A stretch of DNA of 61,613 bases, filler included, from Hausera hauseri (Eukaryota): NCBI GenBank assembly GCA_046269625.1. It is 12 parts of 12 records of this genome, joined end to end, with 100 filler letters (N's around TTAATTAATTAA, not from the genome) between each part and the next. Parts side by side here need not be neighbours in the genome. Positions count along the whole stretch, not along the records: positions 42,988 to 47,516 come from JBJURY010539786.1; positions 47,617 to 52,750 come from JBJURY010324939.1; positions 52,851 to 57,254 come from JBJURY010598555.1; 9 more parts are not named here. One strand, written 5' to 3'. Both the position numbers and the translations under genes were made by a program. Under the pieces are notes generated by a model, which saw only the letters and a program-made list of their open reading frames with translations, searched no databases and was not told where the DNA came from. Positions 1-61,613 of this stretch are shown one piece after another (the first letter of the stretch is position 1; every line of letters begins with the position of its first letter).

Positions 1-173
1 GCTTTTTCGAAAGGCAGTGCACACAAATCGTTTTTATTCTCTGTGAAGAGGTGAAATTCAGTGTAATGTCACCGGAACAATGAGCATTGTTTTGTGTCAC
101 TGAAGCAACAACAACGCGAAATGAACGCAAAGAATTTGGCTTTGGTTATATGGACAAAACCACCTATGTTTAA
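1..173 (+). pseudogene. dUTPase C-terminal fragment (Maverick)
   Basis: AFSKGSA..QIVFILCEEVKFSVMSPEQ...RNERKEFGFGYMDKTTYV; matches the tail of the dUTPase at 47937-48407. Confidence 0.8.
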
Positions 174-253
174 TGATTGTGATAATAATAATAATAATAG
201 TTAGTTGTTTTGTTTGTGTAATAAACCAAAAATGATTTTGTACATGATAAGTA

Positions 254-742
254 ATGGCGACAGGATTTATGGATATTGAAACTTTCCAAGATTATAATGC
301 CAGGTACATAATAAATGGATTATGCATTATGGACGTCGGTAACATTTTCAAACCGCTTGTGTGAGTATTCAAGCCCGGTATTGTGTGGAATGACCTGATG
401 GAAAAGGCGAAATTTACAATATGATTTTTCTTTCGACATCGTCATGGACTTCATTGGTATGAAGGCAATTCAACGTTTTGTGCGCCGTGTATTACGGGAG
501 AGATTTGTGATCGTTTTGACATTGAGAATATAATATTTTACATTAAAGATCAAATTGAAGGACAAAAGTTTACACAACTCCATTCACAATTTCCCGAGTT
601 GCGAATGACGATATATTCAACATCAAACAGCTTGCTGGCGATGGAACCTGACAATATTATACGTCCGTATCGTGATCATAGACTGCATTGTGCATACAAA
701 AAATGTCTACGGCTTTGTATTGACTATATTTTATGCAAATAA
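254..742 (+). pseudogene. DEDD/DnaQ-like exonuclease-fold protein of Maverick type
   Basis: MATGFMDIETFQ..CIMD..VFKPGIVW..HGLHWYEG...HRLHCAYKKC, with stops and frameshifts; homolog at 47617-47852 on the minus strand. Confidence 0.55.
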
Positions 743-914
743 ATAAATGCATTCCTCTGTTTCTTTCTTTCTTCCTGTAAATAAGGTCCGCGACATAAGG
801 TCCGTATTAGTCAGTTGAATAGTTCAAAAACTATAAATACGGGTAGGTTATAGTAATAATAATAATCATTATGGCAATAGTTAATAAACTGAAGCAATTC
901 CAAATTTTGATGGA

Positions 915-1353
915 TTGTCAATTTCAGACTTGGTACGATGGTGGCAAATACTCGATAGTAAATTAATTGCGACTGCAGCAGGTGATTTTGAATTTAAAGA
1001 AGATTTAGCGTCAATAGCATTGATGGCAGCAACAGATTGTAGCTCTATAGGAAATCTAATTGTGTTAAATCAAATGTACATTCACCGATTGTACGTTACA
1101 AATTACTTTAATACTGTTGAAACGTACGCGGTGAATTAACGAACTTTAAAGAGAAAACAATAGACAAAATACAAAACTGTCAGTTCATGTGTATTATGTA
1201 AACAAAGAAAAGTGGATACGGTATTCTTAATATGCGGCCATCTTGTTGTTTGTCAAATGTGTTCCATCACCACCATAGTAGTCTACCAATGTCCAGAATG
1301 TAAATGTGCTATAATGGAAATTGTACACATTTATTACGAAAGACGTCTTCAAT
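915..1353 (+). pseudogene. IAP-type C3HC4 RING finger protein
   Basis: Same frame as ORF 915-1139; after two stops it reads CVLCKQRKVDTVFLICGHLVVCQMC...CPECKCAI (from 1188). Confidence 0.75.
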
Positions 1354-1537
1354 AACAGAACGAAAGAGTGTCATGGGCTTCAATGACGAGGAGGTCATTA
1401 TAATTGGTATGTATCATTGTGATATGAGACAATACTCACAAAGTAAATGTCTATTGTTTACAATGGAAACAAACCGGTATAAACAAATTTGTTATAAATA
1501 CAAATGTAATTTCCTTTCACGTTTGTCTTATTAAAAA

Positions 1538-2000
1538 ATGTCTTTGGAAAACAATTCAGCAGGTGACAGTTCCGCGAGTCTCTGAAGAAACCACGGTATG
1601 GCGAATATTCGTCCAGAAATTCCCGGTTGTATAATGGATACAACTTACATTATCTGCGGAACGCTATTCAATTGCCATTGACTCAAACGTCAAAATCAAA
1701 CCGGTGAAATATGGCCTTTTGGTAAAAAAGATCAGCGACGATGATTTGGATACAATGAAAGACACAATTAAAAAAGTTTATAGTGATTTGGCGTAGAGCA
1801 TCGATATCCGAGATATATCGTCGATTATTCTTAACGGAAATATGGCGAAAATTGTCAGTTCACATGGTAAAGAAACAGCAGCAGCAGTTTTTCCATTGGA
1901 AGGAGCTAAAGGCTACCTGACATTGATGCTGAAAGGATTCAAGGAAAGGAGCGATATCAAATCCCCGATATGGAAAGTGGGGAAGTTTCCTATGATTTAA
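1538..2000 (+). pseudogene. Unknown Maverick protein (possible OB-fold), paralog of 48501-48900
   Basis: C-terminal LTLMLKGFKERSDIKSPIWKV versus LNIKLQGYKEKAGIKSPIWCV in the other contig. Confidence 0.5.
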
Positions 2001-2299
2001 CTAACTTACTTTGTGTGTTTTTGTTATTTTAGTTTTTCTCCGATCAGTAAATAATTGTATTCGTGTTACGTATTTCCTTTTCTAGTGTAAGGTTATTCTT
2101 TTACTTTTACTTCTATCTTACTTAATAATAATAGGTTAAGTAAGTCACCGAAAACAAAACACAAAAACCACTGATCAAAATACGTTATTGAAATATAAAA
2201 AACAATATACATCTGATAATTGTCAATGATTGTCACAGTAATTAAAATGAACTGAACTGATTTGTCTGAACCGACAGAGCACCGATTGTTTTGACGCGC

Positions 2300-5176
2300 C
2301 CAATTCTTATTTCGTTCCACCCACTTTCGCTTATGATCGTTACATGACAAAGCGACTTTCGCACTAGTTATTGTGTACAGCTGGTGTTCAATTGATCGGA
2401 TGATTGTTTGCGACACAACAGCCACTGATTGTCCTCTTTCTGCCGTTTTTTCATATATACGGCGATAGTCACCGCGGTCGACTTCCGTCTGTCTCAGCCG
2501 GACTCCTTTTTCCCGCATTTTCGGTCCACAGTCCGTCAGAAGACTGTAGCACTTTGGGCGTAGGAATATCCATTCCCGATACCAGACACGACCTTCACAT
2601 TCATCCTTGAAGCAGCCGATTTTGTTGGTGATCGCGCTGTTGTACAATGGATGATCCGGTGGATAGTTGCACGTGTCCAGTAATCCATCTGACTGAATTT
2701 TCTGCAGTAGCTGTTCGCAATTGACTTTTTTGCAGCCGCAGAAACAAAATTCTGTGTCACCGGCAATAATATTAATGTCACAGCCGTCAAACATTTACCG
2801 GTAATGTGCCAAATCGCAATACTGTAGCTCATACATCCGCAACTTGCTCAGGTCCAATACCACCTGTCCGATGTAACTTGGCCGGTCGAGAATAACTTCT
2901 TCTCTGTTTAACAGCACCACAACCAATCCATCGGCAATGTGCATTGACATCAAACAGTCTGTACATTTCCGGGTCTTGCAGCAGCTCAATGTCTCAATCC
3001 AATGACATTAGAGCTAACGCCCAACTCATTCCTGGTATAGAATAAAAGTTGAGTTGCTCCAGCCTATTTTCAGCCAACGCTTTCGCTCAAAACGCCTGGA
3101 ACACATCGGCTAATAAGCACACGTTCAGTTTAAGATACTGGAACATGTAATCCGACATTTTTCTACAGCCGAGTTCTGTCCAACACCTCTGTGCTTTCCG
3201 GTATTCATCCTCTGCAATACCAGTCCATGGCGGCGGTAATTCCTCTGCTGTCCGGAGTCGCCCATATGATGTTGCAAAGTAATATGGAAATATGCCTTTG
3301 CTGCGTGAAATATGTGCGAGGAAGTGCGTCAGTGCTATCTGCACATCTGGCAAGGCATTTAATAGCTTTGCCAATGATTCATTGAGAAATTGCAATGAAT
3401 CAAGTATGCGTACCTGGAACTGGTGTATACAAGCAGACAGTGACAGGTATTTCTCCACTGTAGTCGGATTTATGGATAGTTACCAGTGCGGAAATCCGTT
3501 TATTGCCCATTTCAAAATACGGTGACAATCATAACCCCTGAAGTTATGAAATACCACCGGTAAGAATGGTCGTACACGCCTTGCCAAATTTCATGAATTA
3601 CATGCTGCTCCAAAATATCGACCAGTAAAATGATGGGGATCCGGTACGAGCCATTACAGTGCATCACACGGGAATATTTTGTGAAACAGGTAACATTCAT
3701 CTGTGACTGCAAACGTCAGGCGTTCATCTTTATTTGTCCACATTAAAGGTTTATTGCTATTTCTACTGTATCAGGGTGCGATTTCAGTTTCCACTATGGT
3801 TTGCAACTGCTGCAAGAAATCGCGTACACAATTCCGTCTGTGGAAAACATAATATTGAGGTTAACCTGCGGCTTTTATTGGGATAACCAACATACCGACG
3901 GCGATTGGAACATGTTTTTGGTCATATATGTTGTGTCGTAATAAGATAGCTTCAATATCGTCATATGCTACATATGCCGGAATGTCTGTTTTTGACCAAT
4001 CAGTGAACCTGAGTCCCTGTTTGACGGGCATGACATACATTGTGATTCCTGACGAATTTTGTCTGCACAGAGTCACATGTTTTTCCCATATTGTTTCCGA
4101 CCTGCATCTATGAAGACATACAGGACACCATTTACACTGTATCCGTTTTTCGAGGAAATGGTCATGCTCCATGTTCAGTAGTCTGTCCAGATTTGTCACT
4201 ACAATGTAATGGTACTTTTTTCTTGTTCCAGTAGCAACAAATTTACTGAGCAGCCATTTGGGTTCCGACTACGATATATTATATACACATGAGGATTTTT
4301 GTAAATTTCTTCATCTTCCGGTATTTCTACGACTGTGTTGTACCGAAACACGTTGATTATTAGTGTCGGATTACGCCGTCGAATAGCCGGAATGGATTTC
4401 AGTTTCATCGGCATCCAGCTTTCATCGAAATCCAATTTGGAAAAATATTTCTGGTACTGTTTTGGACGAGATGCACTATGTCTTTCCACTTCGCAATATT
4501 TCAATACCGCCAGAATACTGTAAAGAAAACAGTATTCATCATTAGAATTTTTTACATTCACTACCGCCAGAGACTACTTCGGAGCTGCAGGTGTCGGTAT
4601 GAATGATCGTCCAGACAAATATATTATGTCACTCGACTTTGTTTTGATAAAGCCGAGGGTGAGAATTTGTATAATTCGCCATCCACTACCGTTTTCCGTG
4701 TAGTTGGCGATTTTCTCCTTGAGCTTTTCGCCTACGTCGGCAATAAAATAATTGGCATATGGTACAGCTCGATGTGACAGGTACCATTGTTTCCTGTCGC
4801 TTTTAACGTTTCCAAATTCTGCAAGTGCATAATATTGCACTTTGCAGTGTTGTTGTTGGAATTTCTCCACTTCTGATTCCAACCGGTTGTGCACATTTTG
4901 CGGAACATGTCTCAATTGCGTTGTTCTTGTTATTTCCGCAGACAGGGCCGCTTTTATGTTTACGTACGATCTGTTCAGATCGTATTTGACATTAATGTCG
5001 GATTCCTGTTGTATCTGTTCCTCTTGCTGTTGCTGCTTCTGCTGATTCTGCTGTTGTTCTTCTTCTTCTTGCAGCTCGGTACTGGTTCTGATGTATTTGT
5101 CCAAACTTGCTGATGCCTTACATTTCCTACTGGTTGTTTTTGTTGAAGGGATGCTGTTGATTTTTGTTGATTCCAT
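2300..5176 (-). pseudogene. Protein-primed family B DNA polymerase (pPolB), fragmented and internally deleted
   Basis: Motifs in order: GSGW..SFIPTP, NVKNSNDEYCFLYSILA, DPHHFTGRYFGAACNS (Endo VII-like insert), VFHNFRGYD, ILDSLQFL, KGIFPY, LLADVF, PSYIGQVVLDLSK, GDTE (motif C variant), KIGCFKDE, LRPKCYS, KVALS. Confidence 0.9.
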
Positions 5177-6312
5177 TAATATTTGTTTTTTCGACCTCCA
5201 CTGAAGCTGGTTTAGTGGTCTTGGTGATCATTGTAAAATTGTTCATAGTTGATTTCATCAACTATTGAACAACCGCGACAAATATTGTCCCGTTTACCGT
5301 GCACCTTTGTGGCGCCATAGTATTGCTCTATTGCTCGTGCACTGTACTTTTACAATACTGTGGGTACATCGGGCAATGCACTACCATCATCTTCTTCGAC
5401 CGTGTATACGGTCCGAGATAATGCTTGCGTACCTCATAAAAATCGGGTGCGGACAATGGGCTGAAATATTACACGTCGGACACAGATGTGTCCATTCCAA
5501 CGTTGTAATATTTCACCATCTGTTGATGGCACTGTTCTGCCTCTTCGTGCATGCGAGAGACGCAGTACTTGAGATATTGTGAACCTTTCTAAATTTAAAC
5601 AAATTAAAGTAAATGTTATCTTTAAATTGAAAACATTAAATACAATTAAATAATAAACTGATATACACTTATATACACTAACTTATTTCTTTTACGCATG
5701 TATAAACATATCAGCCATATTACATACTACAACTTAAATGGTAGAGTAAATTGAAAGTGAAATTCGGAAATGGACAGATGAAATAATGACTGGACACGTT
5801 TGACGTTCAGTATCTGTGTGAGCTGATAGAAACCAGAATAATGAGCAGACAAGAGTATATTGAATTAATAGTCCGATTTCTCTTCATAAAACGTATCGAA
5901 GATGAGTGGGGAAGAAAGCGGCAACGACGGATTAATTTCGTCATTGGAATTATATTTTCTGCTTCGCTTTGTATTGTAATGAAAAAGTTGATTCACCGTA
6001 TTTAATCACAAATATATATTAGTTCGCTATGTTTGTTTTCGCGAATAAATATAATTTATATGTTACATTTCAGTATAAATACTTGTGCTTCTTTACGGTA
6101 TGACATTACGACATGTCCCATTTAACAGAACGCGTTCGTTTATATCACTCGTTCGACGGTCTCCGGAGTCATCCTTACAATCTTGATTGACATTTACATG
6201 ATGGACAATACTGTTTGCCCAAGAGATACTCCGGCGTGATGAGGAGAATTGAAGGGCACGAGAACCTTATCTACGACATATGAAGCAGGTTCTTAGTGAT
6301 ATAAACACGATA

Positions 6313-6412
6313 NNNNNNNNNNNNNNNNNNNNNNNNNNNNNNNNNNNNNNNNNNNNTTAATTAATTAANNNNNNNNNNNNNNNNNNNNNNNNNNNNNNNN
6401 NNNNNNNNNNNN
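6313..6412. other. Artificial contig-joining linker (N44-TTAATTAATTAA-N44); first of 11
   Basis: Same 100-nt spacer with an all-frame stop cassette at 6313-6412, 10771-10870, 16451-16550, 25587-25686, 30005-30104, 34169-34268, 38693-38792, 42888-42987, 47517-47616, 52751-52850 and 57255-57354. Confidence 0.97.
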
Positions 6413-8672
6413 CAAAAGACAGCTTTTGTAACTGCAGATGGACATTATGAATTTAACCGGATGGCATTCGGGATGAAAAATGCCCCAGCAACATTTCAAA
6501 CTGCTATGGATATAATTACAATGGATGCACCACATATAATGTGTTATGTAGGTGATGTAATAATTGCATCAACCGATTATAAGCAGCACAAGGAACACCT
6601 TAAAGATATGTTAGAGAGATATGCACTTCTAGGAATAAAAGTTAGTTTCAAAAAATGCTAGTTTGCTCGAACCAAAGTAGACTTCCTAGGCCACACAGTA
6701 ATCCGAGAAGGCACTAGTCCTCAAAATGTAAAGATAAATAAAATCCAAGATTTTTCAGTCCGAAAGACGGTTAAGGGAGTCCGAAACTTTCTTGGCTTCA
6801 CAGGCTACTATTGAAAATTTGTTAAAAATTATCAAGAGATAGCTTCACCTCTGCATTCATTACTACAAGAAAATTCTAAACTTGTTTGGACTCAAGAAAG
6901 TCAAAAGGTTTATTAACAATTAAAAGATAATCTATTAGCTGCACCTATATTAGCGTACCCAGACATGTCGAAACCATATTTTATAGCAAAAGACGCAAGC
7001 AAAATTGGAATTGGAGTTGTCCTATCACAGAAGGATGATCAAGGTCAAGAACATCCTATATCGTTTGGAGGAAGAAAACTGAGAAAACATAAGAACTATT
7101 CAACAATCGAACGTGAACTTCTTGCAATAGTTTATGCGTTAGAACAGTATGGCCAATATTTATCGGAAATTAAACCGATCGTTATTTACACTGATCATAA
7201 ACCACTACAGTGGTTGAAAAATCATAAGAACCCAAATAGCCGACTGATGAAATGGGCAATGTTGCTTCAGCCATATGATCTGAAGTTTGAATATAAAATG
7301 TGGAAAGAGAATGCTAATGCGGATTATATGTCAAGAATGCCAGAAGATATAGATCAAATTGAAAAAGAATCCACGGATAGACCTGGTGTCATAGCAGCAA
7401 TATGGAGTATTACAGAAAAGGAAAGATCACTATTACAAAAACAGCAAAATGATGAACAAATTAAATAAATCAAGAAATACTTAAAGAGAAAAGTAATACC
7501 CAGTGACATTGATCTCTATGCCCATTTTAAAAAGTTTGTCGAAAATTATGAAATAAAGGATGATGTACTATATTACTATTATAAAGGAAAACCAGTTGTA
7601 ATTGTTCCCCAAGAAGATATAAAATTGTTATTGACACAGTACCATGATGGCATGATGGGAGGTCACCAATCAGTAAAAAGAACCTTAGAAAGATTGAAAA
7701 GAAAATATTATTGGTATACTATGACTAAAGATGTTCAAGATTGGTGCAAGAGTTGCCCAATCTGTGCCACTAGAAAGAAAACCGGTTCAAAAATTAAAGT
7801 TCCTCATAAACCATTAGAATGTCCATTAGCCCCAATGGAATTTTTAGCCATGGATATCCTAGGATCGTTACCTATGACGATAAATGAAAACAAATACATG
7901 CTAGTGTTCGTCGACTTATTCTCCAGATGGCCAGTTCTAATACCAATACCAGATCAAAAAACCCAGACTATTGCTCGAGCCTTCGTCGAAGAAATTGTTT
8001 TCATTTATGGTGCGCTAATCAAATTATTGGCGGACCAAGCACCGAACTTCACAGGAGAAGTTATGGCGGTAATATCAAAAATATCTCAGATACTACAGTT
8101 GAAAACTACTTCGTACCATCCTCAAACAAATGGAACAGTGGAGAGATTTAAGGGATTATTAACTAATATGTTGGCTACCATGGTTAATGAACGACAAAGC
8201 GATTGGGACGAGTATATTAAGCTGTGTTTATTCGCTATTAGAAATACAATTAACCCGGCAACAAAAGAAACACCTGTTTATTTAATGTATCTTAGAGATA
8301 CTCATATGCCAATCGATTTGGATTTTAAAATGCCTGTGTCTCACTTGAAAGACGTAGAGTATAAAGAATTATTACAAGAAAAATTAGGATATGTATGGAA
8401 CTTACCCTAAGGTCACATAAAGATATGTCAAAAAGAATATAAAGATCGCTATGACGAAAAAGCAAAACCACACAACTTTAAACCTGGAGATAAGGTAATG
8501 TTGCATACCCCATTGAGTAAAAAGGGAAAGACACCAAAATTGGACAGACCATATAAAGGCCCATATATGGTCCAAAAAGTAGATGAAACTAACATACTTA
8601 AATAAAAATAAAAGAAATAAAATAGATTCAAAAGTCCATGTAAATAGATGTAAGCTCGCACCGACAGAATGA
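6413..8672 (+). pseudogene. pol: Ty3/Gypsy pol (RT C-term, RNase H, integrase), lineage A
   Basis: MAFGMKNAPATFQ, CYVGDV, DASKIGIG..YSTIERELLA..YTDHKPL, HHCC zinc finger, YHPQTNGTVER, YKGPY; RT closely similar to 16100-16450. Confidence 0.93.
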
Positions 8673-9975
8673 AAATAAGGAACGAAAACCTCAGTTCATT
8701 ATTAATGACAACATTTTTAATACTAACTTTAGTGACTAGTATATCAGCCCAGTCCTTGGATGTAACTTACAAAGCCGTACAAGTTGGAAAATACCCTTGT
8801 ATAAAAATTACGGCTAATCAAAATTTAACAACACATGAATATATACATATACTCATATCGAAATTACCTATAGTGGAGAAAGCAATGCCAGAAAACTGCA
8901 ATTTGTATTATAATAATTCAATACACATTTGTTGTGGGCTTTCGTTTGGAGAAGTGTATAGGATCAAATATGCAATTGGAAAGAGTGATCACAGCTACAG
9001 AACATATTTCTCATTCCCTGGTACTACCCATTATTTCCATCGACCCTATTTTCTTATTTCATTTTACACTAAGATAATGAGAAACGGACCCTGTGTAACG
9101 GCGAAACCCGACGTTGCAATTACGAGATATGTTCCATTCAAATACAATATATTCGATGGAACTAATAATACATATTGTGAACTAAGCTATCAAAATCTGT
9201 ATATATGTTGTCATATTGTTTTTGATAAAGAATATGCGATATATTATTGGACCACGTGTAACGGTTATACTTGATCAAAAACCTCGGATGGTCCAAAGAT
9301 AATAGTGAGATCTCCAGTAAGAAAAACTACTACTTCAAGAAAACAACTATTTCGACAATGCGATCTAGCATTTCTACGATATCAACAACGGAACCCAAGA
9401 AGGTTATTAAAGAATTAGATATAATTATCCAACCAACAACCTACTCATTGGCATTACGGTATCTGATTTAAAATCCACGAATATAAAATTTGAGTGTCAT
9501 TCTGATCATAAAGTAGTCAGCGAAGGAGTGTTAACTCCGGACGAACCAACATCGGCCTGTATGCTTTAAAAGCTGACACTAATTATAGAATTGTTATAAC
9601 AGAGCAAGACGAAGATGGACAAGTTCTACAAGTTGTTAGAAAGATAGAAAAAACGTTGAAATCACCAATGACCGTTCCAAAGAGAGTCATAAAAACAACT
9701 ACTATATAAGTTCAAAGAGAAACTTCTAATAAATACCTTTGGATAATGAGTATACTATGTGTTCTTTTAATATTATTAGTCATACTGTTACCTTTAATAA
9801 TTTATTGCTCAGAAATGAGATGGTGACGCCGTATAACAATAGAAATATTAAATCAATTAAAAATTTTAAGGGAAGACTCACAAGATGAGTCAAAAGGGAA
9901 TATAAGTGCGCTTAATAATGAAATTCCACAAATTTCTAAACGGCAAAATTGTCCGTCAATAAAGAAACCATAGGT
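8669..9975 (+). pseudogene. Post-integrase type I membrane protein (signal peptide, two Cys-rich repeats, S/T stalk, TM)
   Basis: Signal LLMTTFLILTLVTSISA; two PC...C.L.Y.N..ICC...F...Y.I.Y units; S/T-rich 9340-9400; TM YLWIMSILCVLLILLVILLPLIIYC at ~9735-9810; broken by stops and frameshifts. Confidence 0.65.
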
Positions 9976-10124
9976 CAAAAAGCCGACCAATCCTGAATGG
10001 CAAGATTGCCCGTTAACTCCTCTTAGCAATAAAAAGTCGAATAAGTAAACGACAAGATTGTCGAACAGCAGATATAATTGTATATTACTGTACAAAGATA
10101 CAGACCGAAGTTACTAAATTTCTT

Positions 10125-10649
10125 GTGACCCCTAAAAACTGTAAACCAAATAAAAGTACCTTTGTTTATACTCCTTTTCTCAAATCTTCTTGGCCAATAT
10201 TTATTTATTTCTTTTTAGTTCAAGAAAGATCCGAGGTTGCAGACAAAACCAAGTCGTTCTATTTTAACATTATCAGTAATCTAAACCAAACGGATAATAA
10301 AGATTATGTCTATTATGGCAAAGCGAATATTATACCGAACAACCTAAAAGGTCACGTTCTCCATCAAAGATCTGGACTGATCATGAAACTACCCAATGCC
10401 TCTACAAAACTATCAAATTTAATCGACATTTCTAGCCTAACTATGTCAGTTTTCATATCTGTAGCAAAGGGCAATCTCCAAATAAAAAGCCGAACACACT
10501 TAAATGATTTCACTGGCACCCTCGGTGTCACGGTTTACACCACAATCCGATTGGATAAGAAATTCTATAGAAATGTTACAATTATTTTGCAAACATATGG
10601 TGGTCCATCTCCGATATATATTATAAACCTTCCATCCGATGGATTATGA
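10125..10649 (+). CDS. Unknown ORF downstream of the membrane ORF, with a hydrophobic signal-like segment and N-glycosylation sequons
   Basis: 174-aa ORF; SWPIFIYFFLVQ segment; NQT, NAS and NVT sequons. Confidence 0.4.
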   Translation: MTPKNCKPNKSTFVYTPFLKSSWPIFIYFFLVQERSEVADKTKSFYFNIISNLNQTDNKDYVYYGKANIIPNNLKGHVLHQRSGLIMKLPNASTKLSNLIDISSLTMSVFISVAKGNLQIKSRTHLNDFTGTLGVTVYTTIRLDKKFYRNVTIILQTYGGPSPIYIINLPSDGL

Positions 10650-10982
10650 AAAGCCTATTTATCCCTCAAACTTGCCCAATCGTGACAATTTACAGCTGGA
10701 ATATTTTTTAAAGAGTACCATTAAAATCAAGAGATCAAATAGTTATATTAGCGACAAATTTTGCTTATCTNNNNNNNNNNNNNNNNNNNNNNNNNNNNNN
10801 NNNNNNNNNNNNNNTTAATTAATTAANNNNNNNNNNNNNNNNNNNNNNNNNNNNNNNNNNNNNNNNNNNNGAAGTAGAGTTAACGCTAATATTACAATTT
10901 CACGCACTGATTCAGCAAGGAGTAGTTCTGAATCAGACGAAAACCCCATTGATCGAACCAAATACTTACAGAAAGGAACTCA

Positions 10983-11760
10983 ATGTCTAGTTCTGGAATA
11001 GGAACTGGCTCAAGTACAACTGGTACAATGGTCCTTCCGACTGACAAGTTGGAAGGAAAACCAGACCAAGATTATAGTAAGTTTTTAATGCAATACCAAA
11101 TGTATTCACAAAGTTTTGAATGGTCAGATGAACTTAGTATATAATGCCTTCCCTTACATCTTAAAGAAATAGCACTTGGTGCTTATGCTCAGCTTGCGGA
11201 TGATGACAAAGCTGATTGGGCTAGCCTTATAAACGCCCTGGAAGAAAGATTCTTATTAGACTCGTGAGGAAAAGGTCAAATAGGAGAGTTTAACAGGCGA
11301 CGCCAAAGGGAAGGCGAAACAGTAAAAGAGTTTGCATGTGCCCTTCAGAAACTGGTTCAGAGAGCGTATGTAGATGTTGATGTAATGAAAGATGCTCTCC
11401 TGGAGCAATTCTGTTTATGGAGTTAATGAAGAAAATCAAAATTATAGTATCGTTTCCGACCTTGACACTTATAAAGAAGCTGTCAGCAAGGCTAGAAAAA
11501 ATTGAATTGAACTATGAGAGAATAGAAAATACGAAAAAGCCTCTCAAAACTGATGATAAAAAAGTGAAAATTTTTCAGCCGAAGAAAAATTTTCAAAAGC
11601 TGTTTTATAAAGTTCAGAATCAAACAGAACAGACGAAGAAGGCTGTGGCAGCAAGACCAACCTCAAAAATCTGCGATGAGGAAACAAACGGTTAACCAGA
11701 ACGGACAACCATTATGCATTGCCTGTCAAAAAAACGGATATTGTTCGCTCTTGTCCTAAC
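10983..11760 (+). pseudogene. gag: Ty3/Gypsy gag (capsid plus CCHC knuckle), lineage A
   Basis: LPLHLKEIALGAY..WASLINALEERF..RRQREGETVKEFACALQKLVQRAY; frameshifted knuckle CIACQKNG..IVRSCP at ~11715-11760. Confidence 0.85.
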
Positions 11761-12674
11761 CAAGGACAGAATGTTGACATAGTAGGCAATATATCTGATA
11801 CGGATAATGAACACGAAACTACAGATAGAGCCTAAAAAAGCAATTGAAAAGCTACAGTAGAAAATTAGATATAAACTAAAAGTAAACTAATAAAGTAGAA
11901 GATGAAAATAAGAGCTTAATTAAAACAGCTGTATCTTGAATTATGGAACAACAAATCCGTGAGAGAAGACAAAAAATGAACGACAAAAATTCAATCATCG
12001 CTCCCGTTGGCAGGTCCAAAAAGACTCCTATATCAGAATCGGATATAGAAAAGAAGAGTTAAGAAAAAGGATAAACCTCTGATACAAGAGGAATTATAGA
12101 CTCCGGAACAGAACTTATCCTCCGGAAGTGGAAGTGAAAATAGTGAGTCAAGTGGAGAAAATGAACCCAGGGACGATAAAAAGAACGAGGAAAAAGAAAA
12201 TAAAGGAAAAATCTCCAAATTATGAGTCTTCACCTGTGGATTTCGACCAGGATGGCATAGAAATAGTTCGGAAAATATCCAGCTATGCCAACCAATAATT
12301 AATCAATGGCACTCGGTTTAGACAAGACCTGTCCATGTTAATGTCACCAACAATAAGCCATCAACAGTTTGCTAATTTATTGGACTTGTTGTTAATGTAT
12401 GCTGCTGGCACAAGTCCATATCAGAATGTTGTGCGATATATGATTTATCGGTACGCTAATAAAGTGACGACAGTCGGGGAAAATCCTGAAGTAATGGTTA
12501 CTCTCTAACAGTATAACCAGGACTTTCATGTTCTGAGGATGAAATCTTTAGACATAATAGCTATATTAAAACAAAATTAATGAATCGGCCTCAACTACAC
12601 AACAAAGAACAGAATATCGTCCACCACAATAATCAGAGAGACAACGAAATCTACAAGCAGATTTCAATTTATCA

Positions 12675-14480
12675 TGGCTAACTAAAGTTATATGTATACT
12701 TCTTCTGTTTAGCCTGATGCAAAAAGCACTTTCAATCATTACTTACGATTGTAGTCAAGCTAAGAAAGGTCCAATATATTCCTTACTAGACTTAGAAAAA
12801 TGGCCATTTGCCAATCTGGCGTCACTAACTACAATATCGGAAAAGGAATACTACGTTTATCAAGAGTCGGAATTTGTGAAAACTAAGGTGAAAGAATGTT
12901 TTGTTCGAAAAAATCACTTTCACTTTATTTGCGGATATTAGTATCGAAATTCAGCAATAGTTGAACCAACTACTCCGTTCGAGCCACTCCCTATAATTAA
13001 ACGAATGTGTAACAAAACAGATCAATATTGGAAATATTCGGTTGAAGGCTCGGAAAGGAAAAATCATTAATAAAAGAATTTTTGTGGCCGTGACAATTGA
13101 TAAGACAGGATATTGTCAGGGTGAGTCCTACAATATCAATGGCGAAATTTTGGACATAGTGGCCATTGAAGATTATCAAGTTGAGCTGAAAGAATACGAT
13201 CCTCAGGAAAGATGATGACATTCCCTGAATGTGATTACTATAATAAAGAGTGTGACACTGGTGAATTAATTGTCATACGAAGTCGATATAAATAAGTGTC
13301 AGTTAGCTTTATTAAAAACCTGGAAAGGTTAATGAAGCAAAAAGACGAATGTACAAAGAAATATCTAAGAGCAGACTAGACCAAGTATCGGATATGATTG
13401 AGACTCCGACCATAGTATATTCAGCAAATCCCCAAGACGAAATGAGATTTAATTGGAAAGCGGTATCAGGAGATGTGACCATACGGTATTTCGAACCAAT
13501 TATAAAGGGATATTTCTATCCATAACAGAAATAGCAATAGCTAAGAGGAAGACTGATAAATCAGAAGTAAAACCCTACCTCTATTTTGACAAGATTAATT
13601 TTATTTATCAATTGCAGCAATAAAATATTTATGCCATGTATTGAGAGATAATATTAAATGATTGCAAACTGAATAGGGAGATAATTAGAAACCGGATATA
13701 TTTGTCATCAATAGAGGATGGAATAATAAAAAGATGCAGTCGAATCACCCGATGCAGATGGGAAGTTCGCTCGAACAATGGGTGCAACGCTTGTAACCTT
13801 CGAGTGTACAAAAGTACCTGTCAAATTAAGACCAACTACTGATTGTACTATGGAGTTACCCGTTTGGTACAAGGAAAAGCCGCGTTTCTTGCAACCAATC
13901 ACACGAACACTATTAAATCCGGAAGAAAACCCATATGTACATCAAAATTGTGCATATACTATGTCGCCAGCATTTCCATTAAGCGACAACTTATGGATCA
14001 GGATGCCGAAAAGGAGCAGATTACTCCACCTCGCAGAATTAGTTTGATTAAGTTGAAAACTGAACAAACGTATAAGCCATTAACAGATCTAGTAAAGATG
14101 GGCATGTATTCCGAACAATATATGGAAAATCATAGACGGATGATGATGTCCCCTCAACAGACAGAAAGTTTTAACGGAGATGTCAATGAAAGTGTTAGCT
14201 GATCACACCAAGAAAGTTAAATGTAAAAATTTGATGGGACCTAACTATGCAAAGATAAGAGCTAAGTATATATTCTAAGCCGCATGGGGATGGTATGTGG
14301 TTTGGTCAATTTAATTCTGGGTGGCTAGAATTTTACTATATCTTTGCCTTTATAAAAGAAAATCTGACTATAATAACTAAGGCATATGGTATTAAACAAG
14401 CTGCTTGATGCACATGAAAAATTATTTGTGCATTGATTCCATCCATAGCCAGTTGCTTTTTGATAAAAAATGCCGAATGG
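12675..14480 (+). pseudogene. env: Chuvirus-like class III fusion glycoprotein (env) between gag and protease
   Basis: WLTKVICILLLFSLMQKALS|IITYDCS..YSLLDLEK; FECTKVPVKLRPTTDCTMELPVWYKEKPRFLQPITRTL; GMYS..RRMMMSP; hydrophobic C-terminal region at ~14290-14460. Confidence 0.8.
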
Positions 14481-14764
14481 AAACAGAAGAAAAATAAGAA
14501 TGAGGAAGATGATAATAATAATGATGATGAACCTCCAGTAAAGATAAACGCGAGGAAACTTAAACCAGTAGAAAATAAAAGAAAGACATGGAGCCTGATT
14601 ACAGCTCGAAATAAAAAGAGGAGAACATTGTTATCAGATATTCCACAAATGCGGAAATAGAGTGAATACCCAATGGAACAATCACATTTTATACCTCCCA
14701 GTGAATACATAAACACATATTGCTCAAGCGATACGGATAATTATGATCAAAACATGTAAAGCTA

Positions 14765-16450
14765 ATGTTTTATCCCTCAGATCCAAACGCCTCTCTAATA
14801 ACTAGTACTGACAAAGGTAAGGTAATTCCGAGGACGGTAATTTGGATAAATGGGTATCCTATTACAGCTATAATCGACACCGGAGAATCTGCCTCAATGA
14901 TCTCACGTAAACAACTGCCAGAACAACTGAAAAAAGTTGCAAAAACCTATGAAAGATATTACGAATGTTGGAGCATTTGGAAATACAGCACAAGTTAAGG
15001 ATCTGATAAAATGCGAGACAAAAGTTCTTAACCAAAAATTTGAACAGGAATTCAAAATAGCTAACGAATTGGTGGCTGAAGCTATACTTGGATGTGACGC
15101 GTTAGCAAAATTAAAAGATATGTGCATACATATGGAGACTCAACAAATCCAGCCATATCGAAGAACAAAGAATGAGAAAAAGGACACAGTGGCCATTAAG
15201 ACGTGCTAAAACCAGCTAGAACGGAGATTGTGCTCAAAGCTCTAGTAGAAGGTCGAGATGAAGATGTTTATATTGAGCCAAACATAACCTTCATGGACAG
15301 GAATGAGCTATGGTTAGCTCATACAATTGATAACATACGAGAACAAGTGATTGTTTGAATAGCCAATGCCTCTAATAAAACCAAACTGCTTAGGAAAGGA
15401 ACAAGAATCGCTTACGTATATAGTATAAAGGATATAGGTAACAACGCAACGAAAGCCATTATCTCCACCGTACAGGAGTTGTCTGAATTCATGGAAAGAC
15501 AACGACATAAACCGCGAACAGAAGGTGGAAAAAGATTAGAAGATGAACAAATGAATAAATTGAAAAGTCATCGCAACAAAAATAAGAAAATAACAAAATT
15601 TGTTAAGACTCCTATTAGCTGGAACGATTATGATTTGTTTGGTAAGAATGGTGCGCTGACACATGGAGAAAGGTATAGTCAAAATATTACAACAATACAA
15701 AGATACCTTTGCAATGGACGAATATGATAAGGGTATAATACCCGATATTAAACATGAGATTAAGCTAAAATCTGGAATGGATATTCCAATCAAAAAGAGG
15801 CCATATCGACTCAGTTATGATAAACGTAAAAAGGCTAAGGAAATAATGGCCAAAATGAAACAATATAATATAATTAGACCAAGTAACTCACCATGGGCGG
15901 CACATATTGTAATGGTGCAAAAGAAAGATGGATCTATTAGGATGTGTGTGGACTACCGCGCCTTGAATGAGGTAACAGTGGAAAACACTTACCCGTTACC
16001 TAGAATTGATGAGATATTGGATAAGTTAAAAGATAAAATGTTATTTACCATATTGGATTTACAAAAAGGTTTCTGGTAGATAGAAGTACAGGAAGAGGAC
16101 AAACAGAAAACAGCTTTAGTGACCGCAGATGGACATTATTAATTTAACCGAATGGCATTTGGAATAAAGCATACCCGAGCACCGTTTCAGACAGCTATGG
16201 ATATAATTACTATGGATACTTCACACATAATGTGTTACGTGGACGATGTTATATTTGCTTCAACCGATTATAAACAGCATAAAGAACATCTAAAAATATG
16301 TTAGAGAGATGTGCACTTTTAGGAATCAAAATTTGTCTAAAAAATGTTTTGCTCGAACTAAAGTTGACTTTTTAGGCCATACAGTAAGTAAACACGGTAT
16401 TAGTCCACAGATTGGAAAAATCAACAAAATTCAGGATTTCCCAGTCCCAA
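14765..16450 (+). pseudogene. pol: Ty3/Gypsy protease and RT, lineage A
   Basis: AIIDTGESASMIS (PR); ILGCD; RPYRLS, SPWAAHIVMVQKKDGSIRMCVDYRALN, YPLPRID, LDLQKGFW, CYVDDV. Confidence 0.92.
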
Positions 16451-17640
16451 NNNNNNNNNNNNNNNNNNNNNNNNNNNNNNNNNNNNNNNNNNNNTTAATT
16501 AATTAANNNNNNNNNNNNNNNNNNNNNNNNNNNNNNNNNNNNNNNNNNNNTAACGATACTAATGGTCATGCACACTATATAAAATTTTAACCGAACTTTA
16601 GCGTTCCCTAAACTATTCTGGTATTTCTTTCCGTTTTTCTGTTCCTTAAATACTAAATTTTCCGGATGTAAATTTCTGTGGTCATCCCTTGCCTTCTGGG
16701 TAACGAATGGTTTTGTTTAGGTCTACTTCCGGAAAAATCTTTCCCATTTTCCTCCAGTACCCGTTGACTTGGGTATTCTGTTTCAATTTTATGATCTATT
16801 TCCGAGTTCGTTTACTGCTTGTTAAACGAAATTGGCTTGAGATTATACAATAAGGCTCCACGCCCCATTGGATGACTTTTTGCGTTAAAATTGGAACACT
16901 CTTTTTCGTCCAGTAGCTTAATTCATCGGAGGGTCTTCCTTTGCAGTTTTGATGTAGATTTTCGGTCTCTTCATTAGGGTTTTTGTGAGTCGGTGGGAAT
17001 TGTGGAGTTCCTTTTGGAGTTGGTAATAGGGTCTCCTGAACTTTGAGTACGGTGTGTTGAGTCGTGCTTGTAAGCATTCTTTTCGTTAAATGTATCTTGG
17101 TGGTTATGTGAATGCCCTCCCGTGTTTCAACCCTGTGTTTTATTACCATTCATAACTTCATTTTCCTTCTATTTCTTCCTATCTATTCGACCCATTCAAC
17201 ACTTACGATGTTGCACTGGAAAACAAATCGCCATAATGGGGTACATACCGGATATACTTAAAGTTGGGTTTTTTATTCTACCTAATGTCTTCAGGACGTA
17301 AATAAAAATTTAAAAGACTACCTCGGAGGTATTAGGTAAACGATGTAGAGAAGGTGTTGGAAAGTACTTTGTTAGTGGCAGAAAGTAGGTGTGTAAAAGA
17401 TGTGTTCTTGTTTCTTTGAACTGATTTCTACTAAAATGAACGTTAAGGAAAATTAATCGGATCTAAATTTATTCAAAATAGGAAATAGTTACTACTATAG
17501 GGTTTTAAATAATCAAAGTAGGATGAAATTTATTCCATAATTTGGAAATATTTCTATATGTAAAAATTTGTTTTGTTGTGAAAATAGTTAGATTTTGAAA
17601 AAATTTTTGGGCTCCCCTCTGAAGGAAAGTTTTGGATTAT

Positions 17641-20600
17641 TTAATTACTTCTGGTTTTATGAGACCTGAGTGTCATTGGAGATGTTCTTTGGTGTAATTT
17701 GAATGAAGCGTGAGGTCTGTAAGACGGATCTTTTGTTCTGTTATCTTGTTGTGTAGGCGTTGGTGGGGAGTCAAAATTTGTTCTTTGTTTTGGTGTGAGC
17801 ATATGTGATTGTTCTTGTGTTTCTTCTCGTGTCTCGAGTGGTATTTCGTTTCTTTTGGGTATGACTCTTGTCTCTAGTTTTGGTGTCTCCCTTCTCTTGG
17901 GTATGGCTCCTGTCTCTCGTGTTGGTGTACATTTTGGTGTCTCCTTTCTCTTGGGTATGGCTTCTGTCTCTCGTGTGGGTGTTTGTCTGTTGGACCTGTT
18001 ATCTTCGGAGTCGTGTATTTCTAGGTTAGTTGGTGATTGGTGAGGTTTCTTCGATGGTGTTTTTGACGTGTGAGAGTTTGTTTCGTGAATGATTTGTGGA
18101 AGTGCATCATTGTGTGAGGTGTCGGATATGAGGTCATCAGAGCTTGAATCAGATAGATTGTCATTTATGATCGAATGACGCTTAGCGCTCAATGAGTCAT
18201 CAACGATAGGTGAATTCCTTGTTATTTCCTTGTTCGAATCTTCCACTCTTGGTTGTTGAGTTGCGATGGGGTGATGGAGAAAGTATTTGTACTCCCTTAT
18301 TGGTGGTGGATCTTCGTTGTTTGACGCATTGGTTTTGGACTTATCTTTTCGGTTGTCGTCGGGTTTCCTTGTCATGTCTTTCCTTTTCGATGTTGGTCTT
18401 TCACTCTCCTCATCCGATCTCTTTTCCTCATACATCCAATAATCTTTGTTCTTAAACGATAGTTGGGAGTATGGATGTATCGGTGCCTTAGCTATTTTTA
18501 CATTGTCTAAGTGTGCGGTGAAAGTTTTCCCTGTATTGAGACACTCACACATTATTTTGTTTCCCCCCAGAAGGGATCTACAAATATACGGTCCTGACCA
18601 TTTCTTAAATAGCTTGGAGGACTGATGAGGTTTCTTTACTGCCAAAAGAAACACATAGTTCCCTACCTTTATCGGTCTGTCAGGGGCTCTTGCATGTTGC
18701 CTAGAGATGTTTTTGGCAGTGGTGTCTTCGAGATGATCTCTACCTAAGTCTCTAATTTCCCTCGCTCTTTCTACGATGGATTGTACGAAATCTGAGACAT
18801 GTTCTCCTTCCTCCACCATTCCTTTGTTGTAAAAGGTGTGTGGAGAAGAATAGTCAGGTAGTTCCCATGGTAGACGTTTCACATAGCCATGTAGTAGATA
18901 ATGTGGTGATGTGCCTATTGATCGATTGTAGGCACTGTTGATCGAAATTTGTGCAAAAGGAAGGTAGGCACTCCAATCCTTATGGTTGTTAGCTACATAG
19001 CTTCTTAGGTAGTTGGCGATGTTGGCGTTCTCGCGTTCAACTAAACCGTTAGAAGCGGGGTGTCTCACGGAAATACACACTTTCTTTACTCTCCATTGCT
19101 TGCACAGCTGTTGAAACAGTTCGGAGGTAAATTCACTGGCCCCATCGGAGATTAACGTTTCCGGAGCTCCATGGTTCATGATTACTCTAGTTAGGAGAGC
19201 TTTGGCCACTTCTTCGCTTTTCCTCGTCTTGGTGGCTACGATCTCGACGTATCTTGTGAGTGCGTCCTTGAAGACAAGAATGTATTTTTCACCCGTTTTT
19301 TCACATGCTGGTAAAGGGCCTAAGGTGTCCATGTGGCATCGACTGAAAGGGGTAAAGGGCAAGGGCCACTTATTTAAGGCCGCGGGTTTTGGTGTATTTC
19401 CCTTTACTTTGAGACAAATCTCGCATGTTTGGCAATATTTAGTTACCAAGCCCGTCATATGAGGGAATATAAATCTCTCCTTGATCCTCTTTTCCGTCCT
19501 CTGTATTCCCCCATGTCCCGCTCCTAATCCAGCGTGTGCATTTTCAATCACTGAATAGATTAAGGAGTCAGGCACTTGAATCAAATCTCTGCCATCTTTG
19601 TTAGCCCAATGTAGGATGTTTTTCCTAAACACGTGTGGATAAGTCTCTTCATTGTTACGTCCCTTACTATTTTCCTTTCGTGTCCATTCGTAGAGTTTAC
19701 CCACCCTTGGACATTTTATTTGTTCTTTTCTTAAGACTTCTTCGGTGAGAGGAAGAATCTCCTTCGGTAGGCTCTTTGCTGTAAACCTACACACCTGGGG
19801 TGAGGGATTGCGCGATAGAAAGTCGGGGACGACGTTAAGTCTTCCCTTCCTATACGAAATGGTAGGATTAAACGAATTAATATACAAAACCCATCTAGCC
19901 ATGCGTCCAGATTCTTGTTTGTGTCTCAAGATGTGCACTAAAGAGGCATTATCTGTCTGCACTTCGACTGGGTAACCTAGGATGGTGTTTTTGTATTTCT
20001 TGAACGCATGTACGATTGCCAGGCATTCAAGTTCGATCGTTGGGTAGTTGAGCTCTGCCTTAGTGAGTCCTCGTGAGATGAATGATAAAGGCTTCTCCCG
20101 GCCTTCCTTGTCCAACTGGTATAGCACTGCGGCTATCCCAACTTGTGAAGCGTCCGTGTTGATGTAAAATTTCTTTTTATAGCACGGATAATTCAATTGG
20201 GGTTCAATGATGAGCTTCTCCTTGAGAGTATCGAAGGCTCTCTGTTGTTCGGGTCCCCAAACGAATTGAGTTGACTTCCTTGTAAGTTGTGTCAGCGGTT
20301 TTGCGACTTCTGCATATTTTGCAATGTGGTTCCGAAAATATCCGAAGAAACCCAAAAGACTCTGAGTCTCCTTGACATTAGTCGGCGGCACGAAAGTTTG
20401 CATGGTTTGCAGTTTCGCTGGGTCAGGTGATATACCCTCTTTGTTTAATTTGAAGCCCAGATAAATTACTGAACTTCTGAAAAAGTTACATTTTGATAGC
20501 TTAATTTTTAGATTGTTCCTTCGGAAGGAGTTGAATACTTCCTCCAGTTTAGAGTAATGGCTGGGTTTGTCCTTGGTGCAGATGAGTACATCGTCAAGAA

Positions 20601-22845
20601 AGACAAAAACGTTTTCTCTCAGAAGTTCCCCAAGAACAATATTCATTACTCGGCTAAAAAGACTGGGCGCAGTCTTTATCCCGAAGTTCATTCTTGTGGG
20701 ACAGAAGTGTCCCTTTCTTGTCCTGAAGGCCATGAGTTTTTGGCTTTCTTCCTCAATTTCGATTGAGTTGTAGGCGTCGAGCAAATCGAGGTTAGTGAAA
20801 TAGGTGTTTCCCGCTAGCGAGGACAAAATGTCCTCAATCGATGGGATAGGGTAATTGTCACTCTCGATGTAATTGTTAAGGTATCTATAATCTGTACATA
20901 TGCGTACTCTTGTAGTGTTCTTCTTCGGTATCACCAAGAGGGGTGATGAATGGGGTGATGTACAAGGCTTTATGTACCCCTTTCTGAGACTCTCATCCAC
21001 CCACTCATCCACTTTAACTAAGTAAGAGTGAGGGAGTCTATATTGCTTTCGAAATATTACCTTTGGTGCGTTAGGCTGAAGATTCACCTTGTACTTCGTG
21101 ATTGGGCACGGTTCCACCGTGTCGTCGTCAAGAGCAATCACATCGCGATGCTTTAACAAGAAGTCGAGTAATTGTGACATTTGAGAAGGGTCTTCGAGTA
21201 AGTTTTCTTCGGACTCTTTCCCTTCTAATGCGTTTTTAATGATATCACGATATTCTTTCCTGAGTTCTTTGGTCGAAAGACCATCGGAGATCGTGACTGC
21301 GTTTATTGTAGGACGGGGGCTCTCTTCCGGCAATACTATAATAGGTGAGCCTATAGAGAGTAAATTCCCCTTCGTTATTTCAATCTCGCTCGGGCTGAGA
21401 TTGATTGCTTCTATGCACACAGTGCCATCTTCAACGGCGCTTACAGTGTTTCCTAGGAAGACTGTATCCCGGAGTCGATTCTGCTCCGAAGCGATGACCA
21501 ATCCATTCCAAGGTTTGGTTCTTCCTGGAGATAATATGTCGGCCTTTATGACCTTTTTTGAGTGTGGGGGTAAGGTGGTGCCCCCCCTGGCGTAGAGATT
21601 ATAGACTACTTCATCATCTATTAGATAATCTCCACAAATAATGCTTTCCCTTTTTGGGAAAGTTTGTGCCCTTCGGTCTACTAATCTCCCTTTTTTCATG
21701 CTGCTATCTATGGAAGCGGAAAGAGGAATATTGACCTTCGCGGCAGTAATATCTTGTTCCATCACAATGGAAGAGCAAGTTTGAGAAAGACTTTGGTGCG
21801 AGCGATAATTTAATGTCTTATCTTGACACTGCGCTGAAGAACCCGAAGGTTCGTGCCACCTGGCCTCTCCCCACTTAGTCGTAATAGGCTGAAAAATGTC
21901 ACCGGATGGGCCTTTGAGTGGCTTCTCATCATGAAGATTCTGTAAGGATAATGAAGTCTCGGGTATCCCTGAGTTAGTAGGGTCCGAATCTCCTTCTTTA
22001 GGAGAATCATAGTTAATAATGTGGCGGTTCGCAGTACGTCCATAACCTTCTCGAATCCGATCAAAGGTGTCACTTGTAGCGTCCGCAGTGTATCGAGTTT
22101 TTCCATTGCAGGGCTCGATCACCCTAGAGTTATAGTTAATAATTTGGCGGTTTGCAGTACGTCCATAGCCTTCTTGTTCCTTCTGCATTCGAGGAACGGC
22201 GTCGCATGTCGCTTCCGCGGGTGCTCGATTTACCATGTCGGAGGGTTCGGCTACCCGGTGGGGGTATTCCTGCTCGGTCATCCCCTGATTTGAAGTGAGG
22301 CGGTATATAGCAGAGAGCTTCTTCATTGATTTTCCGCCAGTCTCTTGTATCAAGACTGTTTTATCTTTGAAGTTGTACCAGAAAGGTATGTCTTCTAAGG
22401 CAGCAGATCCTAGGAGCAGTCCACTCCTGCCGGGGCAATGATTATCTTCTACGATTTGAGCGTTAATAGCGTACCAGGCCTTGTGAAATTGAATATATAA
22501 TAATGTTTCACCAACGGGTTTGACCCTACTTTGGTTGAAGGCGAATAATGTAATTTGAGGTGAACTTTTTAACGGCTCTTCAATTTTGCCTTCCCATAGC
22601 TGTTCCCACAGTCTCTTTGAGATCAGATTCGACGAAGCGGCGCTGTCGACCAGGATTTGCATATGGGTTGGTTCATCCTCTTTATTTACAGCTACTTGAG
22701 CTTTTATGTAATAAGAAGGCCCAATACGAGGAGTAATATTTAATTCATGGAGAAGATAGTCTTGGGGGTGCCCTGAGTTGGAAGAGATAATTCCTATTTC
22801 TGCCTCTAGAAGTCTCTCTGGTGCTCTGCTACTTACTGAAAATCC
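17641..22845 (-). CDS. pol: Pol polyprotein (PR-RT-RNase H-IN with long C-terminal extension), expressed by -1 frameshift
   Basis: ILVDSAASSNLIS; VFLDDVL; NTDASQVGIAA..ELECLA; HHCC, DDE core, WSGPY; the frame stays open upstream of ATG 22662 to the gag overlap. Confidence 0.95.
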   Translation of the reverse strand, partial: GFSVSSRAPERLLEAEIGIISSNSGHPQDYLLHELNITPRIGPSYYIKAQVAVNKEDEPTHMQILVDSAASSNLISKRLWEQLWEGKIEEPLKSSPQITLFAFNQSRVKPVGETLLYIQFHKAWYAINAQIVEDNHCPGRSGLLLGSAALEDIPFWYNFKDKTVLIQETGGKSMKKLSAIYRLTSNQGMTEQEYPHRVAEPSDMVNRAPAEATCDAVPRMQKEQEGYGRTANRQIINYNSRVIEPCNGKTRYTADATSDTFDRIREGYGRTANRHIINYDSPKEGDSDPTNSGIPETSLSLQNLHDEKPLKGPSGDIFQPITTKWGEARWHEPSGSSAQCQDKTLNYRSHQSLSQTCSSIVMEQDITAAKVNIPLSASIDSSMKKGRLVDRRAQTFPKRESIICGDYLIDDEVVYNLYARGGTTLPPHSKKVIKADILSPGRTKPWNGLVIASEQNRLRDTVFLGNTVSAVEDGTVCIEAINLSPSEIEITKGNLLSIGSPIIVLPEESPRPTINAVTISDGLSTKELRKEYRDIIKNALEGKESEENLLEDPSQMSQLLDFLLKHRDVIALDDDTVEPCPITKYKVNLQPNAPKVIFRKQYRLPHSYLVKVDEWVDESLRKGYIKPCTSPHSSPLLVIPKKNTTRVRICTDYRYLNNYIESDNYPIPSIEDILSSLAGNTYFTNLDLLDAYNSIEIEEESQKLMAFRTRKGHFCPTRMNFGIKTAPSLFSRVMNIVLGELLRENVFVFLDDVLICTKDKPSHYSKLEEVFNSFRRNNLKIKLSKCNFFRSSVIYLGFKLNKEGISPDPAKLQTMQTFVPPTNVKETQSLLGFFGYFRNHIAKYAEVAKPLTQLTRKSTQFVWGPEQQRAFDTLKEKLIIEPQLNYPCYKKKFYINTDASQVGIAAVLYQLDKEGREKPLSFISRGLTKAELNYPTIELECLAIVHAFKKYKNTILGYPVEVQTDNASLVHILRHKQESGRMARWVLYINSFNPTISYRKGRLNVVPDFLSRNPSPQVCRFTAKSLPKEILPLTEEVLRKEQIKCPRVGKLYEWTRKENSKGRNNEETYPHVFRKNILHWANKDGRDLIQVPDSLIYSVIENAHAGLGAGHGGIQRTEKRIKERFIFPHMTGLVTKYCQTCEICLKVKGNTPKPAALNKWPLPFTPFSRCHMDTLGPLPACEKTGEKYILVFKDALTRYVEIVATKTRKSEEVAKALLTRVIMNHGAPETLISDGASEFTSELFQQLCKQWRVKKVCISVRHPASNGLVERENANIANYLRSYVANNHKDWSAYLPFAQISINSAYNRSIGTSPHYLLHGYVKRLPWELPDYSSPHTFYNKGMVEEGEHVSDFVQSIVERAREIRDLGRDHLEDTTAKNISRQHARAPDRPIKVGNYVFLLAVKKPHQSSKLFKKWSGPYICRSLLGGNKIMCECLNTGKTFTAHLDNVKIAKAPIHPYSQLSFKNKDYWMYEEKRSDEESERPTSKRKDMTRKPDDNRKDKSKTNASNNEDPPPIREYKYFLHHPIATQQPRVEDSNKEITRNSPIVDDSLSAKRHSIINDNLSDSSSDDLISDTSHNDALPQIIHETNSHTSKTPSKKPHQSPTNLEIHDSEDNRSNRQTPTRETEAIPKRKETPKCTPTRETGAIPKRRETPKLETRVIPKRNEIPLETREETQEQSHMLTPKQRTNFDSPPTPTQQDNRTKDPSYRPHASFKLHQRTSPMTLRSHKTRSN

Positions 22846-24872
22846 GGAAGGTCTACATAGGCGTCTTCATAGGATTCTTCGTCCGGAGCTCCCTTCCATC
22901 TTCTCTTTTCTTCGTGGGAATATTCTTCCTCCGACTCTTCCTCGGAGGTGTGAGCCTGTATGCTTCGAATATTGGTCCTCTCGTGACCTTTGAATTTACT
23001 AAATTTGTTAATTGCCCCTGGTTGGGTTTTGTACCTTGTTGATTGGCCTGAGTTTCTGAGTTCTTTGGCCTTTTTGATTCGGTCCCAAAAATCTTGAGGA
23101 ACATCTCTGGGATCTGCATGTGGCATGTTTCTGCCTGGTTCCCTAAACGGATCCCACTTTACGTCTTCGCATTCCTCACGAGTGCCTCTCTTGTGCATTG
23201 CTTTGCAACTCCGACAGTAGGGCTTCCACTTACACTGCCGGGTCAGGTGTCCGATTGATTCGCATCGGAAGCATATTAATAGTTGGTCACGGTCATCTTC
23301 TCGATCCTCTTCTTTCTTTCCTTTTCCTCGTTTTGGGTAGTTCCTCTGTTGAGACCTGTTGCCAGTCTCTTTTCTCCCCCTCTTTTCCTTTCTTTTCCAC
23401 TCCTCTTTAGTAGCACCTTTGTTTTCCTCGTTGGCTTTAGCGTACCAGATGTCTGCCTTGTCCTCCTTGCCTTCTCTTCCCCCAGATTTTTTCATATGTG
23501 GCATGTTGATGGCAGCGTCAGTTACTGTAATGAATTTCCTCGTCTGGGAAGCGAGATCATCCAGATGAGTCACACTTCCTTTGATTTTCTGCTTTAAGGA
23601 AGTTTCCTGCGCTGGTAGTTTGGCGTACATGAAACTCGTGATGACGTGGTTGAGAGTGACCTCATTCATTTCGACTCGGGGGTCGTCCAATTTCGCCAGT
23701 CTATACCATTCTATTACCAAGTCCTGTAGCTCGGCCATTGTTAATCCTACTGATTCCTGAGGTTGCCATCTGTACTCTACTAATTCACTCCATACATCGT
23801 AGGCGTGCAGTGTCTTCTCTGAGACAATGAATGATCTTAGGGAGAGCAAATACTCTTCTGCAGTCCTTGCTTTCTCTAAGAGGTGGGGTTTGGAGATAAT
23901 TCTTCTTATTTCCCCCTTTTCAGGGTGGATTTGCTTCTTAATCTGCTGGATTTTATCCGCTTCTGTGTGGAAATTGGTGCTTAATAAGTTTCCGCGTACG
24001 TTTGCCTCCCAATCGTCATATTTCGGCCCTTCCCACTTACCATCGCTGCCTCTCCCTATCAAGATGAGAGATATTGTCGACGTTTCTTCGGTGCGCGTTA
24101 TATACACGGGCGTCGCGTTCAACGGCATGGGCCCGCTCGTGTAGTGCCCAGTATTTGTCGCTTGCGCTGCATGCTGTGCGAAGTTGGTGTTTTGTGACCT
24201 ATAGTGGGAGTTAGAATATGTAAGAGGTGGAGTTCGAGTGATATGAGGTGGATTTGATAATTGAGATTGTTGAGGATTATTAGGAAAGTTAGAGTTCTGA
24301 GGTGGAAACCGTGTATTCTGTGTGTGTGGGAAGTGGGGGGATGGGTCGGTTGTGTTTCCATATGCTTCCCTGTTAATAGGAAAAGGAGTGTTGAGTTGAT
24401 GGTATTGAGTGTCCTGAAAGAGGTGTCTGTGTTGAGGAAATTGATCAGAATGGAGTCGATTTTTATGCTGGGTTTGCTTTTTAGGATTTAATTTATCCCT
24501 CTTACTCCCCTTTTTGTGCCTCCTTTTGGATAATTTTTCCAATCGCTTTAGAGTTCTCTCATACTCACTCTCAATTTCAGTTCCAGACATACAATCGTCT
24601 TCAGAATCACTCTCCTCATCATACCTATCACTCCTCTTTCCCTTATTGTCATTCACCATTGTCAACCCTTGTTTATTGCCCTCAGTTCTTTCCCCCACAT
24701 TACCCCCCCCATAGGCTCCTATCTTATCCGACTCTGAACTTGGGGATTCCCCTTCTTCAGTTGGCTTGCTTTGTACATAGGTACCAGGTAATGTCTTTTC
24801 TGGAGATGAGGGTCTAGCCTCTAACCCATTGTTGGCTGTATCTTCCATGTTTTTTCTGTTAATGTTTTCCAT
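22833..24872 (-). CDS. gag: Gag polyprotein
   Basis: 679-aa ORF; CFRCESIGHLTRQC knuckle followed by CRSCKAMH...C; lies between PBS and pol. Confidence 0.88.
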   Translation of the reverse strand: MENINRKNMEDTANNGLEARPSSPEKTLPGTYVQSKPTEEGESPSSESDKIGAYGGGNVGERTEGNKQGLTMVNDNKGKRSDRYDEESDSEDDCMSGTEIESEYERTLKRLEKLSKRRHKKGSKRDKLNPKKQTQHKNRLHSDQFPQHRHLFQDTQYHQLNTPFPINREAYGNTTDPSPHFPHTQNTRFPPQNSNFPNNPQQSQLSNPPHITRTPPLTYSNSHYRSQNTNFAQHAAQATNTGHYTSGPMPLNATPVYITRTEETSTISLILIGRGSDGKWEGPKYDDWEANVRGNLLSTNFHTEADKIQQIKKQIHPEKGEIRRIISKPHLLEKARTAEEYLLSLRSFIVSEKTLHAYDVWSELVEYRWQPQESVGLTMAELQDLVIEWYRLAKLDDPRVEMNEVTLNHVITSFMYAKLPAQETSLKQKIKGSVTHLDDLASQTRKFITVTDAAINMPHMKKSGGREGKEDKADIWYAKANEENKGATKEEWKRKEKRGRKETGNRSQQRNYPKRGKGKKEEDREDDRDQLLICFRCESIGHLTRQCKWKPYCRSCKAMHKRGTREECEDVKWDPFREPGRNMPHADPRDVPQDFWDRIKKAKELRNSGQSTRYKTQPGAINKFSKFKGHERTNIRSIQAHTSEEESEEEYSHEEKRRWKGAPDEESYEDAYVDLPDFQ
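22839..22845 (-). promoter_or_regulatory. -1 ribosomal frameshift slippery site G GAU UUU
   Basis: Minus strand reads CCG GAT TTT CAG TAA at the gag end; a -1 slip enters the pol frame (SVSSRAPERL...). Confidence 0.75.
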
Positions 24873-24974
24873 TTTATAATAATAAGTAAAAATTTTCTTT
24901 TACCTTTCGTTTTTAGAAGACACTGTTTCTTCCGCTAGTGGAGGTTTTTTCTTTCTTCACGACGTCTTCAGAAA

Positions 24975-24994
24975 TCCTGGCTTCAAGGTCGCCA
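24975..24994 (-). promoter_or_regulatory. Primer binding site, probably tRNA-Arg
   Basis: Minus strand ...ACATCA AT TGGCGACCTTGAAGCCAGGA; TGGCGACC is the tRNA-Arg type PBS of 412/mdg1-like elements. Confidence 0.7.
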
Positions 24995-25296
24995 ATTGAT
25001 GTAAATATTTTCCTTCGGGTTGTTAAGAAAAACTCTTCCGATTGATTGCTTTATTGAAAGCCTTAAATTATTTATCAGGTTTTAAGAATCCGTCCACATA
25101 GAAAAACCTATTCATAAAATGAAAACTCATTAATATATCATACATAAAATAAAGATTTATCACATACAAATTCGGACATAACTGTGTCCATGGATATCCT
25201 TAAGAATATACATCCACACAGCCATGAACCAATTCCTATGGAGTTGTACACCTTAATCCCCTTTTATAGGATTTGCACTAATTACAATTAAATCTA

Positions 25297-25586
25297 CTAA
25301 TAACAAGAATAATGGAAATTACCACTACAATAATAATAATAATAAGAACAATAATCATGATATTGATAATAACAATAGAAAATAATAATTACAACAATAA
25401 TAATAATTATTATAATAATGATCTTGATAATAATAGTAATGATGATAATGATAATAACAATAGAAAATAATAAGAACAATAATAGTAATAATAATAGAAA
25501 GTAATAATGAAAATAGAAAATAATAATGATAGTAATGACCTTGATAATAATGATAATAATAATGATGATAATGATAATAACAATAG
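25297..25586. repeat. Degenerate (AAT)n microsatellite
   Basis: AAT/GAT/AAC triplet run up to the contig end. Confidence 0.9.
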
Positions 25587-25686
25587 NNNNNNNNNNNNNN
25601 NNNNNNNNNNNNNNNNNNNNNNNNNNNNNNTTAATTAATTAANNNNNNNNNNNNNNNNNNNNNNNNNNNNNNNNNNNNNNNNNNNN

Positions 25687-28680
25687 TGTATGCTTAGAAA
25701 TTCTTTGTTACATTCGTTTTGTCATTGGTATAGCAATATTGAATCGCTGATAGAAAACATGTAGTTTGGTATGATGCGCAGGCTCGCTCGTTGTCTGCCA
25801 AAATTTTAAGGAGTACTTTTCTTTGGTTCTTCATATTGAATTTAGCTAAGCGTGTTCTTTTGACGTTCTCTTCCTCCACGAAGATATCAAGTTCTGCATA
25901 CACTGTCCGCCGAATGTTAGCGTTCAAACATGTATAGGTATTATTGATGTTGAGGTGAGACGGTAGAGAATATTTGTGCCATACTTAGCCGTTAGGTAGC
26001 ATTTTTTGCTCAGTTATGGTGCGCAGCCATTCTTCATATGAGATGGTGCAGTGTTGGTGAAGTCTAACAAGTTGCGCAACACAGGACCGCACCATTGGTA
26101 GCCAATTTGTAAGACTGGAATTTGCGGATTTATCAAAATTGAAGCCCTGGTTAAAGCTAATGTAATAAAACTGGTAAAAGGTGGCAACAAGAACTCCAGT
26201 TTGCTGATTAGTGTAATAGATAGGAAAACATTCTAGCATTGGAATATTAGTGTTAATGATAGTCGTAATGTAATGCAATAGAGTTTCGTCATTCTCGAAA
26301 AATTCTGGTGCCTGCTTTGGCATTGCTACTTAAAATTGATCGGCATTCTCACTAGATACACCGTGTAATGTGTTGGGCTCTCCCCAGTGCAAAAAGTTAG
26401 TAGAGTAGCTCCTGTGGTCTTCAAGATACCAATGGAAACTAATGAACATCATACCGACATGGCAGCAAGGCAGTCTTATGTCGTCAAGAACGTCATTGTT
26501 GCAGTTCAAACAACCAGGTCATATCTCATAAACAAGTCACCGGGCTTTAAGAGCTTCCCGAAATGTAAACTAATGTGCATTTCCTTTTGCATACCAGTAG
26601 ATCGTAAAATGTATGTATCAGAAAATAAATGATCTTTTGACACATGACAATCACCCAATTTGGGTCTTTGCGGTGGGCAGAGTGTAACGTTATGGACGAG
26701 AAATTCAGTTAACTTACGAGATGATGCATCGGCAGAAAAATGGTTGTTGATATAGACGGTTGCATCAATGTTTCAAATTTTTTCCCCTAACAGATCAATC
26801 AAATGGTTTTGATGGTTGATTTGCAACACAAGAAACAATAGATCCAAAATGCCTATTTGTTATGTACAAGTCTTCGTTAAACAAACTAGATCATTTTTAT
26901 GACCTAGCGAATTTTGACAGACTACGTACATTTGTGATTGTACATATTGTTGTTGTTGTCTGGTGACTTCAATTTTTTTGACTTTGCGTATTGTAATGAC
27001 CAATGGTTTTGTAGAAACTGCGTTAACTTTACGGCACTGGATTTGTTTTAAAAAATGTTAATTGCAACATTAAGTATTTTATTAATTGTATGATCTCTGT
27101 GTGCCTGATTGTGGTGCTTGCCGCGGCTGGTGCCCTTTGGCCCATTCGGTTGGGCACGGCCGGACGTCCGCTGTCGCCGTGTCAGACCCATAGTCGGGTC
27201 CGATCTTCCAAATATTTTCCTTAAGAATTTAATGTTTTGCATTTTTCAGGATGAAAATTCATTTATTTCTCTTTTTATTATGTTCATTTACGTCGCTGGA
27301 AACGAGATAAAAGTTTATAAAATTCTAGACAGTGAAACAGTATCCCATTGCGTTAAACGGCTAAATTCAACTTCATCAGTTGGTTGCTCATCAAAATACT
27401 ATGGAAACAATAGAGCTGTTCAAATTATTTACAACCTATAATATCTCTAGCAATTTTAGCGTTAACTTCTTTGATAGCAACCTGAGTCCAATGTCGAAAA
27501 GCAGAGGTGGTCTTTTGCGAACAGCATTTTATCGGACTCTCAAGAAATCATTGAACGTCGAGTCGCTGCGAAACCAAAACCTTCAACGGCAATCGTGGCC
27601 AGATGTTGACGAGGAAAATGTCGAATCAATGGATGATAATAAGTTGTCGTCGTGTAAAGTCCTGTTATGACTGATAGGAATTGCAGTGATTTTGAATACA
27701 GTACGTATAAGGGCAACAGCATTCCGCGGCTATTACCCATTCAGTCACGTGTTAAACAGAATCCGAATTCTAAACCGTATAATTTCGGACCAATATCCAA
27801 CGAGCCCCCTTATCACAAAGATGCCATCTCAATGGGATTCTATTCAAAAAGTCGAGCTTTAACTCCTCCCATTTCGTTTCGTTCTCAGAAGAACAACATC
27901 TTTCGCTTTCCAAATTCATATGGTGATAACAGTAAAAATAATGCCCATCATTCGATGAATCAGCGGCGATGTACAGTCGAGATCCATAGAATGCGATAAC
28001 CATGCTGTTGAAAATGTTACATGATGACTAATTATGCATGTGTTAGTGTTTCAATTTATTCTTCCGATGAACAAGTATCAAAATTGATTTTTAACGAACT
28101 TTGTCTCAGTTTTTCTACGCATTCTGATGATGGTATTTTTACAGTTGAACAGAACGAATCCTACTTAGTGACATGTGTCGGAATTGCTGACCTTTGCTTC
28201 TCTGTGTGTCGGTTGTGGTGTGTTGAAGTGTACAAAATATTTGGTTTTAATAATCCATGGGTTTTGACCTTTTTTCCTATTCAAATAAAAAATATTTTCG
28301 CCATTTTCTTTGAAGAATTTGAGTTATAATTTCCAATTTGTGCAATATCAAATTTAATTTTACAGCTTTGGGAAAGTTTGCTTTTTGTTGATTATTATTT
28401 AAGGAGCTATGATATTAAATCTCATGTCTATTTGTGCAACTAAAGGAACTTCAAATTATTCGTGTATCTGTTTAGTTCAATTTGAGTCAATATTCTTGGT
28501 TACCGAATTTAAAATCAAAAGAAAATTTCTACCTGCGACAAATTTAATCGAGAATATATTAGGCACATCCGATTTATTCCTTGTCAGAAAACGGACCAAA
28601 CAAAGTCCTGATTTGGTTCATTTTATATATGCTAACCACAATAATTAGTATGGTCAGAAATGTGTGCATCTCTTCGTTGA
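25687..28680 (-). pseudogene. Long decayed ORF downstream of pol with a signal-like start; interrupted by a ~1 kb insert
   Basis: MHTFLTILIIVVSI near 28670; same-strand ORF pieces at 25985-26323 and 25694-25927; no family recognised. Confidence 0.35.
27251..27441 (+). pseudogene. NCSTN: Nicastrin N-terminal gene fragment
   Basis: Signal MKIHLFLFLLCSFTSLETR, a frameshift, then KVYKILDSETVSHCVKRLNSTSSVGCSSKYYGNNRAVQII, which resembles nicastrin [38 protein letters not shown]. Confidence 0.7.
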
Positions 28681-28989
28681 CCTCTGCATTGTTTACTTCG
28701 TCTATAATGGTCTGAATTAGGTCAATCATTTTGTAATATTCGTACAGGATATCTTCAACGAACGAATCTTTGTAGTTACTTTGCTTTGTATTTCGTTGTT
28801 TATCTTTGTTTAGTGTTTGATTAATCATGCTTATTATCTGATCTGTATCCTTGGTGTGCTTTCTTCGTGCTGCTTTTTGTACATACGGATGAATTTTCTG
28901 CGAATAATATTCTTTTAAGTCCTGTATGTCATCGTAATCGGGATTAACATAGTCATTATAGCTTTGATCAATGTCATTTTCTTAAAGTC

Positions 28990-30004
28990 TTTATAAGAAA
29001 TCTGCATTCGCGTTTGCTTTTCCTTATTAATATTTTATTAAGATTTCTAAGTCTTGAATTTCCGCAGCCAATTTCATTAATTTTCGGCTAATATCTCGTT
29101 GATTTATTAACCATTGTAGTGGTTTTTGATCAGTGTATAGGATTATTTCTCGTCCGGTTATGTAATATCTAAAATATCGTAATGCATATATTATTGCATA
29201 GCATTCACGCTCGATTATTGTCCATCTATGTTGAGTTTCGCTTAACGTTTTACTGAAGTATGCTATTATTCCTTCACGTGGTCTGTCGGGAACGCATTGT
29301 CCCAAAACTGCTGCTATAGCATAACCGCTATCATCTGTCATTATTATATAGGGGTATTTAGGACCAGGAAATTGTAGTATTGGTGGCGAAGTTAAGACTT
29401 TCTTTAGGACTTCGAATGCTTGTTAATTTGATTCTTCCCAATTTCATGTTGTTCATTTCCTGATTAGAGCTACTAGTGGCTTGACTATACTTGCAAAATT
29501 ATACACAAATTTACGGTAGTAATTAGCCATTCCTAATAGCCTTTGTAACTCCTTAAAACATTTGGGTGGTTTTAATTTTTTAAGTCTTTCTACATTTCTG
29601 GAATCAGGTTGAGTTCCTTTACTCGACACTATATGTCCGAGGGAGGAGTCGGTATTTTTAGCAAATTCACATTTTTTAACTTAGTTTTTAAATGAGCTTG
29701 TTTTAATCTATTAAATACTTAAGAAATATCTTTTAAGTGTTGTTCGAAGTTTACAGAAAATATTATTACATCATCTATATGCACCATACAACATGTTACT
29801 TCTTGCAATACAAAATTCATGCATCTTTGAAATTCCGCTGGTTTTCCTGTCAAACCAAAGAACATAACGTTAAATTCCCATAGTCCAGTTCCGTAGAGAA
29901 GACTGTATTCTGTTTATCTTCCTCTGCAACTTCAACTTGCCAAAATTCACATTGTAAATCCAAGGTGGTAAATATTGCGGAATTTCTTAAGACTGTGAGC
30001 ATTT
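28990..30004 (-). pseudogene. pol: Ty3/Gypsy RT-RNase H fragment; integrase largely missing
   Basis: TLDLQCEFWQVEV, MVHIDDVII, TDDSGYAIAAVL..IERECYAII..YTDQKPL, ANANADFL. Confidence 0.85.
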
Positions 30005-30199
30005 NNNNNNNNNNNNNNNNNNNNNNNNNNNNNNNNNNNNNNNNNNNNTTAATTAATTAANNNNNNNNNNNNNNNNNNNNNNNNNNNNNNNNNNNNNNNN
30101 NNNNCTACCACCATCACCTTGATTTTCAACAATCTCTTTCATTGCGTCAATAGCATGTTTTTTATAACGGGTACTGTACTTAACATATTTTCCTTTATT

Positions 30200-30716
30200 A
30201 CTTCTTTTATGGGTTTCATGTTAAATATTGCATCGTTTATAGTTGTTTGCTTTTTACGTTTACCTCCACCATGACTATTGATGCTTTAACTAGGACTGTT
30301 TATAGCTTATAATTATGGACCTGCACCACCAACTTATTTCAATCGTTTTCGTCCTTTACGATTAATACGTCTTCTACGTTTTCTACCACACCTCCACCTT
30401 GACTTTGAAGCGGATCAATAATTGTCTCTTTAATTGTATTATCAGCATTTTTCTTTATATCGGGCACATTATTTAGTATATTTTGCTTAGTTGCTTCTCT
30501 AATAGGCTACTTATTCCATAAAGCATCACGTGTTGTTTTCAAAGCAGCTGAACCAAATGTTTTTGCCAAAGGAACACCAAATATTCTTCCAAATGGTAAA
30601 TCAAATCTACCTAACGTCTGTTTCCAATTAACACCATATTGTCGTACTACAAAATATGGTAAATCACCACCATATTGTGGTCTGTTATACAATCGAATTA
30701 TTTCACGTTGAGTCAT
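30200..30716 (-). pseudogene. Maverick basic Gly-rich core-like protein
   Basis: QYGGDLPYF..RQYG..LGRF.LP..PLAKTFGSAAL; later QGGG/HGGG motifs and Arg/Lys tracts. Confidence 0.6.
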
Positions 30717-30719
30717 TTT

Positions 30720-31398
30720 CTTTGAAAATGTAAAATTAATACTGATTTTACACAAAATCCGAAATCTATTATATTTCCGTTGTCAGAAAGTATATTTACT
30801 TAATATTGTTTATACTTGATGATGATACTGGCATATACATGGGAATCTTCGGTGTAACGTTTACAACATTACCAGGTCTATACTTTCCTTATTCTAACCA
30901 AATAGTCTTCAATAATGGAGCATATCTGTCCCCAACAAGTATTGGTTTAATATTACTCATGTAAATGTACACATGACTTAGTGTACCTCTAGGTCTTAAA
31001 ATATTCAATGCTTTAAATTCATTTTTTGCGTCATTTACAAACGTTGTTTTCTCAAATCCCAGTTCTCTGGCCAATACCGGATGCATTTCTATGCTTTTAA
31101 TATGATCATGTAATTTAAAAATTACTTTATTTTCCGAAAGGGACATTTCCTTGAATATATCGACAAATGCAGTCAATAAATGTTGAAGCATTTGGTCACT
31201 TGCTTTAATAATAACGTTTTCTTGTAAATATACTGTATTAGTATTTTGGTCAATATCTTTGACAACCTTAACGGTAATAAATTCTACTGGAAGATTTTTT
31301 GCCTTTGATCTTGATGCTAACAAGTAATGTCCATTAATTGTTATGGAATCAAAACCTAATTGTTTAGCATATTCAAGAGTAGGAAAAGCAATTTCCAT
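30720..31398 (-). pseudogene. Maverick minor capsid (penton-like) protein, C-terminal part
   Basis: HVYIYMSNIKPILVGDRYAPLLK...PMYMPVSSSSINNIEVNILSDNG. Confidence 0.75.
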
Positions 31399-31401
31399 AT
31401 A

Positions 31402-33337
31402 CAGTAGATACCGCTTAAAGAGAATATTTTTGGGACTTGAAAAAATGTTCTCTATAACCGATATTTCTCTTTAACAGATACTTTTTTATAAGGATAATTT
31501 TTAAAAAATATCAAAAAAAACTTTACTAATCAACACATTTATTTTTTAAAAATAAACTCAGTTATTTTTCGCTGCTTGGTTTTTTTCTTGAGTAAAATCT
31601 TCTCCAAATCTGATTCAATTGCTATTAAACTTTCTTGTAAATGGTCAGTTTTATCCTGATTTGAATAAAAAAGAACTACTTGTTGCATGCACTCAAATGC
31701 TTTATGAATGTTGGGAAGCTTAACACATTGATTGTTATCTGACGTATCAGATAGTGACAAATTTAATTCTACTTCCTGTTCATTGACATTTTCTGTTACT
31801 AAATTTTCTTCAGCATTAACAAAATCAGTAAACGAGTGTTGCTTTTCAAAATATTCCTCTATATCAGATGAAAAATTTTCATTTATTGCCATTTCTTCAA
31901 CCACTTCGCCGAAACCAGCATGCCTAAAACAATTTTTTATGGTATTACAGCTAACTTTTGACCAAGCCATTTTAACCATGCTAATTGCATCAAGAATACT
32001 TACTTTAAATTTTTCTTCTGGATAGGAATCATAAAAATGAATCATTTTTGTAACAATTCCTTTTTTATAATACTGCTTAAAAGCATTGATAACCCCGGCA
32101 TCTAAAGGCTGTAACTTACTTGTAGTATTTGGAGGCATAAAAATCAACTCAATATTTGTTAAAGATTGACCTAACGGAGGATGGGAAGAACAATTGTCTA
32201 CTAATAAAATAATATTTCTTCCAATTTTTCTTAATTTAGAATCCCATGACATAATCCAATTTGAAAAAATTGTTGATGTCATCCATGCATTCTGATTGTT
32301 TTTATAATTTAGGGAAGTAATATCAACATTTTTAAAACATCGGGGATTTTTTGATTTTCCAATTATTAATGGAGGCAATTTTTCACCTTCCATACTTGCA
32401 CAAAATAACAAAGTTATCCTATCCTTGGATAACTGGCCTCCAACGCACCTTTCTCCTTTAACCTTAATTGTTTTATTTGGCAAAAGCCTATAAAATAATC
32501 CCGTTTCATCTGCATTAAAAATATCTTTGTTACCATAACCTTTCCTAATTTCCGGCCATTCATTTTTAAGCCACGACGCCACCAATTCATTATTTACATC
32601 ACCAGCTTCTCCAGAAATCGATCCGAAAACAAGAGAATGGCGAGTTTTAAAACGTTGGATCCAACTCATTGTACAAGTAAAATCTTGAATCTTTAGGTAT
32701 TTGGCAATTTGATCAGCTTTTTCAATAAGTAATACACTGTTAATGGGTATCTTTTTAGATCGTTGCAGCAAATACCAATCCCTTAACTGAATATCTAAAT
32801 CATCATAAAAAGATTGTTTCAGTTTCTTGGTTGATGAAGGCCTGGAACTGTAGGCCTCAAGTATTTTTTCCCTTTTCTTGTGACAAATGTTTGATATTGA
32901 TGAAGGAGATATTTTATATTTTCTGGCCAATGATGCTTGATTTTCTCCTTGCTCAAAAAGTGCTATGATTTCAAATTTCTGTTTGAGTGTTAGAATTGTC
33001 CTGGAACCTGATTTCATTATGGCCTAAAATTTTTAGGTAAAATAATATTTTCAATTAATCAAATAACCTTTAATCAGGTTACTTTTTAATCAATTACCTT
33101 TTTAAAACAAAAATAATTAAATTATATGTTTACTGCCTAAAATAAACTGTATTTTGAAAAAAATAAAACCAAAATAAAAAATGTTTATTTTAATAAAACA
33201 TGTTCTCATTAACCGATAATCGGTTAATGAGAACTTTTACACTGAAAATTTGGGGAAAATGCCATTTTTGAACCAAAAAGTTCTCTTTACCCGATTTTGT
33301 TCTCTTTAAGCAAGTTCTCTATAAGCGAAATCTACTG
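31402..33337 (-). mobile_element. pogo/Tigger DNA transposon, full length (1936 bp)
   Basis: TIRs CAGTAGATACCGCTTAAAGAGAA and CAGTAGATTTCGCTTATAGAGAA (20/23 match); flanking TA at 31400-31401 and 33338-33339. Confidence 0.93.
31539..33017 (-). CDS. pogo/Tigger (CENP-B-like) DDD transposase
   Basis: Intact 492 aa; N-terminal HTHs, IFNADETGLFY, LLVDNCSSH, PPNTTSKLQPLDAGVI, KQRKITEF tail. Confidence 0.96.
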   Translation of the reverse strand: MKSGSRTILTLKQKFEIIALFEQGENQASLARKYKISPSSISNICHKKREKILEAYSSRPSSTKKLKQSFYDDLDIQLRDWYLLQRSKKIPINSVLLIEKADQIAKYLKIQDFTCTMSWIQRFKTRHSLVFGSISGEAGDVNNELVASWLKNEWPEIRKGYGNKDIFNADETGLFYRLLPNKTIKVKGERCVGGQLSKDRITLLFCASMEGEKLPPLIIGKSKNPRCFKNVDITSLNYKNNQNAWMTSTIFSNWIMSWDSKLRKIGRNIILLVDNCSSHPPLGQSLTNIELIFMPPNTTSKLQPLDAGVINAFKQYYKKGIVTKMIHFYDSYPEEKFKVSILDAISMVKMAWSKVSCNTIKNCFRHAGFGEVVEEMAINENFSSDIEEYFEKQHSFTDFVNAEENLVTENVNEQEVELNLSLSDTSDNNQCVKLPNIHKAFECMQQVVLFYSNQDKTDHLQESLIAIESDLEKILLKKKTKQRKITEFIFKK

Positions 33338-34268
33338 TATTATATTTGATATTGATTTATTTTCATTACGAAAATATGTTCCATCAGTGATGCAACTCAT
33401 TACGCAACAACCCATCCAACAGTCTATGACACAACTGGTGCGACTTGTTGTTTGGTATTTGGGATTTTGTTTGGTGTTTCTGTAATTGTTGTATTTATGC
33501 TCTTGTTCATTATTTATCGACAACGGATTATTCGCAGAACTCAACGACTACCATTGGAGGAAGACGTAAATTATTAACTATCAATATCGAGCATCGATCT
33601 AACTTATTCGTTAATTAATTTTATTGTTGTCTTATCACAACCCATTTTTTGTTTCATTTTGATCAAACTGCTCATTAAATATGAGAGGGAAATTCATATT
33701 TTAATATAAAAATTTTTCTCAAACTTTTCAGAACGGTCATTTCAGATATTGGAAATGAATTATCTATTTTAACGTAATGAACAAATGGCCATATTTATTA
33801 CATTCTTCCCACACCCATAAATTTTGTATTTTATTGTATTTAAACCAATAAAGCACGGTCCAAACTAATTCCGGTCAGAGAAAAATGGTGCTGCAATATT
33901 TTAGCATCAAGTTCCAAAGCTAATTTCGAACTTTGTGTATTCCCCGAAAATAATTTCCATATATTTACCATGGAAATTATGTCAGAACTTTGGAGAGACC
34001 ATTTCATCATCCTGACTCTACGGACTTTCAAACAATCATGTAATAAAAAATTAAATCACTAACAAAGTAACGAATATTACTGTAAATGTGAGTCATTTTT
34101 ATAACAAATAATCAGAGAGACATGCAAAATATAATGATGATTAATAATATGAGAAAATTGTTGAACATNNNNNNNNNNNNNNNNNNNNNNNNNNNNNNNN
34201 NNNNNNNNNNNNTTAATTAATTAANNNNNNNNNNNNNNNNNNNNNNNNNNNNNNNNNNNNNNNNNNNN

Positions 34269-37200
34269 CAGACTCCACCGCAGCAAGGTTACAATAGAAA
34301 TCCGAGTAGATCGAAATCTCCATTAAACGAAGATGGCCGACAAAGTGTGGGAAGAAATGGCAATTTAGTCTGCTTCACATGTGGACAAGAAGGACACATA
34401 GCGAGGTTCTGTCCGATTCCGCGAAGTGTTTCGTTTGTGGAACCTAATAAAACCAGTGTAATTAAAAACGAAAATTTAGAAGCAATTTACAGTGTCCGTA
34501 GAGACACAGGAATGATTATCGAGGTACAGGATTTACGATGTTTTTCAAAAGAGCAGCCTGAGACTAAGGACCCCAAAAGTTTAGTGGCTAGAAATGAATA
34601 TGAGCACAAATTGCGACTAATGGAAGTTTACCATGGCCTGCGTGAACCAGAAATGGAATATGAACGTTCCATTGCCCCACCAAGGCTAAGTGATATGGCT
34701 CGGAAAAAGAACGCTCCTACGATAAACAAAGAACCAATCGAATCAGGGAAGTCTGAGACTCCGGGTAAGGCAGATTTAGAACCTGAGTATACTATAGAAA
34801 AAGTAACCAAGGATGCAGAGGCCGACGAAAAGGAAGAATTTCTCGAACCGCTTATACTTAAAATCACCAAGAATAGGGGCCGTAGCCCATCACTGAGACG
34901 GAAACGTAAAGATCGTTCAAGATCCCCAATGATCAAAGAGAAATTAAAGACAAAGAGAGATACCGAAATTACAATTAAGAGCAAAACCGGATGTGCATCG
35001 GACACTTCGAAAATTAATTTAGTTACGCCCAACGAAATGGGTGAGCTGATGAAATCTATAGATGAAATAAATGATGTATATCTCTTACCTGCGAGCGAAG
35101 AGGAAACAGATCTAAACAGATTCTAAAAGGTGGAAAATTAGGCGCTCATGGAAGAATGCAGAGGAGTTAAAAAGAATAAGGATGAACTATCGCAATCCAG
35201 AGGTATTACGCCAGAATCTAGAGAAGGTCAAAGCAATGAGCGAACAAGTGGATATTTCTGGTAAAGAACAGCAGTTTGTAGAAAGATTATATAAAAATAT
35301 GAAACTATGTAGCAAAGGGAAACTTAGTGAAGTTATAGATTTAGATCAACCAGAAGAAGTGGCAAAAGAAACCCTAGTTCAGTGGAATCGTAAATTAGAA
35401 CGGTGGATCAGAAATAAGACAAAACTTCCGGAGACATGGGATAAAACTACCAAAAAAAATTGAAACTAGAGTCAACCAGGTCCAATCGTTATTGGCTACA
35501 CTAGAAGCCAACCCGAAATCAAAAAAGATCAGCACGTAATTTGGAGCGTGTCATGGACGAAATTAGATTCATCATAATCGAACAACTAAAAAAGAAGCTG
35601 ATCAAAGAACGAGATGCAAACCACTTAGAAATGTTGGGCATAGATGTACTGGATATTCCGCCCTTAACGGAAATGATAAAAATCGCATCTACTGCTACAA
35701 GGCAGTATACTAGTTTGGAAAATCGTCTTAAAATAGAAGTCTAAAAGCGGTCGCAGATATATAGTCTAAGGAATAGGATCATGCACCCAGCTGATATAGA
35801 AACACAGAAAATAATTCTTACTTGTCTCCTCGAATTCGATGAATATAAGGATGAGTTTGACTATGCCTACCGGATCATCGATTTTATTAGAGGTCCAGAT
35901 GACAAGCCAGATGACGCTGGCAAAATGTTAAATAAAGCGATACTGGCAAAGCCAGAAATCGCTAACCAGTTGAAAGAATGGTCAGGAGTAATAACGAGGC
36001 TGAGTGAATTAGTGGTCGATCGGAAAAGGGAATTTCCAGAAAGTGAATCTACCGTTAAGAAGCAGCTGGAAGAAGACACCGAAACCTAGATACGATGAGA
36101 GCAGAGATTGACATCCGAACCCAATTCGAGGCAATACGTCAATTAAATTTTATGGAAAAGAAAGAGGAGATGATGGTGCTAAATAATATATATAAAATGA
36201 TTGAAGAAATTAATTTCACGCGAAAGCGAAACGCGACTTGCGATTTCTACCCACGACTAAGAGATGTCCGCTTGAAAGGAATACGTTGGTTGACAGTCAA
36301 ACCTATCGAAGAAATCTCAATGAGAGATCATAAAACTTTTGACTTTTGTCCCGAATACCGGTCAGCCATTAAAGAAGCAGTTAAGTTCTTACATCGTCCC
36401 CAGAAGTGGAGAGATGGAACGGACCAAAGACTTCATACCGAATTAACTAAAATAAAGAACGACCGCCACCTTAATTTCGAAGAGATTAAGTTCGTAGAAA
36501 AACTATTAGATGCTATAGATCCGGAATCAAAGAACATTAAAGAGATGTACGAGCTAGCGCTATTGATGGCAGAAATGGCAGAAATTAGTGACGAGAAACT
36601 AAGGCAATTGTCGCAGCACATACAGTAAGTCGAAGAAACTTGCATTCAGACGAAACAGAGAGCGATAAGGTTGGACGAATTAGCTAGAGAACTAGAAGTT
36701 TACAAAAACAAATATGTCCTTACAGAAGCCGAAAAGGCTGACAAGTCACAATTCATTCAAAGATGGCAAAGAGATGTCACCTCCGAACTAACGAAATACC
36801 AAGAAAGGAGTCTAATTTCTCCCGAAGAATTATGTTCGTTGTTAACACTGCTCCACCAAACGTCCGCTAATGGGCGATGTTTCTGAACGACAAAAATGGT
36901 CCAGATACAACAGAAATTACAAGAACTCCGAGCACCTACGTGGCCCACAGTAGTGGGCAGGCCAATCGATACACCGTTGAAGAACTATCAACTGCCAGAT
37001 AATGAGAATGAACCAGATTTGGAAGCCTATTTAAATGCAATGATTGCGGAAAATCCGAAAATCCCAATGCACTTAAGCGAAATGGAGATGTATTCTCCTG
37101 AACAAAGATTCAACGTAGAAATGCTTCTGGACCCAGCGCAAACTGAGAAGGATTTAACTCAGCTGAAAGAAATAAATCTTGCTGAAATTCAATTAAGACA

Positions 37201-38250
37201 GCTAGTCCCCACTCTAACTAAATTGGCTAGTGAAGGTACGATCTTCAGTACAGTACCTAAGCTTTTACTCAAAGAATATGCCAGAATTTTAAAGGTAAAG
37301 GCAGAAGATAAGATTCTAGTAAAAATAGCATCAGATTGGATGAAGGAGAAGGAATAAGAGTTCACTACGCGTTCCTTTATAAAGGATGTATTACTATGGA
37401 TAAAGAAAAACGGATACGCCCATGAGTTGAGCTATATGCTTTATTTCCGAGGAAGGATATTAGACGAGACGGAACAATTAATAGAAGTTGGAATTATTCC
37501 GGGTGAAGTGAACCGATTGGTAATAACCACCGCTACCGACGAGACAAAGGAGGAGGCTATAAGAAAGGCTAAAGCAGAACAACAGGTAGGACGAATAATG
37601 GGAGTCCGAGATGCAGCAGTGTATTTTGAGTATTTTCAAACGGATGAAGATAATAAGCAGTATGATAAAAATTTAGTACCGATCGATGGCAATATAACCG
37701 TGGTAACAAAACAGAAACGTCCTGTTGGTAGACCACGGAAGATACGAGATGAAATCGATTATAATGGAGACTTGATTAGAGAATTGAGGCAAATGTCCAT
37801 ACCGACCGTTGGCGCAGATAATGAGGAACTGAACTCAATGATGAAAGATTTAATAAGAATAGTAAACTACCCTAGCCTCAGCAGTGATATATTAGACGAG
37901 AAGGAGAAGGCCATAGCGAAAGCTGCAAAGGCCATGAAGAATCTCTGCTGTAAATCAACTAAGAGCACTTTAAGTGATGAAATGATAATTGAGAAAATTA
38001 TGGTAGAAAATACTCTAGCGGAACTGAGAAAAGTATTACTATACCTGGCCATTAAAACCAATCCGAATCGGGAAAATGAGTTCATCAAGGCTACTAGCTT
38101 GGCAAGGAAGGCTGTCAGGAAGTTACCCCGAGAAGTGAATTGGTCTAAGTTATTCGAAAAAGAGGAAGAACATCAGAGTGGATTCTCCTTCGATAGCAAT
38201 AAATTCGGAGAATTGCTACGAAATGTAACTGGAAATCAAAAAGGAAACGA
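34269..38250 (+). pseudogene. Gag C-terminus (CCHC) plus ~1,270-codon accessory region with a ubiquitin-like domain and AT-hook
   Basis: CFTCGQEGHIARFC at ~34370; ORF pieces follow closely in a few frames; UBL-like segment ~37310-37530; KRPVGRPRK at ~37714-37741. Confidence 0.7.
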
Positions 38251-38256
38251 ATCGAA

Positions 38257-38480
38257 TTGGCTAATAAACTTTCTGATCATGATGATGTTGATAAAAAAAT
38301 GGGTGCAGTCACAGTATATGATTGTGACAAATTTAGACTTGGCCAAAAGTACTCACTAATGGACTTGGAAATCTGTGAGGACGCGAGACCACACAAATTA
38401 GAAACAAAAGAAAAGAGTTACGTATTATACCAACAACGTGAACTACTTGCATTAGATGGAGTAGAATGTGTGTTGAGACT
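38257..38480 (+). pseudogene. env: N-terminus of chuvirus-like glycoprotein, truncated
   Basis: WLINFLIMMMLIKK/MGA|VTVYDCDKFRLGQKYSLMDLEIC..YVLYQQRE..VEC; homologous to 12675-12900. Confidence 0.75.
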
Positions 38481-40789
38481 GATACATGGGCACTCGTCAA
38501 TAATAAAGCCGACAATCACACCAATTACGATTGTTAGTAGATCGCGTATCTACCATTCCGATCTCAACGTCATTTGATGATTGTAAGACTGAATTATGCA
38601 TTAGAAATTTATTACAAAAGTTGGTATAACAATTAACTCATTCACTCATTAAATGATTCTTCTTTTCATCCTTTTTTGAATTTCCTGAATTTNNNNNNNN
38701 NNNNNNNNNNNNNNNNNNNNNNNNNNNNNNNNNNNNTTAATTAATTAANNNNNNNNNNNNNNNNNNNNNNNNNNNNNNNNNNNNNNNNNNNNCGACAGTT
38801 AGTGCTCCCAGTCCAGCTCACATAAACATATGGAAGAAGAAGGTAAATCAATGCTATGCAACTATGACCACCTCAGGTACACTTCATGTCCTCAAATGTG
38901 TGGCTTTTCATGGCTTTAAAATAATACAAGGGCCAGTTCATACAGTGCACGATGAATTTAATTTAATGCATTTAAGGAGCTGAGTTTACCGAACATAATT
39001 CTTTTGCTTGATTCGTTAAACCTGGATGGTGATGTGTTAAAACATTTCTTTCCAAGTGCACAAGTCTCATTGCAGACAGTTAGTGGGGACATGAAAGAAC
39101 TTAAGCATTGGTATGAGTACATCAATTCTTTACTGAATAGACCACACCCTCAGTACCAGTATCTACAGAGATACGGGCCACATTTTTCTATAATAAGTGA
39201 AGGAAGCAGTAAAAAAGCTCAAATATACACTCAGGCCTAATAAAATGGAGAGAATGTTGAAATGCTACCAGACGAGGAGAAAGACTCCTAAACAAAACTG
39301 TACAAGATCTGGGAAAAAGAAGACAACCCCCTGCCCCCAGACACAGAGGAATGGAAAAAGAGATGATGACTAAAATACACAGAAAAGGAGAATAATCATA
39401 TATTCCAGACATGTTTTACTTTTCCAAATGTGCTAATCAAGAATATTGGAATTATCGGAAAACCGTTTTCATTTATTTTTGCACACTTGCACATGCGCAG
39501 GGCACTTGCACTATGCACTGATCGATGCACTTCGATGTACTCTATCGATTAGCACTTTATGACAATCGATTTCAATCAATACTGCACCATGCAGCTGTAG
39601 TATAATGTAAATAACCCATAATGACGGAAGTTCAATCAGTAATCAGTAAACAATGAACTGAATTGTGTACGAAATGATGAGAAATTCACATTGTTTATAT
39701 TGAATTTTCTCATGAAAATTTATATTTATTTATATTCTGTATTAATTAGATTGTAAATAATGTTAGATTACTGAGAAAAAGGACTGTAAATATTGTCGGA
39801 AAATGGCTGATTAAGAGAATAAATCATGTAAATATTAGGATGGACAAGAGAAAAGAGAAATAAACAAATGATCCGAATGGTATATATAGTAGAACGTAAA
39901 ATGAAAATTAGAACAGTAAAAAGTTGAACGGTTAACAGTGAAATCAGTGAACAATTTGAGAACAGTGTTTTGAACAGTGATTCGAAGTTAATCAGTGATT
40001 AGCGAACCAGAACGATTTCAGTTGCGAAACCATTGACGTTATTCGATTGATTTGAAACTTACCTTTACCTGACGATTTGATTCAATTTTTGTGGTATATT
40101 TTATTGTGAATATATTTTGTTGTTGTAAAATCTTATATAGCTTTTTCGTCGCTCTTTAAGAGGGACTTGTACCACATTAAGGTTTAAATTCATTTAACGT
40201 CTCTAGATAGGACTAGAATTTGTAATTTAAAGCATTCACTGCACGCAGTACCCGCAATATCAAATCAAGTGCAAACTTCTAACGAGAACGTTAGAACTTA
40301 TCTGCATAAATTAAAACTTATTAAACGAATCTTATTGTTATAGTTGGGTGTTGGATAGGGCCCACCTTCAACTACTAACAATATCGAATAACATTCTGAA
40401 GTCGTTTAATGACTTTTTATTTATTCTTTCGAATTTTTCTGCAAACACTCAATTTACTTCCGAGGTCATTTAAATTTCTTTTTTTGCTAATAACAGATAA
40501 AATAATTTCATAACTGGTTAAAATAATTCAATGAATTTACAAATAACATTCATCCACCTAATATAGCTTCTACTGACAAACCTTATGCCTTTTCTACAAC
40601 TACCATGTTCTTTTATAACACAAAGAAAACACAATTAGTCAAATATCTTATTAAGGAAAGAGTTTTTGCCGATTTTTAATACTTATTGAGCAATCGTTAA
40701 TAATAAGGATTATAACAAAGAATATACAAACAGATGGCTATATGCGAATGGAAATTGTTAATCTTTATTATTAGCAGCGATATCACAAT

Positions 40790-41810
40790 ATGCACCACCA
40801 GCAGCTATGATTCTGTTCAATCTTGATTGTAGCTTATCGAAAGCTTCCCGTTAGAACACCCGGTCTTTGGAGTTAAGCCACGATAGTCTATCATTTCGAA
40901 TTGTACAGACGTCATGATACACTTTATTTCTGAGGACAGTTTTAAGGGCGAGAAAATAAAATAATATGATGGTGATATGTCTGTTGAATAAGGAGGATGA
41001 GGTATTAATGTTAATCTATTACCAACAGTCTTTTTTAGGCTTTGTTTTGTGACATGAGGTCTGCATTGCCTTGGAGGAAAAACAATTTGGCATTATCACC
41101 AAGCAATCGTCGTCTTTTCTGTTGAATATCAATTAATTGGGCCGTAAATTTTTGGTAGTTAAGGCTTTTTGCACCGCTAATCCACCGCGAAATTTTGGAT
41201 TTTTCTCGGCAAAGATCCAAAATTCCGCGGTAAAAAGAAAACTTTAACTGCGAAAAATTCACCACCCTATCAATGAGGAATTGACTGAGTTTTCAGCATT
41301 TAATCTTTAAATGCGCTGGAACACTTGAATGGATATGAGACCTTTATAATCCTAAAACACAATGGCAACGTGCTTCTAGATGGTAAGTGTTTGTTTAACA
41401 GCACTGGCTGGTGAATCACCAAATCCACACCAACTGCGATTGTGGTAAGATTCTCTACTATCTCACTCATTTTTATAAACTGTAATTAGTCTATGGAGGA
41501 AATTGTTATGTTCAAATATACTGATGAGTTTATTACATACGCGAACCCTTACTGCTTTGCTAACTTCGCTGAGATGATGTGGTAGCCACTAGTTTACTCT
41601 GTATGATTTCTCCATTTCATGTTATCCGTTAATCATTGTTTTGTGGTCTACGTTCAATATTTATGCCATTTGACGACCTTGCATGTAGGTTTTCATATAA
41701 TTTGTCTTTTATTTCATCATCGATTGACACAGATGGTCTACCCACTCTTCGCTTCTCTTTGCTGTCAATTTCACCATTACTGAATATTTTGAACCAATTT
41801 TTACACGTTA
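40790..41810 (-). pseudogene. Degenerate mariner-type transposase
   Basis: [24 protein letters not shown] (HTH); FFLQGNA..PHPPYSTDISPS.Y.IFSPL (variants of HDNA and YSPDLAP). Confidence 0.7.
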
Positions 41811-42134
41811 TTTCTTCACCAGGGCTCGTCCGTCCATCAAGGACTGCTTCAGTAACTCCTGGCTTCAAGATGCCTACCTGATGCGGCTCCGCAGGCAGAC
41901 GCTCACCTTTACAACCACGCGTCTCAAGGAGTTCCTGGCCGACCAGCAGCGGCGGCGGCAGGAGGTCGCCACCAAGCACAAGGTCCTGCTGCGCACCTAC
42001 CAGGGCTCGCCGCGGTCTCCGTCGCCTGGCGCTGCGCCAAACGTTCCCACCCCGAAGTGAGGCGGTGGCAAAAAAGATAGGACTTTTTAGATCCTAATCC
42101 TAAAAAAAATACAAAACAAAAAAAAAGTCAAACT

Positions 42135-42310
42135 GATAATTCTAACATCAGACCTCACTGCAGTCCAGACAAGACACACGCTTATAGTTCTAACATCATG
42201 TATCACCTCAGCCAACACAAGAATCACAGGGATAGTTCTAACATCATACCTCACCACAGCGCATGCAGGATATCATTCTGATATCATACCTCACAGGAGC
42301 CCATACATGA
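42135..42310. repeat. Short degenerate tandem repeat
   Basis: Recurring TTCTAACATCA..CCTCAC units about 40-50 bp apart. Confidence 0.45.
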
Positions 42311-42987
42311 CTCATCATGATCCTACAAGAATGAGTGTAGAATCACTGTCACAGCACACAGTTAATCCATAAGTTTTTTGCTGCCAGTCAGATTAATGTC
42401 ATTGCCTCACCAACAGTTTGACCAGAAAATTTTGAAAAGAAACTCCAGACTCGTGTTGCTGTCAGCACATACTCCACAGTGAAAGCAACATTCCTCAACC
42501 TTCCCAGAGCATGAACTTTGGTATTAATGGCTGTACCATATGAGTCATCTGTGATTCCAAATAGCAGGTTCAATACAGGCACCAAATCAAATCAACTTTA
42601 TTTTCAAAGGGATAAGAATTGGGCACACAGGCCCGTCTTACATTCTGCCCTTCTTTTCTCATACAGTTCTTACTCTTGAGTTCATTCGCGCATAACATAA
42701 ATTTAGTTACAAATTACTTCTACATAAATAAAGAGGCATCCAAAATTTAAAAAACAAATATCTGCATTTTGGTCAGCATACCATAACCCTGGGAAAGGGT
42801 TATACGTAATCGACAGACACAAAGGTCACTTTTGCCAGTCACGCTGAATCCAGTTCTGAGCTATCGCCAAAAGAGATAATTACAGATNNNNNNNNNNNNN
42901 NNNNNNNNNNNNNNNNNNNNNNNNNNNNNNNTTAATTAATTAANNNNNNNNNNNNNNNNNNNNNNNNNNNNNNNNNNNNNNNNNNNN

Positions 42988-45847
42988 TTGTCCGGATTTG
43001 CGCGATACGGAGTCATCCCTAAGTCCGTAGATAAAATTACTTCGCGTCCATGAATCATAAAAATGGTATAAATCCTGTGGCGGGGTGTGGCATAGTATTG
43101 ATAGCGAATTGTGTTCCTTCTAAAAATTCATCCCAGTCCTTTTGATTCTTCGCTACTACGGTTGATAAGACACGTATAACTGTGGCATTCATACGTTAGA
43201 CCATCAATTGCACTGAGGGTGGTAAGCGGTAGTGGTTAGTCGTTCAGTCTCGAAGATTTTAGAAATTTTGTCAAATAATTCGCTTGTAAAATTTCTTCCT
43301 GTATCGGTTAGTATTTGATCGGGCGGTCCGTATCTGCAGATGATTTTCCTTACTACTGCGTCTGCTAATGTTTCCGGTTTTCGATCGATTAATGCGATTA
43401 ATTTCACGAAGTGTGTTAAACGATCTAAGCATGTCAAAATATATTTGTTATTTTTATGAGTTGTAGGTAACGCTCCTAATATATCTATAGACATAGCCTG
43501 CATAGGTCCTTCTGGTACGTCGATCGGTTTCAATTCTGCTATATAGTTTTTCACTTTTCTTTGTTTTGTTGCACAGACTTCACAAGCGTCCACCAAATTT
43601 TTCACATCGATATAAACGCTTAACCAGTAATACTTATTCAATATCCTTTCTAATGTTTTGTTCCATGACATATGCCCGGCTAGATGTGAATCATGTTCGG
43701 CCATTAGTACTTCGGTGCCTAATCCTTTTGGATTAACTACCAGCTTCCGTCCTTTGCGTTCATAATATAAAATATTATCCGGATTTGATGCATAATATTT
43801 ATGTCCGTGTCTCTGTAAGTGTTTCTTCCAATTGAGCTTTCTTCATGGTTGTAATCGTACTTGTCTTTGTTTTAAGTCTTGATAAGGCGTCTGCGTGTAC
43901 ATGTTTACTTCCCGGTTTATATTGAAATTCTATATTGTACCGTAAAATTTCCTCAATCCATCAATTTAGTCTACACGTCGGGTTATTAGCCCGTCCCTTA
44001 AGCGTCGTAACAGCTTTATGATCGGTAACTATAATAATTTTCTTTCCGTAGACATAGACATTAAAATGTCTCAAGGCTTCTTTTACGGCTAGTGTCTCTA
44101 AATCAGTGACTGAATAGTTTTTCTCAGCTTTCTTAAGCAATCGTCCTCCGTATGAAATTTGATGCTCCAATTCTTCATCTTTTTGTTTTTGAGCTAATTC
44201 GTAACCAGTTCCTTCCGTACTTGCGTCTGTTTAAATTATAAATGGTAAATTGAAGTCAGGGTATCTTAACACTGGTTCACTTGTTAAAATTTTCTTCATT
44301 TCGTCGAACGCTTTCTGTTCAACATCAGTCCATTTCCATTTAATTACTTTCTTCAATAGCCGATATAATGGTGCATTTATTTTCTAGTTTTCTGGAACGT
44401 AGGTGGCATAATATCCGCATAAGCCTAACGAATGCCTTAATTCTTTCTGATTCTGGGGTTCCATACAATCTGATATTTTGTTTAACAAGAATTTGTATGG
44501 CCTCGATCCTCCTTCTCCGACTATATGTCCGAGAAAAGACGCGGAATTTTGTGCCCATTTACGTTTCTTTGGGTTTAGTTTTAATCATGCCTGCTCCAAC
44601 CGCATAAGAGTATCTTCGATGGCTTTTAGGTGTTCTTCTTCTGTTCGTGACGCTATCATTACATCGTCTAAATACGCAAACGCATGATCTAGGCCCATTA
44701 GCATCTTGTTCATCATTCTAGTAAAAATATCTGGACCGGTTGTTATACCAAACGGCATGACGTTAAATTCATAAACTCCATCGTGCGTTTTAAATGCTAT
44801 CTTATAACGATCATCTTCTTCAATTTCTACTTGCCAATATCCGGATTGTAAATCCAGAGTTGTAAACCATTTTGCTCCTGATAATCTGCCTAGAACTTCC
44901 TTTACTGATGGTAGTGGAATTGAGTCCTTCATCAAAAGTGTGTTTAGGGCTCGGTAATATATACAGAATCGATGTTTTGTGGTACCTTTTTTCTTAATCA
45001 TGAGTATTGGTGAGTACCAAAATCGATAGCTTTGTCGTATTATGTCAGCTTTTAATATACGTTCTACTTCTTTTGTTATTTCAGGCCTTAACAAATGCGG
45101 CGGTGTTTACTATTTTGGCATATTTTGCTCTTCCAAATCAATTTCATCATTGGAGCCAGATTTCATTTTTAATGAAATGGTTAATCTTAAGGTTTTCGCT
45201 CTAGTTATGTCTTCTTCATTTTGGGCAATAAGTGACTTATATTTGCATAGTAGTTCGTAAAATTAACAATATACTTCCGGCGAAAACTTAGTTTCAACAT
45301 GAGGTGGAAATTCAGCATATTTATATGGTTTTTCTTCGATTGTTATTGCTGACACCTTATAAGTATGAACCAATGTTTTCATCGACGGAATTCATACTTA
45401 TCCTTGCTTCCTTTCTTTCATTGTTTCAATCCCTTTCAGTGGTCCAAGTTCAAGTAGTTTTCCAGTCTGTAAATTTATTGCGATATTGGGTAATTGCTTC
45501 AGTATATCGCATCCTAACACTACATCATGAGTTAATTGATCCATTATGGCAAACTCGTGTTGAAGGATTTAACCCATTAATTGAATTAGAGGACTCCATT
45601 TAAACTTTGGTTTGGATTCTTTCCCGAAGGCTCCTATGCTGTCTGGATCTGACGATGATGCTGGCTGCAGTTGTTTTCGTAGTGTCGGCGGTATTGATTC
45701 TAATTTTATAAATGATTTCTCCGATCCGGTGTCGATTAAGGCATAGACTTCCCAATTTTCAATAGTAACTTTTGTGAAGGGTCTTCCTTCCATAACTGAT
45801 CCATAAGAACTCGACACGTCTTTTGGTCGTTTAATCGAAGAAATCAT
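42988..45847 (-). pseudogene. pol: Ty3/Gypsy pol (PR-RT-RH-IN), lineage B copy 1
   Basis: ALIDTGSEKSFI; LDLQSGYWQV, MPFGI, YLDD; NYSVTDLETLAV..VTDHK; HHCC, TAYHPQCN. Confidence 0.93.
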
Positions 45848-46054
45848 GTCCGTTTATCGTTATCTCTGGTGATAAAATAATATTTTCGGTTAGTTGTTTC
45901 AGTTCTTCGTTAGGGTATAAGTCGTTAACTGCCATATTGTTCGCATTGTTTCTAATTAATGGTTCTTGGACTATTGGATTTTGGAACGATTTCACTCCTT
46001 GTGTTCCCCAGACTGTTGATCTTTTTCTATATTGCAAGCTATCCTCGGTGAGTA

Positions 46055-47516
46055 CTATATCCCGTGATCGTCTTCCGTTCGTCGTTGGTTAGTGATTTGT
46101 ATCTTCTTTAAGACTCCATATTGTTTTGTTCCTTCATAAGGATCTTCATAGCTGAAGGGTTTCTGACAGAATGCTGATCTATATGACATCATAAATGTTT
46201 TGACACAATTCTCGTATATCGGAGCCGTTGGCGGCATGATAGGTAAGGGTGCTCTAATTACTGAATACATTTTGTGTCTATTTTGTCTAAGAATCGCATC
46301 TCCTCCCTTAGGCTCGTCATCATCTGAATCATTTCTTCGCGTCATTGGTTTCTTAGTTTTGCGTTTTAGTCGAAATATGGGTCTTGCTCGACGTTTATGA
46401 TTATAATAGCCGACATGGCGTTCAACATTATTTTTCCATCGATTTTCTTCATACGCTTTAAGTATTTTGCCAAACGGTGTGATGATTGCTGTCAGTATTT
46501 TACATGAAAATCCAGTCAGCGTAAATATCTCGTATCCATTAATTACCGCTTGGATGACGGCCTTAACCATCTGTATTAGAAAATATATTGCTAAGAATCT
46601 GGATGCGGTTTGTCCGAAAATCAAAAATCTTCCCTAAATTTTAGAGTATTTCTGTTGTTACTCTCTGATAGTGGTTTACTTCAAGTAATGATTCCCATTT
46701 AGCCTGATATCGTGTATCATCTATTACCGAGGCCATGGCTCGATTTAATTCATGAGTCCGCTGTCGCGGAAAGTCGAGAAATTGTCTGTATATACCTTTC
46801 GAGGAGATGTCTTGAAATTTATCGTCCGTAATCTTTTTTGCAAGATTAGTCTCTGTTAAGTTATTTGGAGCGGCGGTAATACCTCCGTGTGGCAAGCTAA
46901 CCCAGTCTGTTTCGCTACGTCTAAACATGGGTTTTCCTAAATTTGCCTTGCAATTTTTAAGAATGGTTGGTTGGGTTGCATTATCCAATAACACTCTTGT
47001 CAACGGTATAGCCAACCGTGGAATACTCTGATAGATAACAAGAAGTTCCTGTATACAACGTATTTCTTCTACATTAATGGGTACGTCTCTTTTTTCACAT
47101 TTGTAAGTTAATAATACTTCGCCCGTTACTCGACCAAAGATTTCTTCTCTCATAGGAATTATTGGAGAAGCCAATTCTGGGTTGGCGTATATGACAGCCA
47201 ATTTTGTCCTCATAATTTCGGGATCCAATTTGCAGTCGTTCATTATCATTTTGTGGTATAATTCCGTTATTCCGGCTTGTCCTTTATAATAGAAGTAATC
47301 ATCTCTGTTTTTTAGGTAATCCTCGATTCGGACGTCCTGAGTTTCTAGCTTGTAAGTCCTTGCATTTATTTCTGTCTCTGCGACAAAAAATGCTTCGTAG
47401 TTGGTGGCGAACATTACTACATCACAACGAGAGATCATTGCTTTCTTGATAAATTTTAGTCCGTGTTGGTCAGAGATTAATATAGTGGGTGTAGAATGTT
47501 CGGATACATCCTCGCG
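46055..47516 (-). pseudogene. env: Chuvirus-like glycoprotein (C-terminal half, TM, cytoplasmic linker), lineage B copy 1
   Basis: ELYHKMIMNDCKL..GRVTGEVLLTYKCEK..CIQELLVIY..PLTRVL..KGIY..FLDFP; FGQTASRFLAIYFLIQMVKAVIQAVINGYEI..ILTAII. Confidence 0.85.
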
Positions 47517-47616
47517 NNNNNNNNNNNNNNNNNNNNNNNNNNNNNNNNNNNNNNNNNNNNTTAATTAATTAANNNNNNNNNNNNNNNNNNNNNNNNNNNN
47601 NNNNNNNNNNNNNNNN

Positions 47617-47852
47617 GTCAAAACGATCAGAAATGTCTCAAATAATATAAGTCGCACTGAAAATGTAATTGCCTTCATACCAATGAAGTCCATGACGATG
47701 TCAAAAGAGAAATTCGTTAGGTCTATCCGTCAGGTCTTTCCACGCAATTCCGGTTCAAAAATGTTACCGACGTCCATAATGCATAATTCCTTTATCAGGT
47801 ACCGGGCACTATCATCTTGGAAAGCTTCAATATTTATAAATCCTGTAGCCAT
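47617..47852 (-). pseudogene. DEDD-like protein N-terminus (homolog of 254-742)
   Basis: MATGFINIEAFQDDSARYLIKELCIMDVGNIF. Confidence 0.55.
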
Positions 47853-47936
47853 TACTTATCATTTTTTACAAAATCATTTTTTGTTTATAACATAAGAAAA
47901 ACAACTAACTATTATTATTATTATCATTACAATAAT

Positions 47937-48407
47937 TAAACATAGGTGGTTTTGTCCATATCACCGAAACCGAATTTTTTTGCGTTTATTTCGTGTTGAT
48001 TCATGCACACAAAACAGTCCCAATTGTTCTGGTTACATTACACTAAATTCCGCCTCTTCACAGCGAACAAAAACGATTTGTGCTATTGCACTGCCTTTTG
48101 AAAAAGCATAGGATTTACCCAATTGGTTTTCTAGCAACATATTAATTTCACCACGAAAGGCCGAATCAATGGCGTCACCCGCAACCGTCAGTCCGAGCTT
48201 TTCCAGTCCGCTTTTCGATAAAAGTTGACCGTAGTAACGCGGTGAAATCGCCAATCGAATCCCATTCGTTATGCATTTGATTGTGCTGTCCGGAATTGTC
48301 GTATTGACATTGGAAAACACGTCGTAGCCTGCACTGCTTGCTGTAACACGTCTCGGTACAAAGGCATTTTCGTCTGTTAAAATAATCTTTACATCATTAA
48401 TTATCAT
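47937..48407 (-). pseudogene. dut: Trimeric dUTPase
   Basis: SAGYDV, YGQLLSKSGL, GDAIDSAFRGEI, IAQIV; premature TAA at 48033 (TCA in the other copy); GFG tail. Confidence 0.9.
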
Positions 48408-48500
48408 TATTCTTATGCCAATTTTTTAAAATTAAACGTATATTTATACTCGTTATTTGGGTTGCTGAAAGAAGATGAAAAACAACGGTAAAAGAAATTT

Positions 48501-48900
48501 ACTTATAATTAATATGTGCTTCAGCTACGCACCAAATCGGGCTTTTGATACCAGCTTTTTCCTTGTATCCTTGCAATTTAATGTTAAGTCTACACTTTAA
48601 ACCAACACTATCATCATCATCGGGTACATGAGACATTTCGCGACCGATAAAATCAAACTATTTCGTTTTCTGCACCGGTAAATCGACAGATTGCTGTTGC
48701 GCTTTCGTTTCGTTCAACTTTAAATATACGTTTAATTGATGTAGAGCATCAGAAAGTTTATCCAGATTTTCACCCGAAAGCCGTTTTACACGATAGCTGT
48801 ACTCCGGTGCACATAGAGACACGGGATCATTCAATGAAATCAGTATGGGAGTTTGCAGAAAATGCATTTCGTACTTGCGAAAAATTCGTTTCGGTAAAAA
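48501..48900 (-). pseudogene. Unknown Maverick protein (possible OB-fold), paralog of 1538-2000
   Basis: ORF 48658-48867 continues in frame past one stop to CRLNIKLQGYKEKAGIKSPIWCV. Confidence 0.5.
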
Positions 48901-48924
48901 TATTTGTGTCTGGCGTGCAACGGT

Positions 48925-49332
48925 GACGTTATTGTCACCGACGATTTATTTCAGGAAGCCGCAAAACAATCGGACTTTAACAACCTGTTCACGAAGATTG
49001 CATGAAACCGTGGCGTAACGGTTATTTTCATTACGCAATATATGTTCCATCAGGCCGGCCAGAATCGAACAAGAAATCTAAAAGTGCACTATTTGGTGTT
49101 GTTTAAAAATCCCCGTGATAAGACTATCATTGGTTATGTTGCACGACAAGCATTTCCTCACAACCGAGCCTACTTGATATATGCATATCATGATGCTACA
49201 AACAAATAGCATGGATATCTGTATACTGACTTTACACAACAGTGTCCCTACTACATGCGTGTACGAACAGACATTTTCAATCAGAAAGGTGGTGCATGTG
49301 TCTATAAACGAATTCGAAAATCGACGACATGA
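48925..49332 (+). pseudogene. A32-like packaging ATPase, N-terminally truncated
   Basis: VIVTDDLFQEA (Walker B), VIFITQ, HYLVLFKNPRDK, ARQAFP, AYHDAT..HGYLY.D, RVRTDIF; no Walker A. Confidence 0.85.
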
Positions 49333-49525
49333 TTATGATAAAAAAATAAAAAATTTCAGAAAAACAATTTTTAAACCTAAACCTGCTACCAAGCGGGTGT
49401 CCGGCGGCAAGAAACGTGTATCAAAACGAAGCGCTGCTACAGTGAAGCGATTAACCAATTCAGTGCTTCGAACAACAAAAGCAGCAGCTAAACGCAAATT
49501 ACCGTCACAGTGGCAACGGTTATAA
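49329..49525 (+). CDS. Small basic protein (Maverick core-like)
   Basis: K/R-rich, contains VSGG, ends QWQRL. Confidence 0.4.
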
Positions 49526-49578
49526 ACAACTACATCTCATCATCATCGTCATCAGCAGTATCAGTACATCCGAGAAAC

Positions 49579-49905
49579 ATGCGACTCAAAGGTAGTCAGT
49601 CATACTTTATTGCTTTGCTCAAGGTACCTACGAGACATAAGTGAAACATGCTACGATCATTCCCTCAGTTTGTAGTAGATGATTTGATGGAAATTTTATA
49701 CAATATCGTTGTGGGCCACGTTGACATTGGTAGTGGAAAGCGGAATTTACTAAAGTATCGAAAACGACTCATTGGCCTTGCCAATATCCGTAGTAAACGA
49801 TTGAAAGGAGAGGTAATATACCAGCAAGACGGTGAAATCCTTGGTGCAATTCTACCGATTGTCATGTCATTACTGGGTGGTCTCATTAGTTCTGCAACAG
49901 CATAA
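49579..49905 (+). pseudogene. Conserved small Maverick protein with amphipathic C-terminus
   Basis: EILYNIVVGHV...LLKYRKRL..LA...QQDGEILGAILPIVMSLLGG, a variant of the QxGGFL..LL family. Confidence 0.6.
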
Positions 49906-50017
49906 TATAAACAACGACGGTAAGTATATGGTGTTTCGGCGATATGGTTGCATAGTTTTCATATTTCTGTCCCAGTTTACCAAATCTTTCATTTACGTTT
50001 CGTTCTAATTGTTGTAA

Positions 50018-51073
50018 TGCAAGCAAAATCGACATCATCGACGACAACACCGATGGGCGACATGTGGTTCGATCCGCGTCATTCCGTCGGCTATACTGGG
50101 GTCAACAAACTAGCAAAGACTATCAAACAGACTCGGCAACAGACCCAACGTTGGCTCGGGCTGCAGTTAGCATACAGCCTAAACAAACCGATGAGAAGGC
50201 GGTTTCCAACTCGTGAATACCGTGCTGCCGGTGTAAATAATGCATGGCAAGTGGATCTGATGGAAATGATTCCGTACGCCAGCATCAACGATGGGTATTG
50301 GTACGTGCTGACATGTGTTGATGTATTCAGTCGTTTTGCACGTGCAATTGCTGTGAAATCTAAATGCGGTAAAGAGATTGCCGACGCTGTTCAGACACTG
50401 ATGCAACAACAACAACAACAACAACCGAAGCATTTACAAACGAATTTGGGTAAGGAATTTTACAACGCCCGCGCTGCAGCGGTCTTGAAACGGTTTGGCG
50501 TAAACCACTACTCGGTGTTTTTCCAATAAAAGGCTACACTCGTTGACCGATTTAATAGAACATTGCGCGATCGCCTAAACAAATTCTTTATGAAGCAAGG
50601 CAACAAACGCTGGGTAGATGTACGGCCGGATATTATTCATGCATACAACCAATCGACACATCGGATTACGATGGATGTAATCAATGATTTGGACATGTGA
50701 ATTTATCAAAACCAAACACGACGACGACTAACTAAACGTCCCAAGTATAAAATCGGTGATTATGTACGTATTTCAAAGCTTAGTTTAAGACTCTTCATTA
50801 AGAATTTCAATCAAAACTGGAGCGATGAGGTTTTCCGAATTTTAGCAATCAACACAAAACAAACACCTGTTGTGTACGTTTAAAAGATGAAAATGGTGAC
50901 GAAATACATGGCAAATTTTGCGAACAGGAACTGCAAGTACTACCGGAAAAACCGGATATGTATAGTATTTAGGAAATTCTATGTTCACGTGGCAAAGATT
51001 CGAATAAACAATATCTCGTCAAGTGGCACGGATACACTACACCGAATTGGATATTTGCATATCAGATTGAGTG
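50018..51073 (+). pseudogene. int: Maverick rve integrase with C-terminal chromodomain
   Basis: WQVDLMEM..YVLTCVDVFSR..LQTNLGKEFYN..VDRFNRTLR..YN..H..YKIGDYVRISK..NWSDEVF..YLVKWHGY. Confidence 0.92.
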
Positions 51074-52038
51074 ATGAGCATTTATTTGATACTTGACAAC
51101 AAAAACAATATTGCTGAACGGTTTACCACGGCGTTGGACCATCCGCTTGACTTACGCCAGGGAGCATGGGAAGTGGCTTTGTTAGAATTCAGGTTTACAT
51201 TTTTACCAATAACAGTACGTGAGAACAGTGGAATATACAATACTCTACTAATACAATCTCCTGCATCTAGTCGTTTGCAAGCGGCAATATTTCCCGGTTT
51301 ATATTTTTCATTTAAACAATTGATTGTTGCAAAAACACAAAAATCCGATTGAATTGCTCAGGCATGGGGTTTTCAATCTGTTAATGTGCGCTCGAAGTGT
51401 CTACAGCTGAGTAGACATAAGATAATTAGTAAAAAATGGAACTTTTCCACTGTGAAAACAACCAATATTACAGCAAACTGGCAAAAGACTGTATTACTCT
51501 TTTACTCTCATACAACAGGAATTGGTTTTCATACGGAAACGGAAACATAATTGTATGCAACCATCAAGGCAGTATCTAAATTGGCTCTCAAGACATCTGA
51601 ATTAAACTCTGATGGTCGTATTTCGTTTACACTACACAATAATGTTACATATTTTGACTTCGATGAACTATTGGCGCGGAATCTGGGTTCTAAAAAACGA
51701 GAATTCGGTCAAACCGGCGGCGAGCGGTCCATTGTTGCCAAACACAAACCACATCTCTACGAAGCATTTCACTGAATCAATATTTATCGAATCTAACCTA
51801 ACCCGTATATGTTGGCGGAGACCGTAAACAACTACTGGCTCCTATTGGACTGGATTCGGACATGTACGAAACACCGCCCGAAACCACTCATATAAATGTC
51901 ATCCGGCCCATGTATTTATCGTTGTCTCACAATGTTGTGCACAGTATTTCCGTGAATATAGTAGACGAATTTTGGAAACCCACTAAATTTCTGTTTGGAG
52001 CCAAGACATATTTTATGCTACATTTTCGTCGTCGATAA
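51071..52038 (+). pseudogene. Maverick penton-like minor capsid protein 1
   Basis: MSIYLIL..FTTAL.HPLDL..AWEVALLEF; C-terminal YVGGD..PMYLSL..ISVNIVDE..MLHFRRR. Confidence 0.75.
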
Positions 52039-52074
52039 TAAACAAACTGCGTCAACACCATTATCATCGAGATC

Positions 52075-52750
52075 ATGAGTATTTATTTGGTGTTGTCGAG
52101 CAACAGTTGTCCGACGATTCGTCCGAACATTTCAACCAGTGAATACGTTTTGGATTGGAACAATCCTTTGGATTTATCTTGACAATGGGAAGTTGCACTG
52201 ACGGAATTTAACTTTCCTTACGCACCGGTGACATTGAAAGGTAGTATGAAAATAGCGTACAACAAGACTGTTACTGAAACCAAAATACATTCTTGTCCTG
52301 TGACACTTACTGACAATGAACTAACAGTTGGAGAATTGCGATTAATACGGCAAAATCGGCGTTTTTATTTTAGACAAAAACTTACATTTATAGCAGATTT
52401 TGAATTTACTGTTTCTTTGAGTCCTCTGAGGTGGGGTAGAAATTTGGATTCGAAAATACAAAGTACAAAGGTCAAAATATTAAAAGTGAATATGTAGTTG
52501 CTTCTAGATTAAGTCCCGTATATTACCAGACAACGGTGAAATTTACCGATACAACAAAAAGGGTGCCAAATCATACGTATTGATTGGAGACCATGTCTAT
52601 TGCGAATCTGTAGCACAGCTCTGTCAACACTTTTCTTCAAATCAAAAGTTTTCGAGTCAGATGCAAATAGGAGCATTAAATTTGAACTGGCTAAGGATAT
52701 TGTCGACATTTTATTGGACAAAACTTTGGCCATGGTATTGGGTTTTGAAA
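52075..52750 (+). pseudogene. Maverick penton-like minor capsid protein 2 (truncated by contig end)
   Basis: MSIYLVLSSNSCP..RPN.STSEYVL..NPLDLS.QWEVALTEFNFP. Confidence 0.75.
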
Positions 52751-52850
52751 NNNNNNNNNNNNNNNNNNNNNNNNNNNNNNNNNNNNNNNNNNNNTTAATT
52801 AATTAANNNNNNNNNNNNNNNNNNNNNNNNNNNNNNNNNNNNNNNNNNNN

Positions 52851-53640
52851 CTGGATAACGCTACCCAACCAACCATCCTTAAAGATTGTAAGGCAAGCTT
52901 AGGAGAACCCATGTTTAGACGTAGTGAAACAGACTGGGTTAATTTGCAAAATGGAGATATTACTGTCGGTCAAAATAAATTAACAGGAACAAATCTTGCG
53001 AAAGGAATTACGGACGACAAATTTCAAGACACCTCGTCGAAAGGCATATGCAGGCCTAAGTAAATCGAAGCCTTCGGACAATTCCTCGCTTTTCCACGAC
53101 AACGAACACATGAATTAAACCGAGCCATGGCCTCGATAGTAGACGATACACGATATCAGGCTAAATGGGAATCCATACTTGGCGTAAACCATTATCAACG
53201 AGTAACCACAGAAATATTTTACAAAATTTGGGGAAGATTTTTGATTTTTGGACAAGCCGCATCCGGATTCTTAACAATATATTTTCTGATACAAGCAGTA
53301 ATAAATGGGTATGAAATATTTACATTGACCAGATTTTCATGTAAAATACTGACTGCAATCATAACGCCCTTTGGAAAGTTCTTAAAAGCATAGGAAGAAA
53401 ATAGATGGAAATTGGACGTAGAACGCCATGTTGGTTATTATAATTGTAAACGAAAAGGAAGGCCTATGTTCTTGTACCAGCGGAAATTTACAAAACCTAA
53501 TACGCGAAAAAATTATTAAGATGATAACGAGCCTAAGAGAGGAGAAGAACTTTCAAGAATAAACAGACATAAGACGTACTCTGTCATTAAAGCATTATTG
53601 CCTATGCCACCTACTACCCTCCAGTCTATGAAGATTGCGA
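52851..53640 (+). pseudogene. env: Chuvirus-like glycoprotein C-terminus, TM and tail, lineage B copy 2
   Basis: Homologous to 46200-46990; IWGRFLIFGQAASGFLTIYFLIQAVINGYEIF. Confidence 0.85.
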
Positions 53641-53650
53641 CAAATGATTA

Positions 53651-56600
53651 ATGAGTTCATATCAAACGGAAATCTATAAAAGGACATTTAATGTAGAAGA
53701 CCCTTATGAAGGAACAAAACGTTACGGAGTCTTACGGAAAATGTGTTACCGACAGTCCAGGGATGATGCCAGGATGTTGTATTTTTTCAGAGAACCTCGA
53801 AATATAGAGACTAAATGGCCTGTCTGGGAAAACTCAAGATTAAGAATCTTCTGAAACATAGAACCGCACACTAACAACAGGGAACCATTAATCAGTACTC
53901 ATGAAGCGGAAGAATTAAACATAGAAAACAATGAATTATACCCAAAGGGAGAGTTAAGGCAACTGGCAGAGAACATAGTATCCTGCCCAGAAATCCGAAT
54001 CAATGGACATAAAATATCGGCGACTAAATGCCCAAAGGTAGAATCAAACTGTTTTTGAAAAGTAATAGAAGGAAGACCTTTCGCCAAAATCGCTATTGAA
54101 AACTGGGAAGTTTATGCATTAATCGATACAGGGTCCGAGGAGTCTTACATTAAAAATGATTCAATACCTCAAACGCTCAAAAGACAATTATACCCACCGT
54201 GTACAAAAGATCCTGGAAGTACAGAAGCTTTTGGCCAAATGTCAAAACATATGTTTAAATGGAACCCGGATATTCAAATAATTGACAGTTTTTCCGTCAT
54301 GAATTTGCAATTGTGGAACAATTAACTGACGACGTAGTTTTAGGGTGTGATCTACTGAAAAGGTTACCAAATATAGCAATCGACTTGCAAACAGGAAAAT
54401 TAATAGAAATTAGACCAAATAAGGGTATAAGAAACGCTAAAGATAGGAAGTTCGCAGAAGTGTGGATACCAGTCGATGAAAATATTCCACCAAGAACAGA
54501 GATAATAATCTATGCTCAAGTTCAACAAGATGACGATCAACCGGTATATTTTAAACCAAAGGAGGCATTAAATCATAATATAACGCTCAGTAACGTACTG
54601 ACAATAATACACTCCGGTCGTATACCAATCAGAATAGCAAACAACGCACCGGAACCCGTAAAGCTCCATGCTTATACTACTCTAGGAGATACGTATAGAG
54701 TGTCGTCGATAACTATTGAAGAAAAGCCTTACAAGTATGCCGAATTTCCACCTCATGTCGAAACTAAATTTTCTCCTAAATCTTATTGTCTATTTTATGA
54801 ACTGTCGTGCCGCTATAAATCAGTTATCGCTAAAGACGACGAGGATATCGGTAGGGCTAAAGCATTAAGATTGACTATTCCGCTTAAGAAAAAGCCCGGT
54901 TCAAACGAAAAAATAGATCTTGAAGATCAAAAGATACCGAAATGGTATCCCCCGCCACATTCACTGAGATCCGCGATAACAAAGGAAGTTGAACAGATGC
55001 TAAGGCCGATATGATTAGGCCCAGCTATAGATCTTGGTATTCACCAATTCTCATGGTTAAGAAGAAAGGTGCCACAGAATATCGATTTTGAATTGACTAC
55101 AGAGCCTTAAATAACCTTATGATAAAAGATTCTTTCCCAGTACTATCAGTAAAAGAGGCTTTAGACAGACTGTCAGGAGCAAAATGGTTCGCCACTCTGG
55201 ATCTACAATCCGGATACAGGCAAGTAGAGATAGAGGATGTGGATCGATATAAAACGGCATTTAAAACACACGATGGAGTGTACGAATTTAACGTCATGCC
55301 ATTCTATATCACTACCGGGCCAGCTGTTTTTACAAGAATGATGAATATGATGCTAATGGAAATGGACCATGCCTTCGCATACTTAGACGACGTTATGATA
55401 GCAAGGACAGAAGAGGAACATTTAAAGGATATTAAACACACATTAATGAAGCTGGAATAAGTCGGATTGAAACTAAATCCGAAGTAATGCAAATGAACTC
55501 AAAACGCAGTATCCTATCTTGGCCACATAGTTGGAGAAAGAGGATCGAGACCAGATAAATCGCTATTAAACAAAATATCAGATTGCATGAAACCACAGAA
55601 CCAAGAAGAGTTAAGGCACTGGCTAGGACTCTGCGGATATTTTGCCGCCTATGTGCTAGATAATTCGAAAATTAATGCACCCATATATCGTCTACCTAAA
55701 AAGTGAATATAATGGAAATGGACGGATGTCTAACAAAAAGCCTTTGACGAGATGAAGGAGAAATTAACAAGCGAATCTGCTTTACGGTACCCAGACTTTA
55801 ACTTACCTTTTATAATCAAGACAGACGCCAGTAAAGAAGGCATTGGATATGAATTAGTGAAGAAAAGGGATGATAAAGAACTAGAACACCCAACTGCTTA
55901 CGGAGGACGTTCCTTGAAGAAGGCTGAAAAAATTATTCCGTCACCGAGCTAGAAACTTTAGCCGTAAAAGAAGAACTTCGACACTTCAAAGTTTACGTAC
56001 ATGGGCAGAAAATTATAATAGTCACTGATAACAAAGCCGTCACGATTTAAAAGCCGAGCAAATAACCCGACATGTAGACTTAACAGATGGATCGAAGTAA
56101 TCTCTAGATACAATATCGAATTCCAGGATAAGCCAGGAAATAAACATGTAGATGCCGATGCACTGTCAAGATTAAAGACCAAAACAAGCGCAATCACGGT
56201 AATGAAGAAAAGTCAACTTGAAGCAATAATAGATCGCCAACTCGGCTTAACGATAGATAAAGCAATTAAAATCTCCACAGAACAAAGAAAGGATAAAGTT
56301 ATTCAGCAGATTATAGAATTTGCTAAAAAGGATATCATACCAAAGGGCCGAAAATTAAAGAAACATTTACACAGACATGGACATAAATACTGAGTCTTAA
56401 ATGACAAGACCAAGGGGATATTTTATATTATGACCGGAAAGGAAGGAAACTGATAGTTATTACAAAAGGTTTACAAACCGAAGTGCTAATGTCGGAATAT
56501 AATTTATATTTAGCAAAACACATGTCCTGGAAGAAAACATTAGAAAGAATATTGAATAAATACTTTTGGCCCAGTATCTATATTGATGTAAAGAATTGGG

Positions 56601-57254
56601 TAAGAGCTTGCGAAGTTTGTGCAACTAAACGAAAGAAAACGAAAAATTACATAGCCGAACTGAAACCAATTAGTGTGCCCGATAGGCCTATGCAAGCCAT
56701 GTCCATGGATATCGTAGGACCTCTTCCCACATCTCGCAAGAACAATAAGTATATCTTAACTTGTATTAATCGATTAACTCATTTTGTTAAATTGATAGCG
56801 TTAATTGATCATAAGGCAGAGACCTTGGCCGAAGCGGTAGTAAGAAGGATCATTTGTCGATATGCACCACCGGACCAAATATTAACGGACCGAGGAAGGA
56901 ATTTTACCAGTGAACTCTTCGAGAAGATTACCAGGATATTTTAAATCTAACGATTAACAACTACCGCGTATCACCCTCAGTGTAATGAAATGGTTGAACT
57001 AATGAATGCAACTGTCATACGCATATTATGAACAGTAGTAGCTAAGGACCAAAAAGATTGGGATGAATTTTTAAAAGGAACTCAATTTGCTATTAATACC
57101 ATCCCACATCTAGCAACAGTATTTACGCCATTTTTCATGACTTATGGACGTGAAGCTCTGTTACCCACAGATTTAGGAATGACGCCATACACGGTCAATC
57201 CCGAAGATTTAGAACAAAATTTTGCAGAAGTACTGCAGACGCGATTACAAAAAT
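53651..57254 (+). pseudogene. pol: Linker plus Ty3/Gypsy pol (PR, dUTPase-like spacer, RT, RH, IN), lineage B copy 2
   Basis: ALIDTGSEESYI at ~54117; LDLQSGY, YLDD; TDASKEGIG; HHCC; TAYHPQCN. Confidence 0.93.
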
Positions 57255-57354
57255 NNNNNNNNNNNNNNNNNNNNNNNNNNNNNNNNNNNNNNNNNNNNTT
57301 AATTAATTAANNNNNNNNNNNNNNNNNNNNNNNNNNNNNNNNNNNNNNNNNNNN

Positions 57355-60300
57355 ATGGTGTGGTCTTTCATGGTGTGGTCTTTCATAGTATAGTATTCCA
57401 TGGTGTGGTCTTCCATTGTGTGGTCTTTCATAGTGTGGTCTTTCATAATATGTTCCTGCATGGTATGGCCTTCGTTGTCGGGTTCTTCCGTGGTGCGGAC
57501 TTCCATGGTGTGGGCTTCCATGTGGTGGTCTTACATGGTGTGGTCTTTCATGGCGTGGATTTTATTTGTGTGGTATTCCATGGTGTGGTCTTCCATGATA
57601 TGGTCTTTCATGGTGTGGTTTTTCATGCTGTGGTCCTCCATGGTATGCTCTTCCTTGACGTGGTATTAAATGGTGTGGCCTTCCATGGTGTGGTCTTTCG
57701 TGGTGTAGACTTTTATAATATGATCTTCCATGGTGTGGTCTTCCTTGTCGTTGTCTTCCATGGTGTGGCCTTCCATGGTGTGGTCTTTCATTGTGTGGTA
57801 TTCTATGGTGTGGACTTCCATGGCCTTGTTTTCCATGGTGTGGTCTTCTATGGTGTGTTTTTGATGCTGTGGTCTTTCATGGTGTGGTTTTCCTTGGTGT
57901 GGTCTTTTATGGTATGATCTTCCATGGTGTGGTCTTCCTTGTCGTTGTCCTTCATGGTGTGGTCTTTCATGGCGTGGTCTTTATTTGTGTGGTCTTGCAT
58001 GGTGTTGTCTTGCATGGTGTGGTCTTTCATGGTGTGGTCTTTCATGGTATCGTCTTCCATGCATTGTTCTTATATGGTGTGGTCTTTCATTATGTGGTCT
58101 TCTATGGTGTGGTCTTCCATGGTGTGGTCTCTCATGGTGTGGTCTTCCATGGTGTGGTATTCTATGGTGTGGTCTTCAATGTCGTGGTCTTCGAAGGTGT
58201 GGTTTTTGATGTTGTGTGTTTTCATGGTGTTGTCTTCCATGCTGTGGTCTCTTATGGTGTGGTCCTTCATCGTGTGGTCTTCCATGTCGTGTTTTTCGGT
58301 GTTTTTGACTTTCGTGTAGTGGCATTTCATGGTGTGGTCTTTCATAATTTTGTCTTTTATGGTGTGGTCTTTCATGGCGTTGTCTTCAATCATGTGAACT
58401 GCCATGTTGTCTTCTTCGATGGGGTAATCTTTGGTGGTGTGTCCTTGCATGCTGTGGTCTTCCATGTTGTGGTCTTCCATGGTGTGGTCTATCATGGTGT
58501 GGTCTTTCATGGTAGTGTCTTCCATGGTATATTCTTCCATGTTCCAGTGCTGCTTGTCGTGGTCATCCATGGTGTGGTCTTTCATGGTGTGGTCTTTCAT
58601 TGTGTGGTCTTCCATGGTGTGGTCTTCCATGGAATGGTCTTTCATGGTGTGGTCTTCCATGGTATGGTCTTACATATTATGGTCTTACATGGTGTGGTCT
58701 ATCATGGTGTGGTCTTCCATGGTGTAGTCTCTCATGGTGTGGTCTTCCATGGTAGTGTCTTCCATGGTATAGTCTTCCATGCTCCAGTGCTGCTTGTCGT
58801 GGTCATCCATGGTGTGGTCATCCATAGTGTGGTCTTTCATTGTGTGGTTTTCCATGGTGTGGTCTTCCATGGTGTGGTCTATCATGGTGTGGTCTTTCAT
58901 GGTATAGTTTTCCATGGTATAGTCTTCCATGCTGTAGTGCTGCTTGTCGTGGTCATCCATAATGTGGTCTTTCATGGTGTGGTCTTTCATGGTATGATCT
59001 TGGATGGTGTGGTCTTCCTTTTCGTGTTCTTCCATGCTGTGGTCTTCGGTAATGTGGCCTTTCATGGTGTGGTCTTTCATAGTATGGTCTTCCATTGTGT
59101 GGTCTTCCTTGTCGTGGTCTTAAATGATGTGGTCTTCCTTGTCGTTTTCTTTCATATTATGATCTTTTATAAGGTGGACTTCTATTGTGTGGTCTTCCAT
59201 GTCTTGGTCTTCCATGTTGTGGTCTTACGTCGTGTGGTCTTCCATGTCGTGGTCTTACATGTTGCGGCAAGTCATGTTGTGGTCTTTCATGGTGTGGTCT
59301 TTCATGGTGTGGTCTTTCATAGTATAGTATTCCATGGTGTGGTCTTCCATTGTGTGGTCTTTCATGGTGTGGTCTTTCATAATATGTTCCTGCATGGTAT
59401 AGCCTTCGTTGTCGGGGTCTTCCGTGGTGTGGACTTCCATGGTGTGGGCTTCCATGTCGTGGTCTTATATGGTGTGTTCTTTCATGGTGTGGTCTTTCAT
59501 GGTGTGGTCTTTAATTGTGTGGTCTTCCATGGTGTGGTCTTCCATGGTGTGGTCTCTCATGGTGTGGTCTTCTATGGTGTGGTATTCCATTGTGTGTTCT
59601 ACCATGTCGTGGTCTTCGAATGTGTGGTATTTGATGTTGTGTCCTTTCATGGTGTGGTTTTTCATGGCGTTGTCTCCCATGCTGTGGTATCTTATGGTGT
59701 GGTCCTTCTTTGTGTGGTCTTCCATGTTGTGGTCTTCGGTGTTACTGACTTTCGTGTAGTGGCATTTCATGGTGTGGTGTTTCATAATTTTGTCTTTCAT
59801 GGTGTGGTCTTTTATAGCGTGGTCTTCAATTATGTGAACTGCCATGTTGTCTTCTTCGATGGGGTGGTCTTTCATGGTGTGTTCTTCCATGCTGTGGTCT
59901 TTCATGGTGTGGTCTTTCGTGGTGTGGTCTTTAATGGTATGATCTTCCATGGCGTGGTCTTCCTTGCCGTTGTCTTCCATGGTGTGGCCTTCCATGGTGT
60001 GGTATTTCGTGGTGTGGACTTTTATCGTATGATCTTCGATGGTGCGGTCTTCCTTGTCGTGTTCTTCCATGGTGTGGTCTTCCGTAGTGTGGCCTTTCAT
60101 GGTGTGGTCTTTCATGATATGGTCTTCTATGGTGTGGTCTTCCTTGTCTTCATTTTCCATGGTGTTGTCTTCCATGGTGTGGCCTTTCATGGTGTGGTCT
60201 TTCATAGTATGGTCTTCCATTGTGTGGTCTTCCTTGTCGTTTTCTTTCATATTATGATCTTTCATAGGGTGGACTTCTATTGTGTGGTCTTCCATGTCTT

Positions 60301-61613
60301 GGTCTTCCATGTTGTGGTCTTACGTCGTGTGGTCTTCCATGTTGTGGTCTTACATGTTGCGGCAAGTCATGGTGTGGTCTTTTATGGTGTGGTCTTCCAT
60401 GGTGTGGTCTTCCATGGTGTGGTCTTTCATGGTGTGGTCTTTCATAGTATAGTATTCCATGGTGTGGTCTTCCATGGTGTGGTCTTTCATGGTGTGGTCT
60501 TTCATAGTATAGTATTTCATGGTGTGGTCTTTCATTGTGTGGTCTTTCATGGTGTGGTCTTTCATAATATGTTCCTGCATGGTATGGCCTTCGTTGTCGG
60601 GGTCTTCCGTGGTGTGGACTTCCATGGTGTGGGCTTCCATGTCGTGGTCTTACATGGTGTGGTCTTTCATGGCGTGGTTTTTATTTGTGTGGTATTCCAT
60701 GGTGTGGTCTTCCATGATATAGTCTTTCATGGTGTGGTTTTTCATGCTGTGGTCCTCCATGGTATGGTCTTCCTTGTCGTGGTCTTAAATGGTGTGGTCT
60801 TACATGGTGTGGCCTTTTATGGTGTGGTCTTTCGTGGTGTGGACATTTATGGTATGATCTTCAATGGTGTGGTCTTCCTTGTCGTTGTCTTGCATTGTGT
60901 GGCCTTCCATGGTGTGGTCTTTCATTGTGTGGTATTCCATGATGTGTTCTTCCATGGCCTTGTCTTTCATAATGTGGTCTTCCATGGTGTGGTTTTTATG
61001 CTGTGGTCTTTCATGGTGTGGTTTTCCTTCGTGTGGTCTTTTATGACATGGTATTCCATGGTGTGGTCTTTCTTGTCGTTGTCTTGCTTGGTGTGGCCTT
61101 CCATGGTGTGGTCTTTCGTGGTGTGGTATTCCATGGTGTGTTCTTCCGTGGCCTTGTCTTCCATGGTGTGGTCTTCCATGGTGTGGTTTTTATGCTGTGG
61201 TCTTTCATGGTGTGGTTTTCCTTGGTGTGGTCTTTTATGATATGGTATTCCATTGTGTGGGCTTCCATGTCGTGGTCTTCCGTGGTGTGGTCTTTCATCG
61301 TGTGGTCTTTCATAGTATGGTCTTCCATTGTGTGGTCTTCCTTATCGTGGTCTTAAATGATGTGGTCTTCCTTGTCGTGGTTTTTCATATTGTGATCTTT
61401 CATAGGGTGGACTTCTATTTTGTGGTCTTCCATGTCTTGGTCTTTCATGTTGTTGTCTTACGTCGTGTGGACTTACATGTCGTGGTCTTACATGGTGTGG
61501 CACGTCATGGTGTGGACTTTCATGGTGTGGTCTTCCATGGTGTGGTCTTCCATGGTGTGGTCTTCCATGGTGTGGTCTTTCATGGTGTGGTCTTTCATAG
61601 TATAGTATTCCAT
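57355..61613. repeat. 15-bp tandem satellite/minisatellite, consensus CATGGTGTGGTCTTY, with higher-order duplications
   Basis: About 280 diverged units filling the whole contig; variant blocks recur (e.g. ...GCCTTCGTTGTCGGG... at ~57470, ~59402 and ~60587). Confidence 0.95.

Follow-up and report, generated by a model that had tools for sequence, protein, structure and literature searches.

Intact relatives of a decayed Hausera hauseri Ty3/gypsy element combine a class III fusogen with a second predicted membrane protein encoded after integrase

To our knowledge, retrotransposons that carry an envelope gene are credited with a single surface protein. The Gag-Env-Pol gene order in such elements is already published. 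Errantiviruses with this order and an HSV/gB-type Env have been reported from Nematoda, Bryozoa and Platyhelminthes and, like the clade described here, have a class III fusogen located between gag and a pol of the Ty3/gypsy type; in the sections of that paper on which we draw, the authors place other ORF arrangements outside their search (Chary & Hayashi, PMC13524379, citing Sacco et al. 2022). A comparable layout is found in Burro/GYPSM1 of planarians where, according to the relevant passages of their description, an Env with matches to mononegavirus fusion glycoproteins is encoded in frame between gag and pol within one polyprotein that also includes accessory domains (PMC6431247). The Anakin elements have captured a G of the same kind, a chuvirus glycoprotein (PMC7642597, PMC12440569), but belong to a different retrotransposon superfamily, BEL/Pao (PMC7642597).

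The window analyzed here is a stretch of 61,613 nucleotides (filler included) from H. hauseri, and two of its contigs are considered, JBJURY010618998.1 (6413-10770, hereafter c2) and the separate JBJURY010226964.1 (10871-16450, c3) (Table 1). The c2 contig is a dead fragment that covers the 3' portion of a decayed Ty3/gypsy element. Its pol matches the Pfam families Integrase_H2C2 (E 1.4e-21) and rve (E 6.8e-9) and is colinear with residues 1670-2386 (RT end, RNase H, integrase) of the related protein P0003, in agreement with the (PR)-RT-RH-IN order of Ty3/gypsy elements (Metaviridae). Identity to P0003 and P0004, the highest full-length identity among the 120 relatives listed, is 44% over 731 aa. 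The c2 pol contains five stops in 730 codons and one frame change in an A-rich stretch near 8600-8625. Both ends of the contig are truncated, and neither an LTR-like repeat nor an Rfam match was detected in 6413-16450.

Table 1. Features of the pol-ORF1-ORF2 contig (c2) and of the G-bearing contig (c3), in window coordinates
Contig	Feature	Position	Strand	Evidence or remark
c2	Decayed pol fragment of the Ty3/gypsy type (RT end, RNase H, integrase)	6413..8672	+	contig starts inside RT
c2	ORF1 start and signal-peptide-like segment	8669..8749	+	start codon and integrase-end stop codon overlap in ATGA (8669-8672)
c2	ORF1 Cys-rich repeat 1	8750..9019	+	repeat test; FN3-like as a lead only
c2	ORF1 Cys-rich repeat 2	9041..9310	+	in-frame stop 9272-9274; no Pfam match
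c2	ORF1 S/T-rich stretch	9340..9393	+	61% S+T over 18 aa; reading frame other than that of the repeats
c2	ORF1 third extracellular segment, beta-strand pattern	9394..9660	+	across three frames; FN3-like by eye
c2	ORF1 transmembrane helix	9752..9808	+	KD 3.34 over 19 aa
c2	ORF1 cytoplasmic tail, ~78 codons	9809..10048	+	two internal stops
c2	ORF2, beta-rich	10017..10770	+	210-codon open frame to 10649
c3	Gag, sister subfamily, decayed	11079..11411	+	tblastn to P0003 residues 44-156, E 2e-12
c3	Decayed class III fusion glycoprotein G, located between Gag and protease	12636..14160	+	Monjiviricetes_fusion, E 5.8e-4 and 1.3e-10
c3	RT, sister to the c2 RT at 6413	15708..16450	+	100/100 sister pair

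The original prediction placed a signal peptide, two Cys-rich motifs, an S/T stalk and a transmembrane (TM) helix after integrase, and all four are borne out. The signal-like stretch proper (8690-8746) has a KD value of 1.83 over 19 aa, the S/T stretch and the TM helix are located as listed in Table 1, and the two motifs are present as quoted, within repeats that align with a score of 63 compared to 27.1±5.0 in shuffles. This score was reached by 0 of 5000 shuffles at the protein level; at the DNA level, the repeat is undetectable (312 of 1000 shuffles reach the score). ORF1 spans 8669-10048 and, as judged by eye, has a third segment of the beta type, ~90 codons long, which separates the S/T stretch from the TM helix; pieces of this segment produced only noise-level Pfam matches, and repeats 1 and 2 were not significantly matched. 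The gene is broken: among the 383 codons counted, four are in-frame stops, and the frame changes three times from ~9335 to 9565 (frames read by eye). None of 2000 shuffles of 8669-10770 gave a stop-free run of at least 200 codons. Going by hydropathy, and with its parts joined across the frame changes, ORF1 appears to be a decayed gene for a type I membrane protein, with a signal, an ectodomain, a single C-proximal TM helix and a tail in which the PPxY, PTAP and YPxL motifs are all absent. No purine run of at least 11 was found in c2 after 8669. ORF1 has decayed together with pol, as indicated by the stop densities (4/383 vs 5/730), and the coding strands share an A-rich bias (38% vs 39% A). 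With the ATGA overlap, no LTR can fit between integrase and ORF1, so the earlier concern that the ORF might lie outside the 3' LTR does not apply to ORF1, which begins at the integrase stop. ORF1 may originally have been read in frame with pol or have formed an ORF of its own; this copy is compatible with both.

No homologs of ORF1 were detected among 181 candidates of 353-2000 aa at E 0.01 (a set that left out proteins of similar length), among 1.84 billion representatives at E 0.001, in phage records, in GTDB contigs (0 of 75 pattern matches confirmed), or in the other contigs of the window and the 120 fetched proteins. Searches of ORF1 pieces against fusion-protein families in Pfam, with E values up to 1-5, yielded no match and hence no Env or fusogen homology. 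A PDB protein the size of a CUE domain, obtained at E 0.01-0.15, was judged to be a chance hit. The suggestion that the repeats are of the FN3 type failed at the profile level: the best FN3-clan match, Fn3_Dep-1_3rd, involved repeat 1 only (E 0.039) and, at 13-14.3 bits, missed the cut-off of 26. All 10 of the 10 best named Atlas matches of the repeats belong to the top Ig/FN3-type family or clan, at a score of only 0.82 (recognition 1567). The single-sequence AF2 model of the repeats is poor (pLDDT 44.7), with repeat 1 modeled as alpha/beta; its best VIA Z is 7.5 (rmsd 3.0, 81 aligned, alpha/beta) with fold searches at noise level, and the viral Foldseek search seeded with it gave no E value below 0.001. 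The FN3 fold is thus only a lead; the tandem Cys-rich repeats of the ectodomain are probably of a beta-sandwich type.

A further ORF with a signal-like segment was also predicted. The ORF stands, its 199 open codons being matched in 0 of 3000 shuffles of 10049-10770, but the signal is not supported: the segment is weak (KD 1.23 over 19 aa), neither an ATG nor an in-frame Met precedes the hydrophobic patch, and the patch overlies a run of pyrimidines that ends in AG (10208-10218), a candidate splice acceptor. ORF2 probably continues in another frame to the end of the contig and likely belongs to the element. It has no homologs among 91 candidates and no Pfam or PHROG match of weight; Atlas linked it to unnamed clusters at 0.90-0.92, with few shared features, and to ConA-like leads at 0.83-0.87. 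A dUTPase assignment made by eye was rejected upon the lack of a PF00692 match; a dUTPase is encoded elsewhere in the window (48036-48425, E 1.9e-17).

The link between c2 and a fusogen was originally drawn from the similarity of its RT to that of c3, described as close. The kinship itself is real (79.5% over 352 nt, 6413-6764 vs 16104-16450), whereas the closeness was overstated: in two blocks of 63 and 34 codons, dS is 1.35 and 1.67 and dN 0.07 and 0.13 (dN/dS ~0.05-0.08), with a near-saturated overall dS of ~1.45. The two contigs represent old, separate subfamilies rather than one element, which makes RT similarity a weak basis for placing G and a second surface protein in the same element, and G upstream of the c2 pol is not seen because c2 begins inside RT. 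The combination itself does exist in P0003 and P0004, each of which is a single ORF encoding Gag, class III G, PR-RT-RH-IN and then a second protein with signal, Cys-rich and TM segments.

The pol sequences of c2, c3, c5, c9, c11, P0003, P0004 and P0006 form a clade with 99/99 support in a 27-row IQ-TREE tree, in which the bootstrap was not fully converged, and with SH 99 in a 125-row FastTree tree. A class III fusogen (PF24664) was found between gag and pol in c3, P0003 and P0004, and the G of c3 is also matched by the G of the latter two. All five clade members that include the region upstream of PR carry G there (c3, c9, c11, P0003, P0004), and a Cys-rich/TM cassette follows integrase in all four that include the downstream region (c2, P0003, P0004, P0006), the signal segment of P0006 being below the hydropathy threshold used. 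The clade member c5 has neither an integrase after RNase H nor a post-integrase cassette, and P0052, outside the clade, has G and no post-integrase hydrophobic segment in its ORF. The cassettes of P0003, P0004 and P0006 share six invariant Cys and 43-51% identity, with a PPxY motif shortly after the TM helix in all three tails. Their AF2 model is all-helical (pLDDT 77.5) and they have no Pfam or PDB sequence match; given a best VIA Z of 5.3 (rmsd 2.7, 67 aligned) and a viral Foldseek E of 2.9, we assign no fold. Comparison of ORF1 with this cassette yielded an hhalign probability of 0.1% and no tblastn or HMM match, so the second protein of the relatives is not homologous to ORF1, the ectodomains being unrelated. 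A GTDB scan for loci of this clade gave 0 of 73 confirmed. Because P0003 and P0004 carry both proteins in one ORF, the combination of G with a second post-integrase protein is established for the clade, and we infer it for c2, whose element likely also had G.

Collectively, these observations suggest that elements of this clade use a second, exchangeable surface component. The proposed layout is Gag - G - PR-RT-RH-IN - X, where X would be a second type I membrane protein of the element with an ectodomain that differs by subfamily, namely tandem Cys-rich repeats in c2 and one helical domain of the disulfide type in P0003, P0004 and P0006. The intact relatives have four alternating hydrophobic segments (553/1120/2610/2735 in P0003 and 542/1106/2437/2579 in P0004), the putative signal and TM segments of G followed by those of X; this alternation implies that Gag and Pol would remain cytosolic, whereas G and X would enter the ER and be freed by signal peptidase. 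Likewise, the single ORF implies that X would be made ~1:1 with Gag and G, as for a structural component. X would most likely be displayed beside G on the particle or on the producer-cell membrane, its exchangeable ectodomain binding a host ligand, for attachment to or contact with target cells, and G performing fusion. We give this explanation as a whole an even chance; provided that the c2 element had G, a host-binding surface role of X appears slightly favored. Herpesvirus gB acts with gH/gL/gD, and requires such separate receptor-binding partners, and paramyxovirus F acts with HN/H/G, each a fusogen with a separate binding protein; the resemblance of G and X to these pairs is one of functional analogy only, with no shown homology. 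Rhabdovirus G and baculovirus GP64, which are also class III, function without a partner, a point against the proposal, as are the unseen G and the near-saturated dS between c2 and c3, the lack of PPxY in the c2 tail, the lack of an ORF1 homolog, the unrelated cassette of the relatives with its weak P0006 signal, and the absence of the cassette from c5 and from P0052, the latter outside the clade. A more specific version, two-component entry with a class III fusogen and a receptor-binding protein in an exchangeable post-integrase slot, both from one four-pass polyprotein, and with cell or host specificity set by swapping ectodomains that are unrelated to one another (FN3-like repeats in tandem in c2, a Cys-rich helical domain of a new kind in the relatives), is a tentative possibility.

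Alternatively, X might be an accessory host modulator or a trafficking/budding factor of the element that acts on the producer cell, such as a decoy receptor or a Nedd4-recruiting adaptor. PPxY is a Nedd4/ESCRT-recruiting motif and occurs in the tails of all three relatives, the weak FN3 leads suggest a receptor-like ectodomain, unrelated ectodomains in one slot are expected of host-conflict genes, and many class III fusogens act alone; nevertheless, we consider this role unlikely given that X of P0003 and P0004 shares its ORF with Gag and G, which implies structural-level amounts, and that the c2 tail has no PPxY. Loss of G in the c2 subfamily, with ORF1 replacing Env on its own at the customary site after pol, is distinctly improbable. 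That site is indeed the ordinary one of env/ORF3, bdelloid LTR elements have, in the part of their description used here, small TM-bearing ORF3s without viral homology (PMC5408684), c2 lacks its 5' half and the dS to c3 is deep, but G is present in every informative clade member, sister c3 included, ORF1 matches no Pfam fusogen family, and P0003 and P0004 occupy the slot and yet retain G. Still more improbable is the capture of a host receptor-like cDNA, with ORF1 (and ORF2) as a functionless passenger in one lineage: the layout is receptor-like, no second copy or homolog was found, and LTR elements do capture ORFs downstream of pol (PMC6431247), whereas ORF1 abuts the integrase stop exactly and shares the A-rich bias of pol, the intact relatives hold a conserved membrane protein in the same slot, and the 1.84 billion representatives contained no cellular homolog at E 0.001. 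Finally, a flanking host gene or a mis-assembly, for which one could invoke the lack of an identified LTR and the short, single-copy contig, is hardly credible in view of the zero spacing from the integrase stop and the joint decay with pol.

Intact elements that encode a fusogen together with another type I membrane protein in a single ORF open two questions to testing: how the gB-type Envs of retroelements find their target cells, and whether exchange of the cassette drives the evolution of specificity as the fusogen remains linked to pol. The value of c2 lies in a second, unrelated ectodomain in the same post-integrase slot. Our searches of the open-access literature yielded no account of gypsy elements with G that also encode another membrane protein after integrase. 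Unlike the clade, the GAG-ENV-POL errantiviruses are presented without mention of such a protein in the sections considered here (PMC13524379), and none is described for Burro/GYPSM1 in the corresponding passages, these elements further differing in a giant ORF of ~4,900-5,100 aa with apoptosis/ubiquitin domains upstream of pol (PMC6431247). The ORF3s of bdelloid LTR retrotransposons, as far as the portion of their description used here extends, resemble X in being exchangeable post-pol ORFs, some of them small, Cys-containing and TM-bearing; however, these ORF3s replace env, whereas in the present clade the slot is filled in elements that carry a fusogen (PMC5408684).

ORF1 is a real, element-encoded orphan membrane-protein gene, decayed in the window, that directly follows the integrase (IN) of the pol on contig c2 (6413-10770). 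Its ATG (8669-8671) overlaps the stop codon terminating the integrase-end frame (8670-8672) as ATGA. The signal peptide, two tandem Cys-rich domains, S/T stalk and TM helix that the original prediction placed after integrase are recognizable in ORF1. It opens with the signal-like segment; the two Cys-rich repeats and the S/T stretch come next, then a third segment, the TM helix and, last, a tail of ~78 codons. The protein-level repeat score is 63 vs 27.1±5.0 after shuffling (0 of 5000 shuffles as high) and no repeat signal was found in the DNA, where 312 of 1000 shuffles match its score; a repeat visible in protein and invisible in DNA implies an old duplication. The window copy is a dead gene: 4 of the 383 codons counted are stops (5 of 730 in pol), and the reading frame, judged by eye, shifts three times in the stretch from about 9335 to 9565. 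Its coding strand is 38% A, similar to that of pol (39%).

Searches of candidate proteins, 1.84 billion representatives, phage records, GTDB contigs, window contigs and fetched proteins yielded no ORF1 homologs. For the repeats, FN3 is a lead only: repeat 1, and repeat 1 only, hit Pfam Fn3_Dep-1_3rd below the cut-off (E 0.039-0.094), and an Atlas search retrieved FN3/Ig-type clusters at 0.82, likewise a lead only. The low-confidence single-sequence AF2 model (pLDDT 44.7), with repeat 1 alpha/beta and repeat 2 unfolded, counts against this fold; fold searches with it gave matches at noise level. By eye, the third segment (about 9394-9660) resembles FN3; its pieces produced no significant match in Pfam or in comparison with repeats 1-2.

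Downstream lies ORF2, which may fall within the LTRs; c2 ends shortly 3' of it, at 10770. The predicted second ORF stands as a frame beyond chance: of 3000 shuffles, none gave an open run of 199 codons and two gave one of 142. Its signal-like segment is weak (KD 1.23), lacks an upstream Met and coincides with a pyrimidine tract whose end is an AG at 10218; we read it as a possible splice acceptor, or else as non-coding T-rich sequence, rather than a signal peptide. Pfam, PHROG, Atlas and protein homolog searches assigned neither homolog nor family to ORF2.

Features of c2 and other elements in the window
Feature	Position	Strand	Remarks
RT end, RNase H, integrase (c2)			Ty3/gypsy pol, decayed
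ORF2 (c2)	10017-10649	+	210-codon open frame
RT-RH (c5)	28574-30004	-	No integrase; a 135-codon frame follows RNase H and closes with a hydrophobic segment, without Pfam match
G-PR-RT-RH-IN, second subfamily of the clade	42988-47516	-	70-74% identical to next
G-PR-RT-RH-IN, second subfamily of the clade	52851-57254	+	
Gag-like start, long region	34269-38692		Open frames of 156-333 codons, no Pfam match; G start at about 38300
Distant gypsy element	17641-24899	-	Gag of 688 aa and Pol of 1741 aa, both intact; weak dUTPase-like match (E 0.1) in PR-RT interval; long low-complexity tail after integrase
Polinton-like candidate	1-6312	-	Decayed, presumably B-family DNA polymerase-like frames (motifs by eye); 530 nt in common with next at 79%
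Polinton-like candidate	47617-52750		Presumed polymerase-like frames as in previous; dUTPase 48033-48425, rve integrase 49924-50529
pogo/Tigger-type transposase	31539-33023	-	Intact, 494 aa (DDE_1, CENP-B_N)
Degenerate tandem repeat array	57355-61613		Contig-wide; open frame of 1173 codons

In this window of 12 contigs joined by N-spacers, c2 and c3 (10871-16450), the contig bearing the class III fusion glycoprotein G, are separate sequences. The RT similarity by which they had been linked is present (79.5% identity over the overlap), but dS of 1.35 and 1.67 in two blocks (dN 0.07 and 0.13) indicates two old subfamilies, not fragments of one family, so that the link is weaker than it appears. 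Intact relatives provide better evidence for co-occurrence of G with a second membrane protein. When proteins of 1279-3650 aa were searched with the c2 pol, 299 matched, 120 of which were listed. P0003 and P0004, 44% identical to the query along its full length, each encode in one ORF Gag, G (Monjiviricetes-type, PF24664, E 2e-97 and 1e-95), PR, RT, RH and IN. Beyond integrase the ORF runs on through a hydrophobic segment and a Cys-rich domain to a stalk, a TM helix and a PPxY-bearing tail. Gene order, topology signals and the presence of both G and a second membrane protein are thus shown for these two; the ectodomain of their second protein is unrelated to that of ORF1. P0006 (42% identity; sequence beginning after PR) shares this cassette, its signal segment falling under the hydropathy threshold used. 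In P0003, but not P0004, a second aspartyl-protease-like stretch (residues 2467-2558; three protease profiles, Asp_protease E 0.014) was noted between integrase and cassette.

Among the 120 listed proteins, six have a post-integrase hydrophobic segment inside the same ORF, a count to which separate downstream ORFs are invisible: P0003, P0004, P0006, P0121, P0071 and P0087. The region in P0121 is an ordinary Baculo_F Env. P0071 (residues 1471-2631) and P0087 (1752-2579) carry long extensions with hydrophobic segments and 32 and 18 Cys, respectively, without a Pfam family, possibly unclassified Envs. For the ectodomain of P0003, P0004 and P0006 (six invariant Cys, 43-51% identity), AF2 predicts with confidence (pLDDT 77.5) a helical domain that has no assignable match in Pfam, PDB sequence or fold searches, and tblastn, HMM and hhalign comparisons detected no relationship to the ORF1 repeats. 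Two differing ectodomains in the same position and topology within one pol clade imply an exchangeable slot.

We favor, as having about an even chance, a second surface protein beside G with putative host-ligand binding. The main rival, appreciably less probable, would make it a modulator acting on the producer cell or an adaptor for budding; the PPxY motifs in the relatives' tails fit this reading, and the ORF1 tail has no PPxY. RT-RH trees unite c2, c3, c5, c9 and c11 with P0003, P0004 and P0006 (SH 99 in FastTree, 125 rows; 99/99, bootstrap not fully converged, in a 27-row tree of 22 hand-chosen proteins of the 119 usable plus five window copies, c4 omitted). G is present in all five clade members having sequence upstream of PR, and loss of G in the c2 subfamily is rather unlikely; a membrane cassette is found in all four with sequence after IN, and capture of ORF1 as a passenger is slightly less likely still. 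In the second subfamily, contigs end within integrase, so that this slot lies beyond the sequence present. c5, without integrase behind RNase H, is uninformative here. Outside the clade, P0052 (3263 aa) has G and no post-integrase cassette in its ORF; a superfamily 1 helicase (AAA_11/AAA_12) precedes G and pol. That ORF1 lies outside the element, beyond the 3' LTR, is scarcely credible because the ATGA junction, decay alongside pol and shared A content place it inside.

In the intact relatives, four alternating hydrophobic segments would leave Gag and Pol cytosolic and G and the second ectodomain luminal, and signal peptidase would release both membrane proteins. Translation as a single ORF would yield the proteins in roughly equal molar amounts, as expected of a structural component. 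In the window copy, ORF1 would be either a stop-start coupled ORF or formerly in frame with pol.

GAG-ENV-POL elements with gB-type Env are described from Nematoda, Bryozoa and Platyhelminthes (PMC13524379), and Burro has env in frame in gag-env-pol order (PMC6431247). Additional ORFs 3' of pol, some with TM segments, are reported (PMC5408684), as is a small TM protein enabling Env-independent spread (PMC11952523). Searches of open-access literature turned up no gypsy element described as carrying both G and a second membrane protein after integrase; Repbase entries, figures or supplements may contain such a description. Within this known kind of envelope-bearing retrotransposon, ORF1 points to an apparently undescribed layout with two membrane proteins.

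Follow-up and report, generated by a model that had tools for sequence, protein, structure and literature searches.

The contig between positions 10,871 and 16,450 of the window (the whole 61,613-nucleotide stretch of Hausera hauseri DNA that was analysed, in which unplaced contigs are joined by N44-TTAATTAATTAA-N44 spacers) very probably carries the decayed remains of a Ty3/gypsy LTR retroelement from a high-copy family whose GAG-ENV-POL, Burro-like layout is already published; a gB-type glycoprotein (G) gene lies between gag and pol and, as in its intact relatives, probably used to be translated within one Gag-initiated polyprotein. All named parts of this element, lineage A, lie inside this one 5,580-base contig, gap-free and on the plus strand, in the order capsid, degenerate knuckle, spacer, signal-like stretch, G, membrane region, protease, dUTPase-like domain and reverse transcriptase (RT; Table 1). 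This confirms the gag-spacer-G-protease-RT order that an earlier note had claimed for this DNA. The contig begins inside or just 5' of gag and breaks off within RT, with a capsid-to-RT span of about 5.4 kb. No LTR or primer site was found on it.

Table 1. Features of lineage A and of related contigs in the window.
Feature	Position	Strand	Evidence or remark
Ty3/gypsy-type Gag capsid domain	11031..11411	+	relatives' capsid profile iE 6.8e-22; L002 32% identity, E 4e-16
Degenerate zinc-knuckle remnant	11715..11754	+	weak alignment with P0010 knuckle, E 0.24
Spacer, about 310 codons	11755..12674	+	conserved helical domain within, 12260-12484
Signal-peptide-like hydrophobic stretch WLTKVICILLLFSLMQKALS	12675..12734	+	hydropathy; relatives likewise hydrophobic before [AG]-[YF]-D-C
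Class III (gB / chuvirus-type) fusion glycoprotein ectodomain	12735..14284	+	Pfam PF24664 E 1.9e-9; broken over several frames
Membrane-proximal and transmembrane region of G	14285..14468	+	G profile positions 562-633, iE 6e-11; frame changes inside
Charged linker, about 120 codons	14469..14827	+	
Aspartic protease, DTG near 14870, two frame segments	14828..15149	+	RVP E 0.0034; P0003, P0002 matches
dUTPase-like domain, between protease and RT	15200..15460	+	weak; profile with this stretch included
Reverse transcriptase, YVDD 16236-16247	15675..16450	+	RVT_1 E 2.9e-20; 51% identity to P0003; cut by contig end
Lineage-A sister: RT end, RNase H, integrase, second membrane protein	6413..10770	+	
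Probable lineage-B contig: CCHC, ~1,300-codon spacer with helical and ubiquitin-like domains, hydrophobic stretch, G start	34269..38692	+	zf-CCHC E 2.7e-5
Lineage B: G, TM, linker, protease, RT, RNase H, integrase	42988..47516	-	PF24664 E 5e-18
Lineage B, second copy: G end, protease, RT, RNase H, integrase	52851..57254	+	

The copy itself is dead and would make none of the products proposed below. No ORF exceeds 139 amino acids, 12 stops occur in 1,141 matched codons, and G is split across eight frame segments. With these breaks and stops no frame is continuous, and the copy does not form a single reading frame. The Ty3-type capsid that the note had named was borne out by the capsid profile and by the match to L002 (Table 1), beside a weak dArc2 capsid match (E 0.49). 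This domain contains two stops; ATG 10983 shares its frame and is a candidate start at most. Of the proposed CCHC knuckle, C-x2-C is kept, but the His is missing, the frame changes, and Pfam zf-CCHC has no match anywhere in the contig. The spacer, put at roughly 300 codons, measures 310 from knuckle to signal.

Signal-like stretches were called from hydropathy alone. In lineage A the motif IITYDC (12,735–12,752) directly follows WLTKVICILLLFSLMQKALS; from the sequence we infer that the signal is internal and that cleavage would occur before IITYDC. The earlier note had stressed the lack of an in-frame Met before the hydrophobic core. This is correct for the present frame, which has a stop at 12,630 and its next ATG at 12,717, but a neighbouring frame holds an ATG at 12,580 and is open to 12,679. 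With a break in the frame a short way upstream, the missing Met proves little in this copy and does not carry the claim of a Gag-initiated polyprotein. That claim is upheld instead by intact relatives that show one ORF, and it is on these relatives that the polyprotein reading for lineage A rests.

The protein search for relatives returned only proteins of 1,444–4,598 amino acids, which biases the following counts toward fused forms, and the 27 relatives include the near-duplicate pairs P0004/P0126 and P0013/P0128. G and protease share one ORF in 24 of the 27, while the remaining three end before the protease. Capsid or knuckle lies in the ORF of G in 14 relatives, another 12 start within the spacer or G, and seven have an unbroken ORF of capsid, G, protease and RT. 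Among those reaching back to Gag, 14 of 15 read from Gag into G without a stop; L002, with an in-frame TGA right before the signal, is the one relative of the 27 with a stop there. The relatives reach 2,100–4,844 amino acids, and L003 shows the unbroken state at the DNA level, with one ORF of 2,693 codons. No LTR pair was found within L001–L003, the three relatives with DNA context. In the window, the contig at 34,269–38,692 has a 333-codon spacer ORF that continues into the hydrophobic stretch. A single ORF with env in frame with gag and pol is seen in relatives, the frames of lineage A being too broken to read.

These arrangements suggest how one ORF might serve two compartments. Ribosomes would start at gag, and the hydrophobic stretch that follows the spacer would serve as an internal signal, threading G into the ER. 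Signal peptidase may cut just before the YDC motif. The membrane anchor of G would then stop transfer, placing protease, RT, RNase H and integrase back in the cytosol, where the element's own protease would free them. Capsids of flaviviruses carry a C-terminal signal that serves as a temporary membrane tether. By analogy, the signal may stay on the C-terminus of Gag and hold it for a time at the membrane beside G, which would suit the budding of enveloped particles.

Elements of the same order could also produce G separately, through a spliced mRNA, an internally started one or read-through of a stop ahead of the signal, and Gag, G and Pol would then not be made 1:1:1. We regard this as improbable. 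The TGA of L002 would fit it, but L002 is a single metagenome contig, and decay or an error may account for this stop. In many relatives a Met lies no more than 60 residues ahead of YDC, whereas P0023 (a 1,963-amino acid ORF) has none in the 60 residues 5' of this motif. The stop at 12,630 and the neighbouring-frame ATG at 12,580 in lineage A fit as well, and Cer1 makes a spliced mRNA despite having no gag-pol stop, according to the available text of PMC10309623, which treats the region between gag and pol in terms of stop codons, not env. Against separate expression stand the 14 of 15 Gag-reaching relatives that lack a stop between Gag and G, and the 24 of 27 that run G into protease. A single ORF does not preclude splicing.

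In lineage A, G spans positions 4–633 of 642 of the relatives' profile, collinear over 12,675–14,510, and has the traits of a gB-type ectodomain, with a PF24664 match, signal-like and transmembrane flanks and conserved cysteines: of 14 conserved Cys columns, 12 hold Cys, one falls at a frame break and one is changed. Among the 72 window frames searched, the G profile matched only the lineage-A contig and three lineage-B contigs. Fold prediction was run on the relative P0008, 33% identical to lineage A, not on lineage A itself. The predicted fold (pLDDT 81) matches HSV gB (E 4e-13, Z 10.0, 397 aligned residues), and a viral library yields chu-like virus glycoproteins as its best structural matches (E 3e-39, 22% identity). 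A word-based protein search with a piece of lineage-B G gave no match among 1,098 candidates, nor did a viral contig scan with P0008 as the query.

A protein with this class III fold might instead work inside the cell, for example as an ER tether for assembly, or be kept for some other role, with no infectious particles being formed. The accessible text of PMC13524379 leaves room for such a reading, in that env transmission is unshown outside Drosophila and the mode of entry of gB-type env is not known. We consider it very unlikely, because elements that are only about 30% identical retain the full-length ectodomain and its conserved cysteines, and because the predicted fold follows gB over the 397 residues aligned.

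The layout is shared by divergent elements. Lineages A and B are 28.6% identical in G (276 columns) and 40% identical in RT (139 amino acids), in agreement with the claim that both proteins differ clearly between them. The contig at 34,269–38,692, unjoined to the other lineage-B contigs, probably belongs to lineage B as well (HEL iE 1.3e-4, UBL iE 7.5e-6, G start iE 4.5e-18). In lineage-A pol, protease precedes RT; RNase H and then integrase follow in lineage B and in the sister contig at 6,413–10,770, whose RT is 79.5% identical to that of lineage A over 352 nucleotides. With the order repeated in lineage B and G in frame with protease in 24 of the 27 relatives, the proposal that this architecture is common to divergent elements and not a one-off insertion holds.

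Phylogenies point in the same direction. Of the 120 best RT matches, those that carry a name are for the most part pol proteins of gypsy type, and the RT and pol trees were built without a copia, BEL or retrovirus outgroup. Lineage-A RT clusters with 12 G-bearing elements (84/86). A first RT-only FastTree had joined it to the env-less P0142 and P0247, a placement that was rejected after relatives were added (p-AU 0.017). The trees did not establish monophyly of G-bearing pol (SH 80, p-AU 0.377). In the G tree, all 20 retroelement rows form one group against eight more distant homologues (bootstrap 99). The congruence of RT and G trees, suggested as a check, is partial: P0015/P0020/L003 separate from the rest in both the G and the pol trees, but lineages A and B take positions without resolution inside the retroelement group of the G tree.

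In two public runs, 30 of 30 bins are covered by related sequence, and one public-run contig (X2 record 10, 12,600–12,816) spans the junction of spacer, signal and G. The family is high-copy, and most of the aligned records are less than 95% alike. Among the 15 listed joints in other copies (of 116), none skips G, and the longest skip is 364 bases. Self-BLAST gave no repeat pair around G (best off-diagonal match 31–32 bases at 78–84%). The contig, a short and unplaced one, belongs to a very repetitive family, and the first RT-only tree placed it near env-less elements. Even so, it is hardly credible that a viral G was inserted just once into a gypsy element lacking env, or that the assembly joined repeats into a chimera, given the gene order shared with lineage B and 24 relatives, the absence of repeats flanking G, the similar GC of the lineage-A parts (0.34–0.38), the copies that bridge the 5' junction, the listed joints that never omit G, and the AU test.

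The novelty that the earlier note had implied for this layout does not stand, since gag-env-pol order is already in print (PMC6431247, PMC13524379). In the available text of these papers, planarian Burro places env, in frame, between gag and pol (PMC6431247), and GAG-ENV-POL elements are described from nematodes, flatworms and bryozoans (PMC13524379). According to the Burro section of PMC6431247, Burro (GYPSM1) has a Gag with CCHC, an env that matches mononegavirus glycoproteins and a dUTPase-like domain between protease and RT; the paper also reports decaying Burro fragments in one planarian. Lineage A resembles Burro in the position of env and in the dUTPase-like domain, a trait not unique to Burro; all 12 PDB matches of the corresponding profile, which includes the lineage-A stretch, are dUTPases, with a weak best E of 0.014. 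Unlike Burro, lineage A is compact, with a 310-codon spacer, one degenerate knuckle and no ubiquitin-like or Bcl-2-like domain found, and its capsid-to-RT span compares with a Burro ORF near 5,000 amino acids in an element of over 25 kb. As it falls below this giant size, we call lineage A Burro-like and do not file it as Burro.

With the GAG-ENV-POL errantiviruses of PMC13524379, lineage A shares Ty3/gypsy pol, a gB-type class III env and the order of gag, env and pol. The supplement of that paper lists 36 elements from nematodes, 9 from flatworms and 10 from bryozoans, every one of them ENV_HSV. These elements are intact and present in multiple near-identical copies, unlike the decayed lineage A with records mostly less than 95% alike; the intact multi-copy state is an inclusion rule of PMC13524379, not a lineage trait. 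Its main text uses no polyprotein, single-ORF, frameshift or splicing terms, and thus does not treat expression. Lineage A may belong to a family already included there. The likeness to Burro and to NERV (nematode endogenous retroviruses) is one of described features. NERV elements are said to have a continuous gag-env-pro-pol ORF and are reportedly restricted to nematodes, with chromadorean hosts and an RT clade of their own. As cited in PMC13524379, NERV has a flipped env/pol order and a captured RNA-virus-like glycoprotein. Finally, the PF24664-type G is shared with chuvirus and mononegavirus class III glycoproteins and with mosquito BEL/Pao elements, but unlike in chuviruses and mosquito BEL/Pao elements it lies inside a Ty3/gypsy polyprotein 5' of the protease and is not a separate gene.

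The conserved helical domain of the spacer and a second membrane protein after the integrase are additions of this analysis. The helical domain was detected in lineage A at 12,329–12,463 (iE 7.5e-6) with a profile built without rows from the window, and against L002 (E 0.001). In relatives it is followed by a ubiquitin-like domain. Profiles without own rows found no ubiquitin-like or Bcl-2-like domain in the lineage-A spacer, where decay could hide them. The Bcl-2-like domain is weakly matched in relatives (E 0.001–0.03); a candidate in the contig at 34,269–38,692 was dropped, as it appeared only with its own row in the profile and was gone without it. Ubiquitin/SUMO-like, Bcl-2-like and ankyrin domains, which the relatives of lineage A share, are named for Burro in the text of PMC6431247. 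In fold searches for the helical domain, all matches were taken up by the ubiquitin domain.

Downstream of the integrase, the sister contig encodes a signal-like stretch (~8,699–8,752), a putative luminal domain and a TM segment (~9,734–9,808), and a second membrane protein occurs at this place in 11 of the 12 relatives with a recognisable integrase end. Its domain in the sister contig gives an FN3/Ig-like lead only (atlas scores 0.80–0.82), the relatives' motif profile matches it at iE 0.079, and the domain of one relative, P0255, matches Ig_3 (E 1.5e-5). Pfam gave weak membrane-region matches only for this domain in the analysed stretch, L001 and L003. The Burro section of PMC6431247 does not mention such a protein, and the literature covered, with Sacco 2022, Grohme 2018 and the figure supplements of PMC13524379 outside its scope, holds no account of it or of a processing test. 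A doubtful extension is that one polyprotein of these elements, threaded through the membrane, holds an entry system of two glycoproteins: a gB-type fusogen 5' of pol would act with a fast-evolving FN3/Ig-like type I membrane protein 3' of integrase as its attachment or trigger partner, in the role that gD and gH/gL have for herpes gB, Gag, G, Pol and the second protein would be separated by signal peptidase and the element protease rather than by frameshifting or splicing, and lineage A would be a minimal, cargo-trimmed version.

Because the gene order is already known and the copy is dead, lineage A is a data point and not a discovery. It places a compact lineage next to one with a long spacer in the same genome, the G proteins of the two being about 29% identical. 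The intact relatives make it worth testing how one ORF gives cytosolic Gag and Pol together with a luminal fusogen, and likewise what role the second membrane protein plays. If that protein is the receptor-binding partner of the gB-type fusogen, it would answer how a gB-type env can do without gD and gH/gL during cell entry, a question left open in the available text of PMC13524379.

The window is made up of unplaced contigs of 4-9 kb with N-TTAATTAATTAA-N spacers between them, and the entire lineage A finding lies on the one at 10871-16450. Pfam, profiles and three-frame translation bear out the order given in the earlier note, with capsid, knuckle, spacer, signal, fusion glycoprotein (G), protease (PR) and RT on one strand. 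The capsids of relatives match Ty3_capsid or Retrotrans_gag weakly. The distance from knuckle to signal-like stretch is 310 codons, and a G profile from 13 relatives is matched collinearly over positions 4-633 of 642 (12675-14510). Among 72 window frames, matches to this profile occur only on this contig and on three contigs of lineage B, a second G-bearing element. The lineage A copy is dead, since its contig holds no ORF longer than 139 aa, its 1,141 matched codons include 12 stops, and its G is split over 8 frame segments. Twelve of the 14 conserved G cysteines are kept.

Features in the window, with positions along the whole stretch
Feature	Position	Strand	Description
A: capsid	11031-11411	+	profile from five relatives, iE 6.8e-22
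A: knuckle	11715-11754	+	remnant only
A: signal-like stretch	12675-12734	+	
A: IITYDC	12735-12752	+	directly after signal-like stretch
A: fusion glycoprotein		+	PF24664, E 1.9e-9 (Pfam; three-frame translation)
A: protease		+	RVP, E 0.0034 (Pfam)
A: dUTPase-like domain			between protease and RT; weak match
A: RT		+	E 2.9e-20 (Pfam)
A's sister: second signal-like stretch, putative luminal domain, transmembrane stretch	8637-9808	+	after integrase end
Lineage B	42988-47516	-	G-TM-linker-PR-RT-RNase H-integrase
Lineage B	52851-57254	+	G-TM-linker-PR-RT-RNase H-integrase
Possible lineage B contig	34269-38692	+	CCHC, ~1,300-codon spacer, hydrophobic stretch, start of G
Env-less Ty3/gypsy element, intact	17641-24899	-	gag frame of 688 aa overlaps pol frame of 1,741 aa
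Tigger/pogo-type transposase, intact	31539-33023	-	494 aa; CENP-B_N, HTH_Tnp_Tc5, DDE_1
rve integrase	49924-50529		

Relatives were collected by a HMMER search of 1.84 billion representatives with an open lineage B G piece (125 matches), to which 9 long proteins from a further search and three DNA loci (L001-L003) were added. We annotated 27 G-bearing sequences: L001-L003, all 9 long proteins, and a choice of the stronger, longer HMMER matches with their cluster members, leaving aside weaker matches and short fragments. As caveats, the 9-protein search returned long proteins only, and two pairs among the 27 are near-duplicates. G and protease share one ORF in 24 of 27 sequences (L002, P0008 and P0023 stop short of the protease). 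The ORF with G also contains capsid or knuckle in 14/27 and starts in the spacer or G in 12/27. Several relatives (P0010, P0126, P0248-P0254) contain at least two protease-like domains, some of these domains lying beyond integrase; P0248 also has ankyrin repeats. L001 carries an extra signal-domain-anchor module between its protease copies and RT (4700-5400); further downstream, an ORF at 10617-12107 encodes an exonuclease domain (RNase_T, E 1.4e-5). The full G-bearing polyprotein P0003 is deposited under a Flavobacteriaceae MAG and is probably animal DNA binned by mistake.

We infer that these elements make a single polyprotein of alternating topology. Gag and spacer would be cytosolic, an internal signal would send G into the ER lumen up to its anchor, and Pol would lie back in the cytosol; a second signal would lead to a second luminal domain and anchor, with cuts by signal peptidase and the element's protease. 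The main rival is that G is expressed by a spliced or read-through route. Two observations leave this rival some room: L002 has an in-frame TGA (3058-3060) immediately ahead of the signal in an otherwise open Gag-spacer-G frame, by decay, error or read-through, and Cer1 makes a spliced mRNA (PMC10309623). The Gag-initiated polyprotein of the earlier note is largely right, but it rests on relatives and not on the broken A copy: capsid, G, protease and RT run without a break in 7/27 sequences, and in L003 they form a single 2,693-codon ORF in DNA. The absence of an in-frame Met before the hydrophobic core is literally true (stop at 12630, next ATG at 12717) but carries little weight, because an ATG at 12580 lies in a neighbouring frame that stays open to 12679, and frame breaks are dense.

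The integrase end could be recognised in 12 relatives, and 11 of them read on in frame into a second signal-like stretch with a transmembrane stretch further along; none of 9 pol tails from env-less elements carries such a stretch. In P0255 the signal is accompanied by an Ig domain. A broken version of this arrangement is present on the sister contig of A (6413-10770; 79.5% identical in RT), with repeated C-x-x-L-x4-Y-like motifs in the putative luminal domain. This post-integrase domain is poorly conserved; a likeness to FN3 is a lead only. Downstream, an open 210-codon frame (10017-10649, +) without a Pfam match is possibly an accessory ORF.

A one-off nested insertion, which the earlier note had also argued against, or a chimera is very unlikely, given that no repeats flanking G were found in the A contig, base composition is similar across A parts, the spacer-signal-G junction is crossed by one record of public runs, and relatives share the order. 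Two such runs contained related sequence in 30/30 bins, mostly less than 95% alike, and none of the 15 joints listed among 116 skips G.

The G and pol trees, whose congruence had been proposed as a check, agree where resolved: the split of P0015, P0020 and L003 from the rest is present in both. Twenty retroelement rows form one group in the G tree against 8 more distant homologues (support 99); the positions of A and B in it lack resolution. An RT-RNase H tree (93 rows) groups 10 G-labelled rows, A's sister contig and P0127 against 81 others (SH 80), and a single origin of G-bearing pol is neither rejected nor established (p-AU 0.377). An RT-only FastTree (131 rows) placed A beside two env-less elements. 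This grouping is rejected (p-AU 0.017), and IQ-TREE with more relatives joins A to 12 G-bearing elements (84/86). The env-less element at 17641-24899 sits on a long RT branch. Elsewhere, contigs 1-6312 and 47617-52750 have 530 bases in common at 79% and may be Polinton-like, and contig 57355-61613 consists of a 15-base tandem repeat with long open frames on both strands.

Lineages A and B clearly differ, as had been noted, with 28.6% identity in G (276 columns) and 40% in RT (139 aa). Assigning contig 34269-38692 to B is a guess because it has no overlap with the other two B contigs. Ahead of G it carries a GRPRK motif, which we take to be AT-hook-like, with helical and ubiquitin-like domains. 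The A spacer contains the helical domain (12329-12463; window-free profile of 11 relatives, iE 7.5e-6). In relatives and contig 34269-38692 this is followed by the ubiquitin-like domain (ubiquilin, E 1.3e-5; SUMO/ubiquitin fold, Z 12.5) and, in some relatives and with weak support, by a Bcl-2-like domain; window-free profiles detected neither of these two in the A spacer.

The G of a relative, P0008, is predicted to adopt a gB-like fold. This G is 33% identical to that of A, and its AlphaFold model has a pLDDT of 81. The resemblance of the model to herpes gB scores E 4e-13 in Foldseek, with Z 10.0 and an rmsd of 9.2 in an alignment of 397 residues; its best matches are chu-like virus glycoproteins (E 3e-39).

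In the Burro elements of planarians, env sits in frame between gag and pol (PMC6431247). PMC13524379, which cites Sacco 2022, describes GAG-ENV-POL elements of nematodes, bryozoans and flatworms whose env is of the gB type. Lineage A has the order and env type of the GAG-ENV-POL elements, and works like these published elements, beside which it is set by description only. We call it Burro-like, not Burro, because it is smaller than these giant planarian elements and their cargo was not detected in it; contig 34269-38692, with its long spacer and domains before G, is nearer to them in layout. The gene order is already known, and lineage A is a decayed addition to it, of low novelty.

Follow-up and report, generated by a model that had tools for sequence, protein, structure and literature searches.

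A probable Burro-like Ty3/gypsy element in Hausera hauseri with a region of about 1,280 codons between the Gag zinc knuckle and a gB-like glycoprotein

A 4.4-kb contig of Hausera hauseri, probably a flatworm (JBJURY010589334.1, positions 34269-38692), is in all likelihood a decayed piece of a Burro-like Ty3/gypsy element that exists in many copies. Its Gag, a long cargo region, a signal peptide-like stretch and a gB-like envelope glycoprotein (G) would have shared one reading frame that probably ran on into pol. The contig belongs to a window of 61,613 nucleotides, the whole stretch of DNA that was analysed, which consists of unplaced contigs joined via N44-TTAATTAATTAA-N44 spacers. As these contigs are unlinked, their adjacency was rejected as evidence, and the cargo finding sits on this single contig.

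Organization and reading frame of the contig

The contig carries the following features, listed with two loci from other contigs of the window (lineages A and B) used for comparison.

34371..34412, plus strand: Gag CCHC zinc knuckle CFTCGQEGHIARFC (Pfam PF00098 zf-CCHC, E 5.4e-6, above cut-off)
34413..38254, plus strand: cargo region of ~1,280 codons, from translations, stop density and related-contig coverage
38255..38307, plus strand: internal signal-peptide-like stretch (hydropathy 1.96, the sole strongly hydrophobic window in the chain)
38308..38540, plus strand: truncated N-terminus of a glycoprotein of Monjiviricetes type (gB-like, class III); end approximate
38541..38692, no strand assigned: apparently much more repeated, unrelated sequence that cuts off G; boundary approximate, the G frame closing at 38575
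11757..12674, plus strand: gag-G spacer of lineage A, 306 codons, heavily decayed
46058..47516, minus strand: C-terminal part of the lineage B glycoprotein, then PR-RT-RH-IN (PF24664, E 5.4e-18 and 8.3e-11)

The contig begins about 100 bp (34 codons) upstream of its one visible knuckle, and pol, an LTR and a capsid domain are absent from it. From the end of the knuckle to the hydrophobic WLINFL stretch we measured 1,282 codons, close to the ~1,270 proposed in the initial annotation of this DNA. A single open frame runs from the knuckle through the first 237 codons of the cargo. Four stops (35742, 36626, 36884 and 37355) interrupt the cargo, and the frame changes about five times along the chain: near 35115, 35455, 35525 and 36080-36095 in the cargo, and at an A-run near 38295 in the signal-like stretch. 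We infer the reading path from 35455 to 35525. Translation confirmed that four consecutive pieces (36059-36625, 36629-36883, 36887-37354 and 37358-38356) share one frame, as had been noted from the sequence. Between 36095 and 38311 this frame contains 3 stops in 739 codons, the remaining plus-strand frames containing 83 and 57, and the fewest stops in the best frame of 2,000 base shuffles was 29. The strand is the same and an A-rich skew is uniform across the contig; terminal repeats around the cargo were not found on it. Short repeats within the contig look like chance.

Related contigs mapped to 34269-38692 in large numbers, 8,208 in public run X1, which may be the source run of the window itself, and 596 in X2. 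They share 80-100% identity with the cargo contig and cover 30 of its 30 bins in both runs, and 1% (X1) and 8% (X2) of them continue into unlike flanks. As expected of a GAG-ENV-POL errantivirus, Gag precedes env with both on one strand (knuckle at 34371, G at 38308), and multiple related copies occur in X1 and X2. The three stops that fall in 36095-38311 are unlike 97.9, 96.9 and 98.2% of the X1 depth, and indels lie near at least four of the five frame changes (among 12 of 22 indels listed). One contig in each run, among the matches listed, spans cargo and G. Another copy bridging knuckle and cargo was not found among 16 of 8,861 pieces listed, nor was a contig joining the cargo contig to pol, LTR or capsid among the matches listed. 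Loose ends occur in the last bins of the contig, where summed depth, which is not a copy number, rises steeply. The cargo contig is likely a piece of a multicopy element; because its stops are unlike most copies and bridging contigs join cargo to envelope, Gag, cargo, signal and gB-like G likely once formed one reading frame of that element rather than flanking an insert.

Coding constraint among copies, which the initial annotation had made a test of its proposal, is suggested by one class of differences: those at intermediate frequency, a class defined by our own split at 85%, are synonymous in 6 of 8 cases against 28.5% expected (p 0.009). The 40 of 364 differences analysed were chosen by the tool, and the pooled non-stop differences (10 of 37 synonymous) have the neutral share, so that the synonymous excess appears only after the split.

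The G start aligns with that of lineage A at 12675 (tblastx, 42% over 26 aa and 39% over 28 aa, E 2.8e-5). Alone, the piece at 38308 has no Pfam match, and its class, gB/Monjiviricetes-type, is assigned by similarity through lineage A, whose G pieces match PF24664 at E 2e-4 and 1.3e-10; the piece at 38308 is broken off after about 75 codons. A signal-plus-YDC junction had been reported as shared with 12675. Here the hydrophobic stretch (38255-38296) and VTVYDC (38308) are in different frames, the change falling at the A-run near 38295.

Three alternative readings of this organization were weighed. The frame change falls within a run of seven A, which is a type of slippery sequence, and the indel listed there occurs in a minority of X1 depth only; cargo and envelope might then be separate frames connected by programmed ribosomal frameshifting. 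Such an arrangement would, however, separate the signal peptide from its own cleavage site; X1 and X2 contigs vary in length at the A-run and loose ends gather there, at least three of the four other frame changes also lie near indels (12 of 22 listed), and the equivalent lineage A junction (12633-12938) is one frame, so that we consider frameshifting very improbable. The idea that the cargo is a separate inserted element or host-gene relic in this copy, named at the outset as what would overturn the proposal, is largely refuted and retains hardly any probability. Summed depth falls directly after the knuckle (depth being a poor measure), the lineage A spacer is not homologous, and a possible CHD1 piece could be host-derived, but the open frame running from the knuckle into the cargo, the absence of terminal repeats with uniform skew, and the cargo-G bridging contigs in two runs with few contigs entering unlike flanks all argue against it. 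The lack of a linked pol and the early truncation of G would also suit a family that is non-autonomous or otherwise built, one whose gag-cargo-env either lacks pol or has it in another frame and which lineage A or B mobilises in trans. This is unlikely, if less so than the other two: in lineages A and B, which also bear G in this window, PR-RT follows G, and the present G start and lineage B G both resemble, by eye, the Env of the Schmidtea elements Smed_errantivirus_5 and _6 in the available supplement of PMC13524379.

Composition and candidate domains of the cargo

Seven cargo segments were compared on helix, disorder and hydropathy scales. Glu, Lys and Leu make up 31-35% of six segments and 21% of the seventh, against 23-27% in six G/Pol segments. 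The cargo had been described as E/K/L-rich and probably helical; the former holds for six segments, and the latter is a prediction from composition and low-confidence models. Upstream of 38255 there are no membrane-type hydrophobic windows (hydropathy at most 1.17). A simple heptad scan gave one coiled-coil-like stretch only (36425-36526), and an Smc-like long coil, considered as a candidate, was not seen in it. The following segments were distinguished.

34413..35114, plus strand: charged linker, probably disordered (top disorder score of the seven segments)
36320..36523, plus strand: candidate segment resembling the C-terminal helical (CHCT) domain of CHD1 (PDB 2n39, human CHD1)
37301..37528, plus strand: candidate segment of ubiquitin-like (beta-grasp) type, interrupted by the stop at 37355
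37715..37750, plus strand: AT-hook-like motif KRPVGRPRK (Pfam PF02178, E 0.095-0.21, below cut-off)
37760..38239, plus strand: predicted helical domain of ~160 aa (model pLDDT 38)

Within the linker, which has no Pfam or PDB match at E up to 10, lies a basic, NLS-like cluster, RRKRK, at 34896. The CHCT-like segment matched 2n39 at E 0.0019 with a 400-aa query and at 0.00037 after trimming to the match; about 50 residues align without gaps to the first part of the domain, and the match is weak beyond. The CHD1 CHCT domain is a five-helix bundle that binds DNA or Rtf1. The available text of PMC12390759 assigns the Rtf1 contacts and part of the DNA contacts to helix 5, which falls outside the well-matched part. 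No CHD1-family Pfam match to the cargo was obtained. A MerR coiled coil appeared at E 0.014 in the same PDB search. The ubiquitin-like segment matched ubiquilin UBL entries across the whole domain (E 0.23-1.7) and Pfam ubiquitin at E 0.19. The four ubiquilin matches are one family, and weak tails cluster by chance too. Its single-sequence model was all-helical (pLDDT 56), with no beta-grasp, and its share of strand-forming residues (0.35) is the highest of the seven, compared with 0.21-0.31 elsewhere. The helical domain at 37760..38239 has no PDB sequence match. With an E limit of 0.001 Foldseek matched nothing to its model, and viral Bcl-2 entries appeared only at E 3.6-3.8; a pLDDT of 38 makes that search meaningless.

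Every domain call in the cargo is weak. No Pfam family passed its cut-off anywhere in it; MATH, BIR, ankyrin and AIR1/RING domains had no Pfam or PDB match in the cargo pieces, and the remaining pieces gave nothing below E 0.2 against PDB. A DUF5798 Pfam match was seen at E 0.004. Protein searches related none of 2,955 candidates among longer proteins to the C-terminal cargo piece, none of 2,600 among shorter proteins to the 751-aa frame and none of 1,098 among longer proteins to the lineage B glycoprotein; since this last, clear glycoprotein query also missed all its relatives, the sensitivity of these searches is low. Locus scans gave 0 of 77 and 0 of 203 metagenome-contig pattern matches, and 0 of 8 viral contigs, twice.

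Comparison with known elements

A gag-cargo-env-pol layout is already known from the planarian Burro elements (GYPSM1); what is gained here is chiefly one more family, with a cargo of different content. As far as the available text of PMC6431247 describes them, Burro elements are giant gypsy-like LTR elements of more than 30 kb with gag, cargo, env and pol in one frame of 4,900-5,100 residues. Their env, which resembles mononegavirus fusion proteins, lies in frame between gag and pol and follows Ubi2/SUMO-like and BCL2-like domains; the cargo (AIR1/RING, MATH, BIR, ankyrin, BCL2) is host-modulating, Gag has two or three knuckles, and a dUTPase-like domain stands between PR and RT. The present contig shares with Burro the succession of knuckle, long cargo and env, the many copies, and decayed copies with stops and frameshifts, which are also mentioned there. 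A ubiquitin/SUMO-like domain near the cargo end may be a further likeness, weak in the present contig, and the predicted helical domain at 37760..38239, whose size would fit, stands where Burro has its BCL2-like domain. Pfam and PDB searches matched the cargo to none of the Burro domains AIR1/RING, MATH, BIR and ankyrin, nor to BCL2; its candidate CHCT-like segment and AT-hook are outside the Burro list, compared by description only, and one knuckle is seen on a partial Gag.

Platyhelminthes also harbour GAG-ENV-POL errantiviruses with HSV/gB-type Env (Chary and Hayashi, PMC13524379), in which env lies between gag and pol and, as here, a gB-type ectodomain follows a signal or membrane segment. 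In contrast to the present contig, the available part of their description contains no gag-env cargo of 1,280 codons; that survey limited its search for GAG to the 5,000 nt ahead of ENV-POL and covered intact elements. Anakin, a chuvirus-like glycoprotein of mosquito BEL/Pao elements (PMC7642597; 10.1101/2022.06.22.497255), is likewise a captured glycoprotein of the same broad class. Its host element is BEL/Pao, in insects (PMC13524379), whereas pol beside G in the present window has gypsy order, and a comparable cargo is not described in the available portion of 10.1101/2022.06.22.497255.

The pol genes adjoining G have this gypsy order in lineages A (gag-G-PR-RT) and B. Lineage B, with G-PR-RT-RH-IN, could represent the 3' portion of such an element; its PR-RT linker has no Pfam match at E 0.01. 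The initial annotation envisaged a polyprotein of well over 3,000 aa, a size documented for Burro (PMC6431247, as available); for this element the figure of ~3,500 aa is an estimate that adds parts from other contigs.

Possible role of the cargo

Since the cargo contains no membrane segment, its synthesis would take place in the cytosol, where it would extend Gag. The glycoprotein would be directed into the ER by the hydrophobic stretch that ends the cargo, signal peptidase would cut directly before VTVYDC, and the element's protease would then release the cargo. Judging from sequence features and by analogy with the host-modulating cargo of Burro, the released product might be an accessory protein acting on host chromatin or ubiquitin-linked control through the NLS-like cluster, the CHCT-like and ubiquitin-like segments and the AT-hook, which is our leading proposal for the role, though a tentative one. 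A role as mostly helical spacer or scaffold of the same element, its likeness to CHCT, ubiquitin and AT-hook arising by chance, is a serious contender that falls somewhat short of an even chance. It would agree with the lack of any Pfam family above cut-off, with the low confidence of both fold models, and with the ease with which charged helical sequence yields weak matches such as MerR and DUF5798; the ungapped CHCT alignment speaks against it, as does the ubiquitin-like stretch, the richest in strand-formers and placed like the Ubi2/SUMO-like domain in the available Burro description (PMC6431247).

A more specific form of the accessory-protein proposal, that a flatworm element captured a host CHD1 C-terminal domain and joined it to ubiquitin-like and AT-hook segments in a Gag-Env polyprotein as a chromatin-docking protein, is doubtful. 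If true, such a protein could steer the element to transcribed genes or interfere with them, and the gag-env slot would hold wholly different host-derived toolkits in each family. A limited literature library yielded no report of an LTR element that carries a CHD1 CHCT domain. Should the three domain calls hold, the slot would carry a chromatin-directed module, which would bear on insertion-site choice or silencing evasion in planarian stem cells.

The view of the gag-G interval as an expandable slot is sound but already known, being documented for Burro together with the large polyproteins (PMC6431247, in the text available). In this one assembly the slot takes two sizes, 306 codons in lineage A (earlier estimated at ~300) and ~1,280 here; no similarity was detected between the two contents, and the larger slot is apparently without Burro's apoptosis domains.

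Layout of the cargo contig and of lineages A and B

The 12 contigs of the window are unplaced and joined by spacers (N44-TTAATTAATTAA-N44), so that neighbours within it are unlinked. The feature, a cargo region between a Gag zinc knuckle and the start of a gB-like glycoprotein (G), occupies the whole contig at 34269-38692; lineages A and B are other G-bearing gypsy-order elements used for comparison.

34371-34412, + strand: Gag zinc knuckle (Pfam E 5.4e-6, above cut-off)
38255, + strand: hydrophobic window by hydropathy, the sole strong one in the chain
10871-16450, + strand: lineage A, comprising a heavily decayed gag, a spacer of 306 codons, a G of ~585 codons, PR and RT
42988-47516, - strand, and 52851-57254, + strand: a pair of lineage B copies that are 70-74% alike

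The 237 codons following the knuckle are open in its frame. Beyond them the chain continues in more pieces on the + strand, which shift frame near 35115, 35455, 35525 and 36080-36095 and meet a stop at 35742. A single frame is kept from 36095 on, as the initial annotation had proposed for four consecutive pieces, interrupted by stops at 36626, 36884 and 37355; it has 3 stops in 739 codons, where the other frames have 83 and 57 and the lowest count in 2,000 shuffles was 29. The knuckle and the hydrophobic stretch lie 1,282 codons apart, and the large cargo claimed between Gag and G is real. Its reported richness in E, K and L also holds, at 31-35% in six of seven cargo segments versus 23-27% in six G and Pol segments.

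An A-run frame change separates the hydrophobic stretch from VTVYDC at 38308, a region matching the glycoprotein start of lineage A (E 2.8e-5), in agreement with the claim that the junction at 12675 recurs here. Further glycoprotein pieces of lineages A and B match the Monjiviricetes fusion family (best 5e-18), and by eye the glycoproteins resemble planarian Env sequences, which would fit a flatworm host. On the cargo contig G is broken off at ~75 codons; summed depth peaks, by a wide margin, in the sequence truncating it (38541-38692).

Lineage A is a compact form of the same layout. Its gag-G spacer, put at ~300 codons by the annotation, counts 306 and has no similarity to the cargo at E up to 1. 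Lineage B runs from the C-terminus of G through a ~200-codon tail, PR, a long PR-RT linker (no match in a Pfam search) and RT to IN.

Related copies and coding constraint

Contigs from two public sequencing runs, X1 (15.5 million contigs; possibly the window's own source) and X2 (9.6 million; a different organism label and study), were matched to the cargo contig at 80% identity. Matches numbered 8,208 in X1 and 596 in X2 and spanned 30 of 30 bins of the cargo contig; only 1% of the X1 contigs and 8% of the X2 contigs continued into sequence unlike the cargo contig, and among the contig ends listed neither run showed a pile-up. Among 16 of 8,861 pieces listed, one contig per run spanned cargo and G, and none spanned knuckle and cargo. 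Base skew is uniform from the knuckle through G, and no terminal repeats were found on the cargo contig. Coverage, the bridges to G and the lack of terminal repeats favor part of one element over a separate insert, and the architecture of a multicopy element with gag, cargo, signal and G in one former reading frame is probable.

At the three stops within 36095-38311 this copy is at odds with 97.9, 96.9 and 98.2% of the depth in X1; X2 gives the same picture, the first two stops resting there on one contig each. Indel rows lie close to four of the five frame changes (12 of 22 rows listed). The rarity of the stops in both runs and these indels indicate that stops and frame changes are likely lesions of this copy.

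Constraint was assessed on 40 tool-chosen rows of 364 differences, of which 3 stop rows were dropped and 37 classed. Pooled, 10 of 37 were synonymous, equal to the neutral share (28.5%). Split at 85% frequency, synonymous changes made up 4 of 29 near-fixed and 6 of 8 intermediate-frequency differences (intermediate class versus neutral, p 0.009; Fisher test between classes, p 0.002). This pattern fits free decay of this copy with selection among other copies, with moderate support because the rows were tool-chosen and the cut was set by the analyst.

Cargo contents, Burro-like elements and possible role

A Pfam search of the cargo gave no family above its cut-off. The candidate segments are as follows.

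36320-36523, + strand: CHCT-like segment, aligned without gaps over ~50 residues to the C-terminal helical domain (CHCT) of human CHD1
37301-37528, + strand: ubiquitin-like segment, end-to-end with ubiquilin UBL (E 0.23-1.7)
37715, + strand: AT-hook-like motif (E 0.095)

Burro/GYPSM1 elements of planarians, as PMC6431247 describes them, have one ORF of 4,873 or 5,140 aa that opens with Gag and its knuckles; next come a cargo with AIR1, Smc, MATH, BIR, ankyrin, Ubi2/SUMO-like and BCL2-like motifs, not alike in the two species described, and then an env with mononegavirus fusion protein matches, in frame ahead of pol. The expandable gag-env slot proposed in the annotation is therefore right, and anticipated in the literature. 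Other reports describe, for Platyhelminthes, a gB-type Env in elements of GAG-ENV-POL order (nine flatworm elements listed; PMC13524379) and Burro elements as abundant and expressed on PIWI loss (PMC11410931, PMC8532177). The present element probably works like Burro. MATH, BIR and ankyrin domains, known for Burro from the PMC6431247 description (the supplements of the original Burro paper may list further domains), had no Pfam or PDB match in this cargo, and we therefore file the element as Burro-like, not Burro. The novelty lies in the cargo, which is unassigned to any Pfam family at cut-off and hints weakly at a module directed at chromatin.

Genomic RNA would yield a single polyprotein in which the cargo follows Gag and stays cytosolic; G would be directed into the ER by an internal signal, itself cut before VTVYDC, and the element's own protease would release the cargo. 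No contig joining the cargo to pol was seen among those listed, and the suggested length above 3,000 aa remains an estimate, of ~3,500 aa, summed across separate contigs (Gag ~300, cargo 1,300, G 600, tail 200 and Pol 1,100 codons).

A host-modulating accessory protein, acting in chromatin or ubiquitin-linked control, is the reading we tentatively adopt for the cargo; that it is a plain scaffold, with the CHCT, ubiquitin-like and AT-hook matches arising by chance, is rated slightly more probable, at somewhat below even chance. The CHCT alignment (E 0.0019; 0.00037 with a trimmed query) was the top match among eight PDB searches, and CHCT binds DNA, nucleosomes and Rtf1 (PMC12390759); a coiled coil scored E 0.014 in the same search, and Pfam gave the segment no confirmation. 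Capture of a host CHD1 C-terminal domain is rated unlikely. For 37301-37528, ubiquilin UBL provided four of five matches, all one family, and Pfam ubiquitin E 0.19; its single-sequence model is all-helical (pLDDT 56) and does not support a ubiquitin-like fold. The final 160 residues upstream of the signal occupy the position of the BCL2-like domain in Burro; a PDB sequence search with them was blank, and their model (pLDDT 38) had no fold match. Protein searches and locus scans returned no relatives, which is weak evidence, since a clear glycoprotein query likewise drew a blank.

Other elements among the contigs

The contig at 6413-10770 (+), with an RT ~80% like that of lineage A, bears frames at 8654-9271 (signal-peptide-like start; weak Fn3 match, E 0.097) and 10017-10646 behind its integrase. 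A gypsy element at 17644-24899 (-) has open frames of 688 codons for gag and 1,741 codons for pol, a weak dUTPase match between PR and RT (E 0.1) and a long repetitive tail beyond integrase, with no env seen. An open Tigger/pogo-type transposase frame of 494 codons lies at 31542-33023 (-; DDE_1 E 1.9e-44, CENP-B_N). Decayed polinton-like-looking pieces at 1-6312 and 47617-52750 (integrase E 1.5e-12, dUTPase E 1.9e-17; DNA-polymerase-B-like text by eye) have 520 bp in common at 79%. At 57355-61613 lies a 15-bp satellite (284 copies); an open frame of 1,173 codons and pentapeptide matches there stem from the repeat and do not point to a gene. Host gene scraps of KDM5 JmjC (25988-26329, -; E 1e-4) and nicastrin (~27346-27430, +; E 5e-5) lie on one contig together with remnants of a gypsy RNase H and may be LTR-captured cargo.

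What the first reader, a model, noticed from the sequence alone, without database searches (positions are those of the whole stretch)
42988..57254. Ty3/Gypsy retrotransposon with a chuvirus-like fusion glycoprotein apparently fused in-frame upstream of the protease (G-PR-RT-RH-IN polyprotein)
Seen: two related copies on separate contigs (42988-47516 minus; 52851-57254 plus) run glycoprotein ectodomain, hydrophobic TM region, ~250-aa linker, DTG protease, RT, RH, IN with no intergenic gap. Their lesions fall at different positions. Copy 2 is open across ectodomain-TM where copy 1 is frameshifted. Copy 1 is open across TM-linker (KAYEEN..PPTAPIYENC..DPYEGTK) where copy 2 has a TAG and a frameshift. 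Copy 2 stays in one frame from DPYEGTK to ALIDTGS, and its two TGAs align with sense codons in copy 1 (SFQN, SYGSV). Established: env in errantiviruses and retroviruses is normally a separate ORF after integrase, and chuvirus-type G capture has been reported for BEL/Pao elements. The motifs here (xxYDC..SLLD, C..ELPV.Y, GIY, FG..SxG..I.....I.GY) fit chuvirus G. Inference: the ancestor made one polyprotein that threads G into the ER and returns PR-Pol to the cytosol, tethering Pol to the envelope protein in a flavivirus/alphavirus-like way.
Basis: partly seen in the sequence, partly recalled or inferred. Interest (0 to 1): 0.92.

Follow-up and report, generated by a model that had tools for sequence, protein, structure and literature searches.

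The report
Decayed retrotransposon with in-frame envelope
Two broken copies of a virus-like jumping gene carry a herpes-gB/chuvirus-type membrane-fusion gene directly ahead of their enzyme genes, likely once as one long protein, a striking layout that is already published for flatworm elements.

Summary
The feature is real but not a new kind. Both contigs run class III glycoprotein (PF24664), membrane anchor, linker, protease, RT, RNase H, integrase. Both are decayed. None of 28 stop positions is shared, and the linker shows third-position-biased divergence in the coding frame. Of the 28 best glycoprotein relatives, 15 reach through the anchor and 11 of those continue in frame into a protease. 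One 3,735-aa relative reads Gag-X-G-PR-RT-RH-IN. The copies' RT is Ty3/gypsy-type and groups with these fused relatives (95/97). The models match chuvirus G and herpes gB. In-frame env between gag and pol was published for planarian Burro elements (PMC6431247), and GAG-ENV-POL order with gB-type env for flatworms, bryozoans and nematodes (PMC13524379). The scan noted this layout before on other DNA. Gag is missing here only because the contigs end. Membrane topology and processing are inferred and untested. Lasting tethering of Pol to G is unsupported.

The parts
46644..47516 (-). Copy 1: C-terminal half of class III glycoprotein ectodomain (cut by contig end; frameshift near 46642)
   Evidence: PF24664 E 5e-18; model pLDDT 84.5; best viral match E 9e-10
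46541..46597 (-). Copy 1: predicted membrane anchor
   Evidence: hydropathy 2.05; lies in the PF24664 match of the 46633-46058 frame
45791..46540 (-). Copy 1: anchor-to-protease linker (stop at 46057; two compensating frameshifts)
45491..45790 (-). Copy 1: aspartic protease
   Evidence: PF00077 E 3e-6
43937..44998 (-). Copy 1: RT and RNase H, same frame as the protease, with stops
   Evidence: RVT_1, RT_RNaseH, RT_RNaseH_2; best solved match Ty3 Pol E 9e-76
43058..43842 (-). Copy 1: integrase (broken; cut by contig end)
   Evidence: tblastn with intact relatives
52851..53390 (+). Copy 2: end of ectodomain and shortened anchor region
   Evidence: PF24664
53391..54070 (+). Copy 2: linker (stops at 53391, 53517, 53645, 53852, 54056; frameshift near 53610)
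54071..55007 (+). Copy 2: protease and PR-RT spacer (spacer partly missing in copy 1)
   Evidence: PF00077 E 0.0015
55008..57254 (+). Copy 2: RT, RNase H, integrase (broken; cut by contig end)
11031..16450 (+). Third, more decayed kin on another contig: Gag capsid-like region (11031-11411), G (12672-14305), protease (about 14846), RT
   Evidence: tblastn; frames
34269..38478 (+). Fourth kin fragment: CCHC zinc knuckle, about 1,200 codons of unassigned sequence, hydrophobic segment, start of G
   Evidence: zf-CCHC; G match E 3e-9 at 38302-38478; frames

Best explanation
These are two dead copies of a Ty3/gypsy retroelement with a class III (gB/chuvirus-type) envelope gene placed just ahead of protease-RT-RNase H-integrase, which likely made one Gag-Env-Pol polyprotein when active. 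Shown: gene order, fold class of G, Ty3/gypsy Pol, unshared lesions, and intact relatives with the fused layout. Inferred: a hydrophobic segment just before G would act as an internal signal and send G into the ER lumen, where signal peptidase would free its N-terminus; the anchor after G would stop transfer and return linker and Pol to the cytosol; the element's protease would then cut Pol free, leaving a trimeric fusogen in the membrane where particles would bud.
For: 0 of 28 stop positions shared between the copies; mismatches favour third codon positions in the anchor (4/0/17), linker second part (39/46/71, p 0.004), protease (15/15/37) and RT (57/33/136). Copy 1's anchor frame and protease-RT frame are the same frame. 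4 of 120 listed long Pol relatives carry PF24664, each in the order G-PR-RT-RH-IN; cluster members add a 2,226-aa and a 3,735-aa protein, the latter with capsid and zinc knuckle in front. Of 28 G hits at E<=1e-10, 15 reach through the anchor and 11 of these run on into a protease. RT tree of 49 chosen rows: copies 1 and 2 lie in a 14-row group with all 9 fused relatives included, support 95/97. Folds: copy 1 fragment matches chu-like G at E 9e-10; relative P0139 matches herpes gB at E 2e-13 and Z 10.3, rmsd 8.4, 421 aligned. A hydrophobic segment precedes G in 10 of the 12 relatives where G's start was found, and one follows G in 14 of 14 where the anchor motif was found.
Against: No intact member of this very family was found, so the fusion is inferred from two decayed copies plus relatives whose Pol is only 35-39% identical. 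4 of the 15 G hits that pass the anchor end 5-80 residues later. The first linker part shows only a weak codon signal (16/17/29, p 0.079). The relatives were seen as predicted proteins, not as DNA (one search found no locus). A second, weaker hydrophobic segment after the anchor passes the cut-off in 3 of 14 relatives, so the number of membrane passes is not settled. In the larger quick tree the same group had only SH-aLRT 80 and held one unrelated long branch.
Confidence: 0.85

Rival explanations
1. Env and Pol were adjacent but separate frames in this family, joined by programmed frameshifting, readthrough or splicing.
For: In copy 2 the anchor frame and the protease frame differ by one shift near 53610. 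4 of 15 G hits end soon after the anchor. PMC13524379 allowed gaps between ENV and POL in its search and does not say in the passages read that they are fused.
Against: Copy 1 is open across that place. Some related contigs of run X1 differ in length from copy 2 at that place, so the lesion is not common to all copies (table 4). No slippery heptamer is seen there by eye. 11 of 15 relatives are fused.
Confidence: 0.1
2. One polyprotein, but Pol stays covalently tethered to G and is packaged through it.
For: The linker is conserved as coding sequence; a transient tether before cleavage follows from the fusion itself.
Against: No direct evidence. A protease sits right after the linker, and many relatives carry two or three protease domains. 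Retroviral-type proteases cut themselves out of their precursors (established knowledge).
Confidence: 0.15
3. G was a passenger with no role in particles, for example acting in cell-cell fusion or in blocking superinfection.
For: No particle or infectivity data were found in the papers read; the copies are dead.
Against: G diverged under coding constraint (12/14/33; 86% identity, the highest of the nine regions), and the full ectodomain, signal-like segment and anchor are kept across relatives.
Confidence: 0.15

Closest known systems
Burro / GYPSM1 giant Ty3/gypsy elements of planarians (PMC6431247, section 7 read in full)
   Same: Env in frame between Gag and protease in one polyprotein, with hits to mononegavirus fusion glycoproteins. 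Relatives found here show Burro-type extras: a Bcl-2 fold ahead of G in P0139 and ankyrin repeats in clade member P0028.
   Different: Giant size, LTRs and accessory domains cannot be seen on these 4.5-kb contigs. That review likened the env to gypsy Env and baculovirus/paramyxovirus fusion proteins, whereas the folds here are class III. No Burro sequence was compared directly.
GAG-ENV-POL 'ancient errantiviruses' with HSV/gB-type ENV of Platyhelminthes, Bryozoa and Nematoda (PMC13524379; abstract, sections 5 part 1, 6, 14, 22, passages, and rows of two supplements read)
   Same: Ty3/gypsy Pol, gB-type Env, env before pol. The Smed_errantivirus ENV rows in supplement 2 resemble by eye the G of the relatives and of contig 10871-16450.
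   Different: The copies here are decayed and lie on a long RT branch (0.76). The text read does not discuss in-frame fusion or processing. Its figures could not be seen.
Nematode endogenous retroviruses (Sacco et al. 2022, J Gen Virol)
   Same: Cited in PMC13524379 for flipped ENV/POL order; a continuous gag-env-pro-pol frame is my recollection of its abstract.
   Different: Paper not held; not compared.
Anakin, Pao elements with chuvirus G (PMC7642597; abstract and section 18 read)
   Same: Chuvirus-type glycoprotein on an LTR retroelement.
   Different: BEL/Pao backbone; here Pol is Ty3/gypsy-type.

Membership tests
Ty3/gypsy (Metaviridae) | Pol order PR-RT-RH-IN | tested here: met
Ty3/gypsy (Metaviridae) | RT-RNase H closest to Ty3/gypsy | tested here: met
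   best solved match Ty3 Gag-Pol E 9e-76, against 2e-53 for the next enzyme and 1e-25 for retroviral Pol; RT_RNaseH families
Ty3/gypsy (Metaviridae) | LTRs, primer site and Gag on the same element | not testable with these tools
   both contigs end inside coding sequence; no genome held; Gag seen only in kin
BEL/Pao (Anakin) | Pao-type Pol | tested here: not met
   no Pao-specific Pfam family in copy 1's PR-RT-RH at E<=0.01; nearest rows are gypsy-type; no BEL/Pao RT was in the tree
Class III fusogen (gB / chuvirus G type) | Profile and fold match | tested here: met
   PF24664; BFVD E 9e-10; all listed PDB rows are herpes gB but at E>=0.005 for the fragment; E 2e-13 for full-length relative P0139
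Class III fusogen (gB / chuvirus G type) | Trimer, fusion loops, fusion activity | not tested
   the fusion-loop half of G is absent from both copies
GAG-ENV-POL gB-type errantiviruses | gB-type env upstream of Ty3/gypsy pol | tested here: met
Burro sensu stricto | Single Gag-Env-Pol frame | tested here: inconclusive
   inferred for these copies; seen in relatives
Burro sensu stricto | Over 25 kb, with BIR, Bcl-2, ubiquitin-like and ankyrin modules; RT in the Burro clade | not testable with these tools
   short contigs; no named Burro sequence available from a tool

The most novel reading that the evidence does not exclude
This clade is a flavivirus-like retroelement lineage whose single polyprotein crosses the ER membrane repeatedly and yields two surface proteins: the class III fusogen before Pol, and a second signal-ectodomain(-anchor) protein after integrase (seen in 6 of 9 relatives with integrase, and at window 8654-9810) that serves as the receptor-binding partner, a herpes-like division of labour. 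The searches found no description of it.
Probability: 0.3. Interest if true: 0.65.

Novelty: new member of a known kind. Interest (0 to 1): 0.27.

Why it matters
It adds a divergent, very abundant but decayed family to the Gag-Env-Pol envelope-carrying gypsy elements, and supports in-frame Env-Pol fusion as the rule in this clade rather than a Burro oddity. It also pins the env as class III. The open question, how one membrane-spanning polyprotein is processed into capsid, fusogen and enzymes, is better studied in intact relatives than in these dead copies.

Tried and rejected
Searches for intact members of this family found none: longer proteins with copy 1's G or anchor-linker, viral contigs, metagenome contigs; these are weak negatives. 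No whole genome is held. No RNA holder listed. One run (X1) holds many related short contigs, but none spans the junction; whether other copies share the stops in the G-protease stretch remains open. A remnant second protease in the linker of copy 2 is not supported (E 0.51). A dUTPase-like identity for the PR-RT spacer was not shown. Ubiquitin-like or Bcl-2-like modules in contig 34269-38692 looked possible by eye, but Pfam, PDB and Atlas searches gave nothing. An alternative genetic code was rejected: all three stop codons and frameshifts occur at different places in the two copies. Paper searches: 'gag-env-pro-pol' 0 papers; NERV terms 0; topology terms 0. The tree used 46 of 126 relatives plus 3 window rows; long-branch P0027 and near-duplicates were left out. 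The tree used 130 of 131 rows.

Full report
Observation. The window is a chain of 12 short contigs. The two regions named are whole contigs, 70-74% alike at DNA level. Three-frame translation and Pfam show in both: the C-terminal part of a PF24664 'Monjiviricetes fusion' glycoprotein, a hydrophobic anchor, a linker of roughly 250-275 codons, a DTG protease, RT, RNase H and integrase, with no non-coding gap. Both start inside the ectodomain and end inside integrase. The YDC..SLLD motif it quotes lies in two other contigs, at 12744 and 38317.

Was the junction coding? A pairwise comparison lists 28 stop positions; none is shared (27 face a sense codon, 1 lies in a stretch the other copy lacks). 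Mismatches fall mostly on third codon positions in ectodomain (12/14/33), anchor (4/0/17), second linker part (39/46/71, p 0.004), protease (15/15/37) and RT-RNase H (57/33/136); the first linker part is weaker (16/17/29, p 0.079). So the copies diverged as coding sequence across the junction and decayed separately. In copy 1 the anchor frame and the protease-RT frame are the same frame. Run X1 holds 17,441 short contigs alike to copy 2 over its whole length, and some differ in length at the place of copy 2's linker frameshift; the family is abundant, and that lesion is not universal.

Intact relatives. A search with copy 1's Pol listed 120 of 310 long relatives; 4 carry PF24664, all in the order G-anchor-PR-RT-RH-IN. 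Their clusters added P0131 and P0132; P0132 (3,735 aa) reads capsid-zinc knuckle-unassigned region-G-PR-RT-RH-IN-membrane protein. An independent search with copy 1's G gave 125 hits, 28 at E<=1e-10. Of these 28, 13 end before the anchor, 4 end 5-80 residues after it, and 11 continue into a protease. I saw these as predicted proteins only; their DNA was not retrieved. No intact member of this exact family turned up. Within the window, contig 10871-16450 is a third decayed element in the order Gag-G-PR-RT, and contig 34269-38692 runs zinc knuckle-long unassigned region-start of G.

Identity of the parts. The best solved match of copy 1's Pol is Ty3 Gag-Pol (E 9e-76). In a quick tree of 130 RT-RNase H rows the five nearest rows to each copy are its sister copy and four fused relatives, in a weakly supported group. 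In a careful tree of 49 chosen rows, both copies fall in a 14-row group with all 9 fused relatives included (95/97; bootstrap not fully settled). No BEL/Pao RT was in either tree. The model of copy 1's ectodomain half (pLDDT 84.5) matches chu-like and other negative-strand RNA virus glycoproteins best (E 9e-10) and herpes gB weakly (E 0.005). The model of full-length relative P0139 (pLDDT 82.7) matches herpes gB at E 2e-13 and Z 10.3, with a Bcl-2 fold in front. G is therefore class III. Whether it came from a chuvirus is not shown; PMC13524379 argues for an ancient association.

How it likely worked. In the relatives a hydrophobic segment directly precedes G (10 of 12 by rule) and one strong segment follows it (14 of 14), with a weaker second one in 3 of 14 (simple hydropathy, no topology predictor was available). 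The simplest reading, all inferred: Gag is made in the cytosol; the first segment acts as internal signal; G enters the ER lumen and is freed by signal peptidase; the anchor stops transfer; protease and Pol return to the cytosol, where the protease cuts them out. Lasting tethering of Pol to G has no support.

Comparison with what is known. PMC6431247 (section 7) describes the 4,873-aa Burro polyprotein, with env between BCL2 and PR, hits to mononegavirus fusion glycoproteins, and calls it the first case of in-frame env between gag and pol. PMC13524379 reports GAG-ENV-POL elements with gB-type ENV in Nematoda, Bryozoa and Platyhelminthes; its figures could not be seen and may say more about fusion and topology. 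Sacco et al. 2022 was not held. PMC7642597 covers the BEL/Pao case. Notes on this same genome call the host a probable flatworm; I did not test that.

Verdict. A real, well-supported, decayed new member of a known kind. Interest 0.27. The part still open is processing, and the second membrane protein after integrase in relatives.

Noticed in passing
window 8654-9810 (+); relatives P0033, P0035, P0131, P0132, P0134, P0146: After integrase comes a second hydrophobic segment, an ectodomain and usually another anchor (Ig-like in P0131). P0029 has such a unit in place of G before its protease.
   Followed up: partly
relatives P0033, P0034, P0035, P0135, P0141, P0144: Two or three aspartic-protease domains per polyprotein, one of them after integrase in three cases.
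   Followed up: no
window 41728-42060 (+): Reads like the C-terminal exon of a vertebrate SPEG kinase (recalled, untested) in an otherwise invertebrate-like set of contigs; no Pfam hit.
   Followed up: no
window 1-6312 and 47617-52750: Two decayed Polinton-like contigs (polymerase-, integrase-, ATPase- and dUTPase-like frames by eye), 78.7% alike over 530 bases.
   Followed up: no
window 17645-24899 (-): An apparently intact two-frame gypsy element without envelope (688-aa Gag-like and 1,741-aa Pol frames), outside the G-fused group.
   Followed up: partly
window 31543-33023 (-): Intact pogo/Tigger-type transposase (DDE_1, HTH_Tnp_Tc5, CENP-B_N).
   Followed up: no
window 57355-61613: Degenerate 15-base tandem satellite that gives long spurious open frames.
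   Followed up: no
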